A DNA stretch of 64,000 bases from an uncultured Trueperaceae bacterium (GCA_963727505.1 CAVSGP010000009.1:96001-160000); one strand, 5' to 3'; shown: positions 1 through 64,000, counted from the stretch's first letter. Numbers and translations are program-made. Notes: generated by a model not told the origin, from the sequence alone.

Positions 1-509
1 GGAACCTGCCTGATCCCGAGGCCGACGTCGGGCACTGTGTGCACCGGATCGCGTTGCATCCGTCGCGTCCCGACGTGCTCTTCATGCAGAAGCACTGGGA
101 CGTCATGCGCAGCGATGACGGGGGCGGGTCGTGGACGGAAGTGAGCGGCAACCTCCCGAGCGATTTCGGCTTCCCCGTCCAGGTGCACGCCCACGAGCCG
201 GAGACGATCTACGTCGTGCCGATCAAGAGCGACTCGGAGCACTACCCGCCCGAGGGCAAGTTGCGGGTGTACCGCAGCCGCACCGGCGGCAACGAATGGG
301 AGGCGCTCACGAACGGTCTGCCGCAGGAGAACTGTTACGTGAACGTGCTCCGCGACGCCATGTCGGTCGACCGGCTCGAGCCCTGCGGCGTCTACTTCGG
401 GACCACCGGCGGACAGGTGTATGCGTCGGCCGACGACGGCGACCACTGGACGCCGATCGTGCGCGACCTGCCGGCCGTGCTGTCGGTCGAGGTCCAGACG
501 CTGCCATGA
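1..509 (+). CDS. BNR-repeat / exo-alpha-sialidase-like beta-propeller protein, 5'-truncated by the window
   Basis: Repeated Asp-boxes ([27 protein letters not shown]); frame is open from the window start. Confidence 0.8.
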
Positions 510-862
510 CGGTGGACGGAACGCCCCGGCAGAGCGCGATGCACGGTGATCCCGAAGCCGCCGTGCGGCTGCGGGTCGTGCTGCCCGAGCACCTCCGGAC
601 CCTGGCCGACGTCCACGGCGAGGTCGCGCTCGAGGTGCGCCCACCGTTGACCATCGGGGCCGTGCTGGACGCGCTCGAGGTGCACCATCCGGTGCTGCGC
701 GGCACCATCCTCGAGCACGCCAGCCGCCGGCGAAGGGCCTTCGTCCGCTTCTTCGCCGACGGACGCGATCTCTCTCACGACAGCATGGAGACCGAGCTCC
801 CCGACGCCGTCGCACGCGGCGATGAGCCGTTCGTGGTGGTGGGGGCCATGGCGGGCGGTTAG
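506..862 (+). CDS. MoaD/ThiS family ubiquitin-like protein
   Basis: ATGA overlap with upstream stop; C-terminal AMAGG; LPEHLR and RAFVRFF motifs. Confidence 0.85.
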
Positions 863-895
863 GGGCGTCGCGGCTATACTCGCGCCGGAGGCTTC

Positions 896-1426
896 ATGAC
901 GGACGACCCGCGCTACCCCATCGGCCGCTACGCCCCGCCCGAGACGATCGATGCCGCGACCCGCACAGCCTGGATCGGGGCCGTGGTGGAGGCCCCCGCC
1001 AGACTGCGGCTGGCCGTCGCCGGCCTCGACGACGCGCAGCTCGACACGCCCTACCGCGAGGGTGGCTGGAGCGTTCGGCAGGTGGTGCACCACCTGCCCG
1101 AAAGCCACCTCCACACCTACCTGCGCTTCAAATGGGCGCTCGCCGAGGACACGCCGGCGGTGGCCGCGTACGACCAGGCCGCCTGGGCGGCGCTCCCCGA
1201 CAGCGTGCACGGGGCGGTGGAGCCGGCCCTGGCCCTGCTCGACGCCCTGCACGCCCGCTGGGTCCAGCTGCTCCGCGGCATGGACGACGCGGCCTTCGCG
1301 CGCGCCTACGTCAACCCCCGCAACGGCAGCGAACGCACGCTCGGCTGGACCTTGGGCCTCTACGCCTGGCACGGCGAGCATCACGTGGCCCAGATCCTGG
1401 CGTTACGTGAGCGTCGCGGCTGGTGA
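896..1426 (+). CDS. YfiT/BstA-family (DinB superfamily) bacillithiol transferase
   Basis: DPRYPIG, LDTPYREGGWSVRQVVHH, YAWHGEHH; TATACT and GGAGG upstream. Confidence 0.9.
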   Translation: MTDDPRYPIGRYAPPETIDAATRTAWIGAVVEAPARLRLAVAGLDDAQLDTPYREGGWSVRQVVHHLPESHLHTYLRFKWALAEDTPAVAAYDQAAWAALPDSVHGAVEPALALLDALHARWVQLLRGMDDAAFARAYVNPRNGSERTLGWTLGLYAWHGEHHVAQILALRERRGW

Positions 1427-2244
1427 GCGCCGGAGAGCCGTCGGGCGGCGCGCAGCTCGAGCGCTCGGTCTACCGGGTGTCGCAGATGGACTGTGCTGCG
1501 GAGGAGGCGCTGGTGCGCGCCAAGCTGGAGGGGCTTGCGCCGGTGCGCGCGCTGGACATCGACCTCGCGGCCCGCGAGGTCGCCGTCTTCCACGACGGCA
1601 GTCCCGACGCCATCGCGAGGGCGCTGGCGGAGCTGCGGCTCGGCGCGACCCTGCTGCGCTCGGAGCCGGCGGACGACTTCGAGGTTGGTCGACCCGTCCA
1701 GTCGAGCGTGCTTCGCACGGTGCTGGCCATCAACGCCCTGTTCTTCGTGCTCGAGGCCGTCTTCGGCCTGCTGGGTCGCTCGATGGGTCTGCTGGCCGAT
1801 AGCCTGGACATGCTGGCGGACGCCTTCGTCTACGGCCTCAGCCTGGCCGTCGTGCAGGGGGCCATCCAGACCAAGAAGCGCATCGCACGTCTGAGCGGCT
1901 ACGCGCAGCTTGCCCTGGCCGCACTGGGCTTCCTCGAGGTGCTGCGCCGCGCCGGGGGCTCCGGGGGGCGGCCGGATGACGTCACCATGATCGTGGTGGC
2001 TGCCCTCGCGCTGGCTGCCAACGTCTGGACCCTCGCGCTCCTGACGCGCGCGAGGAGCGCCGAGGCCCACATGCGCGCCAGCGTCGTCTTCACGAGCAAC
2101 GACGTCATCATCAACGCAGGGGTCATCGCAGCGGGTGTCCTGGTGGGCCTCACCGGCTCCGGGATCCCCGATCTGGTCATCGGCGCGGTCGTCTTCATCG
2201 TGGTGGCGCGCGGCGCCTTCCGGATCCTGGCGCTCGCGCGCTGA
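1423..2244 (+). CDS. Cation (CDF-type) transporter with N-terminal HMA-like domain
   Basis: MDCAAEE metal-binding domain; GLLADSLDMLAD and SNDV motifs; several TM helices; GTGA overlap. Confidence 0.85.
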   Translation: MSAGEPSGGAQLERSVYRVSQMDCAAEEALVRAKLEGLAPVRALDIDLAAREVAVFHDGSPDAIARALAELRLGATLLRSEPADDFEVGRPVQSSVLRTVLAINALFFVLEAVFGLLGRSMGLLADSLDMLADAFVYGLSLAVVQGAIQTKKRIARLSGYAQLALAALGFLEVLRRAGGSGGRPDDVTMIVVAALALAANVWTLALLTRARSAEAHMRASVVFTSNDVIINAGVIAAGVLVGLTGSGIPDLVIGAVVFIVVARGAFRILALAR

Positions 2245-2416
2245 GCTCCGTCACGCCGTCGACCTCCCCCCTCGGATGTGCGATCCACCGTGCGGCGAGC
2301 GCATGCCGCCCGGCGCCGATGAGAGACCTTTCTCATCCGCGCTTTGGTATCTTTGGCCTCGCGTATCGGCTGGGACGGTACTTGCACTCATCGCGGTGCC
2401 GTGTGGAAGGAATTTC

Positions 2417-2872
2417 ATGACTTCATCGTTCGTGGTCCGTGGCTTCACCATCGCAGTGTTGGTCCTGGGAGCGGCGGCGTTCGCCGCCCAGCCCATGGAC
2501 ACGGGCACGGGCTACGGCACGATGGTCGAACAGGCGGCGCGCACGCTCGGAGGCAACCCGGTGGCATGCGACGGGCTGCTCGACGCCCATACGCCTTCGA
2601 CGGCCCAGGCGTACTGCGTCCGCGTGCCCGAGTCGATGTTCGGCTACTTCGAGATGGGCGTGCACGGCCGTCTCTACGAGTACCTTGCACGCGGCACGCT
2701 GCGCGTCGCGCGCACCTGGGCCAGCGTAGGCAGCACGCTGCGCGTGGTCTATGACGTCCAGGGCGGCACGCTGACGATCGAGCGCGAACGTGTCGGCGGC
2801 AAGCTCTATGGCGTCTTCCTGTTCCAGACGCACGCCGGCTACGCGTCGGCGGCTGCCCCCAGCCACCCCTGA
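2417..2872 (+). CDS. Secreted hypothetical protein
   Basis: GGAAGGA RBS; signal peptide ending AFAA|Q; one Cys pair. Confidence 0.65.
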   Translation: MTSSFVVRGFTIAVLVLGAAAFAAQPMDTGTGYGTMVEQAARTLGGNPVACDGLLDAHTPSTAQAYCVRVPESMFGYFEMGVHGRLYEYLARGTLRVARTWASVGSTLRVVYDVQGGTLTIERERVGGKLYGVFLFQTHAGYASAAAPSHP

Positions 2873-2985
2873 GCGAGATCGCGGCGCCGGCTGCGGCGCA
2901 CATGCCCAACATCGGACACGCGGCTGCCTCCACTTCGGGAGCACAATGGACCCTGGACGGGAGTGGTCCGAGGGAGGGGGGACGC

Positions 2986-3729
2986 GTGCGAACGTTCGAC
3001 GTCATCCGGGCTGTTCGTCTTCCGGCGTGGTGCGGTGCGTGCCGCGCCGTGTTCGTATGGCTGCTGCTTTCGCTGGCCGTCGCCGCGCAGGCCGCAGGCG
3101 CGGTGGACCCGGAACGGGCCATCGCCGACGGCCGCTACGCCGAGGCCTACCGCGCGGCCAGCGCGGTGGATACCGCAGCGAGCCAGGTGCTCGCCGCCCG
3201 CGCCGCCGCCGACTACGCCGTCTACGGCTCACTGGACGCAAGTGAGTACGACACCTGGTTGCGTCATGCGCGCGAGGCGGCGGAGCGCGCCACCGAGCTC
3301 GATCCGAACGACGCCGAAGCCTACGTCCAGCTCGCCCGCGCCAAGGGGGAATCGGCGCGCCGATCGAGCGTGTTCGAGAACCTGCAACTCGTCGGAGAGC
3401 TGAAGGACCTGTTCGACCGGGCGCTGAGCCTCGCGCCGGACAACGCGGACGCGCTGGTGGGCCTGGCGATGTGGAACCTGGAACTCAGCCAGCGTGGCGT
3501 GGGGTGGATGTTCGGGGCGAGCCAGGATCGGGTGGTGCCGCTGCTCGAGAAGGCGATCGCCGCAGCCCCGACGCAAGTCAATCTCCGCGTCGAGTACGCC
3601 GCAGCCCTGCGGGACCTCGGGGAAGACCAGGCCGCCGACGAGCAGCTGCGAGCGGCGCTGGCGCTACCGGCCCGCACGGCGGCCGACCGCTACGAGCAGA
3701 AGCGCGCGGCCGCCACGCTGCAACACTGA
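2986..3729 (+). CDS. Secreted TPR-repeat protein
   Basis: GGAGG RBS then GTG; hydrophobic N-terminus; TPR signatures (ATELDPNDAEAY, ALSLAPDNADAL). Confidence 0.75.
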   Translation: MRTFDVIRAVRLPAWCGACRAVFVWLLLSLAVAAQAAGAVDPERAIADGRYAEAYRAASAVDTAASQVLAARAAADYAVYGSLDASEYDTWLRHAREAAERATELDPNDAEAYVQLARAKGESARRSSVFENLQLVGELKDLFDRALSLAPDNADALVGLAMWNLELSQRGVGWMFGASQDRVVPLLEKAIAAAPTQVNLRVEYAAALRDLGEDQAADEQLRAALALPARTAADRYEQKRAAATLQH

Positions 3730-3754
3730 GCGTTCACGGGGGGGCTCGGCGTGG

Positions 3755-4600
3755 CTACCCCTTCACGCCGGAGCCGACGATCCCCTGCACGTAGTAGCGC
3801 TGCAGCGGCAGCAGGAGCAGCAGCGGGACCAGCGCCGCGAGCGACGAGGCCGCGAAGATCTGCGTCCACTGCGTGCTGTGCTGCTGTTGCAGGTTGGCGA
3901 GGGCGATCTGGAGGACCATGACGTCTTGCGAGTGCACGGCGATCAGCGGCCACAGGAACGACTCCCATTGGAAGACGAACAGCAGCAGGCCCGCCGCGAT
4001 CGTCACGGGGACGGACAGCGGCACGTACAGCCGCAGCAGGATGGTGAGCCAGCCGGCGCCGTCGATCCTGGCCGCTTCCTTGATCTCGGGGGGCACCTCG
4101 GCGAAGAACTGCCGGAACAGGAAGATGGCGATCCCGTTGCTCACCGCGGGCGCGATGAGAGCGCCGTAGCTGTCGAGCATACCGAGCGACCCCACCACCC
4201 GGTAGAGCGGGATGGCGAGTGCCTCGGTGGGCACCATGGCCGAGATCAGCACCGCCGCGAACAGGAGCCGCTTGCCGCGGAAGGTCATCACCGCGAAGGC
4301 GAACCCTGCCAGACCGTTGACCACGAGCCCCGCGGCGACCGTCGCGAACGCCACGAAGGCCGTGTTGAACAGTACGCGGCCGAAGGCGTGGTCCCTGAAC
4401 AGCGCGACGTACGCGGTGAGCGTCGGGTGCGTGGGCCACAGGGCGCGGAGGTCGAAAGGCGTCAGGTAGCGGAAGACGTCGTTGAGCGGCGTCACGGAAC
4501 CCACCAGCGCCCACCACAGAGGCACGACGAAGAACGCGGCGACCGCTGCGTACAGCACGGCCAGGGCTGCCCCCGAGAGCCAGTGCAGCGCTCGCGTCAC
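3755..4600 (-). CDS. Carbohydrate ABC transporter permease (MalG-like)
   Basis: EAA loop EAARIDGAG; GTGA overlap with upstream permease. Confidence 0.9.
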   Translation of the reverse strand: MTRALHWLSGAALAVLYAAVAAFFVVPLWWALVGSVTPLNDVFRYLTPFDLRALWPTHPTLTAYVALFRDHAFGRVLFNTAFVAFATVAAGLVVNGLAGFAFAVMTFRGKRLLFAAVLISAMVPTEALAIPLYRVVGSLGMLDSYGALIAPAVSNGIAIFLFRQFFAEVPPEIKEAARIDGAGWLTILLRLYVPLSVPVTIAAGLLLFVFQWESFLWPLIAVHSQDVMVLQIALANLQQQHSTQWTQIFAASSLAALVPLLLLLPLQRYYVQGIVGSGVKG

Positions 4601-5514
4601 GAGCGCTCCGCTCCGCTGTCGAACAGTCGGAACTGCCATGCCACCACGCCGACAAGCAGCGCCAGCAACACCGTCACGATGGCGAGTGCCTGACCCATGT
4701 CACCGAAAGCGAACCCGACCTTGTAGGCCTGGTACATGAGTACGTTGGTGGCGCCCGACGGCCCGCCGCGGGTGAGGAGGTACATGGGCACGAACATCAC
4801 GAAGTTGATGATGGTATCGGCGACGAGTACGAACAGAAGCGGTCTGCGCAGGAGCGGCAAGGTGACGCGCGTGAAGCGTTGCAGCCTGCCGGCGCCGTCG
4901 ATGGCAGCCGCCTCCTGGAGTTCCGCGGGGATGCTCTGCAGGCCCGCCAGCACGAACACCATCCAGTAACTCACGCCCTTCCAGTTGGCGATCAGGATGA
5001 TGCTCCAGAGGGCCTGGCCCACGCTGGTGTAGAAGGGCTGCTGGGGAAGCCCCAGCAGGGCGAGAAGAGCATTGACGAAGCCACCGTTCGGATCGAGCAT
5101 GAGGCGCCACAGGAGGGTGGCGACCGGCAGCGAGACTCCGATCGGCACCAGCACCAGGAGGCGGTAGAGCTTCATGCCGCGCGAGGCGCGGTCGACCATC
5201 AACGCCAGTACGAGGGCCAGCGCCACCTGCATCGGGTTGATGACGAGGTTGAGCTTCAGCGTCACCCAGAGCGACGTCCAGAACACCGGATCGCCGACCA
5301 GGGTGGCGAAGTTGGTGAGCCCCACAAAGGCCGTCCTGGGCCCTTGGGAGGTGAAGACCTCACGGTAGAAGGCGCCACCGATGGCTTCCAGGATCGGGAC
5401 CACCCGGAAGAGCGCGAGCCCCGCCAGGGCCGGCAGGAGGAACAGGAAGGCGACCCGCTCCTCGTGCCGACGGGGATGGGGGCGGTGGCCCCGCCGATCA
5501 GCCGGTGCGGCCAC
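4597..5514 (-). CDS. Carbohydrate ABC transporter permease (MalF-like)
   Basis: FVGLTNF, EAAAIDGAG, LTRGGP motifs. Confidence 0.9.
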   Translation of the reverse strand: MAAPADRRGHRPHPRRHEERVAFLFLLPALAGLALFRVVPILEAIGGAFYREVFTSQGPRTAFVGLTNFATLVGDPVFWTSLWVTLKLNLVINPMQVALALVLALMVDRASRGMKLYRLLVLVPIGVSLPVATLLWRLMLDPNGGFVNALLALLGLPQQPFYTSVGQALWSIILIANWKGVSYWMVFVLAGLQSIPAELQEAAAIDGAGRLQRFTRVTLPLLRRPLLFVLVADTIINFVMFVPMYLLTRGGPSGATNVLMYQAYKVGFAFGDMGQALAIVTVLLALLVGVVAWQFRLFDSGAERS

Positions 5515-5532
5515 CGCCCGAGCCTCCGCTCC

Positions 5533-6981
5533 TCACTGGAAGCGCTTCAGGTAGGGGTCGATCTGCCGTACTGCGCCGTCGAGCGCCTGCTGAGGGTCCG
5601 CGCCGTTGCGGATGTCGCTGAACGCGCTGTCGAAGATGTTGTGGAGCTGTAGGTAGGCCGGGGTCTTGGGGCGCACCACGGCGGTGGTGCGGGACTGGTA
5701 GACCCCCAGCAGGTAGGCGTCGTCGGGGAAGGCGGTATAGGCTTTACCGGAGCGGATCGTGTCGAGCACGCTCTGTTGCGGCGGAAAGTGGCCGTACGAC
5801 GTGAACCACAGCGCGGCCCCCTCTTCCGCGGTCAGGAAGCGGATGAACGCGGCCGCCTCTGCCTTGTGCTTCGAGTAGGCCGCCACCCCGAGGTACCAGC
5901 CTCCGGTAGGCGTCGCGACCGTGCCGCCCGCGAAGGCGGGGTACGGCGCGACGCCGAAATCGACGCCGGAGCTCTTGAACTTGCCGAGCTGCCAGGCGCC
6001 GCCGGCGTAGAGCGCGACCTTGCCTTCGGCGAACAGGTCGGCCGTCTGCGGATAGGGGACGCCCTTGGGACTCACCTGCGAGCCGTTGAAGAGATCGCCG
6101 TACCAGGTCGCGGCCTTCCGCCACGCCGGGCCGTTGAGGTAGCCGGTGACCGTCGTGCCGTCGGGGCTCAGGATGGTCCCTCCCAGCGACAGGCCCAGCG
6201 GCTGCAACTGATAGAGCTCGTCGGGCTGGCCGAAGGTGAAGCCCCACACGCGGGTCGCGCCGCCGGAGCGGATCGTGAGCTGCTTGGCGGCCGCCACGAC
6301 CTGCTCCCAGGTCCAGCGCTGCCGCTCCGCCAGCGTGGCGATGTCGGCGTACGACACCGTCTTGCCGGGCACGAGTCCGGCCGGCGGGGTGACGCCGGCG
6401 TTCTGGAAGAGCGTGCGGTTGTAGTACAGCAGCTGGATGGAGCTGTCCTGCGGAGCCGCCATCAGCCGACCGTTCACCCTGCCGGCGTCGAGGGCGGGTT
6501 GAACCCAGGTGTTCGCGAGTTGCTGAGCCGTGAAGGTTCCGTCCAAGGGGGCAAGATACCCGAGTGCGGTGTAGGCGGCCACCACCGGTTGGTCGACGAG
6601 CAGCACATCGATGCCGCTGTCGTGCGCGCGCATCCTGACCTGCGTGGTCTGGAACAGGTCACCGAAGGAGTAGCCCTCCATCTTCACGCAGACGCCCGGA
6701 TGCTGCTTCTCGAACGCCTGGATGACCGGCTGCATGCCGCTATCGAACTCCGAGAGCGTCAGGTAGTCGATGGTGGTGGTGCACGCGGACTGCGCGGCCG
6801 CGGTTCCCGGGAGCACCAGCCCCGCCAGCGCCAGCGTCGCGACGGCCATACGGACGAGTCGAGATCGACGCCTGGGGCGCGGCACGCCGACGAGCGCCCT
6901 GTGGCGGGAGGCCGCGGACGATCCGCGGGTTCGTGGTTCGGTGCGTGCACCGTCGATCGTTGCCATGCCGGGACGTCCCAT
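5533..6981 (-). CDS. Sugar ABC transporter substrate-binding protein
   Basis: GAGGAGAGAGG RBS; signal peptide ending TAAA|Q; LYYNRTLF, WTWEQ, FAEGKVA motifs; start uncertain. Confidence 0.85.
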   Translation of the reverse strand: MGRPGMATIDGARTEPRTRGSSAASRHRALVGVPRPRRRSRLVRMAVATLALAGLVLPGTAAAQSACTTTIDYLTLSEFDSGMQPVIQAFEKQHPGVCVKMEGYSFGDLFQTTQVRMRAHDSGIDVLLVDQPVVAAYTALGYLAPLDGTFTAQQLANTWVQPALDAGRVNGRLMAAPQDSSIQLLYYNRTLFQNAGVTPPAGLVPGKTVSYADIATLAERQRWTWEQVVAAAKQLTIRSGGATRVWGFTFGQPDELYQLQPLGLSLGGTILSPDGTTVTGYLNGPAWRKAATWYGDLFNGSQVSPKGVPYPQTADLFAEGKVALYAGGAWQLGKFKSSGVDFGVAPYPAFAGGTVATPTGGWYLGVAAYSKHKAEAAAFIRFLTAEEGAALWFTSYGHFPPQQSVLDTIRSGKAYTAFPDDAYLLGVYQSRTTAVVRPKTPAYLQLHNIFDSAFSDIRNGADPQQALDGAVRQIDPYLKRFQ

Positions 6982-7267
6982 GTTGCCTCTCTCCTCGCGG
7001 TCCCGCCCGAACCCCAGGGTGGTTCGAACGTCGCGGGCCGTACTCGAGGGTGCGGCGGTATGCCCCCCGGTACCGTGTGCCAAGGTACCAGAGTGCGGAC
7101 GGGCCAGCCGGGCGTCCGTGGCATGAGCGCCCCGAGACGAAGCGTGTGTGGGGCGATACCGCCGATGCCACGGAAGGCGATACCGTCGGACGGTGGCGCC
7201 ACGGGCCCCAGCATCCGGCGGCCCCCGAGCTCCCTGCGTCACGGGATCCGGTACCGAAGGAGAGCGC

Positions 7268-7879
7268 ATGACCGATCGTCCCGATTCCACGAACTACGTT
7301 CCCAGGCTCCATGTCGTCGTGGCGAGCACGCGTCCCGGCCGTGTGGGGCTGCCGGTGGGTGAATGGATCTATCAACGCGCCGTGGAGCACGGTGGCTTCG
7401 AGGTCGAGTGGGTCGACCTGGCCGAGGTCGATCTGCCCTTCTACGACGAGCCTGAACACCCCCGTCTGCAGCGCTACCAACACCAGCACACCAAGGCCTG
7501 GAGCGCGCGCGTCGAACGTGCAGACGCGTTCGTGTTCGTGACGCCCGAGTACAACTTCGGCTTCACAGCGCCGCTCAAGAACGCGATCGACTTCCTCCAC
7601 CGGGAGTGGGCGTACAAACCCGCCGGGATCGTGAGCTACGGTGGCGTGGCCGCCGGAACGCGCGCCGCCCAGATGCTGAAGCAGGTGCTCACCACCCTGA
7701 AGATGACACCGATGGTCGAGGCCGTGTCGATCCCGTTCGTGAAGCAGTTCCTCGATGAGGACGGGCGGATCCGGGCCAACGAGACGATGGAGCAGGCGGC
7801 GGACGCCATGCTCGACGAGCTGGCGCGCTGGGAGCGCCAGCTCCGGCCGTTGCGAAGCGAGGTCGTCGGGGCGTCCTGA
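7268..7879 (+). CDS. NADPH-dependent FMN reductase
   Basis: STRPGRVG, VTPEYN, LKNAID, VSYGG motifs; AAGGAG RBS. Confidence 0.9.
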   Translation: MTDRPDSTNYVPRLHVVVASTRPGRVGLPVGEWIYQRAVEHGGFEVEWVDLAEVDLPFYDEPEHPRLQRYQHQHTKAWSARVERADAFVFVTPEYNFGFTAPLKNAIDFLHREWAYKPAGIVSYGGVAAGTRAAQMLKQVLTTLKMTPMVEAVSIPFVKQFLDEDGRIRANETMEQAADAMLDELARWERQLRPLRSEVVGAS

Positions 7880-7891
7880 CCCGCCCGATGT

Positions 7892-9499
7892 TCAGGCGGG
7901 GGCGGGTGCGACCGCGAGTACGTCCGGGTCGTTCATCGCCCAGGCCGGGTAGGGCTCGTGCCGCAGGAAGCGAGCGGCGTAGAGCGCGGCCAGCTTCGCG
8001 TAGCGCCCGCTCCGCCCTGCATCGAGGGCGTACAGGAACGCCACCTGGGCGACGTCCGCCAGGCGTGCCAGCAGGTCCTTGCCGATCCACTGTGCCTGCA
8101 GCGCGTCGAGGCCCGTGAGCGATGCCAGGGCGTCGTCGAGAACCTGCGTGGCGTGGTGCGCTTCGGGCGTCGCCGCGGCGCCTAGGAGCCCGCGCATGGC
8201 GTCGGCGAAGGGGAGATGGGCGCCCTTCTTGTCCATCACCTCGAGCAGGTCGAGGGCCTGGATGTTGCTCGGCCCCTCCCAGATGGGCGTGATCAGGGCC
8301 TCGCGGTGCCAGCGCGCCACGGCGTACTCCTCCAGGAAGCCGAGCCCGCCGAACAGCTCCATGGCGAGCCGCGTCACCTCGGCGGCGTGATCGGCGGTGC
8401 GGTTCTTCGCCAGGTGTCCGAGCAGGCGCGCGTAGTGGTAGTCGCCCGAGTACGGCGGGCGTTCGTGCCAGGCGCGATCGAAGGCGTCGACGGCCTGGAA
8501 CGCCAGAGCAAGGCCCCCCGCCTGGCGAACCGCGATATCGACGAGGTCGCGCCGGACGAGGGGGTGCTCGAGCAGGGGCCGGCCGAACGCGCGGCGCCTG
8601 CGCACTCGCTCCTCGACCTCCTGCGCCGCCTTGCGCGCGATACCCATGCTGGCGACGGAGTTGGCGAGACGTGAGACGGTGAGCGTCTCGAGCGTGTAGT
8701 AGATGCCCTCGTCGGCACGCCCGATCCGCTCCGCACGGCTGCCTTCGAGCTCGACCTCGCCGGAGGGAACGGCCCGCGTGGCGCTCTTGTCCTTGAGCCG
8801 CCGGACGCGGAAGTTGAGGGCGCCCGCCGCGTCGAGCCGGGGAACCAGGAACAGCGCAAGCCCCTTGGGGCCGGCCGGTGCCCCCTCCGGCCGCGCGGTG
8901 ACGACGGCGGCGTCGGTCAGGCCCGCGCCGCTCGCGAAGTACTTGTCCCCACCCTCGAGACGCCAGCCGTCACCGTCGCGGCGGGCCACCGTGCGGTTGG
9001 AACCGAGGTCGCTGCCGCCCTGGTTCTCCGTCATCCAGGTGGCGCCGTAGAGGTCCAGGCCGAGCAGCGCCTGCTTCAGGTCCTCATGCTCGGGCGCGTA
9101 CTTGTGGAGCGCGTACGCCGTCTGCAGCGTGATGGTGAGGATGCAATACAGGCCGGGGTCGGCCAGCAGGTAGCCCAACGCGAAGTGGTGGTGCCAGCTC
9201 CCGCCCTCGAACGGCGGCCGCATCATGGGCGCCAGCTTCGGCATCAACGCGCGCTGCGCGGGGCTGAGGCGGACGCGGTCGATGCGGTTGCCGTCGAGGT
9301 CGTGACTGACCAGCACCGGCTGCGCATCGTGATCGACGTGGTAGGCGACCTCGTAGGCCTCGCCGTTGGCGAGGGCACCGAAGGCGGCGAGCGCCTCCTC
9401 GTGCTCGGCCATCGCCGGCCAGACGCCGCGCAAGACCGCCTTCAGGTCGGGGTCGCGGAGCCAGGCGTTGGTGCCGTACGCATAGGACTGGAACTCCAT
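7892..9499 (-). CDS. Acyl-CoA dehydrogenase family protein (AidB-like)
   Basis: WMTENQGGSD, RRLKDK, GGLGF, IWEGPSNIQALD; AGGAGG RBS; TACAAT at 9522-9527. Confidence 0.88.
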   Translation of the reverse strand: MEFQSYAYGTNAWLRDPDLKAVLRGVWPAMAEHEEALAAFGALANGEAYEVAYHVDHDAQPVLVSHDLDGNRIDRVRLSPAQRALMPKLAPMMRPPFEGGSWHHHFALGYLLADPGLYCILTITLQTAYALHKYAPEHEDLKQALLGLDLYGATWMTENQGGSDLGSNRTVARRDGDGWRLEGGDKYFASGAGLTDAAVVTARPEGAPAGPKGLALFLVPRLDAAGALNFRVRRLKDKSATRAVPSGEVELEGSRAERIGRADEGIYYTLETLTVSRLANSVASMGIARKAAQEVEERVRRRRAFGRPLLEHPLVRRDLVDIAVRQAGGLALAFQAVDAFDRAWHERPPYSGDYHYARLLGHLAKNRTADHAAEVTRLAMELFGGLGFLEEYAVARWHREALITPIWEGPSNIQALDLLEVMDKKGAHLPFADAMRGLLGAAATPEAHHATQVLDDALASLTGLDALQAQWIGKDLLARLADVAQVAFLYALDAGRSGRYAKLAALYAARFLRHEPYPAWAMNDPDVLAVAPAPA

Positions 9500-9602
9500 G
9501 GTTGCCTCCTGCCGTGGCTGGATTGTAGAGCGGCAAACCGTGATGGTGCCCGGTTGTCCCGTAGCGCGCTGCGTCGGGCCCGGCAGGGGAGCGTGCGGTC
9601 GG

Positions 9603-9635
9603 CGCCGGGACCACGCCGGGACCACGCCGGGACGA
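9603..9635. repeat. 11-bp tandem repeat CGCCGGGACCA x3 (third copy has one mismatch)
   Basis: Read directly from the intergenic sequence. Confidence 0.85.
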
Positions 9636-9687
9636 ACGCCCCTCGTTGCCTCGCCCACCCGAAGGGCGAGCCGTAGGGGGACGGATC

Positions 9688-10464
9688 TCAGCCCAACCAG
9701 GGCACGGGGACCTGCAGGTGGTAGAACAGCGCAATCGCGATTCCCACGGAGAAGAGCTGGTGCAACGGGACCAGCACGCCGGGCCGTTCGGACGACGCGT
9801 TGATCGCCTGGAACGTCAGGAAGCCGAGACCGACCTGCGCCAGGAGGAACAGCAGGGCCACGTTGTTGGTCGGCGTCTCGTAGGCGAGGGTCAGAAGGAA
9901 CAGCAGCACGGCCAGGCCGTGCACCACCCATACCCACTGCGCCAACGAACGCGGCCAGGTGAACACGCCGATCGCCTTGCCGAACCCCCGTTGCCCCGTC
10001 ACCATGCCACCCAAGAAGATCACCAGCAGGAACGAGTGGAGGGGAATCCCCGTCTCGAGGTAGAACCCGAGCCCCGGGCCGTGGGTCAGCATCAGGAGGT
10101 AGGTGAACAGCGTCGAGTAGGCGAGCAGACCGTGGAGACCCTGCAGCGCCGAGGGCGCCTTGCCGGCCAGGACGAAGAGCGTCGCCATGCCGAGCAGCGC
10201 GGTGAACACGATGAGCCCGAGGCCGGTCCAGGCGAGGCCATCGGAACGAAGCGCCAGGATGGCCAGCGCGTTGAGGCCGAGCAGGGTCGCGATGATCCGA
10301 TGCCAGGCCTCGGGATCGCCCCCGAACGCCAGAGCCACGATGTTGCGCGTGTAGGGCCAACGCGTGCCGAGCGACAGACCGTAGCCGTAGCCTTCGACCA
10401 TGCCACCGACCACGATCAAGCCGGCGGCCAGGACCACCTGGACGAGGATGAGCCCGTATGCCAT
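9688..10464 (-). CDS. COX15/CtaA-like heme A synthase homolog, cysteine-free
   Basis: About 8 TM helices in two related halves; EAWHR plus three further His (GLHG, VVHG, PLHQ). Confidence 0.65.
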   Translation of the reverse strand: MAYGLILVQVVLAAGLIVVGGMVEGYGYGLSLGTRWPYTRNIVALAFGGDPEAWHRIIATLLGLNALAILALRSDGLAWTGLGLIVFTALLGMATLFVLAGKAPSALQGLHGLLAYSTLFTYLLMLTHGPGLGFYLETGIPLHSFLLVIFLGGMVTGQRGFGKAIGVFTWPRSLAQWVWVVHGLAVLLFLLTLAYETPTNNVALLFLLAQVGLGFLTFQAINASSERPGVLVPLHQLFSVGIAIALFYHLQVPVPWLG

Positions 10465-10542
10465 CGACGCACAGCCTACCGTGACCCGCGCCTCGGCGGC
10501 GCGGGTTCGGCCGGGCGGGCGTGAACGGCGGCTGGACGAGCC

Positions 10543-10824
10543 TCAGGCGGGAGCGGCGTACTCCAGCTGGTCCACGAGACGGTCCAGGGCGTCGAAACCG
10601 TGCACGCGCGCGATCTCGAGCGGGCTGCGATTCTTGAGCTCGGCGTCGGGCGTGTTCAGGAAACGCCGGATGCGCGCCTCGTCGTGGTCGAAGACGGACG
10701 TCAGGCGCCGCACCACGGACGGAGCGAGATGCGCACTCTCGCGCACCCGCTTCGCCGGCGCCAGATAGCGCAAGAGTCTTCGCTGCAGGCGCTGTTCAGC
10801 TTCGGGCCGATCGATCTGGTCCAT
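10543..10824 (-). CDS. Xre/MbcA/ParS-type antitoxin C-terminal domain protein (orphan)
   Basis: VFDHDEARIRRFLNTPDAELKNRSPLE...G..L..LEY pattern; GGAGG RBS. Confidence 0.65.
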   Translation of the reverse strand: MDQIDRPEAEQRLQRRLLRYLAPAKRVRESAHLAPSVVRRLTSVFDHDEARIRRFLNTPDAELKNRSPLEIARVHGFDALDRLVDQLEYAAPA

Positions 10825-11033
10825 CGAACTCGCCTCCACATGACGAGGCTAGGGGGCGGCCGTGAGTTCGCCATGACATGACGACGAGAGCGTCCTCATG
10901 CCGTCCATGGCGGCCCGTCCGGGCGTTCGCGGTTCGTTCACACAGCCTCCCCCCAACCTTCCCACGGCAGGTCCTACGCTGCAGGAGACATCGGGGCCCT
11001 CGAACCGAACCCCGGCCCCCGAAGGAGACCACC

Positions 11034-11618
11034 ATGACCCGGAACCGCACTCTCGCCCTCAGCCTCGTGATCGCCGGGGCGCTCGTCGCCTCGATGGCGC
11101 TTGCCTACGGTCCCCGAAACGCTCAGCGCTCCGCCGGCCCGCAGGGCCCCGCGAACTTCGACCGCGGCCCGGTGGCCGGAATACAGGCTGCGACCCACGC
11201 CGATCTCGCCGCCTTGCTCGGGATCAGCGAGGACGCCCTGGTCGCCGAGCGCCAGAGCGGGAAAACGGTCGCCGATCTGCTCGTCGAGCACGGCTTGACC
11301 ACGGCCGACGCCAGCGCAACGCTCGTGGCCCAGCGTGATTCGCGCATCGACGCAGCGGTTGCCGCGGGCACGGTCGATGCCCAACGCGCCGACGTGATGA
11401 AGAGCCGCACGCCCGACGCCATCGCAGCCATGCTCACGCGTGAGCTCGGCCCGCGCGCCGGCAACATGTTCGGGCCCTCGACCGGGAACCGGAACGCGAC
11501 CCCCATGAGCACACGGGCGCAGCGTGGCGGAGGCCAGGGCTGGCAGACGGGGAACCGTGGCGGTCCCGGTATGGGCATGCACGAGCCCGGCTACCGCTTC
11601 AGCCTTCCCAACAACTGA
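11034..11618 (+). CDS. Secreted helical protein with Gly/Met-rich tail
   Basis: AAGGAG RBS; signal peptide ALA|Y; LAALLGISEDAL..ERQSGKTVADL motif. Confidence 0.7.
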   Translation: MTRNRTLALSLVIAGALVASMALAYGPRNAQRSAGPQGPANFDRGPVAGIQAATHADLAALLGISEDALVAERQSGKTVADLLVEHGLTTADASATLVAQRDSRIDAAVAAGTVDAQRADVMKSRTPDAIAAMLTRELGPRAGNMFGPSTGNRNATPMSTRAQRGGGQGWQTGNRGGPGMGMHEPGYRFSLPNN

Positions 11619-11640
11619 CCCGACGCCTCCTCCTAGCTGG

Positions 11641-11678
11641 TTGCCCGCCCGGGGTATCGCCTCCCCCCGGGCGGGCGA
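11641..11678. terminator. GC-rich hairpin between convergent genes
   Basis: GCCCGCCCGGGG ... CCCCGGGCGGGC 12-bp stem. Confidence 0.6.
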
Positions 11679-11683
11679 TCGCG

Positions 11684-12478
11684 TCATGGGACCGAAGAAG
11701 AGTCGCCGCCGATGCGCAGGTCAGGTAGGTCGGCGGCCAGCCGACGCGCGTAGGCGGGCTCGTGGTCCCAGCACGAGGCAACCTCCCAGGCGCGTAACGC
11801 CGCTTCCGCGGCCTCCCAGCCCGGGCGCGGGCGGCCGCCGAGCGCGATCGACAACGCCACCTCATCGAGGATCGACGCGTCCACGCGGGCCTCGTCCCAA
11901 TCGACCAGTGCCACGTTGCCTTCCGGCGTCACCAGGATGTTCTCGCGCTGCAGGTCCCCGTGGACGACCGAGCGCGGAGCGCCGGCGAGACGCGCCCAGG
12001 CGGCCCTGCACGCGTCGGCCACGTCGTGGGGCATGCCGTCGAGCTCGATGTCGCCGGCGCTACGACGTTCGACCATGGCGGCGCTCGATGCGAAGCCGGG
12101 GCGCTGGGTCGTCCCTCGGGTGGCGTCGTGGAAACCGCGCAGGAGAGTCCGCAGGCGGGCGAGGCTGCGGGCGTCGGCGGGACGGCCGTCGATGAAGCGT
12201 TCCAAGGTGATTCCGTCCTCGACCAGGTACCCGGCCCGGCTGCGCAGCGGTTCCGGGGTCACCAGCCCGATCTCGCGAGCCTGGACGTGCACCGCCTCGA
12301 GCCAGCTCAGCGCCTCGGCGCTGCGTCGCGTCCCTTTGGCGACGAGCGTCTCGCCGGCACGTTCGACCAGCAGGACGGGGTTGCGGTTCCCTCCCGGCAG
12401 CTCGCGCACGACGCGGAGCTCGCCCCAGGCCGTCGTGCGCTCGAGTCGTTCCTGCAAGCTGCGCGCCGAGAACGCCAC
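11684..12478 (-). CDS. Aminoglycoside phosphotransferase / choline kinase-like family kinase
   Basis: LVAK, HGDLQRENIL, LVDWD motifs; GTG start chosen from the GAAGGA RBS (track ORF is over-extended). Confidence 0.8.
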   Translation of the reverse strand: MAFSARSLQERLERTTAWGELRVVRELPGGNRNPVLLVERAGETLVAKGTRRSAEALSWLEAVHVQAREIGLVTPEPLRSRAGYLVEDGITLERFIDGRPADARSLARLRTLLRGFHDATRGTTQRPGFASSAAMVERRSAGDIELDGMPHDVADACRAAWARLAGAPRSVVHGDLQRENILVTPEGNVALVDWDEARVDASILDEVALSIALGGRPRPGWEAAEAALRAWEVASCWDHEPAYARRLAADLPDLRIGGDSSSVP

Positions 12479-12531
12479 GCGTGCCCGGCGTTCCTTCGGT
12501 TCGTCGCCCCCCACCACGTTCCTCGGTCGTC

Positions 12532-13332
12532 CTACTCGTTGGGCGGCGAGCCCGGTGGCACGGGGATTCGGCGCCGATGTTCGATGCGCATCGACGTGCC
12601 GGCGAACGCGGCCGCGTCGGCGTCGAGCGGGATGCTGGTTGACGGCGTGCCGATGCCGAACCCCTGAAGGTGGGTGACGCCCAGGTCCTTGAGTTGCTGA
12701 CGGACGGTCGGATCCTCGACGCCCTCCGCCACCACGATGCCGAAGCGGTCGAGAGCGTCCGCCACCAGATCGATGGCGCGCTGCTGGTAGGTGCCTCCGA
12801 GGAGTGCGGGCAGCAGGCTTCGATCGAGCTTGACGCCGTCGATCGGTGCGCCCTTCCGGAAGCGGTGGTCGAGGTCGTCGAAGGTCACGTCGTCGAGAAG
12901 GACGATCGCGCAATGGTCGCGCACGCCCTCGAGCCCCTGCCAGTAGGCGTCGAGATTGCGGATCTGCTGCTCGGTGAGCTCGACGACGAGGCGCTGCTGC
13001 AGCTCGGGTTTCAGGCTGCGGAGGGCGTGCACGGCAGCTGGTTGCGTCACCTGGGCGGGACTCAGGTTGATGCTCAGGCGCGCCCCGGGCGAAGCGAGCA
13101 GCGCTTCCGCGGCGCGCGCCACGGTGAAGCGCGTGAAGGCCTCGCTGCGGGTGGGGGCAAGCCAGTAGGGCAGGACGTCCAAGGGTCCACGTACCGTGCC
13201 GTCCGGAAGCCGCCAGCGCACCAGCGCCTCGTACCAATGCACGATGCCGGCCGCTGCCGATTCGATCGGCTGGAACTGATAGTGGAGGTCCTGCAGGCGG
13301 GGGTAGGGAACGTGGATGGGGTCGTACTTCAT
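12532..13332 (-). CDS. Stand-alone EAL domain protein with divergent loop 6
   Basis: FQPI, YEALVRW, SINLS, VELTE, LDD, VKLDR, AEGVE, LQGF. Confidence 0.9.
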   Translation of the reverse strand: MKYDPIHVPYPRLQDLHYQFQPIESAAAGIVHWYEALVRWRLPDGTVRGPLDVLPYWLAPTRSEAFTRFTVARAAEALLASPGARLSINLSPAQVTQPAAVHALRSLKPELQQRLVVELTEQQIRNLDAYWQGLEGVRDHCAIVLLDDVTFDDLDHRFRKGAPIDGVKLDRSLLPALLGGTYQQRAIDLVADALDRFGIVVAEGVEDPTVRQQLKDLGVTHLQGFGIGTPSTSIPLDADAAAFAGTSMRIEHRRRIPVPPGSPPNE

Positions 13333-13434
13333 GACGGTGGCGATCCCGCCTCCCCCAGGGGGCGACGCGCCCCGCGAGCGAAGGCCGCAGGGCGCGTAAC
13401 AGGTCGATGGGGCGCTACGCCCCGTGCCGCACGC

Positions 13435-13578
13435 TCAGCCCGCGTCGTAGCTTCCGGACTGACTCCCCGAGTCGGCCAGCGTCATGCTCTGGTGAGCGAT
13501 GGTCACGCCCCCGGCGGCCGAGCCGAGCAGGACGAGTGCGAGAATAGTGCTGCGGATGATCTTCTTGAGCGTGGGCAC
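13435..13578 (-). CDS. 47-aa secreted pro-peptide MPTLKKIIRSTILALVLLGSAAGGVTIAHQSMTLADSGSQSGSYDAG (not in ORF track)
   Basis: Hand-translated; AAGGAGG 5 nt before GTG; basic n-region, hydrophobic h-region, polar tail; own TAGGCT -10. Confidence 0.8.
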   Translation of the reverse strand: MPTLKKIIRSTILALVLLGSAAGGVTIAHQSMTLADSGSQSGSYDAG

Positions 13579-13652
13579 CGGGTCCTCCTTGGGTTCCTTC
13601 TTGCTGGTTTCCCCTTTGGGTCTCCTCTGTCTCTGACCCTCTTGCTGCTTGG

Positions 13653-13737
13653 AGCCTACGGGTGGGGGCGCTTCAACCCCGCTTCAACCACGCGGGCTCG
13701 GGCTGAAGCGGGGGTGGAGCGCCCCCCGGCCTACCGT
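13653..13737. promoter_or_regulatory. Mirror-symmetric divergent promoter pair, each with two 10-bp direct repeats (11-bp period) 10 nt upstream of a -10
   Basis: Minus: GGTTGAAGCG x2 (13689-13680, 13678-13669), N10, TAGGCT (13658-13653). Plus: GGCTGAAGCG (13701), GGGTGGAGCG (13712), N10, TACCGT (13732-13737). Confidence 0.75.
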
Positions 13738-13761
13738 GCGGGTCGAGAAGAGGAGGCAGGC

Positions 13762-13953
13762 ATGACGAGAGAAGAAGCCCTCCAACGGCTGGATGGAACG
13801 TGGTCGTTCGATGTCGTCGGGGACCAGGTTCTGATTCGAGAGTTGGGTCTGCTGTCGGCCGTCGACGCGATCCGTCGCGAGCGGTCGGCGGCGGGCCAGC
13901 GCCCGTTCGTCTCCACGGCGTCGTTCGAGGGGGCGGCCGCCTCCGGCGATTGA
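13762..13953 (+). CDS. 63-aa hypothetical protein (MTREEALQRLDGTWSFDVVGDQVLIRELG...)
   Basis: AGGAGG at 13751-13756, ATG at 13762, downstream of the TACCGT -10; hidden at the end of a spurious 427-aa track ORF. Confidence 0.65.
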   Translation: MTREEALQRLDGTWSFDVVGDQVLIRELGLLSAVDAIRRERSAAGQRPFVSTASFEGAAASGD

Positions 13954-14023
13954 GCGCGACCGTCGACCGCAGCTCCAGGCGTGGTCGCGCGGGAGCTCGC
14001 GCCTATGCCGGTATGCTCATGAT

Positions 14024-16495
14024 GTGTGGCTGAAGCGTCAGCTCGATCGCATCGTCGCAAGCGAGCGGCCGGTGGCGTTGCTCGGCGGCGAGCCGTACGG
14101 CGTTCCCTTCCTCATCGACGCGCTCCGTGAGCGGGAACGGCTAGCCTGGGTCACGTTGTCCCGGCGCGCGCGCGACGACGTGGTGGCACAGGGCAACGCC
14201 CTGGCGAGCGCGTTGAATCAGCAGCTCGGCGAGTCGCTCCTGCCGCACGCCTTGCCCTACCGGGCACACCTGCAGTCGTTGCGCCAGTACCGCCACGATC
14301 TTCAACCGCTGTGGATCGCCGTGTCCGGCGCCGATGTCGCGCCCGCCTTCGCGGGTGAGCTGGTCCAGCTCGCCGACTTCGGCTACCGCGTGCTGCTGGG
14401 GTTCGAGACGGACGTGCCGCCGGAGATGGACGGGCTCGATCGGTGCCTGGTGCTGGGCGTGCCCGAACTCACCGTGACCCGCGAGGACGCAGCGATGATC
14501 GCTCCCGGTGGCCTCTCTGCCGGTGAGCTCGACGCCGTTCAACGCGAGACCGGAGGGCGGTTCACGGACCTCCTGACGGTCACCCACGAACGGGCCCAGC
14601 TCCCACGCTTCCCGATCCCGACGCCGCTCGGGCCGGTGCTGCCGCAGCGCCGAGCCGAAGCCGTCGACGTTCCACTGGCGGTGCTGGGGCTCCAGCGCGA
14701 GGGTCGCCCGGTCGACGCTCTCGAGCTGGCCGTGCGGGCCGCGCCCGAGATGGTGGAGGACCTGCTGCGCACGGCGGGCCCCGCCTACCAGGACGAGGGC
14801 GCGTTGCCCCGACTGCACCTGCTCCTGTCGAGCCTGCCGCAGCCCTACCGGTCTCTCGAGCGCGTGCTGGAGTGGCGTTTCCTGGCCTCCTTCGCGACCA
14901 ACGAGTGGCGCGCCCTGGTCGAGGAGGTCGACGCCCACCTGGAGGCGTTCACGGCGCCCGAGCTTCGTGCACGGCGCGCGGGCACGCTGGCGCGCGAGGC
15001 CGGGTTCCCGCTGGCGGAGGCTGCCATGCGGGCGCGGCGCACGCCGCTGACGCTCTGGCAGTACGGGCGCATGCATCCCGACGCGCAACGGGCGGTGGAG
15101 GTGCTCAAGGAGAGCGTGCGCCTGGCGGAACAGGCCGGCACGCCGTACGAGGTGGCACGCAGCGCCGGCGTCCTGGCCGACCGCCTGGTGCACCTGGGGC
15201 AGTTCCAACGGGGCCGCTCCTGGGCGGAGTACGCCCTGCAGGTGTTCGACCAGAACGGGCTGCGAGACGGCGCACGCCGGCTGACGCTGTTCAACAACCT
15301 GGCCGTGGCCCGCATCCTCAGCGGGGACCTGGCAGGGCTGCGGCGTGGGCTCGAGGACGGGCAGGCCGCCATCGAAGGGAGCCTTCCCGAGCTCGCCGCG
15401 ACCTTCCGCGGCACGCTCGCCTGGTTCGAGCAGGCTAGCGGTCGACCGGAAGAGGCGCTCGAGCTGATGCGGGCCACTTTCGAGGGCAGCCCACGCCGGT
15501 TCCGGACGCGCTTCGGCTACCAGTTCGTGCGCTGCCTCAACGAGTTCGGACGCTACGAGGAGGCGGCCCGGGTCGCGGACGTCGCCGCGGAGCTCAGCGG
15601 CGACGCCTCGGCGCATGCCCGTCAGCTCGGGGCGCTTGCCCAGGGCATGGTGGGCGCGGTCAAGGGCGACGCGACCGCGGTCGACGACCTGCTCGGTGTC
15701 GTGATCGACGGTTCCCTCCCCGCCGAGCAGCGCCTGACGGCGGCGCTCCACGGCCTGCTGGTCGACCCCGCGGGCTGGCACCGCTACCCACCCGACGTCG
15801 TCGAAGTGCTCCGGGGCCTCGACGGCGGCGCGCTGCGCGTGCTCAGCGGGCCCGCGTCGGTCTTCCAGGGCGTCTGGGACACCCTCGTACCGGTGCGCGC
15901 GGAGCTGCGGCTGGAGTTCCTCGGGCGCGTCTCCTGCCGCCTGGGCGGCAAGGAGATCGGGCTGGCGCCGCGCATGGCGGAGACCGCGCTGGCGCTGGCG
16001 CTCCACCCCGACGGGATGACGCGCGAGGAGCTCAACGCCTTCCTGGCGCCCGACGGCACCGCCGGGCTGTCACCGAGCGGTATGCGGGCCACGCTCACCC
16101 GCTTGCGGGCCCTGCTACCGGTCAGCGACGCGCCCTACCGGTTCGCCGTGGCGTACACGGCCGACATCCTGCAGGCGCGGCGTCACCTTCTGGAGAAGCG
16201 CGTTCGCGAGGCTGTCACGCTGCTGCGTGGGCCGCTCCTTCCCGAGAGCGAGGCGCTCGGCGTCGAGGAGCAGCGCTGGATCCTGGAGGAGGAGCTCCGG
16301 CAGGCCGTCCTCGAGGCTGCGGATCCGGACGCCCTCTTCGACCTCGCCGACCGGCTTCAGGACGACGTGCAGCTGTGGGAAGCCGCGGTCGGCGCGCTCC
16401 CGCCGGGCGATCCTCGCAGGGCCCTGGCGCGCGCGCGTCTGCACCGCGGCCAGAGCGAGCAGGTTCCGCCGGCGCGAGGCCCGGCCCAGGCCTGA
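14024..16495 (+). CDS. Large transcriptional regulator: degenerate MalT/STAND-like N-terminus, TPR-like region, C-terminal wHTH plus BTAD (SARP-type)
   Basis: AWVTLS...DD and ELTVTREDA...ETGG MalT-like segments; LRLEFLG, ALHPDGMTREEL, TLTRLR, LLRGPLLPES; leaderless TATGCT-N6-GTG. Confidence 0.75.
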   Translation: MWLKRQLDRIVASERPVALLGGEPYGVPFLIDALRERERLAWVTLSRRARDDVVAQGNALASALNQQLGESLLPHALPYRAHLQSLRQYRHDLQPLWIAVSGADVAPAFAGELVQLADFGYRVLLGFETDVPPEMDGLDRCLVLGVPELTVTREDAAMIAPGGLSAGELDAVQRETGGRFTDLLTVTHERAQLPRFPIPTPLGPVLPQRRAEAVDVPLAVLGLQREGRPVDALELAVRAAPEMVEDLLRTAGPAYQDEGALPRLHLLLSSLPQPYRSLERVLEWRFLASFATNEWRALVEEVDAHLEAFTAPELRARRAGTLAREAGFPLAEAAMRARRTPLTLWQYGRMHPDAQRAVEVLKESVRLAEQAGTPYEVARSAGVLADRLVHLGQFQRGRSWAEYALQVFDQNGLRDGARRLTLFNNLAVARILSGDLAGLRRGLEDGQAAIEGSLPELAATFRGTLAWFEQASGRPEEALELMRATFEGSPRRFRTRFGYQFVRCLNEFGRYEEAARVADVAAELSGDASAHARQLGALAQGMVGAVKGDATAVDDLLGVVIDGSLPAEQRLTAALHGLLVDPAGWHRYPPDVVEVLRGLDGGALRVLSGPASVFQGVWDTLVPVRAELRLEFLGRVSCRLGGKEIGLAPRMAETALALALHPDGMTREELNAFLAPDGTAGLSPSGMRATLTRLRALLPVSDAPYRFAVAYTADILQARRHLLEKRVREAVTLLRGPLLPESEALGVEEQRWILEEELRQAVLEAADPDALFDLADRLQDDVQLWEAAVGALPPGDPRRALARARLHRGQSEQVPPARGPAQA

Positions 16496-16640
16496 GGCCT
16501 CGAACGTCCCTCCGCGACGGCCTTCCCCGAAAATGCTGATCGAGCATGGTGGAAAACGATACACTACGCGCCAGGCCCGAAATCCGCCTTGTACGCCCGC
16601 TGCGGGTGTCGGGCGAAGGAAGCTCCCATTCGGAGGTGAC

Positions 16641-18158
16641 ATGAGAAAGTCGCTCTTACTCCTCTTAGCCGGGGTCGCGCTGTCGTTCGGCGCTGCGTTC
16701 GCCGCCAGCGGCACGGTCAGCGTTGCGATGTCCGGGAACGCCATCACACTCAACCCCGGGGACACCAACGGCAACCTCGATTTCTCCATCCAGCGCCCCA
16801 TCTACGAAGGCCTGGTCGGCTTCGACAAGGACGGCAAGCTCGTCCCCGAGCTGGCTACCTCCTGGACGGCCAGCTCGGACGCGACGGTGTTCACGTTCGA
16901 TCTGCGCAAGGGTGTGACCTTCCAGGACGGCACGCCGTTCAACGCCGAGGCCGTAAAGACCTACTTCGACTGGGTCATCGATCCCGCCAACCATTTCGTG
17001 CGCGAGAGCCTGTACAACGTCATCAAGTCGATCGACGTGGTGTCGGAGTACCAGGTCAAGTTCACGCTCTCCAAGCCCTTCGGCGCGATGCTCTTCACAT
17101 TCGCGCACCCTGCCGGGCGCATCGTCAGTCCTGCTGCCATCAAGAAGTACGGCAAGGACGTGGCGAAGCACCCCGTAGGTACCGGTCCCTTCGAGTTCGT
17201 GAGCTGGACGCCGGGCCAGAAGGTGGTCCTGAAGGCCAACCCCAGCTACTGGGGTGACGCGCCGCAGGTCGCCAACCTGCAGTTCCTGTTCGTGCCCAAC
17301 GCCGCGACGCGCGTGGCTATGCTGCAGAGCGGCGAGGCGCAGTTCATCGAGGACCTCCCGCCGCAGCTCGTCGACCCCATCAAGGCCGACAGCAACCTGA
17401 CGGTCAGCGCCCAGCCGAGCATCTACGTGCGCTACATGGCGATGAACACGCAGGCCAAGCCGTTCAACGATCAGCGCGTGCGTCAGGCGCTGAACTACGC
17501 GGTGGACAAGAAGACCATCGTCGACGTCATCACCAAGGGCTACGGCACCGCGTTGACGGCTCCGATCGCCGAGCAGGTGACGGGCTACGCCAAGCAGACG
17601 CCGTACGCCTACAATCCCGAGAAGGCCAAGCAGCTGCTGGCCGAGGCCGGCTATCCCAACGGCTTCACCTTCACCATCGACTCGCTCAACAGCACCGGCT
17701 ACCAGCAGATCGATCAGGTGCTGCAGCAGATGTTCGCGAAGGTGGGCGTGACCGCCAAGATCAACCCGATGGAGAGCGGCACGTTCTCCAGCACGGTGTT
17801 CGCGCCGTTCGACAAGACCACCCTCCAGGCAGTCGTCATCGGCTGGTCCCCGTCGACCGGTGACGCCGACTGGGGCCTGCGCCCGCTGTTCGACAAGGCC
17901 TCCTGGCCGCCCGATCTGTACAACCTGGCGTTCTACGACAACCCCAACGTCAACAAGCTGATCGCCGACGGCCTCAGCACGGCCAATCAGGACATCCGCA
18001 ACCAGGCCTATGCCTCCGCCGAGAAGACCATCTGGAACGATGCTCCCTGGGTCTTCCTGTACAGCCCCTACAACATCGCGGGTATCTCCGCGAAGTTGAA
18101 CGGCGTCTTCTACATGCCCGACGGCACGGTGGACGCCCGGGCGGCCAGCCTGCAGTAA
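16641..18158 (+). CDS. gsiB: Peptide/glutathione ABC substrate-binding protein (GsiB/DppA family)
   Basis: LRKGVTFQDGTPFNAEAV, PVGTGPF; GsiB-like GWSPSTGDADWGLRPLF..SWPP.LYN.AFY; GGAGG RBS. Confidence 0.8.
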   Translation: MRKSLLLLLAGVALSFGAAFAASGTVSVAMSGNAITLNPGDTNGNLDFSIQRPIYEGLVGFDKDGKLVPELATSWTASSDATVFTFDLRKGVTFQDGTPFNAEAVKTYFDWVIDPANHFVRESLYNVIKSIDVVSEYQVKFTLSKPFGAMLFTFAHPAGRIVSPAAIKKYGKDVAKHPVGTGPFEFVSWTPGQKVVLKANPSYWGDAPQVANLQFLFVPNAATRVAMLQSGEAQFIEDLPPQLVDPIKADSNLTVSAQPSIYVRYMAMNTQAKPFNDQRVRQALNYAVDKKTIVDVITKGYGTALTAPIAEQVTGYAKQTPYAYNPEKAKQLLAEAGYPNGFTFTIDSLNSTGYQQIDQVLQQMFAKVGVTAKINPMESGTFSSTVFAPFDKTTLQAVVIGWSPSTGDADWGLRPLFDKASWPPDLYNLAFYDNPNVNKLIADGLSTANQDIRNQAYASAEKTIWNDAPWVFLYSPYNIAGISAKLNGVFYMPDGTVDARAASLQ

Positions 18159-18224
18159 GTTCCTGACGTGCGGAGAGCCGGCCCGCTACGGCTGGCCGGC
18201 TCCCGCTCGTTGACCTTATTCATC

Positions 18225-19145
18225 ATGTGGCGCTATCTGATCCGTCGACTGCTCGAGCTCATCCCGACGCTGATCGGTGTCTCGATCGCGGTCTTTCTCT
18301 TCATCCATGCCATCCCAGGTGACCCTGCCCGCCTGGCGGCTGGACAGGATGCCTCGCTCGCCGACGTCGAGGCGATGCGCGTGCGCCTGGGACTCAACCA
18401 CAGCCTGCCGGTCCAGTACCTTTACTTCCTCCGGAATGCCGCCCACGGCGATTTCGGGCTCTCCTTTCGCCAGCAGGTGCCGGTGCTTCAGGTGGTGCGC
18501 GAGCACTTCATGCCCACCCTTCTGCTTTCGACGAGCGCCATCGTCATCGCGTTCGTCTTCGGCTTGTTGTCGGGGGTGATGGCGGCGACGCGCCGCAACT
18601 CCTGGTTCGACCTGGTGATCACGGGGCTCTCCGCCACCGGCATCAGCATCCCATCGTTCTTCCTCGGGATCCTGCTCATCTATCTGTTCGCCGTCGATCT
18701 TCACTGGTTCCCGGTCACCGGGAGCGTGAGCCTGCGCGGGCTCGTGCTGCCCTCGGTGAGCCTTGCTCTGGCGCCGCTCGCCACCATCGCGCGCTTCGTG
18801 CGCTCGAGCTTCCTGGAGGTCTCGGGCGAGGACTTCGTGCGCACGGCCAGTGCCAAGGGGCTCGGCTATGCCGCCGTCACCTACAAGCACGCGCTGCGTA
18901 ACGCCCTGATCCCCGTGGTGACCATGACCGGGCTCCAGTTCGGCTTCCTGCTCGGCGGGGCGGTCGTCATCGAGACGGTGTTCAACTTCACGGGCCTGGG
19001 CTGGCTGCTGATCCAGTCGATCGGCTTTCGCGACTACGCCGTGCTCCAGGTCCTGCTGCTGCTCTTCGCGTTGGAGTTCATGCTGGTGAACCTGCTGGTT
19101 GACGTCACCTATGGCGCACTGGACCCGAGGATCCGCTATGACTAG
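18225..19145 (+). CDS. gsiC: Peptide/glutathione ABC permease (GsiC/DppB)
   Basis: IPGDPAR, GDFGLSF, DFVRTASAKGL, HALRNALIP. Confidence 0.8.
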   Translation: MWRYLIRRLLELIPTLIGVSIAVFLFIHAIPGDPARLAAGQDASLADVEAMRVRLGLNHSLPVQYLYFLRNAAHGDFGLSFRQQVPVLQVVREHFMPTLLLSTSAIVIAFVFGLLSGVMAATRRNSWFDLVITGLSATGISIPSFFLGILLIYLFAVDLHWFPVTGSVSLRGLVLPSVSLALAPLATIARFVRSSFLEVSGEDFVRTASAKGLGYAAVTYKHALRNALIPVVTMTGLQFGFLLGGAVVIETVFNFTGLGWLLIQSIGFRDYAVLQVLLLLFALEFMLVNLLVDVTYGALDPRIRYD

Positions 19146-20007
19146 CGCAGCGTCCGCCGCTCCCGCCCGCGAGAGCCGGGGCCGCGACCTGTGGCGGCGC
19201 TTCCGGCGCCATCGCAGCGGCATGGCGGGCCTCGCGCTGACGGCCGTGTTCGTGCTGATGGCGATCTTCGGCCACCTTCTGGCGCCCTACGACCCGGCCC
19301 AGGCCGACTACCTGCACCTCAACGCTCCGCTCTCGGCTACGCACTGGCTGGGCACCGACAACTACGGCCGCGATATCTTCAGCCGGACGCTGGTCGGGGC
19401 ACGCTACTCGCTCAGCATCGGCGTCCTGGCGACGGCTTTCAGCGCGCTGATCGGCAGCCTGTGGGGGCTGCTCGCCGGCTACCTGAGTGGCTGGTTCGAT
19501 ACCCTCTCGGGGCGTGTCATCGACATCATGCTGGCCTTCCCGGGCCTGCTCCTGGCGATCGGCATCATCGCGATCGCCGGGCCCGGTTTTCGCAACGTCA
19601 TCCTCGCCACGACCATCTTCGGCATCCCGATCTTCGCGCGGCTGGTCCGCGGGTCGGCGCTGGCGCTCAAGGAGCGCGCCTACGTGGAAGCGAGCCAGGC
19701 GCTGGCGGCCAGCTCCGCGCGCATCATGTTCCGGCACGTGCTGCCCAACATCTTGGCACCGATCCTGGTGTACATCACGTTGCGCGTCGGCACGGTGATC
19801 CTCATCGCGGCGTCGCTGTCGTTCCTGGGTCTCGGGGTCCAACCGCCGACGCCCGAGTGGGGCGCCATGCTCAGCGAAGCTCAGCTCTACCTGGCCATCG
19901 ATCCCATCATGGCGATCGCGCCCGGCGTGGCGATCAGTCTCGCCGTCCTGGGCTTCAATCTGCTGGGCGACGGTCTGCGCGACGTGCTCGATCCGCGCAT
20001 CCGCTGA
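19138..20007 (+). CDS. gsiD: Peptide/glutathione ABC permease (GsiD/DppC)
   Basis: HWLGTDNYGRDIFSR, LSFLGLG.QPPTPEWG, NLLGDGLRDVLDP. Confidence 0.8.
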   Translation: MTSAASAAPARESRGRDLWRRFRRHRSGMAGLALTAVFVLMAIFGHLLAPYDPAQADYLHLNAPLSATHWLGTDNYGRDIFSRTLVGARYSLSIGVLATAFSALIGSLWGLLAGYLSGWFDTLSGRVIDIMLAFPGLLLAIGIIAIAGPGFRNVILATTIFGIPIFARLVRGSALALKERAYVEASQALAASSARIMFRHVLPNILAPILVYITLRVGTVILIAASLSFLGLGVQPPTPEWGAMLSEAQLYLAIDPIMAIAPGVAISLAVLGFNLLGDGLRDVLDPRIR

Positions 20008-20055
20008 CCCAGACGGCATCACGGCCGCACACGGCATCGTGGTAACGCGTCGGGG

Positions 20056-21282
20056 TCATCCGACGGTCTGTTCATCGGAGCCCGGAGCAGGCTCCAGCCG
20101 CCGCTGCGACCGTTGTCGTCGGAACGGAACGGGCACCTGCATCGCCGGCAAGTCGGGTTGCGGCACCGTCATCGGGACGGGTTCCGACTCCCAGCCCGCG
20201 CCGGGCTCATGGCGACGGAAACGGAAGACGGCGAGGCTCGCGACGGTGACCAGCGCCAGCAACTCCAGGGCGATCACGGTGAGCCGCGAGGCGCCGCCGG
20301 AGGGTGCGGCATCGGGGGTGCTCGGGTCGGGGGTGCTCGGGTCGGGGGCGGCCGGCCCCGGGGCTCCCGCTCCGGGGGCCTCGGCTCCCTCGGCGCTCGT
20401 GCCGGGAGTGCCGCCGGCTGCAGGTCCGGAGATCGTGGCCACGGCGCGGGTGCCGGCGTCGGAGAGCACGCCGGGGATCCTCGGCGCCAGGGCGGAGACG
20501 GCGAGGGTGCCCGACGCGGTTCCCAGGCGAGGATTGAAGGGTTCCAGCGTGCCGATCGTAGCGCCGTCGGGTGCGATGTAGCTGGGATCGGCGCCGGCTC
20601 GCAAGAGCGCGTCGACGATGGCGGGCGTGCCGTCGCGTGCGGCGAACAGCAGAGGCGTCCAGCCGCGCTGCGTGATGTGGTTCGGGTCGGCGCCGCCGCG
20701 CAGCAGCGCTCGCACGGCGTCCAGATTGCGGCCGTCGATGGCCATGACGAGGGGGGTGCGGCTACGGGCGTCGACCGGATCGGCGCCGTGGCAGGCGATG
20801 GCGGTGGCCATGGCCGCGTAGGCAGCGGGAGCGAGCGAGGTCAGGCGCGCGTCGTCGAACAGGGCTTCGGTCCTGAGGCATGCCACGTTGAAGGCGCTCT
20901 GCCGGTCGAAGGCGAAGCTCAGCGTCGCGGCGATGGCGCCCGGTGACGCGCGGCTCCTGTCGAGCCGCAGCTGATACGAAGTGTTGCTCACGACGAACGC
21001 GAGGGAAGACGGCGCTCCTTGCCGGTCGATCGAGCCGGCGCCAGGCAAGGCGCGTACGAAGGCCAGCACATCGGCGTAGGCGCTGCGCTTGCTCGAAGTC
21101 CGCGGGATCAACACGCAGGTGCGCGCCACCTGGTGGAACGGGCAATCCAGATAGGTGGCCGTCGGAGCGAACTGCGCTTCCAGCGCAGGCGCGACCCCGG
21201 CGGCATCGAGAGCGTGGGCCAGCGGTGCGAGCGCCAGGAGCATGGTGAAGAGTGCACGATGTGCGTTTCGTAGATGATGCAT
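20056..21282 (-). CDS. Exported ankyrin-repeat protein with Pro-rich linker and C-terminal membrane anchor
   Basis: Signal peptide AHA|L; TPLVMA..LLRGGADPN, GWTPLLFAA..LLRAGADP; PDPST x2; TM followed by RFRR. Confidence 0.75.
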   Translation of the reverse strand: MHHLRNAHRALFTMLLALAPLAHALDAAGVAPALEAQFAPTATYLDCPFHQVARTCVLIPRTSSKRSAYADVLAFVRALPGAGSIDRQGAPSSLAFVVSNTSYQLRLDRSRASPGAIAATLSFAFDRQSAFNVACLRTEALFDDARLTSLAPAAYAAMATAIACHGADPVDARSRTPLVMAIDGRNLDAVRALLRGGADPNHITQRGWTPLLFAARDGTPAIVDALLRAGADPSYIAPDGATIGTLEPFNPRLGTASGTLAVSALAPRIPGVLSDAGTRAVATISGPAAGGTPGTSAEGAEAPGAGAPGPAAPDPSTPDPSTPDAAPSGGASRLTVIALELLALVTVASLAVFRFRRHEPGAGWESEPVPMTVPQPDLPAMQVPVPFRRQRSQRRLEPAPGSDEQTVG

Positions 21283-21437
21283 GAAGGGCCTGCCCACAAC
21301 GAGGTTAGGCCGTCCAGGCCGCGCTGGTTGTGAGTACCTTCCCTTCTTCCGCTCGGTTGACCCTCGATACCCAGTGGGGCTATGGTTGCGTGCATACCGA
21401 GTTGCGCTACGGTCTTGCAATCTCGAGGAGGTAGGGC

Positions 21438-22130
21438 ATGAAGATTCGAGGATGGATCTTGCTGGCGGGGGGTGTGGTCGCGGGGACTGCCGTGGCAGCC
21501 GGGCTGACCCTGCAGGCGAAGCCGATCACGGTGGCGGCGTCGGGCTATGCGGTCCCCGAGGTGTCGTCGGTGGCCAACGGCCAGAGCACCCCGCTCAAGA
21601 GCGAGGGGCCGGACGCTGAGGCCGGCGACTGGACCTTCCAGCCGACGCACACCGTCACGGAAGCGGGTAGCGAGGGCGAAGTCCAAGGTGTCGCCACCTT
21701 CTTCTCCGGGCCCAACTACAAGCCTGCGTTCCCGAACATCCTGCTGCCGAACGCCGACAGCGGTACCACGACGGTCACGCTGGGTTACCAGAGCAGCACC
21801 GTCGATGTCCCGGTCACGGTGACGCCCGCTCCCGCGCCGGACGTGAAGAACGGCAAGCAGCTCTACGACCAGAACTGCGCCATGTGCCACGGCGCCACGG
21901 CCCAGGGCCAGGGCGACTTCCCCAACCTCACGTACACCGACGCCGGCATCGGGGGCTGGTCGGTGTCGCAGTTCAACCGCTCTGTGCGCGTCGGAGTCGA
22001 CGACGTCGGTGCCACCTTGGAGCAGACCATGCCGCGCTGGCAGGCCAACGGCTTCAAGACCGACTTCGGTCATCCGCCGTCGGCGCAGGAGGTCAGCGAC
22101 ATCTTCGGGTACCTCAAGACGCTGCAGTAG
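21438..22130 (+). CDS. Secreted monoheme cytochrome c with N-terminal beta-rich extension
   Basis: GKQLYDQNCAMCHG, MPRW axial Met; GAGGAGG RBS; TTGACC-N18-TATGGT upstream. Confidence 0.85.
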   Translation: MKIRGWILLAGGVVAGTAVAAGLTLQAKPITVAASGYAVPEVSSVANGQSTPLKSEGPDAEAGDWTFQPTHTVTEAGSEGEVQGVATFFSGPNYKPAFPNILLPNADSGTTTVTLGYQSSTVDVPVTVTPAPAPDVKNGKQLYDQNCAMCHGATAQGQGDFPNLTYTDAGIGGWSVSQFNRSVRVGVDDVGATLEQTMPRWQANGFKTDFGHPPSAQEVSDIFGYLKTLQ

Positions 22131-22153
22131 GCGCCCCGTTCCACCGGAACGCA

Positions 22154-22191
22154 GGAAAGCTCCGCGGCCGCGACCGGCCACGGAGCTTTCC
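22154..22191. terminator. Hairpin between convergent genes
   Basis: GGAAAGCTCCG...CGGAGCTTTCC inverted repeat. Confidence 0.65.
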
Positions 22192-22199
22192 ATGGCCCG

Positions 22200-23699
22200 C
22201 TACTCCAGGTGCGGCCGGGGAAGCAGCAGGGTCAGCACGGCGGTGGCGAGCGTGAACAGGAAGACGACCAGGTAGACCCGGTGAAGGCCCAACGACAGGC
22301 TCCCGCGAAGCACGTCCATCACGGGGCTGCCGCCGGCGGCCGCGGGGCCTCGCTCCAGCAGGTTCTGGACGCTGTCCACCGACACCTTGCCCTCTAGGCC
22401 ATGCTGCGCGATGCTGTGACGCAGGCTGAGGTTGAGCGTTCCCCCCAGGAGCGCCGCTCCCATGGCGTTGCCCAGGATGCGCATGAACATGTTCGTAGCG
22501 GTGGCGACGCCGCGCCGGGCCCAGCCCACGCTGCTCTGAATGGCGACGATGAAGGTGGTCGAGAGGAAGCCCATGCCGACCCCCATGAACAGCGACGAGA
22601 CGCTCGCCCACAGCGGGCCCAGCGACGGGCGCATCAGGATGAACAGCACGCCGGCGAGCAGGCCGGAGGCCCCACCGATGCGGGCGGTGGCGCGTGCGCC
22701 GAGCGGAACCAGCAGCCTCCCGGCCAGGACCGACGCGATGGGCCAGCCGATCGACATGCTCGTCAGGGTGAAGCCGGCGATGAGCGGGGAGCGGCCCATG
22801 ATGCCCTGCACGTAGGTCGGCAGATAGGTGATCAGTCCTATCATCATCACGCCGGACGTCAGGGTGGCGAGATTGGACCGGGCGATGAGCGGGTCGCGCC
22901 ACTGCGCCAGGTCGATCATCGGCTCGGAGGCGCGTCGCTCGTTGAACAGGAACGCCCCGAGACCGAGCAGGGATACGGCCAGCAGCACGCTCAGGCGGGT
23001 CGCGCTCCACTGTCCTGCCTCGGTGAGCACCAGCATGAGCGCGGCCATCGCCACCAGGAACAGGCCCGCGCCGAGGCCGTCGATGCGATGTCGGCGCATC
23101 TGCACGTCCTCGTGCAGGAACAGGGTCACGCCCAAGATGGCGAGCAGCCCGAACGGCACGTTGAGCCAGAAGATCCAGGACCAGTGCGCGTACTGGACGA
23201 TCAGACCGCCGACCAGCGGCCCCACCACCGCGGACACGCCCCAGACACTGGAGAGGTAGCCCTGCACGCGGGCGCGTTCGCGCAGCGCGAAAAGGTCGCC
23301 GGCCAGCGTCGTGACCGTAGGGTAGACAGCGCCCGCGCCCAGCCCCTGGATGAAGCGGAAGGCCACCAGCGTGACCATCGACGGCGCGAGCCCACACAGC
23401 ACCGAGCCCACCAGGAACACCATCACGCCTCCGACGAAGACGGGCTTGCGGCCGTAGAGGTCGGCCAGCTTCCCGAACATCGGGGTCGTGATCGCCTGCA
23501 TCAGCAGAAAGGCCGAGAAGACCCAGCTGTACAGCGCGAACCCCCCGAGACTGGCTGCGATGCTGGGCATGGCCGTGGCGACGATCGTGCCCTCGATCGC
23601 CGCCATGAACATCGCCAGGACCAACGAAGCGAGCACCCAGGAGCGGCGCGTCGGCCGCCCCTGCGCGGGAGCGCCGGGGGGACCCGCCTCCACGTTCAC
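22200..23699 (-). CDS. MFS multidrug transporter (DHA2/EmrB-like)
   Basis: TIVATAMPSI, GKLADLYGRK, RFIQGLG, W.WIFWLNVP; GTGA overlap. Confidence 0.9.
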   Translation of the reverse strand: MNVEAGPPGAPAQGRPTRRSWVLASLVLAMFMAAIEGTIVATAMPSIAASLGGFALYSWVFSAFLLMQAITTPMFGKLADLYGRKPVFVGGVMVFLVGSVLCGLAPSMVTLVAFRFIQGLGAGAVYPTVTTLAGDLFALRERARVQGYLSSVWGVSAVVGPLVGGLIVQYAHWSWIFWLNVPFGLLAILGVTLFLHEDVQMRRHRIDGLGAGLFLVAMAALMLVLTEAGQWSATRLSVLLAVSLLGLGAFLFNERRASEPMIDLAQWRDPLIARSNLATLTSGVMMIGLITYLPTYVQGIMGRSPLIAGFTLTSMSIGWPIASVLAGRLLVPLGARATARIGGASGLLAGVLFILMRPSLGPLWASVSSLFMGVGMGFLSTTFIVAIQSSVGWARRGVATATNMFMRILGNAMGAALLGGTLNLSLRHSIAQHGLEGKVSVDSVQNLLERGPAAAGGSPVMDVLRGSLSLGLHRVYLVVFLFTLATAVLTLLLPRPHLE

Positions 23700-24922
23700 G
23701 CGGTGTGCCGCATGGCCTCCACCGGCTCGATGCGGGTGGCTAGCAGCGCTGGCCAGAGTGCGGCCGCGATCGCCGTTACCAACGCGAAGATCAGGGCGAA
23801 TGTGACCTGGCCGGCGCTCACGCTCGGGTACAGGACGGGGGAGATCCCGAGTGCAGCGTAGAGGCCCTCGAATCCGGGCAGGGTGAAGCCCGGCGCCAGG
23901 GCCGCCACGGCGCCCAACCCGGCGGCCAGCCCCACGGCCGCTCCGGTCAGGCACAGCAACACGCTCTCGCTCAGGATCATGAGTAGCACCTGCCTCCCTT
24001 CGGCGCCGAGCGCGATGATTAGGCCGAACTCGCGCACACGTTCGATGAGGCTGAGGTAGACGGTGTTCAGGACCAGCAGCCCCGCAAGGACGTAGAAGAT
24101 CAGGGACATGCCGTACAGGATAGGGTTCATCACCTTCACCAGGCCCAGCAGCGTGGGATCGAGCTCACGCCACGTCTCGACGGCGTACCCGGGACCCAGC
24201 GCTTGCCCGAGGCGATCGGCGGTGGCGTTGACGACGCTCTCCGAGCGCATGTCGTGCAGAGACGGGAAGTGGAGCTCGAAGCGCCCGACGGCGTCCGGGG
24301 CGGCGAGCTCCTGGGCGGCTGCGAGGGAGAGGTAGGCCGTGCCGGCCTCGGATGTGGGGTCGTCGAGGTGGACGAGGCCGCGCACACGGTAGAGCGCGGC
24401 GCCGATCCCCTCTGTGCCCGGGGCGTACACCGACACGTCGTCGCCGATGCCGACGTGGAGAGCGTCGGCGAGCGCGGCGCCGAGCACGATGTCGCTGCGG
24501 TCGCCCGGCGGCACGAAGCTGCCGGCGACCAGCGTCCGCCCGCTGCCGCCCGCACCCAGCGCCGACGGCCAGTCCTCGCCGAGGACGGCGGTTCCACGCG
24601 AGCGCGACGTGCTCCCGACCAGCGCAGGCACCTGCAGGACACCGAAGACGACGGCGCCGGGCGCCGCCTTGGCGATGGCGGTCTGCAGCGCGTTGGCGGG
24701 CCGAAGCAACCGGTCGCGGAGGTCGACGAGGTCGCGGTAGCCGGCGACGTGCACCTGCAGGTGCCCGGCGCGCTGCGTGACGTCCTGGTAGAAGGAGTTG
24801 GTGAGCGCGCCGCCCATGCTGTAGAAGAGGATCGAGATCAGCACCACCAGGGCGACCGCTGCGGCGGTGGTCAGGCTGCGCCGCCGCTGGCGCCAGAGGT
24901 TGCGCCACGCCAGGCTCAGCAC
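23696..24922 (-). CDS. FtsX/LolE-like ABC permease
   Basis: LAWRNLWRQRRRS, ERVREFG, IEPVEAMR. Confidence 0.88.
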   Translation of the reverse strand: MLSLAWRNLWRQRRRSLTTAAAVALVVLISILFYSMGGALTNSFYQDVTQRAGHLQVHVAGYRDLVDLRDRLLRPANALQTAIAKAAPGAVVFGVLQVPALVGSTSRSRGTAVLGEDWPSALGAGGSGRTLVAGSFVPPGDRSDIVLGAALADALHVGIGDDVSVYAPGTEGIGAALYRVRGLVHLDDPTSEAGTAYLSLAAAQELAAPDAVGRFELHFPSLHDMRSESVVNATADRLGQALGPGYAVETWRELDPTLLGLVKVMNPILYGMSLIFYVLAGLLVLNTVYLSLIERVREFGLIIALGAEGRQVLLMILSESVLLCLTGAAVGLAAGLGAVAALAPGFTLPGFEGLYAALGISPVLYPSVSAGQVTFALIFALVTAIAAALWPALLATRIEPVEAMRHTA

Positions 24923-24959
24923 GGGGCGCCTCCCGGCTTCTCGAGGACCTGGACGAAGC

Positions 24960-26186
24960 TCACGGCGCCCGTAGGGCCTCGGCGGGCTGCAGCCGTCGCA
25001 GCCGGCGGGCGGGGGCCAGCGCCGCGAACAGCGCCGCCAGGACGATGGTGATGGAGGCCCAACCGAGGTAGGCGACCGACGTGGCGAAGTAGATCTCGTC
25101 GCCCAGCGCGACGTCCTTGAGGATATTGCCGTAGAAGGACATGATGACCGGCCCGACCAGGTTCACCCGGCTCAGCAGGAAGTCGATGCTGTAACCGAGC
25201 GTCGCGCCGACGATCAGACCGAGCGTGGCGGTGAAGGTCGCCTCGAACGTCACCATCCAGGCGAGGCTGCCCTGGTAGAGGCCCAGCGAGGCGGCTACCC
25301 CGAACTCGCGAGTACGCTCGAACACGCTCACCACTACGGTGCTGAGGACCGTGACCGCTGCGAAGATCGAGAAGATCAGCGCCATCGGGATCATCGAGCG
25401 GCGCTTGGCCTCGATGCCGCTCATGAGGCCCGACAGCATGTCCTGAACGCTGTACGCGCGCACGCCAGGGGGAAGGACGCCGTTACGGTCGAGGAGCGCG
25501 GCAGTGGGCCGTTCGGAGCGGTAGGGAACGTCGAGGGCCAGGCCGGTGGCCGTGGTCACGCCGGTGAGCTGGCGGGCGTCGTCGATGTCGATCATCACCG
25601 TCGAGCGGTCCACGAAGCTGATGCCCGAGCGCACGAGACCGACCACCCGCAGTCCCAGTGCCTGTGGCCCGGCCAGCGACTGGGCATCCACGACCAGGCG
25701 CTCGCCCACGCGCACATCGAGCTGCCGGGCCAGTTCGCTGCCCAGCACGATCTCACCCGGCCCGGCAACCATCCGGCCGGTGCCGATGGCGGAGGGGACG
25801 TTGCTCACCTTGGCTTCCTGTTGCGGCTCCACCCCACGGACCTGTGCTCCCAGGGCGGTGTAGGGCGAGCGCAGCAGCCCCGGGAAGGTGAGGCGTGCCG
25901 CGACGGCGCCAACACGGGGCTGGCGCGCGACCTCGGAGCGGAAGGCGAGCTCGGGTAGGGCGTTCTGAGGATCGGGATCGGCACGGTAGGCCGTGCTCGT
26001 GATCAGCACCGGAGCGCTGGCGTAGCGTCCCTGACTGCTCAACAGGGAGGCGACGAAGCCGTCATAGAAGCCCCAGAAGAGGATGATCGCGAGCGTGGCG
26101 TAGGCCACGACGACGAGCAGCAGCAACGTGCGGCTGCGGTGCCTCCACAGGTTGCGCCACGCGAGTCGGGCGACCGAGTACGCCAC
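24960..26186 (-). CDS. FtsX/LolE-like ABC permease
   Basis: LAWRNLWRHRSRT, ERTREFG, LQPAEALR; GGAGG RBS. Confidence 0.88.
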   Translation of the reverse strand: MAYSVARLAWRNLWRHRSRTLLLLVVVAYATLAIILFWGFYDGFVASLLSSQGRYASAPVLITSTAYRADPDPQNALPELAFRSEVARQPRVGAVAARLTFPGLLRSPYTALGAQVRGVEPQQEAKVSNVPSAIGTGRMVAGPGEIVLGSELARQLDVRVGERLVVDAQSLAGPQALGLRVVGLVRSGISFVDRSTVMIDIDDARQLTGVTTATGLALDVPYRSERPTAALLDRNGVLPPGVRAYSVQDMLSGLMSGIEAKRRSMIPMALIFSIFAAVTVLSTVVVSVFERTREFGVAASLGLYQGSLAWMVTFEATFTATLGLIVGATLGYSIDFLLSRVNLVGPVIMSFYGNILKDVALGDEIYFATSVAYLGWASITIVLAALFAALAPARRLRRLQPAEALRAP

Positions 26187-26298
26187 GCACACCCCTCCGG
26201 CCGCCGGCACGGTGTGCCGCGACCGACACCATGGTAGCGCCTTCGTCGCGTGCCGTACGGGTCGACTGTCCTGGCGAAGGCCCGGGGGTGGGGGACGC

Positions 26299-26949
26299 TC
26301 AGGCCTCGAGGGCCACGAACCAGGCCGCCAGGCGCGCCACATCCTCCTGCGTGAGGTTGTGGCCGGCATCCAGGACGGCGTCCTCCACGGAGGCGCCGGC
26401 GCCCTCCAGTAGCGCGGGAAGGCCGTGCCCGGCCGTTCGGTAGGGATCGTTCCTTCCAAGCAGCACCAGTACCTCGGTGCCACGGAGGTCCGGCGTCGGC
26501 GGGTGCTCGAACGGTTGTACGGCCCTCAGAAGCGCGAGTGCGCCGAACGCGGAGGGGTCCAGGAGCTGGGCGGCCAGTGCGATGTTGGCGCCGTTCGAGT
26601 AGCCGAGTGCGGCGCGCGGGAGGTCCTTGGCGGCATAGTGTGCCGCAGCGGTCTCGACGAACCGGGCGAGCGCCTCGGCCTCCGATGCGAGATGCTCCTG
26701 GTCGTAACGGAGCGCGTCGAAGCGGCGGAAGTAGCGCGTGACGCCCTCCTCGCTCGAGCGCCCGCGCACCCCGACGAGAAGGTGATCGGGGGCCACGGCC
26801 TGACCCAGGCCCAGCAGGCTGGTCTCGTCGCCACCGGTGCCGTGAAGCAGGAAGAGCACGCCGCGGGCGGGGCCGCGGGCCGGCTCGTGAACGGTGTGGA
26901 CCCAGTCACCGAGGATGCCGTCGGTGTCCGCGCCGGCCGCACCGCTCAT
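26299..26949 (-). CDS. Phospholipase/carboxylesterase (MhqD-like alpha/beta hydrolase)
   Basis: LLHGTGGDE, RYFRR, GYSNGAN, GRND, GH motifs. Confidence 0.85.
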   Translation of the reverse strand: MSGAAGADTDGILGDWVHTVHEPARGPARGVLFLLHGTGGDETSLLGLGQAVAPDHLLVGVRGRSSEEGVTRYFRRFDALRYDQEHLASEAEALARFVETAAAHYAAKDLPRAALGYSNGANIALAAQLLDPSAFGALALLRAVQPFEHPPTPDLRGTEVLVLLGRNDPYRTAGHGLPALLEGAGASVEDAVLDAGHNLTQEDVARLAAWFVALEA

Positions 26950-27031
26950 GGCTGCGTCCCTTGACGGTGCCACTCGGGCAGCGCCCCCCGTGGGCGTCGA
27001 GGTGTTGCCGTGCGTGTCGCGGTGACCGCCC

Positions 27032-27994
27032 TCACGCCAGCGGCCTCAGGTTCGCTTCGATGTCGGCGCGGCGTGGTTCCAGGAACGGCGGCAGCGCAAG
27101 GCCTTCGCCCAGCGCTCCGAGGGGTTCGTCGACGCCGAAACCCGGCCCGTCGGTGGCGATCTCGAAGAGGATCCCGTTGGGTTCGCGGAAGTACAGGCTC
27201 CGGAAGTAGAAACGGTCCACCTGGCCGCTGTTGGGGATGCGAAAGGCGTTCAGACGCTCCAGCCAGGCCCGGTGCCGCTCGTCGTCGGTGGTGCGGAAAG
27301 CGACGTGGTGGACGCCACCGGCTCCGGGACGCGCCGGCGGCAGATCGGGTTGCACCGCCAGGTGGACCTCCGCTCCCGGGCCGCCGTCTCCCATGGCGGC
27401 GACCAGCACCTCGTGACCGCTGGCCAGTTGGTAGCTGCGGGCGAGCTCCATCCCCAGCACTTCGACCAGCACGGTGGCGGTGGGACGGGGATCGGGAACG
27501 CTCAGGGTGACCGGCCCCAGCCCCCGGATCTGCCGCTCGGCCGGCACGGGACTCGCCTCCCAGGGGTGGGCCTCGCCCGTGCCGCCGTCGTCGATGAGGG
27601 CCAGGCGCTGGCCCTCGGGGTCGGCGAAGGCGAGCGTCGGGCGGCCGTCGACGTCGCTCGGCTCCTCGACGGTAGCTCCCGCTGCGCGCAGCCGGCTCGC
27701 CCACCAGCCGAGCGCCTCGGCGCCGCCGGCCACCCGGAGGCCGGTGCGGGCGATGCTGTGCGTGCCGCGGCGCTCCGGCGCCGCCATGGACCAGTCGAAG
27801 AACGTCAGGTCGGTGCCGGGCGAGCCCAGATCGTCGGCGTAGAAGAGGTGGTAGGCCCGGACGTCGTCCTGGTTCACCGTCTTCTTTACCAGGCGCATGC
27901 CCAGCGTGTCGCGGTAGAAAGCCAGATTGTCCCGGGCCCGGGCGGTCACCGCCGTCAGGTGGTGGATCCCGTGGAGCGTCGGTTGCTCGGACAT
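27032..27994 (-). CDS. Ring-cleaving dioxygenase (MhqA/MhqO-like VOC)
   Basis: [47 protein letters not shown]. Confidence 0.92.
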
Positions 27995-28098
27995 GGCGAC
28001 ACTGTACGGGGGTGGGGCGCGACGTCCGGGGCCCCGGGCTACAGCGTCGCCGCGTCGCTTCCCAGGTCCGGTACGCAACGGTATCCTTGGTGGACTCC

Positions 28099-28995
28099 AT
28101 GGTTCGTCTCCTTGCGCTGTTCGGCGCCGTCACCATCTCCTTCTCGGCCATCCTGGTCCGTCTCGCCGACCTCTCGCCCTCGACGATGGCGTTCTTCCGG
28201 CCGGCGTACGCTCTGCCCGTCCTGCTCGTGCTCGCGTTGGCCTCACGACGGCACGACCCGCGCGGTCCCGCCCTCCGGGGGGCCACCGTGGCGGCCGGGA
28301 CGCTGATGGGTCTGGCCTTCGTGTTCTGGAACTACGCCATCGCCGACATCGGTGCCGGCGCGGCCACCGTGCTGAGCAACACGCAGGTCGTGTTCGTGGG
28401 CGTCGCCGCCTGGTTGCTGTTCCGTGAGCGTCCCACCGGGACCGCCCTGGTGGCCGTGCCGCTGGTGTTCGCCGGTGTGGCCCTCACCTCGGGCCTCGGG
28501 CTGGAGGGCGCCTACGGTCGGGCGCCGGTGATCGGCGCCCTCTGGGCGCTCGCCAACGCCAGCGTCTACGCCTCGTTCCTGCTGCTGTTCCGGGCGCTGA
28601 ACCGCGGGCGCGGTCTGCCCGCAGGAGTGCTCTTCGACGCCTCCCTGGGCGCCGCGCTGGTAGCCCTCGCTACGGGGCTCCTCACCGACCCCGGCTTCTC
28701 GCTGGCCTTCACCTGGCCGGCCCACGGCTGGCTGATCTTGCTGGCGCTCGGGCCGCAGGTGGTGGGCTGGCTGCTGATCTTGACCGCCCTGCCCCGGCTG
28801 CCGGCGCTCGAGACCTCGGTGACGCTGCTGGCGCAACCGATGCTGACCGTCGTCTGGGGCCGCCTGCTGTTCGCCGAGCGCCTGTCCTGGGTCCAGGCGG
28901 GAGGGGTCGCCCTGGTACTGGGGGGCATCCTGGCGCTGAGCCTGGCCGGAACCGTGCACCGACGGGCAACGGCGCGCGTCTCCGACGGTGCGTGA
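28099..28995 (+). CDS. DMT/EamA family transporter
   Basis: About 10 TM helices in two repeats; LFRER and LFAERL. Confidence 0.85.
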
Positions 28996-29068
28996 GGGTC
29001 GGCAACGCGGGATGGCCGGAACGCCTGCGGGAGCCCCTCTCATGGGCCGATCTGCTAGCGTTGGCAGC

Positions 29069-29569
29069 ATGACGCTTCTCCGACGACTCTCCCCGCTGCT
29101 GCTGGCGGCCCTCCTTCTCTCGGGTTGCGCACCGGCGGCGACGGGATCCTCACCCGGCGCCCCCTACCCGATCCAGAGTGCCGCCATCGTCGCGCAACCG
29201 GGGAGCGCGGTGTACGTAGAGACGCACTACACCTTCGACGATTTCGGCATCGATCCCACCAAGGTGACGGGCGCCCTGTGGGTGCCCAACGGCTACAACG
29301 CCGAGTCGGCGGTCATCACCACCAAGTTCTCGCTCGACCAGGTCCGCGTCCCCGCGGGGTGGAGCCTCGAGCTGGTGCAGGTGCAGGCCACCCACACCAC
29401 GGTGGCGGGACCGAAGAGCTTCTCCAAGAGCACCGACAAGTACACCCTCACGGTGCTGCTGGCGCTCACCCCGAAGGAGGGGGCTGTGGCGGGTCCCTAC
29501 CACCTCAACGCCACGCTGACCTATCAGAAGAAGAGCAAGCCCCTCCGGGTCGACCTGCACGTGGGCTGA
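29069..29569 (+). CDS. Lipoprotein of unknown function
   Basis: Lipobox LLSG|C; leaderless TAGCGT-N7-ATG. Confidence 0.75.
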   Translation: MTLLRRLSPLLLAALLLSGCAPAATGSSPGAPYPIQSAAIVAQPGSAVYVETHYTFDDFGIDPTKVTGALWVPNGYNAESAVITTKFSLDQVRVPAGWSLELVQVQATHTTVAGPKSFSKSTDKYTLTVLLALTPKEGAVAGPYHLNATLTYQKKSKPLRVDLHVG

Positions 29570-29633
29570 CGCCCCGCACGTGTGCTGACGCCGCTCCGTG
29601 GTGCGCTCGTGACGATGCCGGGCAGATGCCTGG

Positions 29634-30143
29634 CTACAGGTCGACGCCGTCGCGGGCGAGACCGCTCAACAGCCAGCAACCCCGGCGCGCACCGTGCCGT
29701 GCCCGAACGAGAGCGAGCGTGAAACGCACGTCGGTGCCTTCGCTGCACGTCACCCGAACGTCGGCGCGGGCCGCGTCGACGCGTTGTTCGAAGTGCTCGA
29801 CGGCCGCCGACACGTGACCCACCAGCGGAGCGTTGAGTGTGTTGTGGAGGGCGCGCCCGAAGGCGTCCATGTCACCGATGCCGGCGCGCATGCGCTCGGA
29901 TGCGAAGGCGTAGGTCACGCCGATGCCGTGGTCCGGGCGCGGTCGATCGTTGGCGGCCAACGCGCCTAGCACGACGTCGAGCACGTCCCTCGCGTCCAGC
30001 TCGGGGGCAGGCCCGTGAGGCGCAGGACGAGGCCGGGTTCCGATCACGCCCTGTTCTGCAGCGTCGTGCGCGGGCGCCGCGATGCGCGGGACCGCTCGAG
30101 GATGGGACCGGAGCTCGCGCGCCCCTCGTCGAGCTCGCTGCAT
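29634..30143 (-). CDS. DUF4864-like protein (start uncertain)
   Basis: ALAANDRP..DHGI...YAFAS...F...L pattern and C-terminal CW. Confidence 0.55.
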   Translation of the reverse strand: MQRARRGARELRSHPRAVPRIAAPAHDAAEQGVIGTRPRPAPHGPAPELDARDVLDVVLGALAANDRPRPDHGIGVTYAFASERMRAGIGDMDAFGRALHNTLNAPLVGHVSAAVEHFEQRVDAARADVRVTCSEGTDVRFTLALVRARHGARRGCWLLSGLARDGVDL

Positions 30144-30183
30144 GTGCGGCGCCCGAGGCCCTGCCCGGCGACGACCACGTTGG

Positions 30184-31647
30184 TCACGCCCGTTCGCGGC
30201 CGGCAACCGAGCCGTGCGGGAGCGCCATGGAGATGAACTTGGTCTCCAGGTACTCGTCGATGCCCCAGGGGCCGCCTTCGCGACCGAGGCCGGATTGCTT
30301 GACGCCGCCGAACGGGGCGTAGGGCACGCTGGGGACGCCATCGTTGACGCCGACGATGCCGTACTCGAGGGCTTCGGAGACCCGGAAGGCGCGGCTGAGG
30401 TCGTTGGTGTAGATGTAGGCGGCGAGCCCGTAGGGGGTGTCGTTGGCGGCGCGCACCGCCTCCTCGTCGTGCTCGAACGTGAGGATGGGGCTGACCGGTC
30501 CGAAGGTCTCCTCCCGCATGAGCTGCATGTCGGCGGTGACGCCGAGGAGCACGGTGGGGGCGAAGTAGAGCCCTTCCAGGGCGCTCCCGCCGGTGGCGAT
30601 CCGGGCTCCCTTGGCGATCGCGTCCTGGACGTGCTGCTGGACCTTGTTCAGGCCGGCGGCGTCGACCAGCGGGCCGATGTCGGTGGCGTCCTGGAGCGGG
30701 TCGCCCACCACCAGCTCGTTGGTGGCGGCCACGTAACGCTCCACGAAGGCGTCCTGGATGTCCTTGTGCACGTAGATGCGGTTGGTGCAAACGCAGGTCT
30801 GGCCGGCGTTGCGGTACTTGCAGGCGATGACCTGTTCGACGGCGCGCTCCAGGTCGGCGTCGTCGAACACCAGGTAGGGAGCGTGCCCGCCGAGCTCCAG
30901 CGAGAGCTTCTTGATGGTCTGGGCGGACTTGCCGTAGAGGATGCGACCGACCTCGGTCGAACCGGTGAAGGTGAGCTTGCGGATGCGCGGGTCCTCCATC
31001 AGCGCGTCGGAGACCGGCACCGGGTCGTTGGCGGGCAGTACCTGCAGGGTACCGGCGGGGCCGCCGGCGCGCTCCCATAGCTCGCCCAGCAGCAGGGCCG
31101 ACAGTGGCGTCTGCTCGGCGGGCTTGAGCACGAAGGTGCAGCCGGCCGCCAGGGCGGGCGCCGCCTTGCGCGTGACCATCGCCAGCGGGAAGTTCCAGGG
31201 GGTGACGCCGAACACCGGGCCGACCGGTTGCCGGATGGCCATCAGGCGCTTGTTGGGTGCGTGCGAGGGGATCGTCTCGCCGTAGACGCGCTTGGCCTCC
31301 TCGGCGTACCAGCGCACGAAGCCCGCGGCGTAGGCGACCTCGCCGCGCGCCTCCTTGAGCGGCTTGCCCATCTCGCGGCTCATGGTGCGCGCCAGGCGCT
31401 CCTGGTCGGCCATCATGGCGTCATGCCAGCGCATGAGCACGTCGGAGCGCTCGAAGGCGCTCACCTGCCGCCAGCTCTGGAAGGCGTCCCAGGCGACCTG
31501 CGCGGCGGCGCGGCCCTCCTCGGCGCCGCAGTCGGCGACCTCGGCCACGGCCTCTCCGGTGGCCGGATTGGTGACGGTGTAGGTCACGCCGGAGTCCTGC
31601 CAGCGGTCGGTCAAGAAGCGACGTTCAACGTTTTGGAGCGGTTCCAT
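30184..31647 (-). CDS. gabD: NAD(P)-dependent succinate-semialdehyde dehydrogenase
   Basis: TPWNFP, FTGSTEVG, LELGG, RNAGQTCVC, EETFGP, PFGGVKQSG. Confidence 0.9.
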   Translation of the reverse strand: MEPLQNVERRFLTDRWQDSGVTYTVTNPATGEAVAEVADCGAEEGRAAAQVAWDAFQSWRQVSAFERSDVLMRWHDAMMADQERLARTMSREMGKPLKEARGEVAYAAGFVRWYAEEAKRVYGETIPSHAPNKRLMAIRQPVGPVFGVTPWNFPLAMVTRKAAPALAAGCTFVLKPAEQTPLSALLLGELWERAGGPAGTLQVLPANDPVPVSDALMEDPRIRKLTFTGSTEVGRILYGKSAQTIKKLSLELGGHAPYLVFDDADLERAVEQVIACKYRNAGQTCVCTNRIYVHKDIQDAFVERYVAATNELVVGDPLQDATDIGPLVDAAGLNKVQQHVQDAIAKGARIATGGSALEGLYFAPTVLLGVTADMQLMREETFGPVSPILTFEHDEEAVRAANDTPYGLAAYIYTNDLSRAFRVSEALEYGIVGVNDGVPSVPYAPFGGVKQSGLGREGGPWGIDEYLETKFISMALPHGSVAGRERA

Positions 31648-31714
31648 GCGTCAGTCTAGCAACGGGCGTAGCGGTCTTCGCGTGCCGTGGCATGGTGCGG
31701 CGCCGACCCCGGGC

Positions 31715-33262
31715 TCAGGCGGGCGCGGGCCGCGGCCAGACCGCGCTGGCGGTTGCCGGCGCCCCGGCGATCAGGTCGTCGACGATCTTGGCGCTCGAGA
31801 GCACGCCGGGGATGCCCGCCCCGGGATGGGTCCCTGCCCCCACGAAGTACAGGCCGTGGACGTCCTCGCTGCGGTTGTGGGGCCGGAACCACGCTGATTG
31901 CGTGAGGGTCGGCTCGAAGCTGAACGCCGACCCCTGGAAGGCGTTCAGCGTTCCCTGGAAGTGCAGTGGGTCGATCCAGCGCTCGGTCACGAGGTGCTGC
32001 GACAGCCCGGGCAGGTAGCGCTCTTCGAGGAAGCGCATGATGGCATCCCGGTAGGGCCGGGCCTGGGTGCGCCAGTCGATGCCGGAGGCGAGGTTCGGGA
32101 CCGGCGAGAGCACGTAGAAGCTCTCGTGACCGGGAGGCGCCAGCGACGGGTCCGTCGCCGTCGGCATGTGGAGGTAGAGGCTGAAGTCCTTCGGAAGCCG
32201 GCCGTCGTTGCGGAAGATGTCCCTCAGGAGGCCCCGGTAGCGCTCCCCCAACAGGATGTTGTGGTGCGCCAGCGGGCCGCCCGCGTAGCGGCGATCGGTG
32301 CCGAAGTAGATCACGAACAGGCTCATGGCGTAGCGCATGCGCTCCAGGCGCCGGTCGGTGTACTTGCGGCGGTAGCGCGGGTCCACCAGGTTGCGGTAGG
32401 TGAAGGCGACGTCGGCGTTGCTCACCACCGCGTCGGCCTCGAACACCCGGCCGTCGGCCAGGCGCACGCCGGTCGCTCGCGGACCCCGCGCGGTGGGCTT
32501 CACGAGGATCTCGGCCACGTCGGCATCCGTGTGGATGCTTCCCCCGAGATCGTCGACCAGCCGCGCCAGGCCGTCGACCAGCGCACCGGTGCCGCCCATG
32601 GCGTACCAGACGCCCCATGCGCGTTCGAGGTAGTGGATCATGGCGTAGATCGACGGTGTGTCGAAGGGGTTCCCCCCGACCAGTAGCGGATGGAAGCTGA
32701 ACACCTGGCGCAGGAAGGGGTCTTTGACGAACTGCGAGATGTAGCGGTAGACGCTCTTGTACGACTGTAGCCGGATCAGGTCGGGGGCGACGCGCAGCAT
32801 GTCCCAGACCGTATCGAACGGCTTGTCGGCCAGCTCTTCGAAACCCTTGCGGTAGATCTTGCCGGCGTTGTGCACGAACGTCCGGTAGCCCTCTTTGTCG
32901 TCGGGCGCCACCTTGTCGATCTCGGAGAGCACGAAGGCCTCGTCGCCGTTGTAATCGAACCGGCGTCCGGTGTCGTCGAAGATCCGGTAGTAGGGATCGC
33001 AGCGCACCAGCTCCAGGTAGTCCTCGCGGCGCCGGCCGGCCTTCTCGAAGATGGCGTCGATGAGCTGGGGGGCGGTGATGATGGTGGGCCCGCCGTCGAA
33101 CGTGAAACCGTCCTGACGGTAGACGTAGGCGCGCCCGCCGAGAGCGTCGCGACGCTCGAGCACCGTCACCCGGTGTCCGGAGGCAGCAAGCCGGGCGGCG
33201 GCGCTCAGGCCTCCGAGGCCCGCACCGATGACGACGACACGCTTGCTTGCACGCTGGCTCAC
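31715..33262 (-). CDS. crtI: Phytoene desaturase family carotenoid desaturase
   Basis: VIGAGLGG, GFTFDGGPT, LLVGGNPF, QSAWFRPHN, GAGTHPGAGIPGV. Confidence 0.88.
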   Translation of the reverse strand: MSQRASKRVVVIGAGLGGLSAAARLAASGHRVTVLERRDALGGRAYVYRQDGFTFDGGPTIITAPQLIDAIFEKAGRRREDYLELVRCDPYYRIFDDTGRRFDYNGDEAFVLSEIDKVAPDDKEGYRTFVHNAGKIYRKGFEELADKPFDTVWDMLRVAPDLIRLQSYKSVYRYISQFVKDPFLRQVFSFHPLLVGGNPFDTPSIYAMIHYLERAWGVWYAMGGTGALVDGLARLVDDLGGSIHTDADVAEILVKPTARGPRATGVRLADGRVFEADAVVSNADVAFTYRNLVDPRYRRKYTDRRLERMRYAMSLFVIYFGTDRRYAGGPLAHHNILLGERYRGLLRDIFRNDGRLPKDFSLYLHMPTATDPSLAPPGHESFYVLSPVPNLASGIDWRTQARPYRDAIMRFLEERYLPGLSQHLVTERWIDPLHFQGTLNAFQGSAFSFEPTLTQSAWFRPHNRSEDVHGLYFVGAGTHPGAGIPGVLSSAKIVDDLIAGAPATASAVWPRPAPA

Positions 33263-33363
33263 GTGTCGAAGCGTAGGCGGGCCGCGCCGCCCGCGCCTGG
33301 AGCCCGGCCACAGTTCGGCACGCGGAGCGTGGCGCGCGACGGCCGCCGCCGCTTTCGGTTCGG

Positions 33364-34611
33364 TTATCGGGTGTCGGTGTCGACCTCCAGGCGCCAGAGG
33401 TCTTCGGGGCGCTCTCGGCGACGTACCAGTCGCACCACCGGCGCTCCGCCGCGGCGCGCCCCACGGCCACTCTCGGCGGGCTCCGCGCCGCCATCGTCGA
33501 CGACGACCTCGGCGGGCCGCAGGCTGGAGGCGTAGTTCGAGGCCATCGCGAAGCCGTAGGCGCCCGCTTGTTCGACGGCGAGCAGGTCACCGGATGCCAC
33601 GGGCGGCAACGGAAGGGCGCGACCCAGGCGGTCGGCGTTCTCGCACAGCGGACCGTCCAGATCGCTGAGGGGACCGTCGGGCGCTGCTGCAGCGACTCCC
33701 TCGGTCCGGTCGCGCGACGCCACCACGCGGATCGGGTGCTCCGCGCCGTAGAGGGCAGGCCGCAGCAGCTCGGCCATGCCGGCGTCCGCGATGACGTGCC
33801 GACGGGGACCCTCCGGCTTGACGTGGAGCACGCGCGTGAGGAGCGTGCCGGCTTCGGCCACCAGCGAGCGTCCCGGCTCGAGCACCAGGCCCGCCCCCAG
33901 CGCGCGGGCGAGAGCGCCTGCCCGCGCGCCGAACGCCGCCAGCGGCGCATCCGGCACCGCGAAGCCGCCACCGAGATCGACCAGCTCGAGCCCCGGCAGG
34001 GCCCGGTAGAGCGGCACGAGGACCGCTTGGACCTCGTCGTAGACGCCGGGGTCACGGATCATCGAGCCGGCGTGGACGTGGAAGCCGGCGAGCCGCCCGG
34101 CTGCGCGCACCTCGCGCGCCAGCGCCAGCGCGGCCTCGACCGGGAGGCCGAACTTCGAGGTCGCCGCACCGGTGGCCAGGTGCTGGTGGGTGCCGGGCTC
34201 GAGCGCGGGGTTGACCCGCACCAGGAAGCGCGTAGTATCGCTCCCCGCGGCCTGCCAGGTCTGCCACGTGCCGCGGGAGTCGAGGCTGGCGAGGCCCACC
34301 CCGAGCTCGGACGCGCGCCCGACCAGGCCCGCGTCCTGCCCGGGCCCGCCGACCAGCACGTCGCCCGGTGCGATGCCCGCGCGCACCGCCCGCTCGAGCT
34401 CGCCGAGGGTGATGACCTCGGCGCCCGCGCCGAGGTCCGCCAGAGCGCGCAGCACCGCGCCGCTCGGGTTGGCCTTGACCGCGTACAGCAGCCGGGCGGT
34501 GGGGAATGCCGTGCGCAGCGCGCGCCACTGGCGTCGCACGCGCGCGAGGTCGTAGACGTAGGTGGGGGTCCCGAAGCGCTCGGCGATGGTGCGTAGGAGA
34601 GCGTCGTTCAT
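33364..34611 (-). CDS. lysA: Diaminopimelate decarboxylase
   Basis: FGTPTYVYD, YAVKAN, SKFG, HVHAGS, DLGGG, EPGR, GPLCE, GAYG. Confidence 0.82.
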   Translation of the reverse strand: MNDALLRTIAERFGTPTYVYDLARVRRQWRALRTAFPTARLLYAVKANPSGAVLRALADLGAGAEVITLGELERAVRAGIAPGDVLVGGPGQDAGLVGRASELGVGLASLDSRGTWQTWQAAGSDTTRFLVRVNPALEPGTHQHLATGAATSKFGLPVEAALALAREVRAAGRLAGFHVHAGSMIRDPGVYDEVQAVLVPLYRALPGLELVDLGGGFAVPDAPLAAFGARAGALARALGAGLVLEPGRSLVAEAGTLLTRVLHVKPEGPRRHVIADAGMAELLRPALYGAEHPIRVVASRDRTEGVAAAAPDGPLSDLDGPLCENADRLGRALPLPPVASGDLLAVEQAGAYGFAMASNYASSLRPAEVVVDDGGAEPAESGRGARRGGAPVVRLVRRRERPEDLWRLEVDTDTR

Positions 34612-34697
34612 GCGGGTAGCTGAGGCTAGCACGGGCCCGAGCCGGGCGTCGGCCCCACGGCGGGGAGGGAGCGCCCGGGACAGCTATGCTGTGCCCC

Positions 34698-35234
34698 ATG
34701 AACAGACAGATCCGGCGCGAGCAGGCCAAGCAGGACAAGAAGGCTCAGAAGGAGAAGCAACGGAAGAGAGCCGCCCGCCGCGCTCGCGTCCAGAACGTAC
34801 GTCGTCGTCGCACCAGCGAACGCAAGGAGGGCGGAAAGCCCGCGGCCGGGAGCGCCAGCCCGAAGGCCTCGGGAGGCCAGCGCCAGCGCTTGCCCGGGCG
34901 CTTCTCCGGCGTCCTGATGATCGCGACGGTGTTCTTCATCGTGCTGCAGGCGGCCGTTCCTGCCAAGGACATGACCACGTTGAACAGCGTCACGGGCGCG
35001 GGATTCTTCGTGCTGTTCGGCTACTTCTCGCTGCTCTACCTGGAACGGCGCGGTGGCGGCCGGGCGCTGCTCATGACCCTGGTGTCGGGTGTGCTGCTGG
35101 TCGTGGGCGTGTCGATCGCCCGGCTGGTGGAACCTGTGCTCACCATGGACTGGCTGATGATGGGGCTGGCGGTGCCCGGGGTGGTGGCCGGCGCCTTCCT
35201 CGGTCGTCTGGTCTTCTACAACAGCCCCGCCTAG
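34698..35234 (+). CDS. Membrane protein with basic N-terminal tail
   Basis: Leaderless TATGCT-N7-ATG; K/R-rich N-terminus then 4 TM helices. Confidence 0.7.
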   Translation: MNRQIRREQAKQDKKAQKEKQRKRAARRARVQNVRRRRTSERKEGGKPAAGSASPKASGGQRQRLPGRFSGVLMIATVFFIVLQAAVPAKDMTTLNSVTGAGFFVLFGYFSLLYLERRGGGRALLMTLVSGVLLVVGVSIARLVEPVLTMDWLMMGLAVPGVVAGAFLGRLVFYNSPA

Positions 35235-35241
35235 CAGCGCC

Positions 35242-35955
35242 GTGGTGGAGCCTTCTCACGCCGAGCCCGTCACCGCCATCATCGGCGCCATGGACGAGGA
35301 ACTGGAGGCCCTTCTCGCCGATCTGGAAGAGCGGCGAGAAGGGCGCCTCGGCCCCTTCGTGGTTCACCTCGGCCGCCTCGAGGGCCGGGCGGTGGCGCTG
35401 GCGCGCTGTGGCGTCGGCAAGGTCAACGCGGCCGCCCTGACGCAGGCGGTGCTCACGCTCGGCGCGGCGCGCGTGCTCTTCACGGGCGTTGCCGGGGCCG
35501 TGCGACCCGGACTCCGGGTCGGTGACCTGGTGATCTCGAAGGACGCGGTGCAGCACGATCTCGATGTGCGCCCCCTGGGCTACCGGCTGGGGCAGGTGCC
35601 GGGGGAGGCGTGGAGCTGGACGGCGGATGCCCACCTGGCGGAGCTGGCCCTGGCCGCCGCCGGCGATCTCGAGGGTGTCCGTGCAGTGCTCGGAAGGGTG
35701 GCATCGGGCGACGTCTTCGTCGCCGATCCGGCGCGCGTCGCGGCGCTGCGCGAGACGTTCGACGCCGATTGCGCAGAGATGGAGGGCGCCGCCACGGCGC
35801 AGGTGTGCGCCAAGTGGGGCGTGCCGTTCGTCATCATCCGGAGCATCAGCGATACCGCCGACCACGACGCACAGGTGGATTTTCGCTCCTTCACGCCCCT
35901 GGCGGCGGCACGGGCGAAACAGGTGGTGCGCGGCATCCTGCGTCGGCTGTCCTAG
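35242..35955 (+). CDS. mtnN: MTA/SAH nucleosidase
   Basis: IIGAMDEE, GVGKVNAA, EMEGAA, IRSISD. Confidence 0.93.
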   Translation: MVEPSHAEPVTAIIGAMDEELEALLADLEERREGRLGPFVVHLGRLEGRAVALARCGVGKVNAAALTQAVLTLGAARVLFTGVAGAVRPGLRVGDLVISKDAVQHDLDVRPLGYRLGQVPGEAWSWTADAHLAELALAAAGDLEGVRAVLGRVASGDVFVADPARVAALRETFDADCAEMEGAATAQVCAKWGVPFVIIRSISDTADHDAQVDFRSFTPLAAARAKQVVRGILRRLS

Positions 35956-36132
35956 CGGTGCGCGCCTCGGCCCGCCCGGGCCGTAGCCTGCCCCATCGGG
36001 CGACGATGCGATGGGAGCGTACAATGGGGGCCCGAAGCCTGTGCCGGCCCTCGGGCCGGTGCACGTATGCACCGCCTCGATGCAGTGCGGCGCCACGCGC
36101 TGGGCGCCACCTCGAGAGAGGACATCACGACG

Positions 36133-38859
36133 ATGACGGACGTATTGGACGAACTCCTCAACCTAGACCGGTCGCAGCTCGAACCCGACGAGCTCCGCCA
36201 GCTCAACGAGACCGAGTTGCGCGAGTGGCTCGAGTCGCTCGACTACGTGCTGGCCAGCGGCGGCGCCGACCGCGTCAAGGACATCCTTCAGAAGCTGGAG
36301 CAGCACGCCTACAAGCACGGCGTGCCGATCCCCTACAACGCGACCACGCCGTACATCAACACCATCGGCGTGGACGAGCAGCCGGAGTACCCCGGCGACC
36401 TGGAGATCGAGGAGCGGATCACCAACCTGATCCGCTGGAACGCCATGGCCATGGTGGTCCGGGCCAACAAGTATTCCGCGGGCATCGGCGGCCACATCGC
36501 CACCTACGCGTCCGCCGCGACCCTGTACGAGGTGGGGTTCAACCACTTCTTCCACGGTCCGAAGGCCGGCGCCGACGCCGACCTGGTGTACTTCCAGGGC
36601 CACGCCAGCCCCGGGTTCTACGCGCGCTCCTTCCTGGAGGGGCGTTTCCCGGTGGAGGCGATGCGCAACTTCCGGCGCGAGCTGCAGGACGACCCGGGCC
36701 TGTCCTCCTACCCGCACCCGTGGCTGATGCCCGACTACTGGTCCTTCCCGACGGTCTCGATGGGGATCGGTCCGCTGGCCTCGATCTATCAGGCGCGCTT
36801 CCGGCGCTACCTCGAGGACCGCGGGCTGCTGCCCAAGGGCGAGGGGCGCGTCTGGGCGTTCGTCGGCGACGGCGAGACCGACGAGGTGGAGACGCTGGGT
36901 GCGATCCGGGTAGCGGCGCGCAACAAGCTCGACAACCTCATCTGGGTCGTCAACTGCAATCTGCAGCGTCTCGACGGCCCGGTGTACGGCAACGGCAAGA
37001 TCATCCAGGAGCTCGAGGGCATCTTCCGGGGCGCAGGCTGGAACGTCATCAAGGTGGCATGGGGCAGCAAGTGGGACGAGCTGCTGGCGCGCGACCACGA
37101 CGGCACGCTGGCCCGGCGCTTCGAGGAGATGGTCGACGGTGAGTCGCAACGCTACGCGGCGTTCGGAGCGCCGGAGCTGCGCGACCGGTTCTTCAACACC
37201 CCCGAGCTGAAGAAGCTCATCGAGGACTGGAGCGACGACGACATCGCCCAGCTCAACCGCGGCGGGCACGATCCCGTGAAGATCTACGCCGCGTTCCAAC
37301 GGGCGGTGCAGCACCAGGGGTCGCCGACGGCCATCCTGTTCCGCACCGTCAAGGGCTACGGCATGGGTGATGCCGGTGAGGCGCAGAACGTCACGCACCA
37401 GCAGAAGAAGCTCGACGTGGACCAGATGAAGGCCTTCCGCGACCGCTTCGAGCTGCCGGTCAGCGACGAGGAGATCACGCACTACCCGTTCTTCCGGCCC
37501 GAGGAGGACAGCCCCGAGCTGACGTACCTGCTCGAGCGCCGTGAGGAGCTGGGAGGATTCCTTCCCGACCGCTCGCCGAAGTCCGAGTCTCTCGACCCGC
37601 CGTCCGCCGACGCCTTCGAGGAGTTCATGCAGGGCACCGAGGGTCGCGAGGTGTCGACGACGATGGCTTTCGTCAGCGTCCTGCGCAATCTGTTGCGCGA
37701 CGAGACCTGGGGCAAGCTGGTGGTGCCGATCGTGCCCGATGAGGCGCGGACCTTCGGCATGGAGGCGCTGTTCCGGCAGATCGGCATCTATTCCAACGTC
37801 GGCCAGCTGTACGAGCCGGTCGACCGAGAGAACCTGCTGTACTACAAGGAATCGCACGACGGGCAGATCCTCGAGGAGGGCATCACCGAGGCCGGCTCCA
37901 TGGCGTCGTTCCTGGCCGCCGGGACCGCCTACTCGAACTACGGCGTCAACGCCGTCCCCTTCTTCATCTATTATTCGATGTTCGGCTTCCAGCGCATCGG
38001 TGACATGATCTGGGCTGCCGGCGACAGCCGCGCGCGCGGCTTCCTGGTCGGCGGGACAGCGGGCCGCACCACCCTCGCCGGTGAAGGTCTGCAGCATCAG
38101 GACGGGAACTCCCACGTGCTCGCCTACACCGTGCCCAACCTGCTGGCCTACGACCCGAGCTTCGCCTACGAGATCGCCGTCATCGTGCGCGAGGGCCTTC
38201 GCCGGATGTACCAGCAGCAGGACGACGTCTTCTACTACCTGACGGTCGGCAACGAGAACTACGCCCAACCTGCGGCTCCCGAGCACCTGAGTCGCGAGGC
38301 GCTGGAGGAGGGTGTCATCAAGGGGCTCTACCTCTTCCGCCCGACGGGCCGCAAGCGCAGCAAGCTGCACGCCCAACTCTTCGGGAGCGGCTCCATCATG
38401 AACGAGGTGCTCGAGGCCCGACGCATCCTGGAGGAGGACTACAAGGTCGCCACCGACGTCTGGAGCGTGACGTCGTACAAAGCGCTGCACGTCGAAGCGC
38501 TCGAGGTCGAGCGCCACAACCGGCTCCACCCGGACGAGGAGCCGCTCGAGCCGTTCGTCGCGCGCCAGCTCCGTGGCGCCAAGGGCGTGTTCGTAGCCGC
38601 CTCGGACTACATGAAGATCCTGCCCGACGCGCTCGCGCGTCACCTTCCGAAGGGCATCGTGGCGCTCGGAACCGACGGGTTCGGCCGCAGCGAGGCCCGC
38701 GAGGAGCTCCGCGACTTCTTCGAGGTCGATGCCAAGCAGATCGTGCTGGCGACGCTCCAGGCGCTGGCACAGGAAGGTGCGCTGAAGCCTGCGGAGGTCG
38801 CGAAGGCGCTTCAAGAGCTGGGCATCGATCCGGACAAGCCGAACCCCTACGTCGACTGA
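36133..38859 (+). CDS. aceE: Pyruvate dehydrogenase E1, homodimeric type
   Basis: [44 protein letters not shown]. Confidence 0.96.
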
Positions 38860-38880
38860 GGATCTGGAAAGGAAGCGCGC

Positions 38881-40215
38881 GTGGCAACGGAAGTCAAACT
38901 GCCCGAGGTGGGAGAAGGTATCGAGTCCGGTACCGTCGTGGGCGTGCTGGTCAGCGTCGGTGACGAGGTCAAGCGGGACCAGCCGTTGATCGAGTTGGAG
39001 ACCGACAAGGCCGTGGTCGAGGTGCCGTCGTCGGCGGACGGGGTCGTGCAATCGATCAACGTCAAGGAGAACCAGGAGGCGAGGGTCGGGCAGGTGATCG
39101 TCACGCTCGACGCCGCCGGGGCGGCCAAGCCTGCGGAAGCCGGGGCGCACGCATCGGAGGCGCCTGAGTCCGAGGCGCCCTCCTCGGAGGCGCCCCCCGA
39201 ACCGGCGCCGTCGGAAGCGCCCAGCAACGAACCCTCGGCGCCGTCGACTCCTCCCGCGGCACAGCCGGTCAAGCGGCAGCCGGCCCCGCGTTCGACCGCG
39301 ACCGCTTCCGACGGTTCCGGCCTGGTGCCGGCGGCCCCGTCGGTGCGACGCCTGGCGCGCGAGCTCGGGGTGGACATCCAGCAGGTCCAGGGCAGCGGGA
39401 TCCTGGGACGGATCTCTGCCACCGACGTGCGTACGGCTGCCGAGGGCGGCGCGCCTGCTGCGGCTGCGGTAGCGGCGCCGGTGCAGCTCCCCGACTTCAG
39501 CCGCTGGGGCGAAGTCGAGCGCAAGGCGATGAGCGGCATCCGCAAGGCAACGGTGCGGACCATGGCGGGTGCCTGGTCGACCGTACCGATGGTGACGCAG
39601 TTCGACAAGGCCGACAGCACCGAGTTCGAACGTCTGAGGCAGCGCTACAAGCCGCAGGCCGAAGCCATGGGCGCGAAACTGACGCCGACGGCCATGCTGC
39701 TCAAGGTGGTCGCGGCGGCGCTGAAGCGCTTCCCGGACTTCAACGCCAGCATCGACACCGCGAGCCAGGAGATCGTCTACAAGCGCTACGTCAACGTGGG
39801 CGTCGCTGTGGACACCGAGGCGGGCCTGCTGGTTCCGGTGATCAAGAACGCCGACGGTAAGAACGTGCTCGAGCTCGCGCAGGAGCTCGGTCAACTCGCC
39901 GAGAAGGCACGCAATCGCAAGCTCACCCCCGACGACATGCAGGGGGGCAACTTCAGCGTGTCGAACCTCGGCGGCATCGGCGGGACCGGCTTCACGCCGA
40001 TCGTCAACCCGCCCGAGGTAGCCATCCTGGGGGTGTCGCGCTCGGCGCACGAGCCGGTCTACAACCAGGGGACCGGGCAGTTCGACGCCCGGCTGATGAT
40101 GCCGTTGTCGGTCACCTACGACCACCGGCTCATCGACGGCGCTGCCGCGGCGCGGTTCCTGCGCTGGATCTGTACGGCCATCGAAGAGCCGTTCCTGATG
40201 GCGCTGGAGGGCTGA
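38881..40215 (+). CDS. aceF: Dihydrolipoamide acetyltransferase E2 (single lipoyl domain)
   Basis: ETDKA lipoyl site; APSVRRLARELGVD; YDHRLIDGA. Confidence 0.92.
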   Translation: MATEVKLPEVGEGIESGTVVGVLVSVGDEVKRDQPLIELETDKAVVEVPSSADGVVQSINVKENQEARVGQVIVTLDAAGAAKPAEAGAHASEAPESEAPSSEAPPEPAPSEAPSNEPSAPSTPPAAQPVKRQPAPRSTATASDGSGLVPAAPSVRRLARELGVDIQQVQGSGILGRISATDVRTAAEGGAPAAAAVAAPVQLPDFSRWGEVERKAMSGIRKATVRTMAGAWSTVPMVTQFDKADSTEFERLRQRYKPQAEAMGAKLTPTAMLLKVVAAALKRFPDFNASIDTASQEIVYKRYVNVGVAVDTEAGLLVPVIKNADGKNVLELAQELGQLAEKARNRKLTPDDMQGGNFSVSNLGGIGGTGFTPIVNPPEVAILGVSRSAHEPVYNQGTGQFDARLMMPLSVTYDHRLIDGAAAARFLRWICTAIEEPFLMALEG

Positions 40216-40333
40216 GCCCGGCGATTCGGGAGGGCGCGCCGCCCGTCAGCGGCGCGCCGAAGCGCCCGAGGCACGTCTACAGCGCGCAAAACTCAACCGA
40301 CTCTCATGGGGCCGCGTGGTACGATAGCGCGGT

Positions 40334-41107
40334 ATGTCGGCTGTGATGGGTGCCCCGCAGGGTGCACGTGAGAGCCCCGGGCGGCTCGAGCTCCGGGCCA
40401 CGGGCCTCACCAAGCGTTACGGCGGCCGCAGGGTCGTCGACGGCGTGGACATCCGTCTCCGGCGCGGCGAGATCGTCGCGTTGCTGGGACCCAACGGCGC
40501 CGGCAAGACCACCAGCTTCTACATGATGGTCGGGTTCGTCCGGCCCAACGCGGGTTCCATCCGCCTGGGGGACCAGGACGTGACGCGCTGGCCGATGCAC
40601 CGCCGTGCCCGTCAGGGCCTCGGCTACCTGGCGCAGGAGCCCAGCGCCTTCCGGAAGCTGAGCGTCGAGGACAACCTGCTGGCCATCCTGGAGTTCCAGG
40701 GTCTGAGCCGGGGCGAGCAGGAGCGGCGTGCCCACGAGCTGCTCGACGAGTTCCACCTCCGGCCGCTGGCGCGTCGGCGTGCCAACACGCTCTCCGGCGG
40801 GGAGCGGCGGCGGCTCGAGATCGCGCGCAGCCTCACCATCGAGCCCGATTTCATCCTCCTCGACGAGCCTTTCACGGGCGTCGACCCCAAGTCCATCCGG
40901 GAGATCCAGGTGTTGATCGCGGAGCTGCGCGAGCGTCGCGGCCTGGGCGTCCTGCTCACCGACCACAGCGTGCGCGAGACTCTCGCCATCGCCGACCGCG
41001 TCTACCTGATGTTCGACGGTCGGGTTCGCTTCGACGGCACGCCCCAGGAATTCGCGAGCGACGCCGACGTCCGGACCTACTATCTCGGCGCCGACTTCCA
41101 GATCTGA
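40334..41107 (+). CDS. lptB: LptB-type ABC ATPase
   Basis: [54 protein letters not shown]. Confidence 0.92.
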
Positions 41108-41165
41108 GGCGCGGGCGGACATGCGACGTCCTCCGGTGATCCCCAGCCCGAACCGGGGCGGCTGA

Positions 41166-42959
41166 ATGGCATACCTGGTGGGACTGGTGCTCCTGCTGGC
41201 GACGTTGGCCGGCATCATCGCCTACCTGGGCGACCGGCTCGGCACGGTGGTCGGGCGGCGGCGCCTCAGCCTGTTCGGCGCGCGACCGCGGCGCAGCGGC
41301 CAGATCGTCGGGGTCGTGGTAGGCATCGTCATCATGCTCACGACCCTGGCGGTGTTGGCGCTGGCCTTCCAGAACGCCACCCAGACGCTCGTCAACGCGC
41401 AACGCACCGCCGACGAGCTGCAGCGCCTGCGCGCGCAGGAGAAGGTCCAGCAGGACAAGGTCAACGAGTTGAACAATCAGCTCGACAGCCTCAAGAACGA
41501 GTTGGCCCAGGCGCAGCAGACGATCCAGGACGCCCAGACGCAGCGCGACGCCGCCCTGCAGGAGCGTGATCAGGCACGCCAGGAACGCGACAAGCTGCAG
41601 GCGCAGCGCGCGCAGCTCCAGGACCAGGTGGACCAGCTCAGTCAGCAGATGACGGACGTGAACGCGCAGCTCAGCCAGGCGCAGGCCAAGCTGACGAGCA
41701 CCCAGGCCGATCTGCAGACGGCCCAGCTGGCGCAGGCCGAGGCCGTAAAAGCGCGCGACCAGGCGCAGGCCGACGCTGCGCAGGCCAAGCAGGACGCGCA
41801 GCGGCTGCAGCAGGAGGTGGCCTCCGCGCGGAACCAGCTCGACGATGCCAACCAGCGCCTCGACGCGCTCCAAGGCAAGCTCTCCGACACGGAGAAGCGT
41901 TTGACCGACGCGGACCAGAAGCTCAAGGCGGCGCAGGCGGGGCTCGAGAAGGCGCAGACGGCCCAGGCGCAGGCCGAGTCGGCACGCGACCAAGCCTTGC
42001 AGCAGCGCGATCAGGCCCTGCAACAGGCCACCGCCCTGCAGCAGCAGACGAAGCAGCTCACCGGTCAGGTGGGGCAGCTCCAGGGTGAGGTCGCCGACCT
42101 GCAGCAGCAGCAAAAGCAACTCCAGGGGCAGGCCAGCGCCCTCAAGCAGCAGAACCAGGAGCTGCAGGCGCGGAACCAGGGCCTCTCGCAGGAGAACGCC
42201 CGCTTCGTGCAGCAGAACCAGCTCCTCAGCGAGCAGAAGGACCAGTTACAGCGGCAGATCGAGCAACAGAACCAGAAGGTGCAGGATCTGCAGGGGCAGC
42301 TCCAGACGCTCAACAGCCGCCTCGAGGAGCAGGCGCGCAAGCTCAACGAGGTCAGCGCCGAGTACAACCGGGCCACCAGCGGCGACGTGACGTTCCAGAA
42401 GGACGAACTGATCTACGCCGGGCCGATCTACGCGCAGGACCCCGCCACCATCAAGGACGAGCTGACCAAGTTCATCGCGTCGGCCACCACCTACGTGGCG
42501 CGCCGAGGGGTCGAGAAGCTTCGCGTGACGCCCGAGCAGTTCAACAGCCTGGTCGATGTCATCGCCCAGACGCCGGGATCCGACCTGGTGCGCCTCATCT
42601 CACCGCGCAACCAGTTCAGCTCCACCGTCGACGTCACCATCGAGGCCATCGAGAACACCAAGCTCTTCGACAAGGGGCAGCTCGTCGTGAGCCGGCAGAT
42701 CCATCTCGGCTCGGCCGATCTGCCCGCCAGCCAGGACGAGGTCCGTAACGCCCTGACGCAGCTCAAAGGCGACGCCGTGCGCAAGCTGCGGCGCGCCGGG
42801 CTGGACGAGATGCAGGTCCCCGACTTCGGCCCGGTCACCGACGACATCTTCACGAGCTTGCTGCTGCGCCTGCACGGCCCGGTCACCATCGGGCTGGTCG
42901 CCACCGACGACATCTACCGATCCGGTCCGGCGAAGCTGGAGCTGCAGGTCCTCTACTGA
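41166..42959 (+). CDS. DUF3084 family membrane-anchored long coiled-coil protein
   Basis: IAYLGDRLG..VGRRRLSLFG.RPR signature; long Gln-rich heptad region. Confidence 0.85.
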   Translation: MAYLVGLVLLLATLAGIIAYLGDRLGTVVGRRRLSLFGARPRRSGQIVGVVVGIVIMLTTLAVLALAFQNATQTLVNAQRTADELQRLRAQEKVQQDKVNELNNQLDSLKNELAQAQQTIQDAQTQRDAALQERDQARQERDKLQAQRAQLQDQVDQLSQQMTDVNAQLSQAQAKLTSTQADLQTAQLAQAEAVKARDQAQADAAQAKQDAQRLQQEVASARNQLDDANQRLDALQGKLSDTEKRLTDADQKLKAAQAGLEKAQTAQAQAESARDQALQQRDQALQQATALQQQTKQLTGQVGQLQGEVADLQQQQKQLQGQASALKQQNQELQARNQGLSQENARFVQQNQLLSEQKDQLQRQIEQQNQKVQDLQGQLQTLNSRLEEQARKLNEVSAEYNRATSGDVTFQKDELIYAGPIYAQDPATIKDELTKFIASATTYVARRGVEKLRVTPEQFNSLVDVIAQTPGSDLVRLISPRNQFSSTVDVTIEAIENTKLFDKGQLVVSRQIHLGSADLPASQDEVRNALTQLKGDAVRKLRRAGLDEMQVPDFGPVTDDIFTSLLLRLHGPVTIGLVATDDIYRSGPAKLELQVLY

Positions 42960-43013
42960 GCTACGGAGCTTCTGAGCGAAGGAGCTACGGCGCAACGGCG
43001 CCACGGAGCTACG
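42958..43013. repeat. Degenerate 8-bp tandem repeat (consensus GAGCTACG) x7 between convergent stop codons
   Basis: GAGCTACG GAGCTTCT GAGCGAAG GAGCTACG GCGCAACG GCGCCACG GAGCTACG. Confidence 0.75.
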
Positions 43014-43395
43014 GCGCGCGGCCGGCGCGGGACCGCGCCACGAAGGCCACCTGCCGCCCGTCGGGGTCGCGCGCGGTGAAGGCGACGCCAGCGCCCCCTT
43101 CACCTGGCGGAACGTCGACCTCGACGCTCAGCGCACGCAGCCGGCGGACCAGGGCCGCCGGGTCGTCGCAGTGGAAGGTCAGGCGGAGATCGCGCTCCAC
43201 CCCCAGGGCGCCGTCGTGCTGGCGGAATTCCAGCGACGTGCCGCCGACGCGCACGACCAGCCGGCTCGTCTCCTCGACAGCGAGCGAGAGGCCGAGGTCG
43301 CGCACGTAGAAGTCTCGAGTGGCGGTCAGGTCCTGCGCCGCCAGGCTCATCACCAGGGCCGTCGGCGGTCTGGCGGAGGGCGCATCCGGACACAT
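43009..43395 (-). CDS. VOC/glyoxalase family protein (start uncertain)
   Basis: DL..TRDFY..DLGL, LTFHCDD, F.ARDPDG. Confidence 0.7.
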   Translation of the reverse strand: MCPDAPSARPPTALVMSLAAQDLTATRDFYVRDLGLSLAVEETSRLVVRVGGTSLEFRQHDGALGVERDLRLTFHCDDPAALVRRLRALSVEVDVPPGEGGAGVAFTARDPDGRQVAFVARSRAGRAP

Positions 43396-43465
43396 GCCCC
43401 GTCCTACCACGGTGGGCGCGTCACGGTGCACCGCACTTGGCTGCGCGGTCTCGTAAGCTGGAGCC

Positions 43466-43858
43466 GTGGATGAACCGACGAGGATCCTGGTGGCCGATGA
43501 CGTCGAAGGGCAGAGACTCGTGCTCGACATGCTGCTCAGCGCCGACGGACACATCGTCGACACGGTGGAGGACGGGCGCGCCGCGCTCGACTACCTGAAG
43601 ACCACGACGCCGGACCTGGTGATCCTGGACGTCGCCATGCCCTTCATATCCGGCATCGACATCTGCCATCGCATGAAGCGCATCCCCCGCCTGAAGGACG
43701 TTCCTGTGATCATCCTGACGGCGCTCAAGGACGAGCGCACCCGCGACATGGCGCGTGTCGCTCGTGCCGATGCCATCGTGACCAAGCCGCTCGAAGGCAA
43801 GGACTTCCGGGCCGCGGTGCGCGATCTGCTGGCGGCCGGACGCTCCGCAGGAAGCTAG
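43466..43858 (+). CDS. Single-domain response regulator
   Basis: ILVADD, PDLVILDVAMP, VIILTA, KP; leaderless TAAGCT-N6-GTG. Confidence 0.9.
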   Translation: MDEPTRILVADDVEGQRLVLDMLLSADGHIVDTVEDGRAALDYLKTTTPDLVILDVAMPFISGIDICHRMKRIPRLKDVPVIILTALKDERTRDMARVARADAIVTKPLEGKDFRAAVRDLLAAGRSAGS

Positions 43859-43873
43859 CGGTCAACGCGCCCA

Positions 43874-44692
43874 TCATCCCTGACGCTGCCGCATCGCCTC
43901 GAACAGCAGCACGGCGCCCGCCACCCCCACGTTGAGGCTGTCCGCCACACGGGAGCGCATCGGGATGCGCACCTGCTGCTCGGCGGCGTCGAGCCAAACG
44001 GCGCCCAGCCCGGCGTGCTCCGACCCCAGCACGACGGCGACGCCGCCGCGGTAGTCGGCGTCCCAGTGGGCGCGCACGGCGTGGGGCGTGGAGGCGATCA
44101 CACGCAGGTCCGCGGCGCGCAGCCAGGCCAGCGCCTCGGCCGTTGCGGCGCTCGCCACCGGGAGGGCGAACACGCTGCCCATGCTGGCGCGGATCACGTT
44201 GGGGTTCCGAAGGTCGGTCCCCTGGCCGGTGACCAGCACCCCGTCGACCCCCGTGGCGTCGGCCGTTCTCAGCAGGGCGCCGACGTTGCCCGGCTTCTCG
44301 ATGCCGTCGAGCACGAGCACCAGCGGATCGGACGGGAGGGCCAGCTGCTCGAGCCCGCGCGCGGGCTCGAGCGCCACGAGGGCGACCCCGTCCGGGTGCT
44401 CGCGCAGGCTCAGGCGCTCGAAGGCATCGGGGGAGAGCTCGATCACCTCGGCGCCCCGTGCAGCAGCGGCCTCCCGTAGGGCTTCGGTCGCCTTGCGGTG
44501 GCGGGCCGGCCACAGCTCCGGGGCGACCAGGAGCCACACGAGCGTGATCCCCGCCTCCGTGGCGCGCTCCGCTTCGCGCAGTCCTTCGACGAGGGTCCGC
44601 CCTGTGCGGTCCCGCTCCCGCCGGGTCTTGAGGGCGGCCACCTCTTTCACCAGGGGGTTACGGGCGCTGTCGATGCGGCGGGCGGGCGACAT
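43874..44692 (-). CDS. TrmH/SpoU family RNA methyltransferase
   Basis: EKPGNVGALLRTA, IRASMG, GSEHAGL, IPM..DSLNV. Confidence 0.9.
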   Translation of the reverse strand: MSPARRIDSARNPLVKEVAALKTRRERDRTGRTLVEGLREAERATEAGITLVWLLVAPELWPARHRKATEALREAAAARGAEVIELSPDAFERLSLREHPDGVALVALEPARGLEQLALPSDPLVLVLDGIEKPGNVGALLRTADATGVDGVLVTGQGTDLRNPNVIRASMGSVFALPVASAATAEALAWLRAADLRVIASTPHAVRAHWDADYRGGVAVVLGSEHAGLGAVWLDAAEQQVRIPMRSRVADSLNVGVAGAVLLFEAMRQRQG

Positions 44693-44765
44693 GCGGCATT
44701 GTAACGACGACGCCTCCTCGCCTTTCATGCGGGGAGGAGGGGGCTCCGGCCGGTAGACTCGCGTC

Positions 44766-45611
44766 ATGGAGTCGCTCATCGACGCCGGAACGCTGCTGCG
44801 CAGGCTCGACGACCCGGGCCTGCGCATCCTCGACGCACGCTTCGAGCTGCTGGATCCGCCCGCGGGCCGGCGCATGTACGGGGAGGGGCACGTGCCGGGC
44901 GCCGTGTTCGTGGACCTGGACGAGGATCTGGCGGCGCCCGCTGCGCGGCACGGCGGTCGGCACCCGCTGCCCGACATGGGTGCCTTCGCCCGCAAGCTCG
45001 GCGAGCGCGGGGTGGGCGACGACCACGAGGTCGTGGTCTACGACCAGGGCGGCACCATGTTCGCGGCGCGCGCCTGGTGGCTCCTGCGCTACGCGGGCCA
45101 CGACCGGGTGCGGGTCCTCGACGGCGGCTACCGAGCGTACCGGGAGGCGGGGGGAGCGGTCAGCCGCGAGGTCCCGTTGCACGACCGCGCGATGCTGTCG
45201 CTCCGCCTTCGGCAAGAGATGGTCGTCGACCGGGCGCGGTTGCGCCGGGCGCTCCATGACCCACAGTGGTGCATCCTCGACGTGCGCTCGCCGGAGCGCT
45301 ACCGAGGGGAGACAGAGCCGATCGATCCCAGGGCCGGGCATATCCCCTCGGCGCTCAACCGCCCTTACGAGCGCACGCTGACCGAGCGCGGGCGCTTCGC
45401 CGAGCCTCACGCGCTGAGGGAGCAGTTCGCGGTGGCCGCCGGCCGCTCCGAGGTGGTCGGTTACTGCGGGTCGGGGGTCAGTGCGGCGCACGCCATCCTC
45501 GCCATGGAGCTGGCCGGCATCCCCGGCGCCCGGCTGTACCCGGGATCGTGGAGCGACTGGTGCAGCTACGAGGACTTGCCCGTGGCGCTGGGTGACGAGG
45601 AGTCCGGCTAG
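44766..45611 (+). CDS. Two-domain rhodanese sulfurtransferase (SseA-like)
   Basis: GHVPGA, GRHPLP, GHIP, YCGSGVSA, YPGSWSDW. Confidence 0.92.
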   Translation: MESLIDAGTLLRRLDDPGLRILDARFELLDPPAGRRMYGEGHVPGAVFVDLDEDLAAPAARHGGRHPLPDMGAFARKLGERGVGDDHEVVVYDQGGTMFAARAWWLLRYAGHDRVRVLDGGYRAYREAGGAVSREVPLHDRAMLSLRLRQEMVVDRARLRRALHDPQWCILDVRSPERYRGETEPIDPRAGHIPSALNRPYERTLTERGRFAEPHALREQFAVAAGRSEVVGYCGSGVSAAHAILAMELAGIPGARLYPGSWSDWCSYEDLPVALGDEESG

Positions 45612-45657
45612 GCCACGCCGGACAGGGTCCATGGGGGGCTAAGATGAGAGGCCACGG

Positions 45658-46620
45658 ATGACCGAGGTCGAGCACAGCGAGCGCTGGGACCGGATCTGGG
45701 CGGGTTTCTTCCGAAACCTACCGCACGGGGTGGTCGTGTTCCGGGCGGTGCGCAACGACGAGGGTCGGCTGCGCGACTTCGTGTGGGTGGACGTCAATCC
45801 GGTTGGCGCCGGCATCCTGCGCGTAGCCCGGACGGACCTGATCGGCCAGCGGCTGCGCAGCGTCTACCCCGACCACCTGGATCCGCGCCTGTTGTGGCGG
45901 CTGGCGTCGGCGCTGCACGGGCGCCGCCCGCGCGAGTTCGAGTACGCGGTCCCCACGCCGCCGTTCCGGCCGCAGCGACCCGGCGCCGGAGCACGGGATG
46001 CGGACGTCGCTGGTGGGGTCGAGGGCGACGCACCGCCCGCCTGGTGGTACGCGGTGACGGTGGTGCCGGCCGACGAGGATCACGTGGTGGTGCTGTTCCG
46101 CTCCATCACCGATTACAAGGACGTGCTGCGGCAGGCCGTCGAGTTGATGAACCACGACGACCTGACCGGGCTGGCCAACCGGCGCCACATGAAGTCGAGG
46201 TTCTGGGTGTGGCGCAAGCGGCGCGTGCGCATGGCGATCATCTACTTCGACCTCAACGGCTTCAAGACGGTGAACGACAGGCACGGGCACGAGGCCGGCG
46301 ATCAGGTGCTAGGGGTTATCGGGCAGCGTTTGAAGCAGAACGTGCGTCCCGGCGAGATGGTGGCACGCATCGGCGGAGACGAGTTCGCGGTCCTGCTGGG
46401 CGAAGCCGAGGTGGGCACCCTCGATCGCGTTGCAGAGCGCCTGATCCAGTCGGTGGAGGAGCCCATCCATCTCGCCGACTACACGGTGCAGCTCAGCGCC
46501 AGCGTGGGTGCCGCCCTCTACCCGGACGACGCCGAGTCCTTCGAAGCCCTTCTCGGTCGCGCCGACGAGCGCATGTACCAGCACAAGCGGGAGTACCGCG
46601 CCGCGCAGGGCCAGAGCTGA
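45658..46620 (+). CDS. PAS-like sensor diguanylate cyclase
   Basis: HDDLTGLANR, DLNGFKTVND.HGH.AGD, RIGGDEF; I-site reads RPGE rather than RxxD. Confidence 0.9.
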   Translation: MTEVEHSERWDRIWAGFFRNLPHGVVVFRAVRNDEGRLRDFVWVDVNPVGAGILRVARTDLIGQRLRSVYPDHLDPRLLWRLASALHGRRPREFEYAVPTPPFRPQRPGAGARDADVAGGVEGDAPPAWWYAVTVVPADEDHVVVLFRSITDYKDVLRQAVELMNHDDLTGLANRRHMKSRFWVWRKRRVRMAIIYFDLNGFKTVNDRHGHEAGDQVLGVIGQRLKQNVRPGEMVARIGGDEFAVLLGEAEVGTLDRVAERLIQSVEEPIHLADYTVQLSASVGAALYPDDAESFEALLGRADERMYQHKREYRAAQGQS

Positions 46621-46705
46621 TCCCTTCGGACCCTCACCGGGAGCTGGCGCCGCCCCGTCACCGTCGGGCCGGACGGGTTCCGAGGGCGATGCTATCCTCG
46701 GTGGC

Positions 46706-47638
46706 ATGAACATCGTCGTGATGGGAGCCGGCGCGGTCGGCGGCTACTTCGGTGGGCGCCTTGCCGAGGCCGGGCACCGGGTCACCCTGGTGGCGCGGGG
46801 AGCGCACCTGCGGGCTCTCCAGGAGAGCGGGCTTCGCCTGCGCAGCACGCTCGGGGACGCGCACGTGCAGCGTCTGGCGGCAGTGGAGGATCCGCGGGAC
46901 GCCGCACCGGACGTCCGCCCGGTGGACGTGGTGCTGTTCACGGTGAAGGCGCAGGACAGCGCGTCCGCCGCCGAGCGGATCGCGCCGCTCGTGAGCGCCG
47001 ACACCCGCGTGCTCACGCTGCAGAACGGCGTCGACGGGGTGGAGGTGCTCCGGCGGCGCTTCGGAGACGAGCGCGTCCTTGCAGGCGTCGCTTATATCGA
47101 GGCGCTGATCGGGGCGCCGGGCGAGATCGTCCACAAGAGCCCGTTCGCGCGCGTCGTGTTCGGCCCTCTCGTGGCGCCCGATCCCCATGCCGAAGAGCTC
47201 GCCGGCGCGTTCCGGGAGGCCGGCGTGGAGGCGACCCTGGAGGCCGACCCGATGGTCGCGGTGTGGCGCAAGTGGCTGCTCATCTGCGCGTTCAGCGGGC
47301 TGACCGCGCTGACGCGCAAGCCCATCGGGGAGATCGTGGAGCGACGCGAGACGCGCGAGCTCCTCAGGCGCGCCATGGAGGAGATCGCCGCCCTCGCCGC
47401 GGCGCGCGGAGTGGCGCTTCCCGACGACGCCGTCGACGGCGCCATGACGTTCGCGCGCAAGACGGCCGAACCCACCATGACCTCGTCGCTGGCGCAGGAC
47501 CTGGCCGCCGGCAAACACCTGGAGCTCGAAGCACTCAACGGCGCCGCGTCCCGCATGGGCCGCGAGCTCGGTGTGTCCACACCGGTCAACGACTTCGTCT
47601 ACGCCGCGCTGGTCCTGCACAGCCGAGGAGCGGCGTGA
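46706..47638 (+). CDS. panE: 2-dehydropantoate 2-reductase
   Basis: GAGAVGGYFG, LQNG, WRK, SSLAQD, LELEALNG. Confidence 0.88.
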   Translation: MNIVVMGAGAVGGYFGGRLAEAGHRVTLVARGAHLRALQESGLRLRSTLGDAHVQRLAAVEDPRDAAPDVRPVDVVLFTVKAQDSASAAERIAPLVSADTRVLTLQNGVDGVEVLRRRFGDERVLAGVAYIEALIGAPGEIVHKSPFARVVFGPLVAPDPHAEELAGAFREAGVEATLEADPMVAVWRKWLLICAFSGLTALTRKPIGEIVERRETRELLRRAMEEIAALAAARGVALPDDAVDGAMTFARKTAEPTMTSSLAQDLAAGKHLELEALNGAASRMGRELGVSTPVNDFVYAALVLHSRGAA

Positions 47639-48204
47639 GCGACGTCCGGTGCGCCTGGGCCGGGAACGACCCACGGATGCGCCGCTATCACGACGAGGAG
47701 TGGGGCGTTCCCGTCCACGACGACCGCCGCTGGTTCGAGATGCTGGTGCTGGAGAGCTTCCAGGCGGGTCTGAGCTGGCGCACCATCCTCCACAAGCGCG
47801 ACGCCTTCCGCGACGCCTTTGCCGCCTTCGACCCAGCCAGGGTCGCTCGCTTCACGGAGGCCGACGTGACCCGCCTGCTCGCGGACCCCGGCATCGTGCG
47901 CAACAGCGCCAAGGTCCGTGCGGCCGTATCCAACGCCCAGGCCTTCCTGCGCGTTCAGGAGGCGTTCGGGAGCTTCGACGCCTTCGCCTGGGACGCGGTC
48001 GGAGGGATCCCGGTCGTCGGCCGTCGCGAGACGCAGGCCGACGTGCCCGCCGTCACGGAGGCCTCCGTGACGCTGGCCCGGGACCTGAAGCAGCGCGGTT
48101 TCCGGTTTGTTGGGCCCACCGTGGCCTACGCCTTCATGCAGGCGACCGGCCTGGTCAACGACCACACGCTGGACTGTTTCCGCTACGCCGAGCTGGTGCC
48201 TTGA
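47635..48204 (+). CDS. tag: DNA-3-methyladenine glycosylase I
   Basis: RCAW, YHDEEWG, FQAGLSW, FVGPT, NDH..DC. Confidence 0.93.
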   Translation: MSDVRCAWAGNDPRMRRYHDEEWGVPVHDDRRWFEMLVLESFQAGLSWRTILHKRDAFRDAFAAFDPARVARFTEADVTRLLADPGIVRNSAKVRAAVSNAQAFLRVQEAFGSFDAFAWDAVGGIPVVGRRETQADVPAVTEASVTLARDLKQRGFRFVGPTVAYAFMQATGLVNDHTLDCFRYAELVP

Positions 48205-48250
48205 GCGGCGCATCGCGCGGGCCGCGGCCGCTGCTATCATGGCCGCGTCC

Positions 48251-48628
48251 ATGAGCGACGACGCCCGCCGCGGTTACACCATGCTGGCCCGGCTGTTCCT
48301 GGTCGTGGGCGGGGCCTTCGCCTTGCTGGCCGTGCTGCAGTTGGCGGGTGCATTCCGCCTGTTCAACGGCAACCCTCTGGGTGTGGCGCTGATCGTGTTG
48401 ATCATCGGAGTGCTGCTCGAGTGGACGGTGCGCACCGCGCCTCCCGCGGCCCCTGCGCCCGAGGACGCGGTCGCCGAGGACGCGGTCGCCGAGGCGGACG
48501 AGGGCGCGAGCGACGATGTGCAGCCTGACGGGTGGGACGCCGGGGGGCGGGAGAGTGGCGAGCGGCGGGCCGACGGGCCGACGCTCGACGGTCGAGGCCT
48601 CGACCCACCCGCGCGCGGCCGCCACTAG
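48251..48628 (+). CDS. Small two-TM membrane protein with acidic tail
   Basis: Two hydrophobic helices; EDAVA x2 repeat; TATCAT upstream. Confidence 0.55.
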   Translation: MSDDARRGYTMLARLFLVVGGAFALLAVLQLAGAFRLFNGNPLGVALIVLIIGVLLEWTVRTAPPAAPAPEDAVAEDAVAEADEGASDDVQPDGWDAGGRESGERRADGPTLDGRGLDPPARGRH

Positions 48629-48655
48629 CCTCGGTCGCGCGTGGGCCCATCCGGC

Positions 48656-64000: not shown

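Follow-up and report, generated by a model that had tools for sequence, protein, structure and literature searches.

Background

Does a gene for a short secreted peptide, lying back to back with the gene of a large TPR regulator in a relative of Deinococcus, belong to a signalling system, and is the breakdown of c-di-GMP what such a system would control? The locus which raises this question lies in a 64,000-nucleotide stretch of DNA, analysed as a whole and hereafter called the window. It derives from a MAG lineage of the Trueperaceae, and the host is a soil bacterium of this family of Deinococcus relatives.

The arrangement recalls the RRNPP systems of Bacillota and their phages (Rap/Phr, NprR/NprX, PlcR/PapR, Rgg/SHP, AimR/AimP), in which a small gene for a Sec-type pro-peptide likewise adjoins the receptor gene, the receptor being a cytoplasmic TPR protein, and in which the active part is the C-terminus of the precursor, as is predicted here. 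In Rgg/SHP, receptor and peptide genes are divergent, as at this locus. RRNPP receptors are defined at 250-500 residues in the accessible text of PMC10075063, whereas the regulator studied here has 823; the large survey described in the same text covered only Firmicutes and viruses, whereas the present host belongs to a Deinococcota lineage. No description of a system of this kind was found in the literature searched.

Results

All the elements which an earlier note on this DNA had named were recovered where it had placed them (Table 1), and every computational test it had put forward gave a favourable outcome. The 47-aa ORF and the EAL gene run divergently from the 63-aa ORF and the regulator gene. 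Comparison across many genera revealed a four-gene core of pro-peptide, phosphodiesterase, small ORF and regulator at 31 informative loci, with a phosphodiesterase gene (EAL or HD-GYP) at 31 of 31 and an ORF of the 63-aa type at 30. The expectation that homologous regulators would have a small signal-peptide ORF beside them was likewise borne out at 30 of the 31, the remaining locus being N-masked.

Table 1. Features of the locus, with positions counted from the first nucleotide of the window or, where indicated, in regulator residues
Feature	Position	Strand	Remarks
APH-family kinase-like gene	11684-12520	-	Pfam APH 2.3e-11; downstream of EAL gene
Stand-alone EAL-domain protein, 266 aa, putative c-di-GMP phosphodiesterase	12532..13332	-	Pfam EAL 2.8e-34
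Pro-peptide gene, 47 aa	13435..13578	-	24 aligned orthologues; conserved as protein across genera
Mirror operator and promoter pair	13653..13737	.	11-bp-spaced box pairs and -10-like hexamers
TAGGCT, -10-like TAnnnT	13653-13658	-	10 bp from - strand box pair
CGCTTCA boxes (TGAAGCG on - strand)	13669-13675, 13680-13686	-	11-bp period
TGAAGCG box, TGGAGCG box	13704-13710, 13715-13721	+	11-bp period
TACCGT, -10-like TAnnnT	13732-13737	+	10 bp from + strand box pair
Predicted cytoplasmic small protein, 63 aa	13762..13953	+	preceded by GAGGAGG ribosome-binding site
Regulator, 823 aa	14024..16495	+	model pLDDT 89.5
Regulator: degenerate P-loop/STAND-like module	residues 1-210
Regulator: TPR sensor	residues ~211-620
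Regulator: SARP domain (OmpR-type winged helix and BTAD)	residues 622-813
Family-5 (Dpp/Gsi/Opp-type) ABC importer, binding protein and two permeases	16620..20007	+
Family-5 solute-binding protein	16620-18158	+	SBP_bac_5 6.2e-104; two permeases next

The genes around the core vary from genus to genus, and two which had been counted as parts of the system proved to be local. The kinase-like gene is a lineage-specific accessory, found at five of the eight loci of the genus (L021-L025, missing from L026-L028) and at none in other genera, while the ABC importer follows the regulator gene at 9/9 loci of the genus and at 0/8 loci of other genera. No ATPase gene was found at the importer genes (16620..20007), and the binding protein reaches 424.9 bits against its best model, the glutathione/dipeptide-type GsiB, below the cut-off of 594. 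The genome holds 17 SBP_bac_5 matches; the adjacent importer may be the carrier of the peptide. Gene order within the core varies as well. An S58 peptidase gene sits between the 63-aa ORF and the regulator gene in L033 and L036, and the two genes converge in L035 and L066. Control of the regulator over its own gene is thus not a general feature. In another locus (L067) the module is flanked by genes for an M28 peptidase and for an ABC exporter.

The 47-aa ORF has a GC3 of 0.87 and presents the three regions of a predicted Sec-type signal sequence, namely a basic n-region, a hydrophobic h-region and a c-region of small residues. Its family forms 71 database clusters, all without a name. The C-terminal unit, residues 36-47 (DSGSQSGSYDAG), ends in a family-invariant D-x-G, and natural precursors carry one, two, three or four tandem copies of this unit, which points to a processed peptide. 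In the L059 precursor the 12-residue units are contiguous, setting an upper limit to the size of the mature peptide, and the 11-residue tail after the D-P-G motif in the L035 and L066 precursors is compatible with cleavage C-terminal to the glycine. The 63-aa product is also conserved at the protein level across genera, chiefly over its ~45 N-terminal residues, with 398, 292 and 748 substitutions at codon positions 1, 2 and 3. None of its 46 database clusters has a Pfam match, and the sole named source entry is Trueperaceae.

The mirror promoter proposed between the divergent genes is real as a sequence arrangement, being made of two mirrored TGAAGCG-type pairs with an 11-bp period, each 10 bp from a TAnnnT hexamer; no sigma-70 consensus promoter was found in this region. 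The pattern TGAAGCG-N4-TGRAGCG occurs exactly at these two sites only in the 3.26-Mb genome, and the boxes are invariant in 9/9 sequences of the genus while the spacers vary, so the arrangement is more than chance. The full 2+2 mirror arrangement recurs, as had been anticipated for the flanks of homologues, at 21 of the 28 loci scanned. At the other seven, a clean set of four TGAAGCG-type boxes is missing: three are present in L023, and six loci have other words, whose 11-bp repeats were judged by eye only. According to the accessible text of PMC10936776, the direct repeats recognised by SARP regulators are spaced by 11 (or 22) bp, with ~8 bp between the last repeat and the -10. The geometry found here, with a pair of boxes on either side, spaced by 11 bp and lying 10 bp in the 7-mer register from TAnnnT, is that of a SARP-type target promoter and close to this published rule as far as that text gives it, which makes the boxes a candidate SARP operator.

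Structure comparisons upheld the description of the regulator as a MalT/SARP-type receptor, with a STAND/TPR fold like that of MalT and a true SARP domain. This domain is C-terminal (residues 622-813 of 823), not N-terminal. Neither a signal peptide nor a membrane segment was found in the regulator sequence. The whole model matches the STAND-TPR structure 6mfv_A (E 5.7e-8), residues 4-642 align with MalT-like LuxR regulators in an Atlas structure row, and a further match is to PF27103 'YTH3_C'. The SARP domain model (pLDDT 90.2) retrieved AfsR and EmbR at Foldseek ranks 1-6 (E 1.1e-5 to 1.5e-4), the next match having E 0.11, while sequence profiles detect Trans_reg_C in 4/19 and BTAD in 1/19 family members. 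The NTPase module is degenerate. The Walker A motif is GxxxxGK[ST]; here the lysine is missing from the loop G-G-E-P-Y-G-V-P at residues 21-28, in which G26 and P28 are invariant among 19 sequences.

Within the TPR part, residues 275-598 resemble Rap/Phr complexes most (Z 23.8; 316-320 residues aligned at rmsd 4.0-4.4 A), with MalT domain III (Z 21.9) and NprR (Z 20.9) next. A Z of ~20 is reached by generic TPR proteins such as LGN and APC subunits, so the margin of Rap is modest. Pfam and NCBIfam yield generic TPR matches only, and no known RRNPP family.

The suggestion that a complex of the TPR receptor with the C-terminal peptide could be modelled was confirmed, and the invariant peptide end falls in the most conserved motif of the receptor. 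The complex scored 0.84 (runs 0.84/0.85/0.83), the best of three controls 0.00; this score is the model's own confidence, obtained from self-built, unpaired alignments, and may partly be memory of Rap/Phr-type complexes. In calibration, 116 of 157 solved complexes attained the score mark, as did 2 of 215 mismatched pairs. Contacts agreed between runs by at least 31% and partner pLDDT was at least 37; the peptide's own pLDDT was below 50, five of its residues alone being placed confidently. These are residues 42 and 44-47, in contact with regulator residues 286-287, 290, 295, 316-324, 342-350 and 379. The last peptide residues, YDAG, are thereby placed in the motif A-P-E-L-R-A-R-R-A-G, identified as the most conserved stretch of the family, and R317, W345, Q346, R349 and R379 of the regulator are conserved in orthologues.

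On the output side, the EAL gene follows the peptide gene in the same orientation, after a spacer of ~100 nt, and its product is a putative c-di-GMP phosphodiesterase by sequence. The E..R, N, E..E, DD, K, EG and QG positions, which we take to be the catalytic, metal and substrate residues, are invariant in 19 orthologues. The loop after the DD motif is atypical, so EAL activity is not certain. An EAL gene is present at 29 of the 31 loci, and at the other two, in distant lineages, it is replaced by a non-homologous HD-GYP gene (HD_5 2.1e-36 and 1.9e-27), a swap which strengthens the c-di-GMP output proposed by the earlier note. The genome also contains 21 GGDEF matches.

A paralogous regulator, ~30% identical to the first, has a conserved signal-peptide ORF of 33 aa at 7/7 loci examined, in each case directly upstream of an HD-GYP gene. 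Its peptide has a classic signal-peptide end with only seven residues after it; the peptide tail is basic, and the pocket of the paralogous regulator is without three of the arginines of the first regulator.

Discussion

These computational observations fit best with a self-contained peptide-pheromone circuit with a c-di-GMP phosphodiesterase as output, to which we assign a probability of about 0.6. We infer that the Sec pathway would export the 47-aa precursor and that processing would leave a short peptide, no longer than 12 residues and with Y-D-A-G as its end, which would build up outside the cell and be taken up again, probably via one of the many family-5 ABC importers. In the cytoplasm, the C-terminus of the peptide would then enter a pocket lined with arginines in the TPR sensor of the STAND/TPR/SARP regulator, whose C-terminal SARP domains would bind, in pairs, the two box pairs, with the boxes standing in for the -35 of back-to-back promoters. 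The regulator would drive expression on both sides, of the operon with the peptide and phosphodiesterase genes and of that with the 63-aa ORF, which in most lineages also includes the regulator gene, and the outcome would be a density-dependent feedback altering c-di-GMP breakdown. The loop seems most likely to be positive, as in PlcR/PapR; alternatively, the peptide may inhibit an activator, as with AimR.

The peptide could instead be the output, i.e. a secreted effector (bacteriocin-like, surface-active, matrix, or a RiPP with enzymes encoded elsewhere) co-expressed with the phosphodiesterase, the TPR ligand being something different. Multi-copy precursors like those found here are typical of ribosomal natural products, MalT-type sensors bind small molecules, no importer is conserved in the module, and in L067 the module is accompanied by the M28 peptidase and the ABC exporter. 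This reading becomes unlikely in view of the 31 loci, where no conserved modifying enzyme accompanies the peptide gene, of the docking, in which the invariant C-terminus falls in the best-conserved motif of the receptor and the controls score 0.00, and of the paralogous regulator, which has its own peptide and a pocket whose charge is changed to match. We consider it still less probable that the uncleaved 47-aa product is a single-pass membrane micro-protein with a short outside tail, modulating a membrane partner and linked to the regulator by transcription only. The hydrophobic stretch with its flanks spans ~18 residues, a borderline length for an anchor, and one member is labelled 'uncharacterized membrane protein' in one database source; against this, the tandem repeats concern the C-terminal unit only, behind one hydrophobic segment, and are ill-suited to an anchor, the paralogue's peptide has a classic signal-peptide end with only seven residues after it, and the docking partner is a cytoplasmic protein.

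Two further explanations act on RNA or on translation, and both appear highly improbable. An export signal at the N-terminus, a conserved motif immediately before the stop codon and a position just ahead of the co-oriented regulated gene would suit a cis-acting leader, a secretion monitor or arrest peptide like SecM or MifM controlling the phosphodiesterase, but precursors with two to four copies and tails after the motif are unlike a stall at one fixed site, and the ~100-nt spacer before the EAL gene has no unusual structure (z -0.40). As for the inverted boxes, they might form an RNA hairpin (attenuator or terminator) and not a protein operator, since a 65-nt stretch of the window sequence folds at -51.3 kcal/mol. 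Paired cells, however, amount to 78.6% against 77.2% in shuffles, the covariation score is matched by 98 of 500 shuffles, the pairs break where the sequence varies while the boxes alone are invariant, and there is no Rfam match.

Several known systems are close to the proposed circuit. The TPR fold is nearest to Rap-pheromone complexes and NprR, and in this genus a peptide importer is adjacent, as in RRNPP systems; RRNPP receptors have an N-terminal HTH or a phosphatase effector part, whereas the present regulator begins with a STAND-like module and carries SARP at its C-terminal end, and the tandem multi-copy precursors and the c-di-GMP phosphodiesterase output set it further apart. Quorum sensing controls c-di-GMP turnover elsewhere, e.g. 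in Vibrio, and the proposed coupling of a density signal to c-di-GMP enzymes is similar. Unlike there, the phosphodiesterase gene lies in the operon of the signal precursor and encodes the only conserved enzymatic output, its class (EAL or HD-GYP) being interchangeable. MalT-type STAND activators share the NOD-like module and TPR-like sensor (6mfv_A; MalT 8bob, 1hz4), but their effector domain is LuxR/GerE where SARP is found here, the NTPase motifs here are degenerate, and the proposed ligand is a peptide, while that of MalT is a sugar.

Streptomyces AfsR, a large SARP of the SARP-NOD-TPR type, contains the same three kinds of module, and its SARP domain is matched in fold (8hvr_I, E 1.1e-5, TM 0.66; also 8k60), as is that of EmbR. 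Its sites, as given in the accessible text of PMC10936776, are two direct repeats 11 bp apart which overlap the -35 near a weak -10. Here the order of domains is the reverse, SARP occupying the C-terminal end; the lysine of Walker A is missing, and the operator is a mirror pair serving two promoters. For AfsR, the accessible main text of the same source describes no peptide ligand and does not contain the word 'ligand'.

Conclusions

We tentatively propose, at somewhat less than even odds, that Trueperaceae possess a new class of cytoplasmic pheromone receptor (degenerate STAND-TPR-C-terminal SARP), with at least two receptor/pro-peptide pairs per genome, each wired to an EAL or HD-GYP phosphodiesterase. 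If true, peptide quorum sensing through an intracellular receptor would here be seen for the first time outside the Bacillota and their phages, with multi-copy pheromone precursors and, in the second system, a diversification like that of pherotypes. Orphan TPR sensors in large SARP/MalT-like regulators of other phyla may then be peptide receptors as well.

Locus organisation and divergent operator

The gene order described in the earlier note was recovered in full: kinase-like gene, EAL gene, 47- and 63-codon open reading frames (ORFs), large regulator and peptide importer (Table). The region has a G+C content of about 70%, the closest relatives of the window sequence are all metagenome-assembled genomes (MAGs), and the locus was found wholly or partly in 15 metagenome DNA runs, with no RNA run listed for it. 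Immediately upstream of the kinase-like gene lies a 246-aa ORF (10878-11618, plus strand) that contains a signal-like segment in its interior and for which Pfam gives no match. A 98-aa ORF (10543-10839, minus strand) matches the toxin-binding C-terminal domain of Xre/MbcA/ParS antitoxins (PF09722, 1.5e-7) and may represent one member of a toxin-antitoxin pair. The importer operon contains no ATPase gene, and the next gene is on the opposite strand. The PADLOC defence models matched neither the regulator, the EAL protein nor the 47- and 63-codon ORFs; the kinase registered weak kinase-like matches.

Coordinates of the features of the module and of the paralogous locus in the same genome
Feature	Sequence	Positions	Strand	Remarks
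APH-family kinase-like gene	window	11684-12520	minus	Pfam APH 2.3e-11
Stand-alone EAL gene	window	12532-13332	minus	2.8e-34
47-codon ORF	window	13435-13578	minus	basic N-terminus, hydrophobic core, small-residue c-region
TAnnnT hexamer	window	13653-13658		
Boxes TGAAGCG	window	13669-13675, 13680-13686	minus	
Boxes TGAAGCG, TGGAGCG	window	13704-13710, 13715-13721	plus	
TAnnnT hexamer	window	13732-13737		
63-codon ORF	window	13762-13953	plus	
823-codon regulator	window	14024-16495	plus	
Family-5 binding protein and two permeases (ABC importer)	window	16620-20007		
Split paralogue regulator	L038 (G000:C4:553000-562000)	2655-3716, 3703-5142	minus	two ORFs
HD-GYP gene	L038	6462-7658	minus	
Small ORF	L038	~7781-7882	minus	

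The divergent spacer between the two small genes measures 183 bp and holds two box pairs, each with a period of 11 bp. The proposal of a mirror promoter is borne out by their arrangement, as the pairs are opposed and each lies 10 bp from a TAnnnT hexamer facing its own gene. According to the AfsR paper (PMC10936776), the direct repeats of SARP targets are spaced by 11 or 22 bp, 8 bp separate the 3' repeat from the -10, and a 22-bp box that overlaps the -35 is occupied by two adjacent protomers; the boxes of the window agree with the target rule within 1-2 bp, according to the register chosen. A sigma-70 consensus scan of 13250-14100 found no promoter, and two terminator-like matches in the same interval overlap the ribosome-binding site of the peptide gene on the wrong strand.

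The exact double-box pattern occurs in just these two places in the 3.26-Mb genome, and with one mismatch allowed there is 1 further double-box site, against 7 for a reversed control pattern. Since the operator is unique in the genome, the regulon is probably limited to this locus. An alignment of nine sequences from the genus shows variation in the spacers and none in the boxes, the two hexamers or the two ribosome-binding sites. More widely, the earlier suggestion to look for the repeats around regulator homologues was rewarded: the mirror arrangement of two plus two boxes (at most one mismatch per box) is found in 21 of 28 scanned loci, and a further locus, L023, lacks just one of the four boxes. 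The remaining six carry other box words, read by eye as 11-bp-spaced repeats, which are TTCAGCG-like in L054, TTGCAR in L031, L035 and L066, and TTTAAA in L033 and L036; these deviant loci would imply that box and DNA-binding domain drift together.

A reading of the operator as an RNA hairpin was rejected: paired cells amounted to 78.6% compared with 77.2% in shuffles, the covariation score was equalled or exceeded by 98 of 500 shuffles, pairing breaks at every variable position, and Rfam gave no match. Rfam likewise returned nothing at E <= 0.1 in window positions 11000-17000 or in three paralogue loci, and no special structure was detected in the 121-nt stretch comprising the peptide-to-EAL spacer and its flanks (13325-13445).

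Conservation of the module across Trueperaceae

Of 41 related genomes searched, 29 encode the regulator, including all nine further genomes of the genus and 20 of the 24 further genomes of the family; in other families of the order, matches mostly cover the C-terminal part, the few longer ones being partial or at the level of the paralogue. The typical genome encodes one orthologue (39-94% identity) and one paralogue (~30% identity). Stretches of 9 kb around the orthologues were combined with 23 more loci from named MAGs, and removal of 4 duplicates and of loci lacking upstream DNA left 31 informative loci.

The 63-aa ORF is present in 30 of these, the exception being L061, which has a masked stretch. 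The small signal-peptide ORF that the earlier note expected beside regulator homologues is likewise present in 30, as well as in a masked remnant in L061; it was detected by profile in 27 loci, by motif scan in L034 and by ORF listing in L035 and L066. Behind the peptide gene, all 31 loci carry a gene for a predicted c-di-GMP phosphodiesterase, which is of the EAL class in 29 and HD-GYP in L035 and L066. The regulator gene usually follows the 63-aa ORF and is convergent to it in L035 and L066, and in L033 and L036 an S58 (DmpA-type) peptidase gene (2910-4043 and 2929-3984) intervenes between the two. Invariant among these loci is the pairing of the peptide gene with the 63-aa ORF, on either side of the operator.

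Beyond the core, the flanks differ between genera. The kinase and the importer, which had been included in the proposed system, are present at the locus and are not conserved parts of the module: the kinase occurs in five of eight genus loci and nowhere else, and the importer lies behind the regulator in 9/9 genus loci compared with 0/8 first-fetched loci of other genera (in L061 and L067 a family-5 binding protein lies ~3 kb off). As the flanking genes vary in this way, the conserved core, judged from these loci, is four genes and one operator. The idea that the kinase modifies the peptide was dropped because the gene is absent from most loci. Two single loci have neighbours of their own: L067, with its four-copy precursor, combines an M28 peptidase gene with genes for an ABC exporter and a family-5 binding protein beside the module (176-2665, 6948-9317, 9962-11431), so that, as with the S58 peptidase genes above, some lineages keep peptide-handling genes next to it, and in L029, representing one genus, a gene for a GGDEF diguanylate cyclase (203-1678, 6e-38) adjoins the EAL gene.

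Replacement of EAL by HD-GYP (Pfam HD_5, 2.1e-36 in L035 and 1.9e-27 in L066) exchanges unrelated enzyme classes, and it is the strongest argument that c-di-GMP breakdown would be the selected output of the module. Among 19 EAL orthologues, the E and R of EALxR, N, ExxE, DD, K, EG and QG are invariant, which we take to be catalytic or metal-binding positions of these enzymes; the loop after DD is unusual. The genome of the window has 21 GGDEF matches, so c-di-GMP is made; one of them is located in the window itself (46150-46599; G000:C9:142150-142599).

Precursor peptide and 63-aa protein

Translation of the peptide ORF is supported by a GC3 of 0.87, a conserved ribosome-binding site and a reading frame kept across genera, and the genome has one such gene. 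A database search with the precursor returned 71 clusters, none with a Pfam family, the named ones all being 'hypothetical' or from Trueperaceae. In 24 aligned single-copy orthologues, the start and a D-x-G motif at the extreme end are invariant and an alanine 12 residues before the end is near-invariant, with a variable stretch in between. The C-terminal unit is repeated in several lineages: 8 of 20 fetched precursors hold two copies and one holds three, with a conserved 10-residue spacer between them, and those of L059 and L067 hold four. The 12-residue units of L059 abut without a spacer, and its relative L063 carries the same unit once. In L035 and L066, an 11-residue tail follows D-P-G.

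Three rival readings of this gene were weighed. With its basic N-terminus and hydrophobic core, the 47-aa product might be a membrane micro-protein, or the ORF an arrest leader; alternatively, the small peptide might be the output of the circuit and not its signal. Only excision of the unit, including a cleavage behind the glycine, would explain the repeated and tailed precursors; this would limit the mature peptide to 12 residues at most, corresponding in the window to residues 36-47. The reading as a signal further draws on the receptor model described below.

The 63-aa protein falls in 46 clusters of no known family, the sole named source entry being Trueperaceae, and substitutions in its ORF are concentrated at third codon positions. 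As a guess, it could be an anti-activator or co-factor of the regulator.

Predicted structure of the regulator and modelled peptide complex

The full-length regulator was modelled with a pLDDT of 89.5 and a pTM of 0.73. Its classification as a MalT/SARP-type receptor was upheld, the whole fold being closest to the STAND-TPR protein 6mfv_A (E 5.7e-8) and MalT. Atlas rows for a 48%-identical homologue consist of MalT-like regulators and ~1000-residue AAA/WHD_MalT/TPR/BTAD proteins of other phyla; they are also the only source of the precomputed Pfam family PF27103 (YTH3_C), a name for which the literature searched gave no description. The N-terminal module has a P-loop-like alpha/beta fold, with G-G-E-P-Y-G-V-P at the place of the Walker A motif and no lysine. 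The C-terminal 202 residues, folded alone (pLDDT 90.2), match AfsR and EmbR at ranks 1-6 (E 1.1e-5 to 1.5e-4, TM 0.55-0.69), followed by the first other match at E 0.11; by its predicted fold, this is a SARP domain. For the TPR part (residues 275-598 in a second-look alignment), the nearest structures are pheromone-bound Rap proteins (8rsv_B and 4gyo_B, Z 23.8), then MalT domain III (Z 21.9) and NprR (Z 20.9); as unrelated TPR proteins reach Z ~20, the modelled likeness to the Rap/pheromone type is suggestive only.

One complex was run, with regulator residues 205-625 and the whole precursor each entered as an unpaired alignment. It scored 0.84 (runs 0.84, 0.85 and 0.83) compared with 0.00 for the best of three controls, the score being the model's own confidence and Rap-type complexes lying within its training world. 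Of 157 solved complexes, 116 attain the mark for this score, as do 2 of 215 mismatched pairs; in the present runs, at least 31% of contacts were in agreement and the partner pLDDT was at least 37. The only precursor residues placed confidently are 42 and 44-47 (G and Y-D-A-G). On the regulator, they contact residues 286-287, 290, 295, 316-324, 342-350 and 379, a set which takes in W345, Q346, R349 and R379 as well as A-P-E-L-R-A-R-R-A-G, the pattern that is most conserved in the family; all of these are conserved in orthologues. In the model, the invariant acidic end of the peptide thus meets an invariant arginine-rich pocket. The complex modelling proposed earlier came out in favour of binding, and the model supports a peptide C-terminus held in the TPR pocket.

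Among orthologues, N353 of the pocket accompanies four of five aligned D-P-G peptides and none of 18 others (it also occurs in L035, a D-P-G locus outside the alignment), and R318Y and W345F occur in lineages with C-terminally tailed peptides. Because the lineages concerned are related, these co-variations are mere hints and were not counted as evidence.

A second, paralogous system

The neighbourhood of the paralogue is conserved as well (L038, from the genome of the window, L037 and L081-L088), with a family-5 ABC importer and a GerE regulator on one side and an RlmL-like methyltransferase gene on the other, beyond which 8 of 10 loci have a membrane HD-GYP gene. Directly before the latter, a conserved 33-codon ORF was found in all seven loci examined, including one of another genus; its product begins with a classic signal peptide that closes in V-S-A, and the seven residues that follow end in arginine, the predicted mature product being a basic heptapeptide. 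The region upstream of this ORF (L038:7883-8142; L081-L085, L087), which has no Rfam match, combines short inverted repeats with four conserved boxes that contain TGGGAG; a distance of ~29 nt separates the last two, and the boxes may be binding sites or RNA structure.

The paralogue pocket keeps W284, R315 and A316 and lacks R317, R349 and R379, with glutamates there in some members, an altered charge which matches the putative basic end of the peptide. Peptide type and pocket type switch together in this system, against species relationship. Genome G003 has an orthologue 89% identical to that of the window; its paralogue shares 67% and 61% identity with those of two more distant species of like pocket type (the peptide being known for one, G006) and 55-57% with those of close relatives. 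In this small sample, such is the pattern of a putative pherotype diversification.

Discussion

The proposed chain consists of predicted secretion, processing and uptake of the peptide, its binding by the regulator, DNA binding and phosphodiesterase activity, with either sign of control possible. Such a circuit would work like RRNPP systems; size, domain order and sequence family all place it outside them. The RRNPP survey is limited to Firmicutes and viruses and to receptors of 250-500 residues (PMC10075063). The regulator has a true SARP domain, yet at the opposite, C-terminal end compared with SARP regulators, and a STAND-like scaffold without the Walker A lysine of STAND proteins. No description of such a system was found in the literature searched on peptide signalling, RRNPP, SARP/TPR receptors and c-di-GMP. 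From the sequences and models, we rate it as a candidate system of peptide signalling by intracellular receptor, assembled from different parts, found in a new phylum and with a new, directly linked output.

A signal gene in an operon with a c-di-GMP phosphodiesterase would be a compact and testable route from cell density to second-messenger level, and the swap of two unrelated enzyme classes supports this link. With four genes and one operator, the module is small, appears self-contained in its genome and could be transferred to a test host. To our knowledge, the TPR domain of AfsR, the best-studied relative of the scaffold, has no known ligand; the module would therefore give the first candidate ligand class for the TPR sensors of large SARP-type regulators. 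Peptide quorum sensing through cytoplasmic receptors is regarded as peculiar to Bacillota and the mobile elements that they carry. If it works in Deinococcota, this logic arose, or persisted, far more widely.
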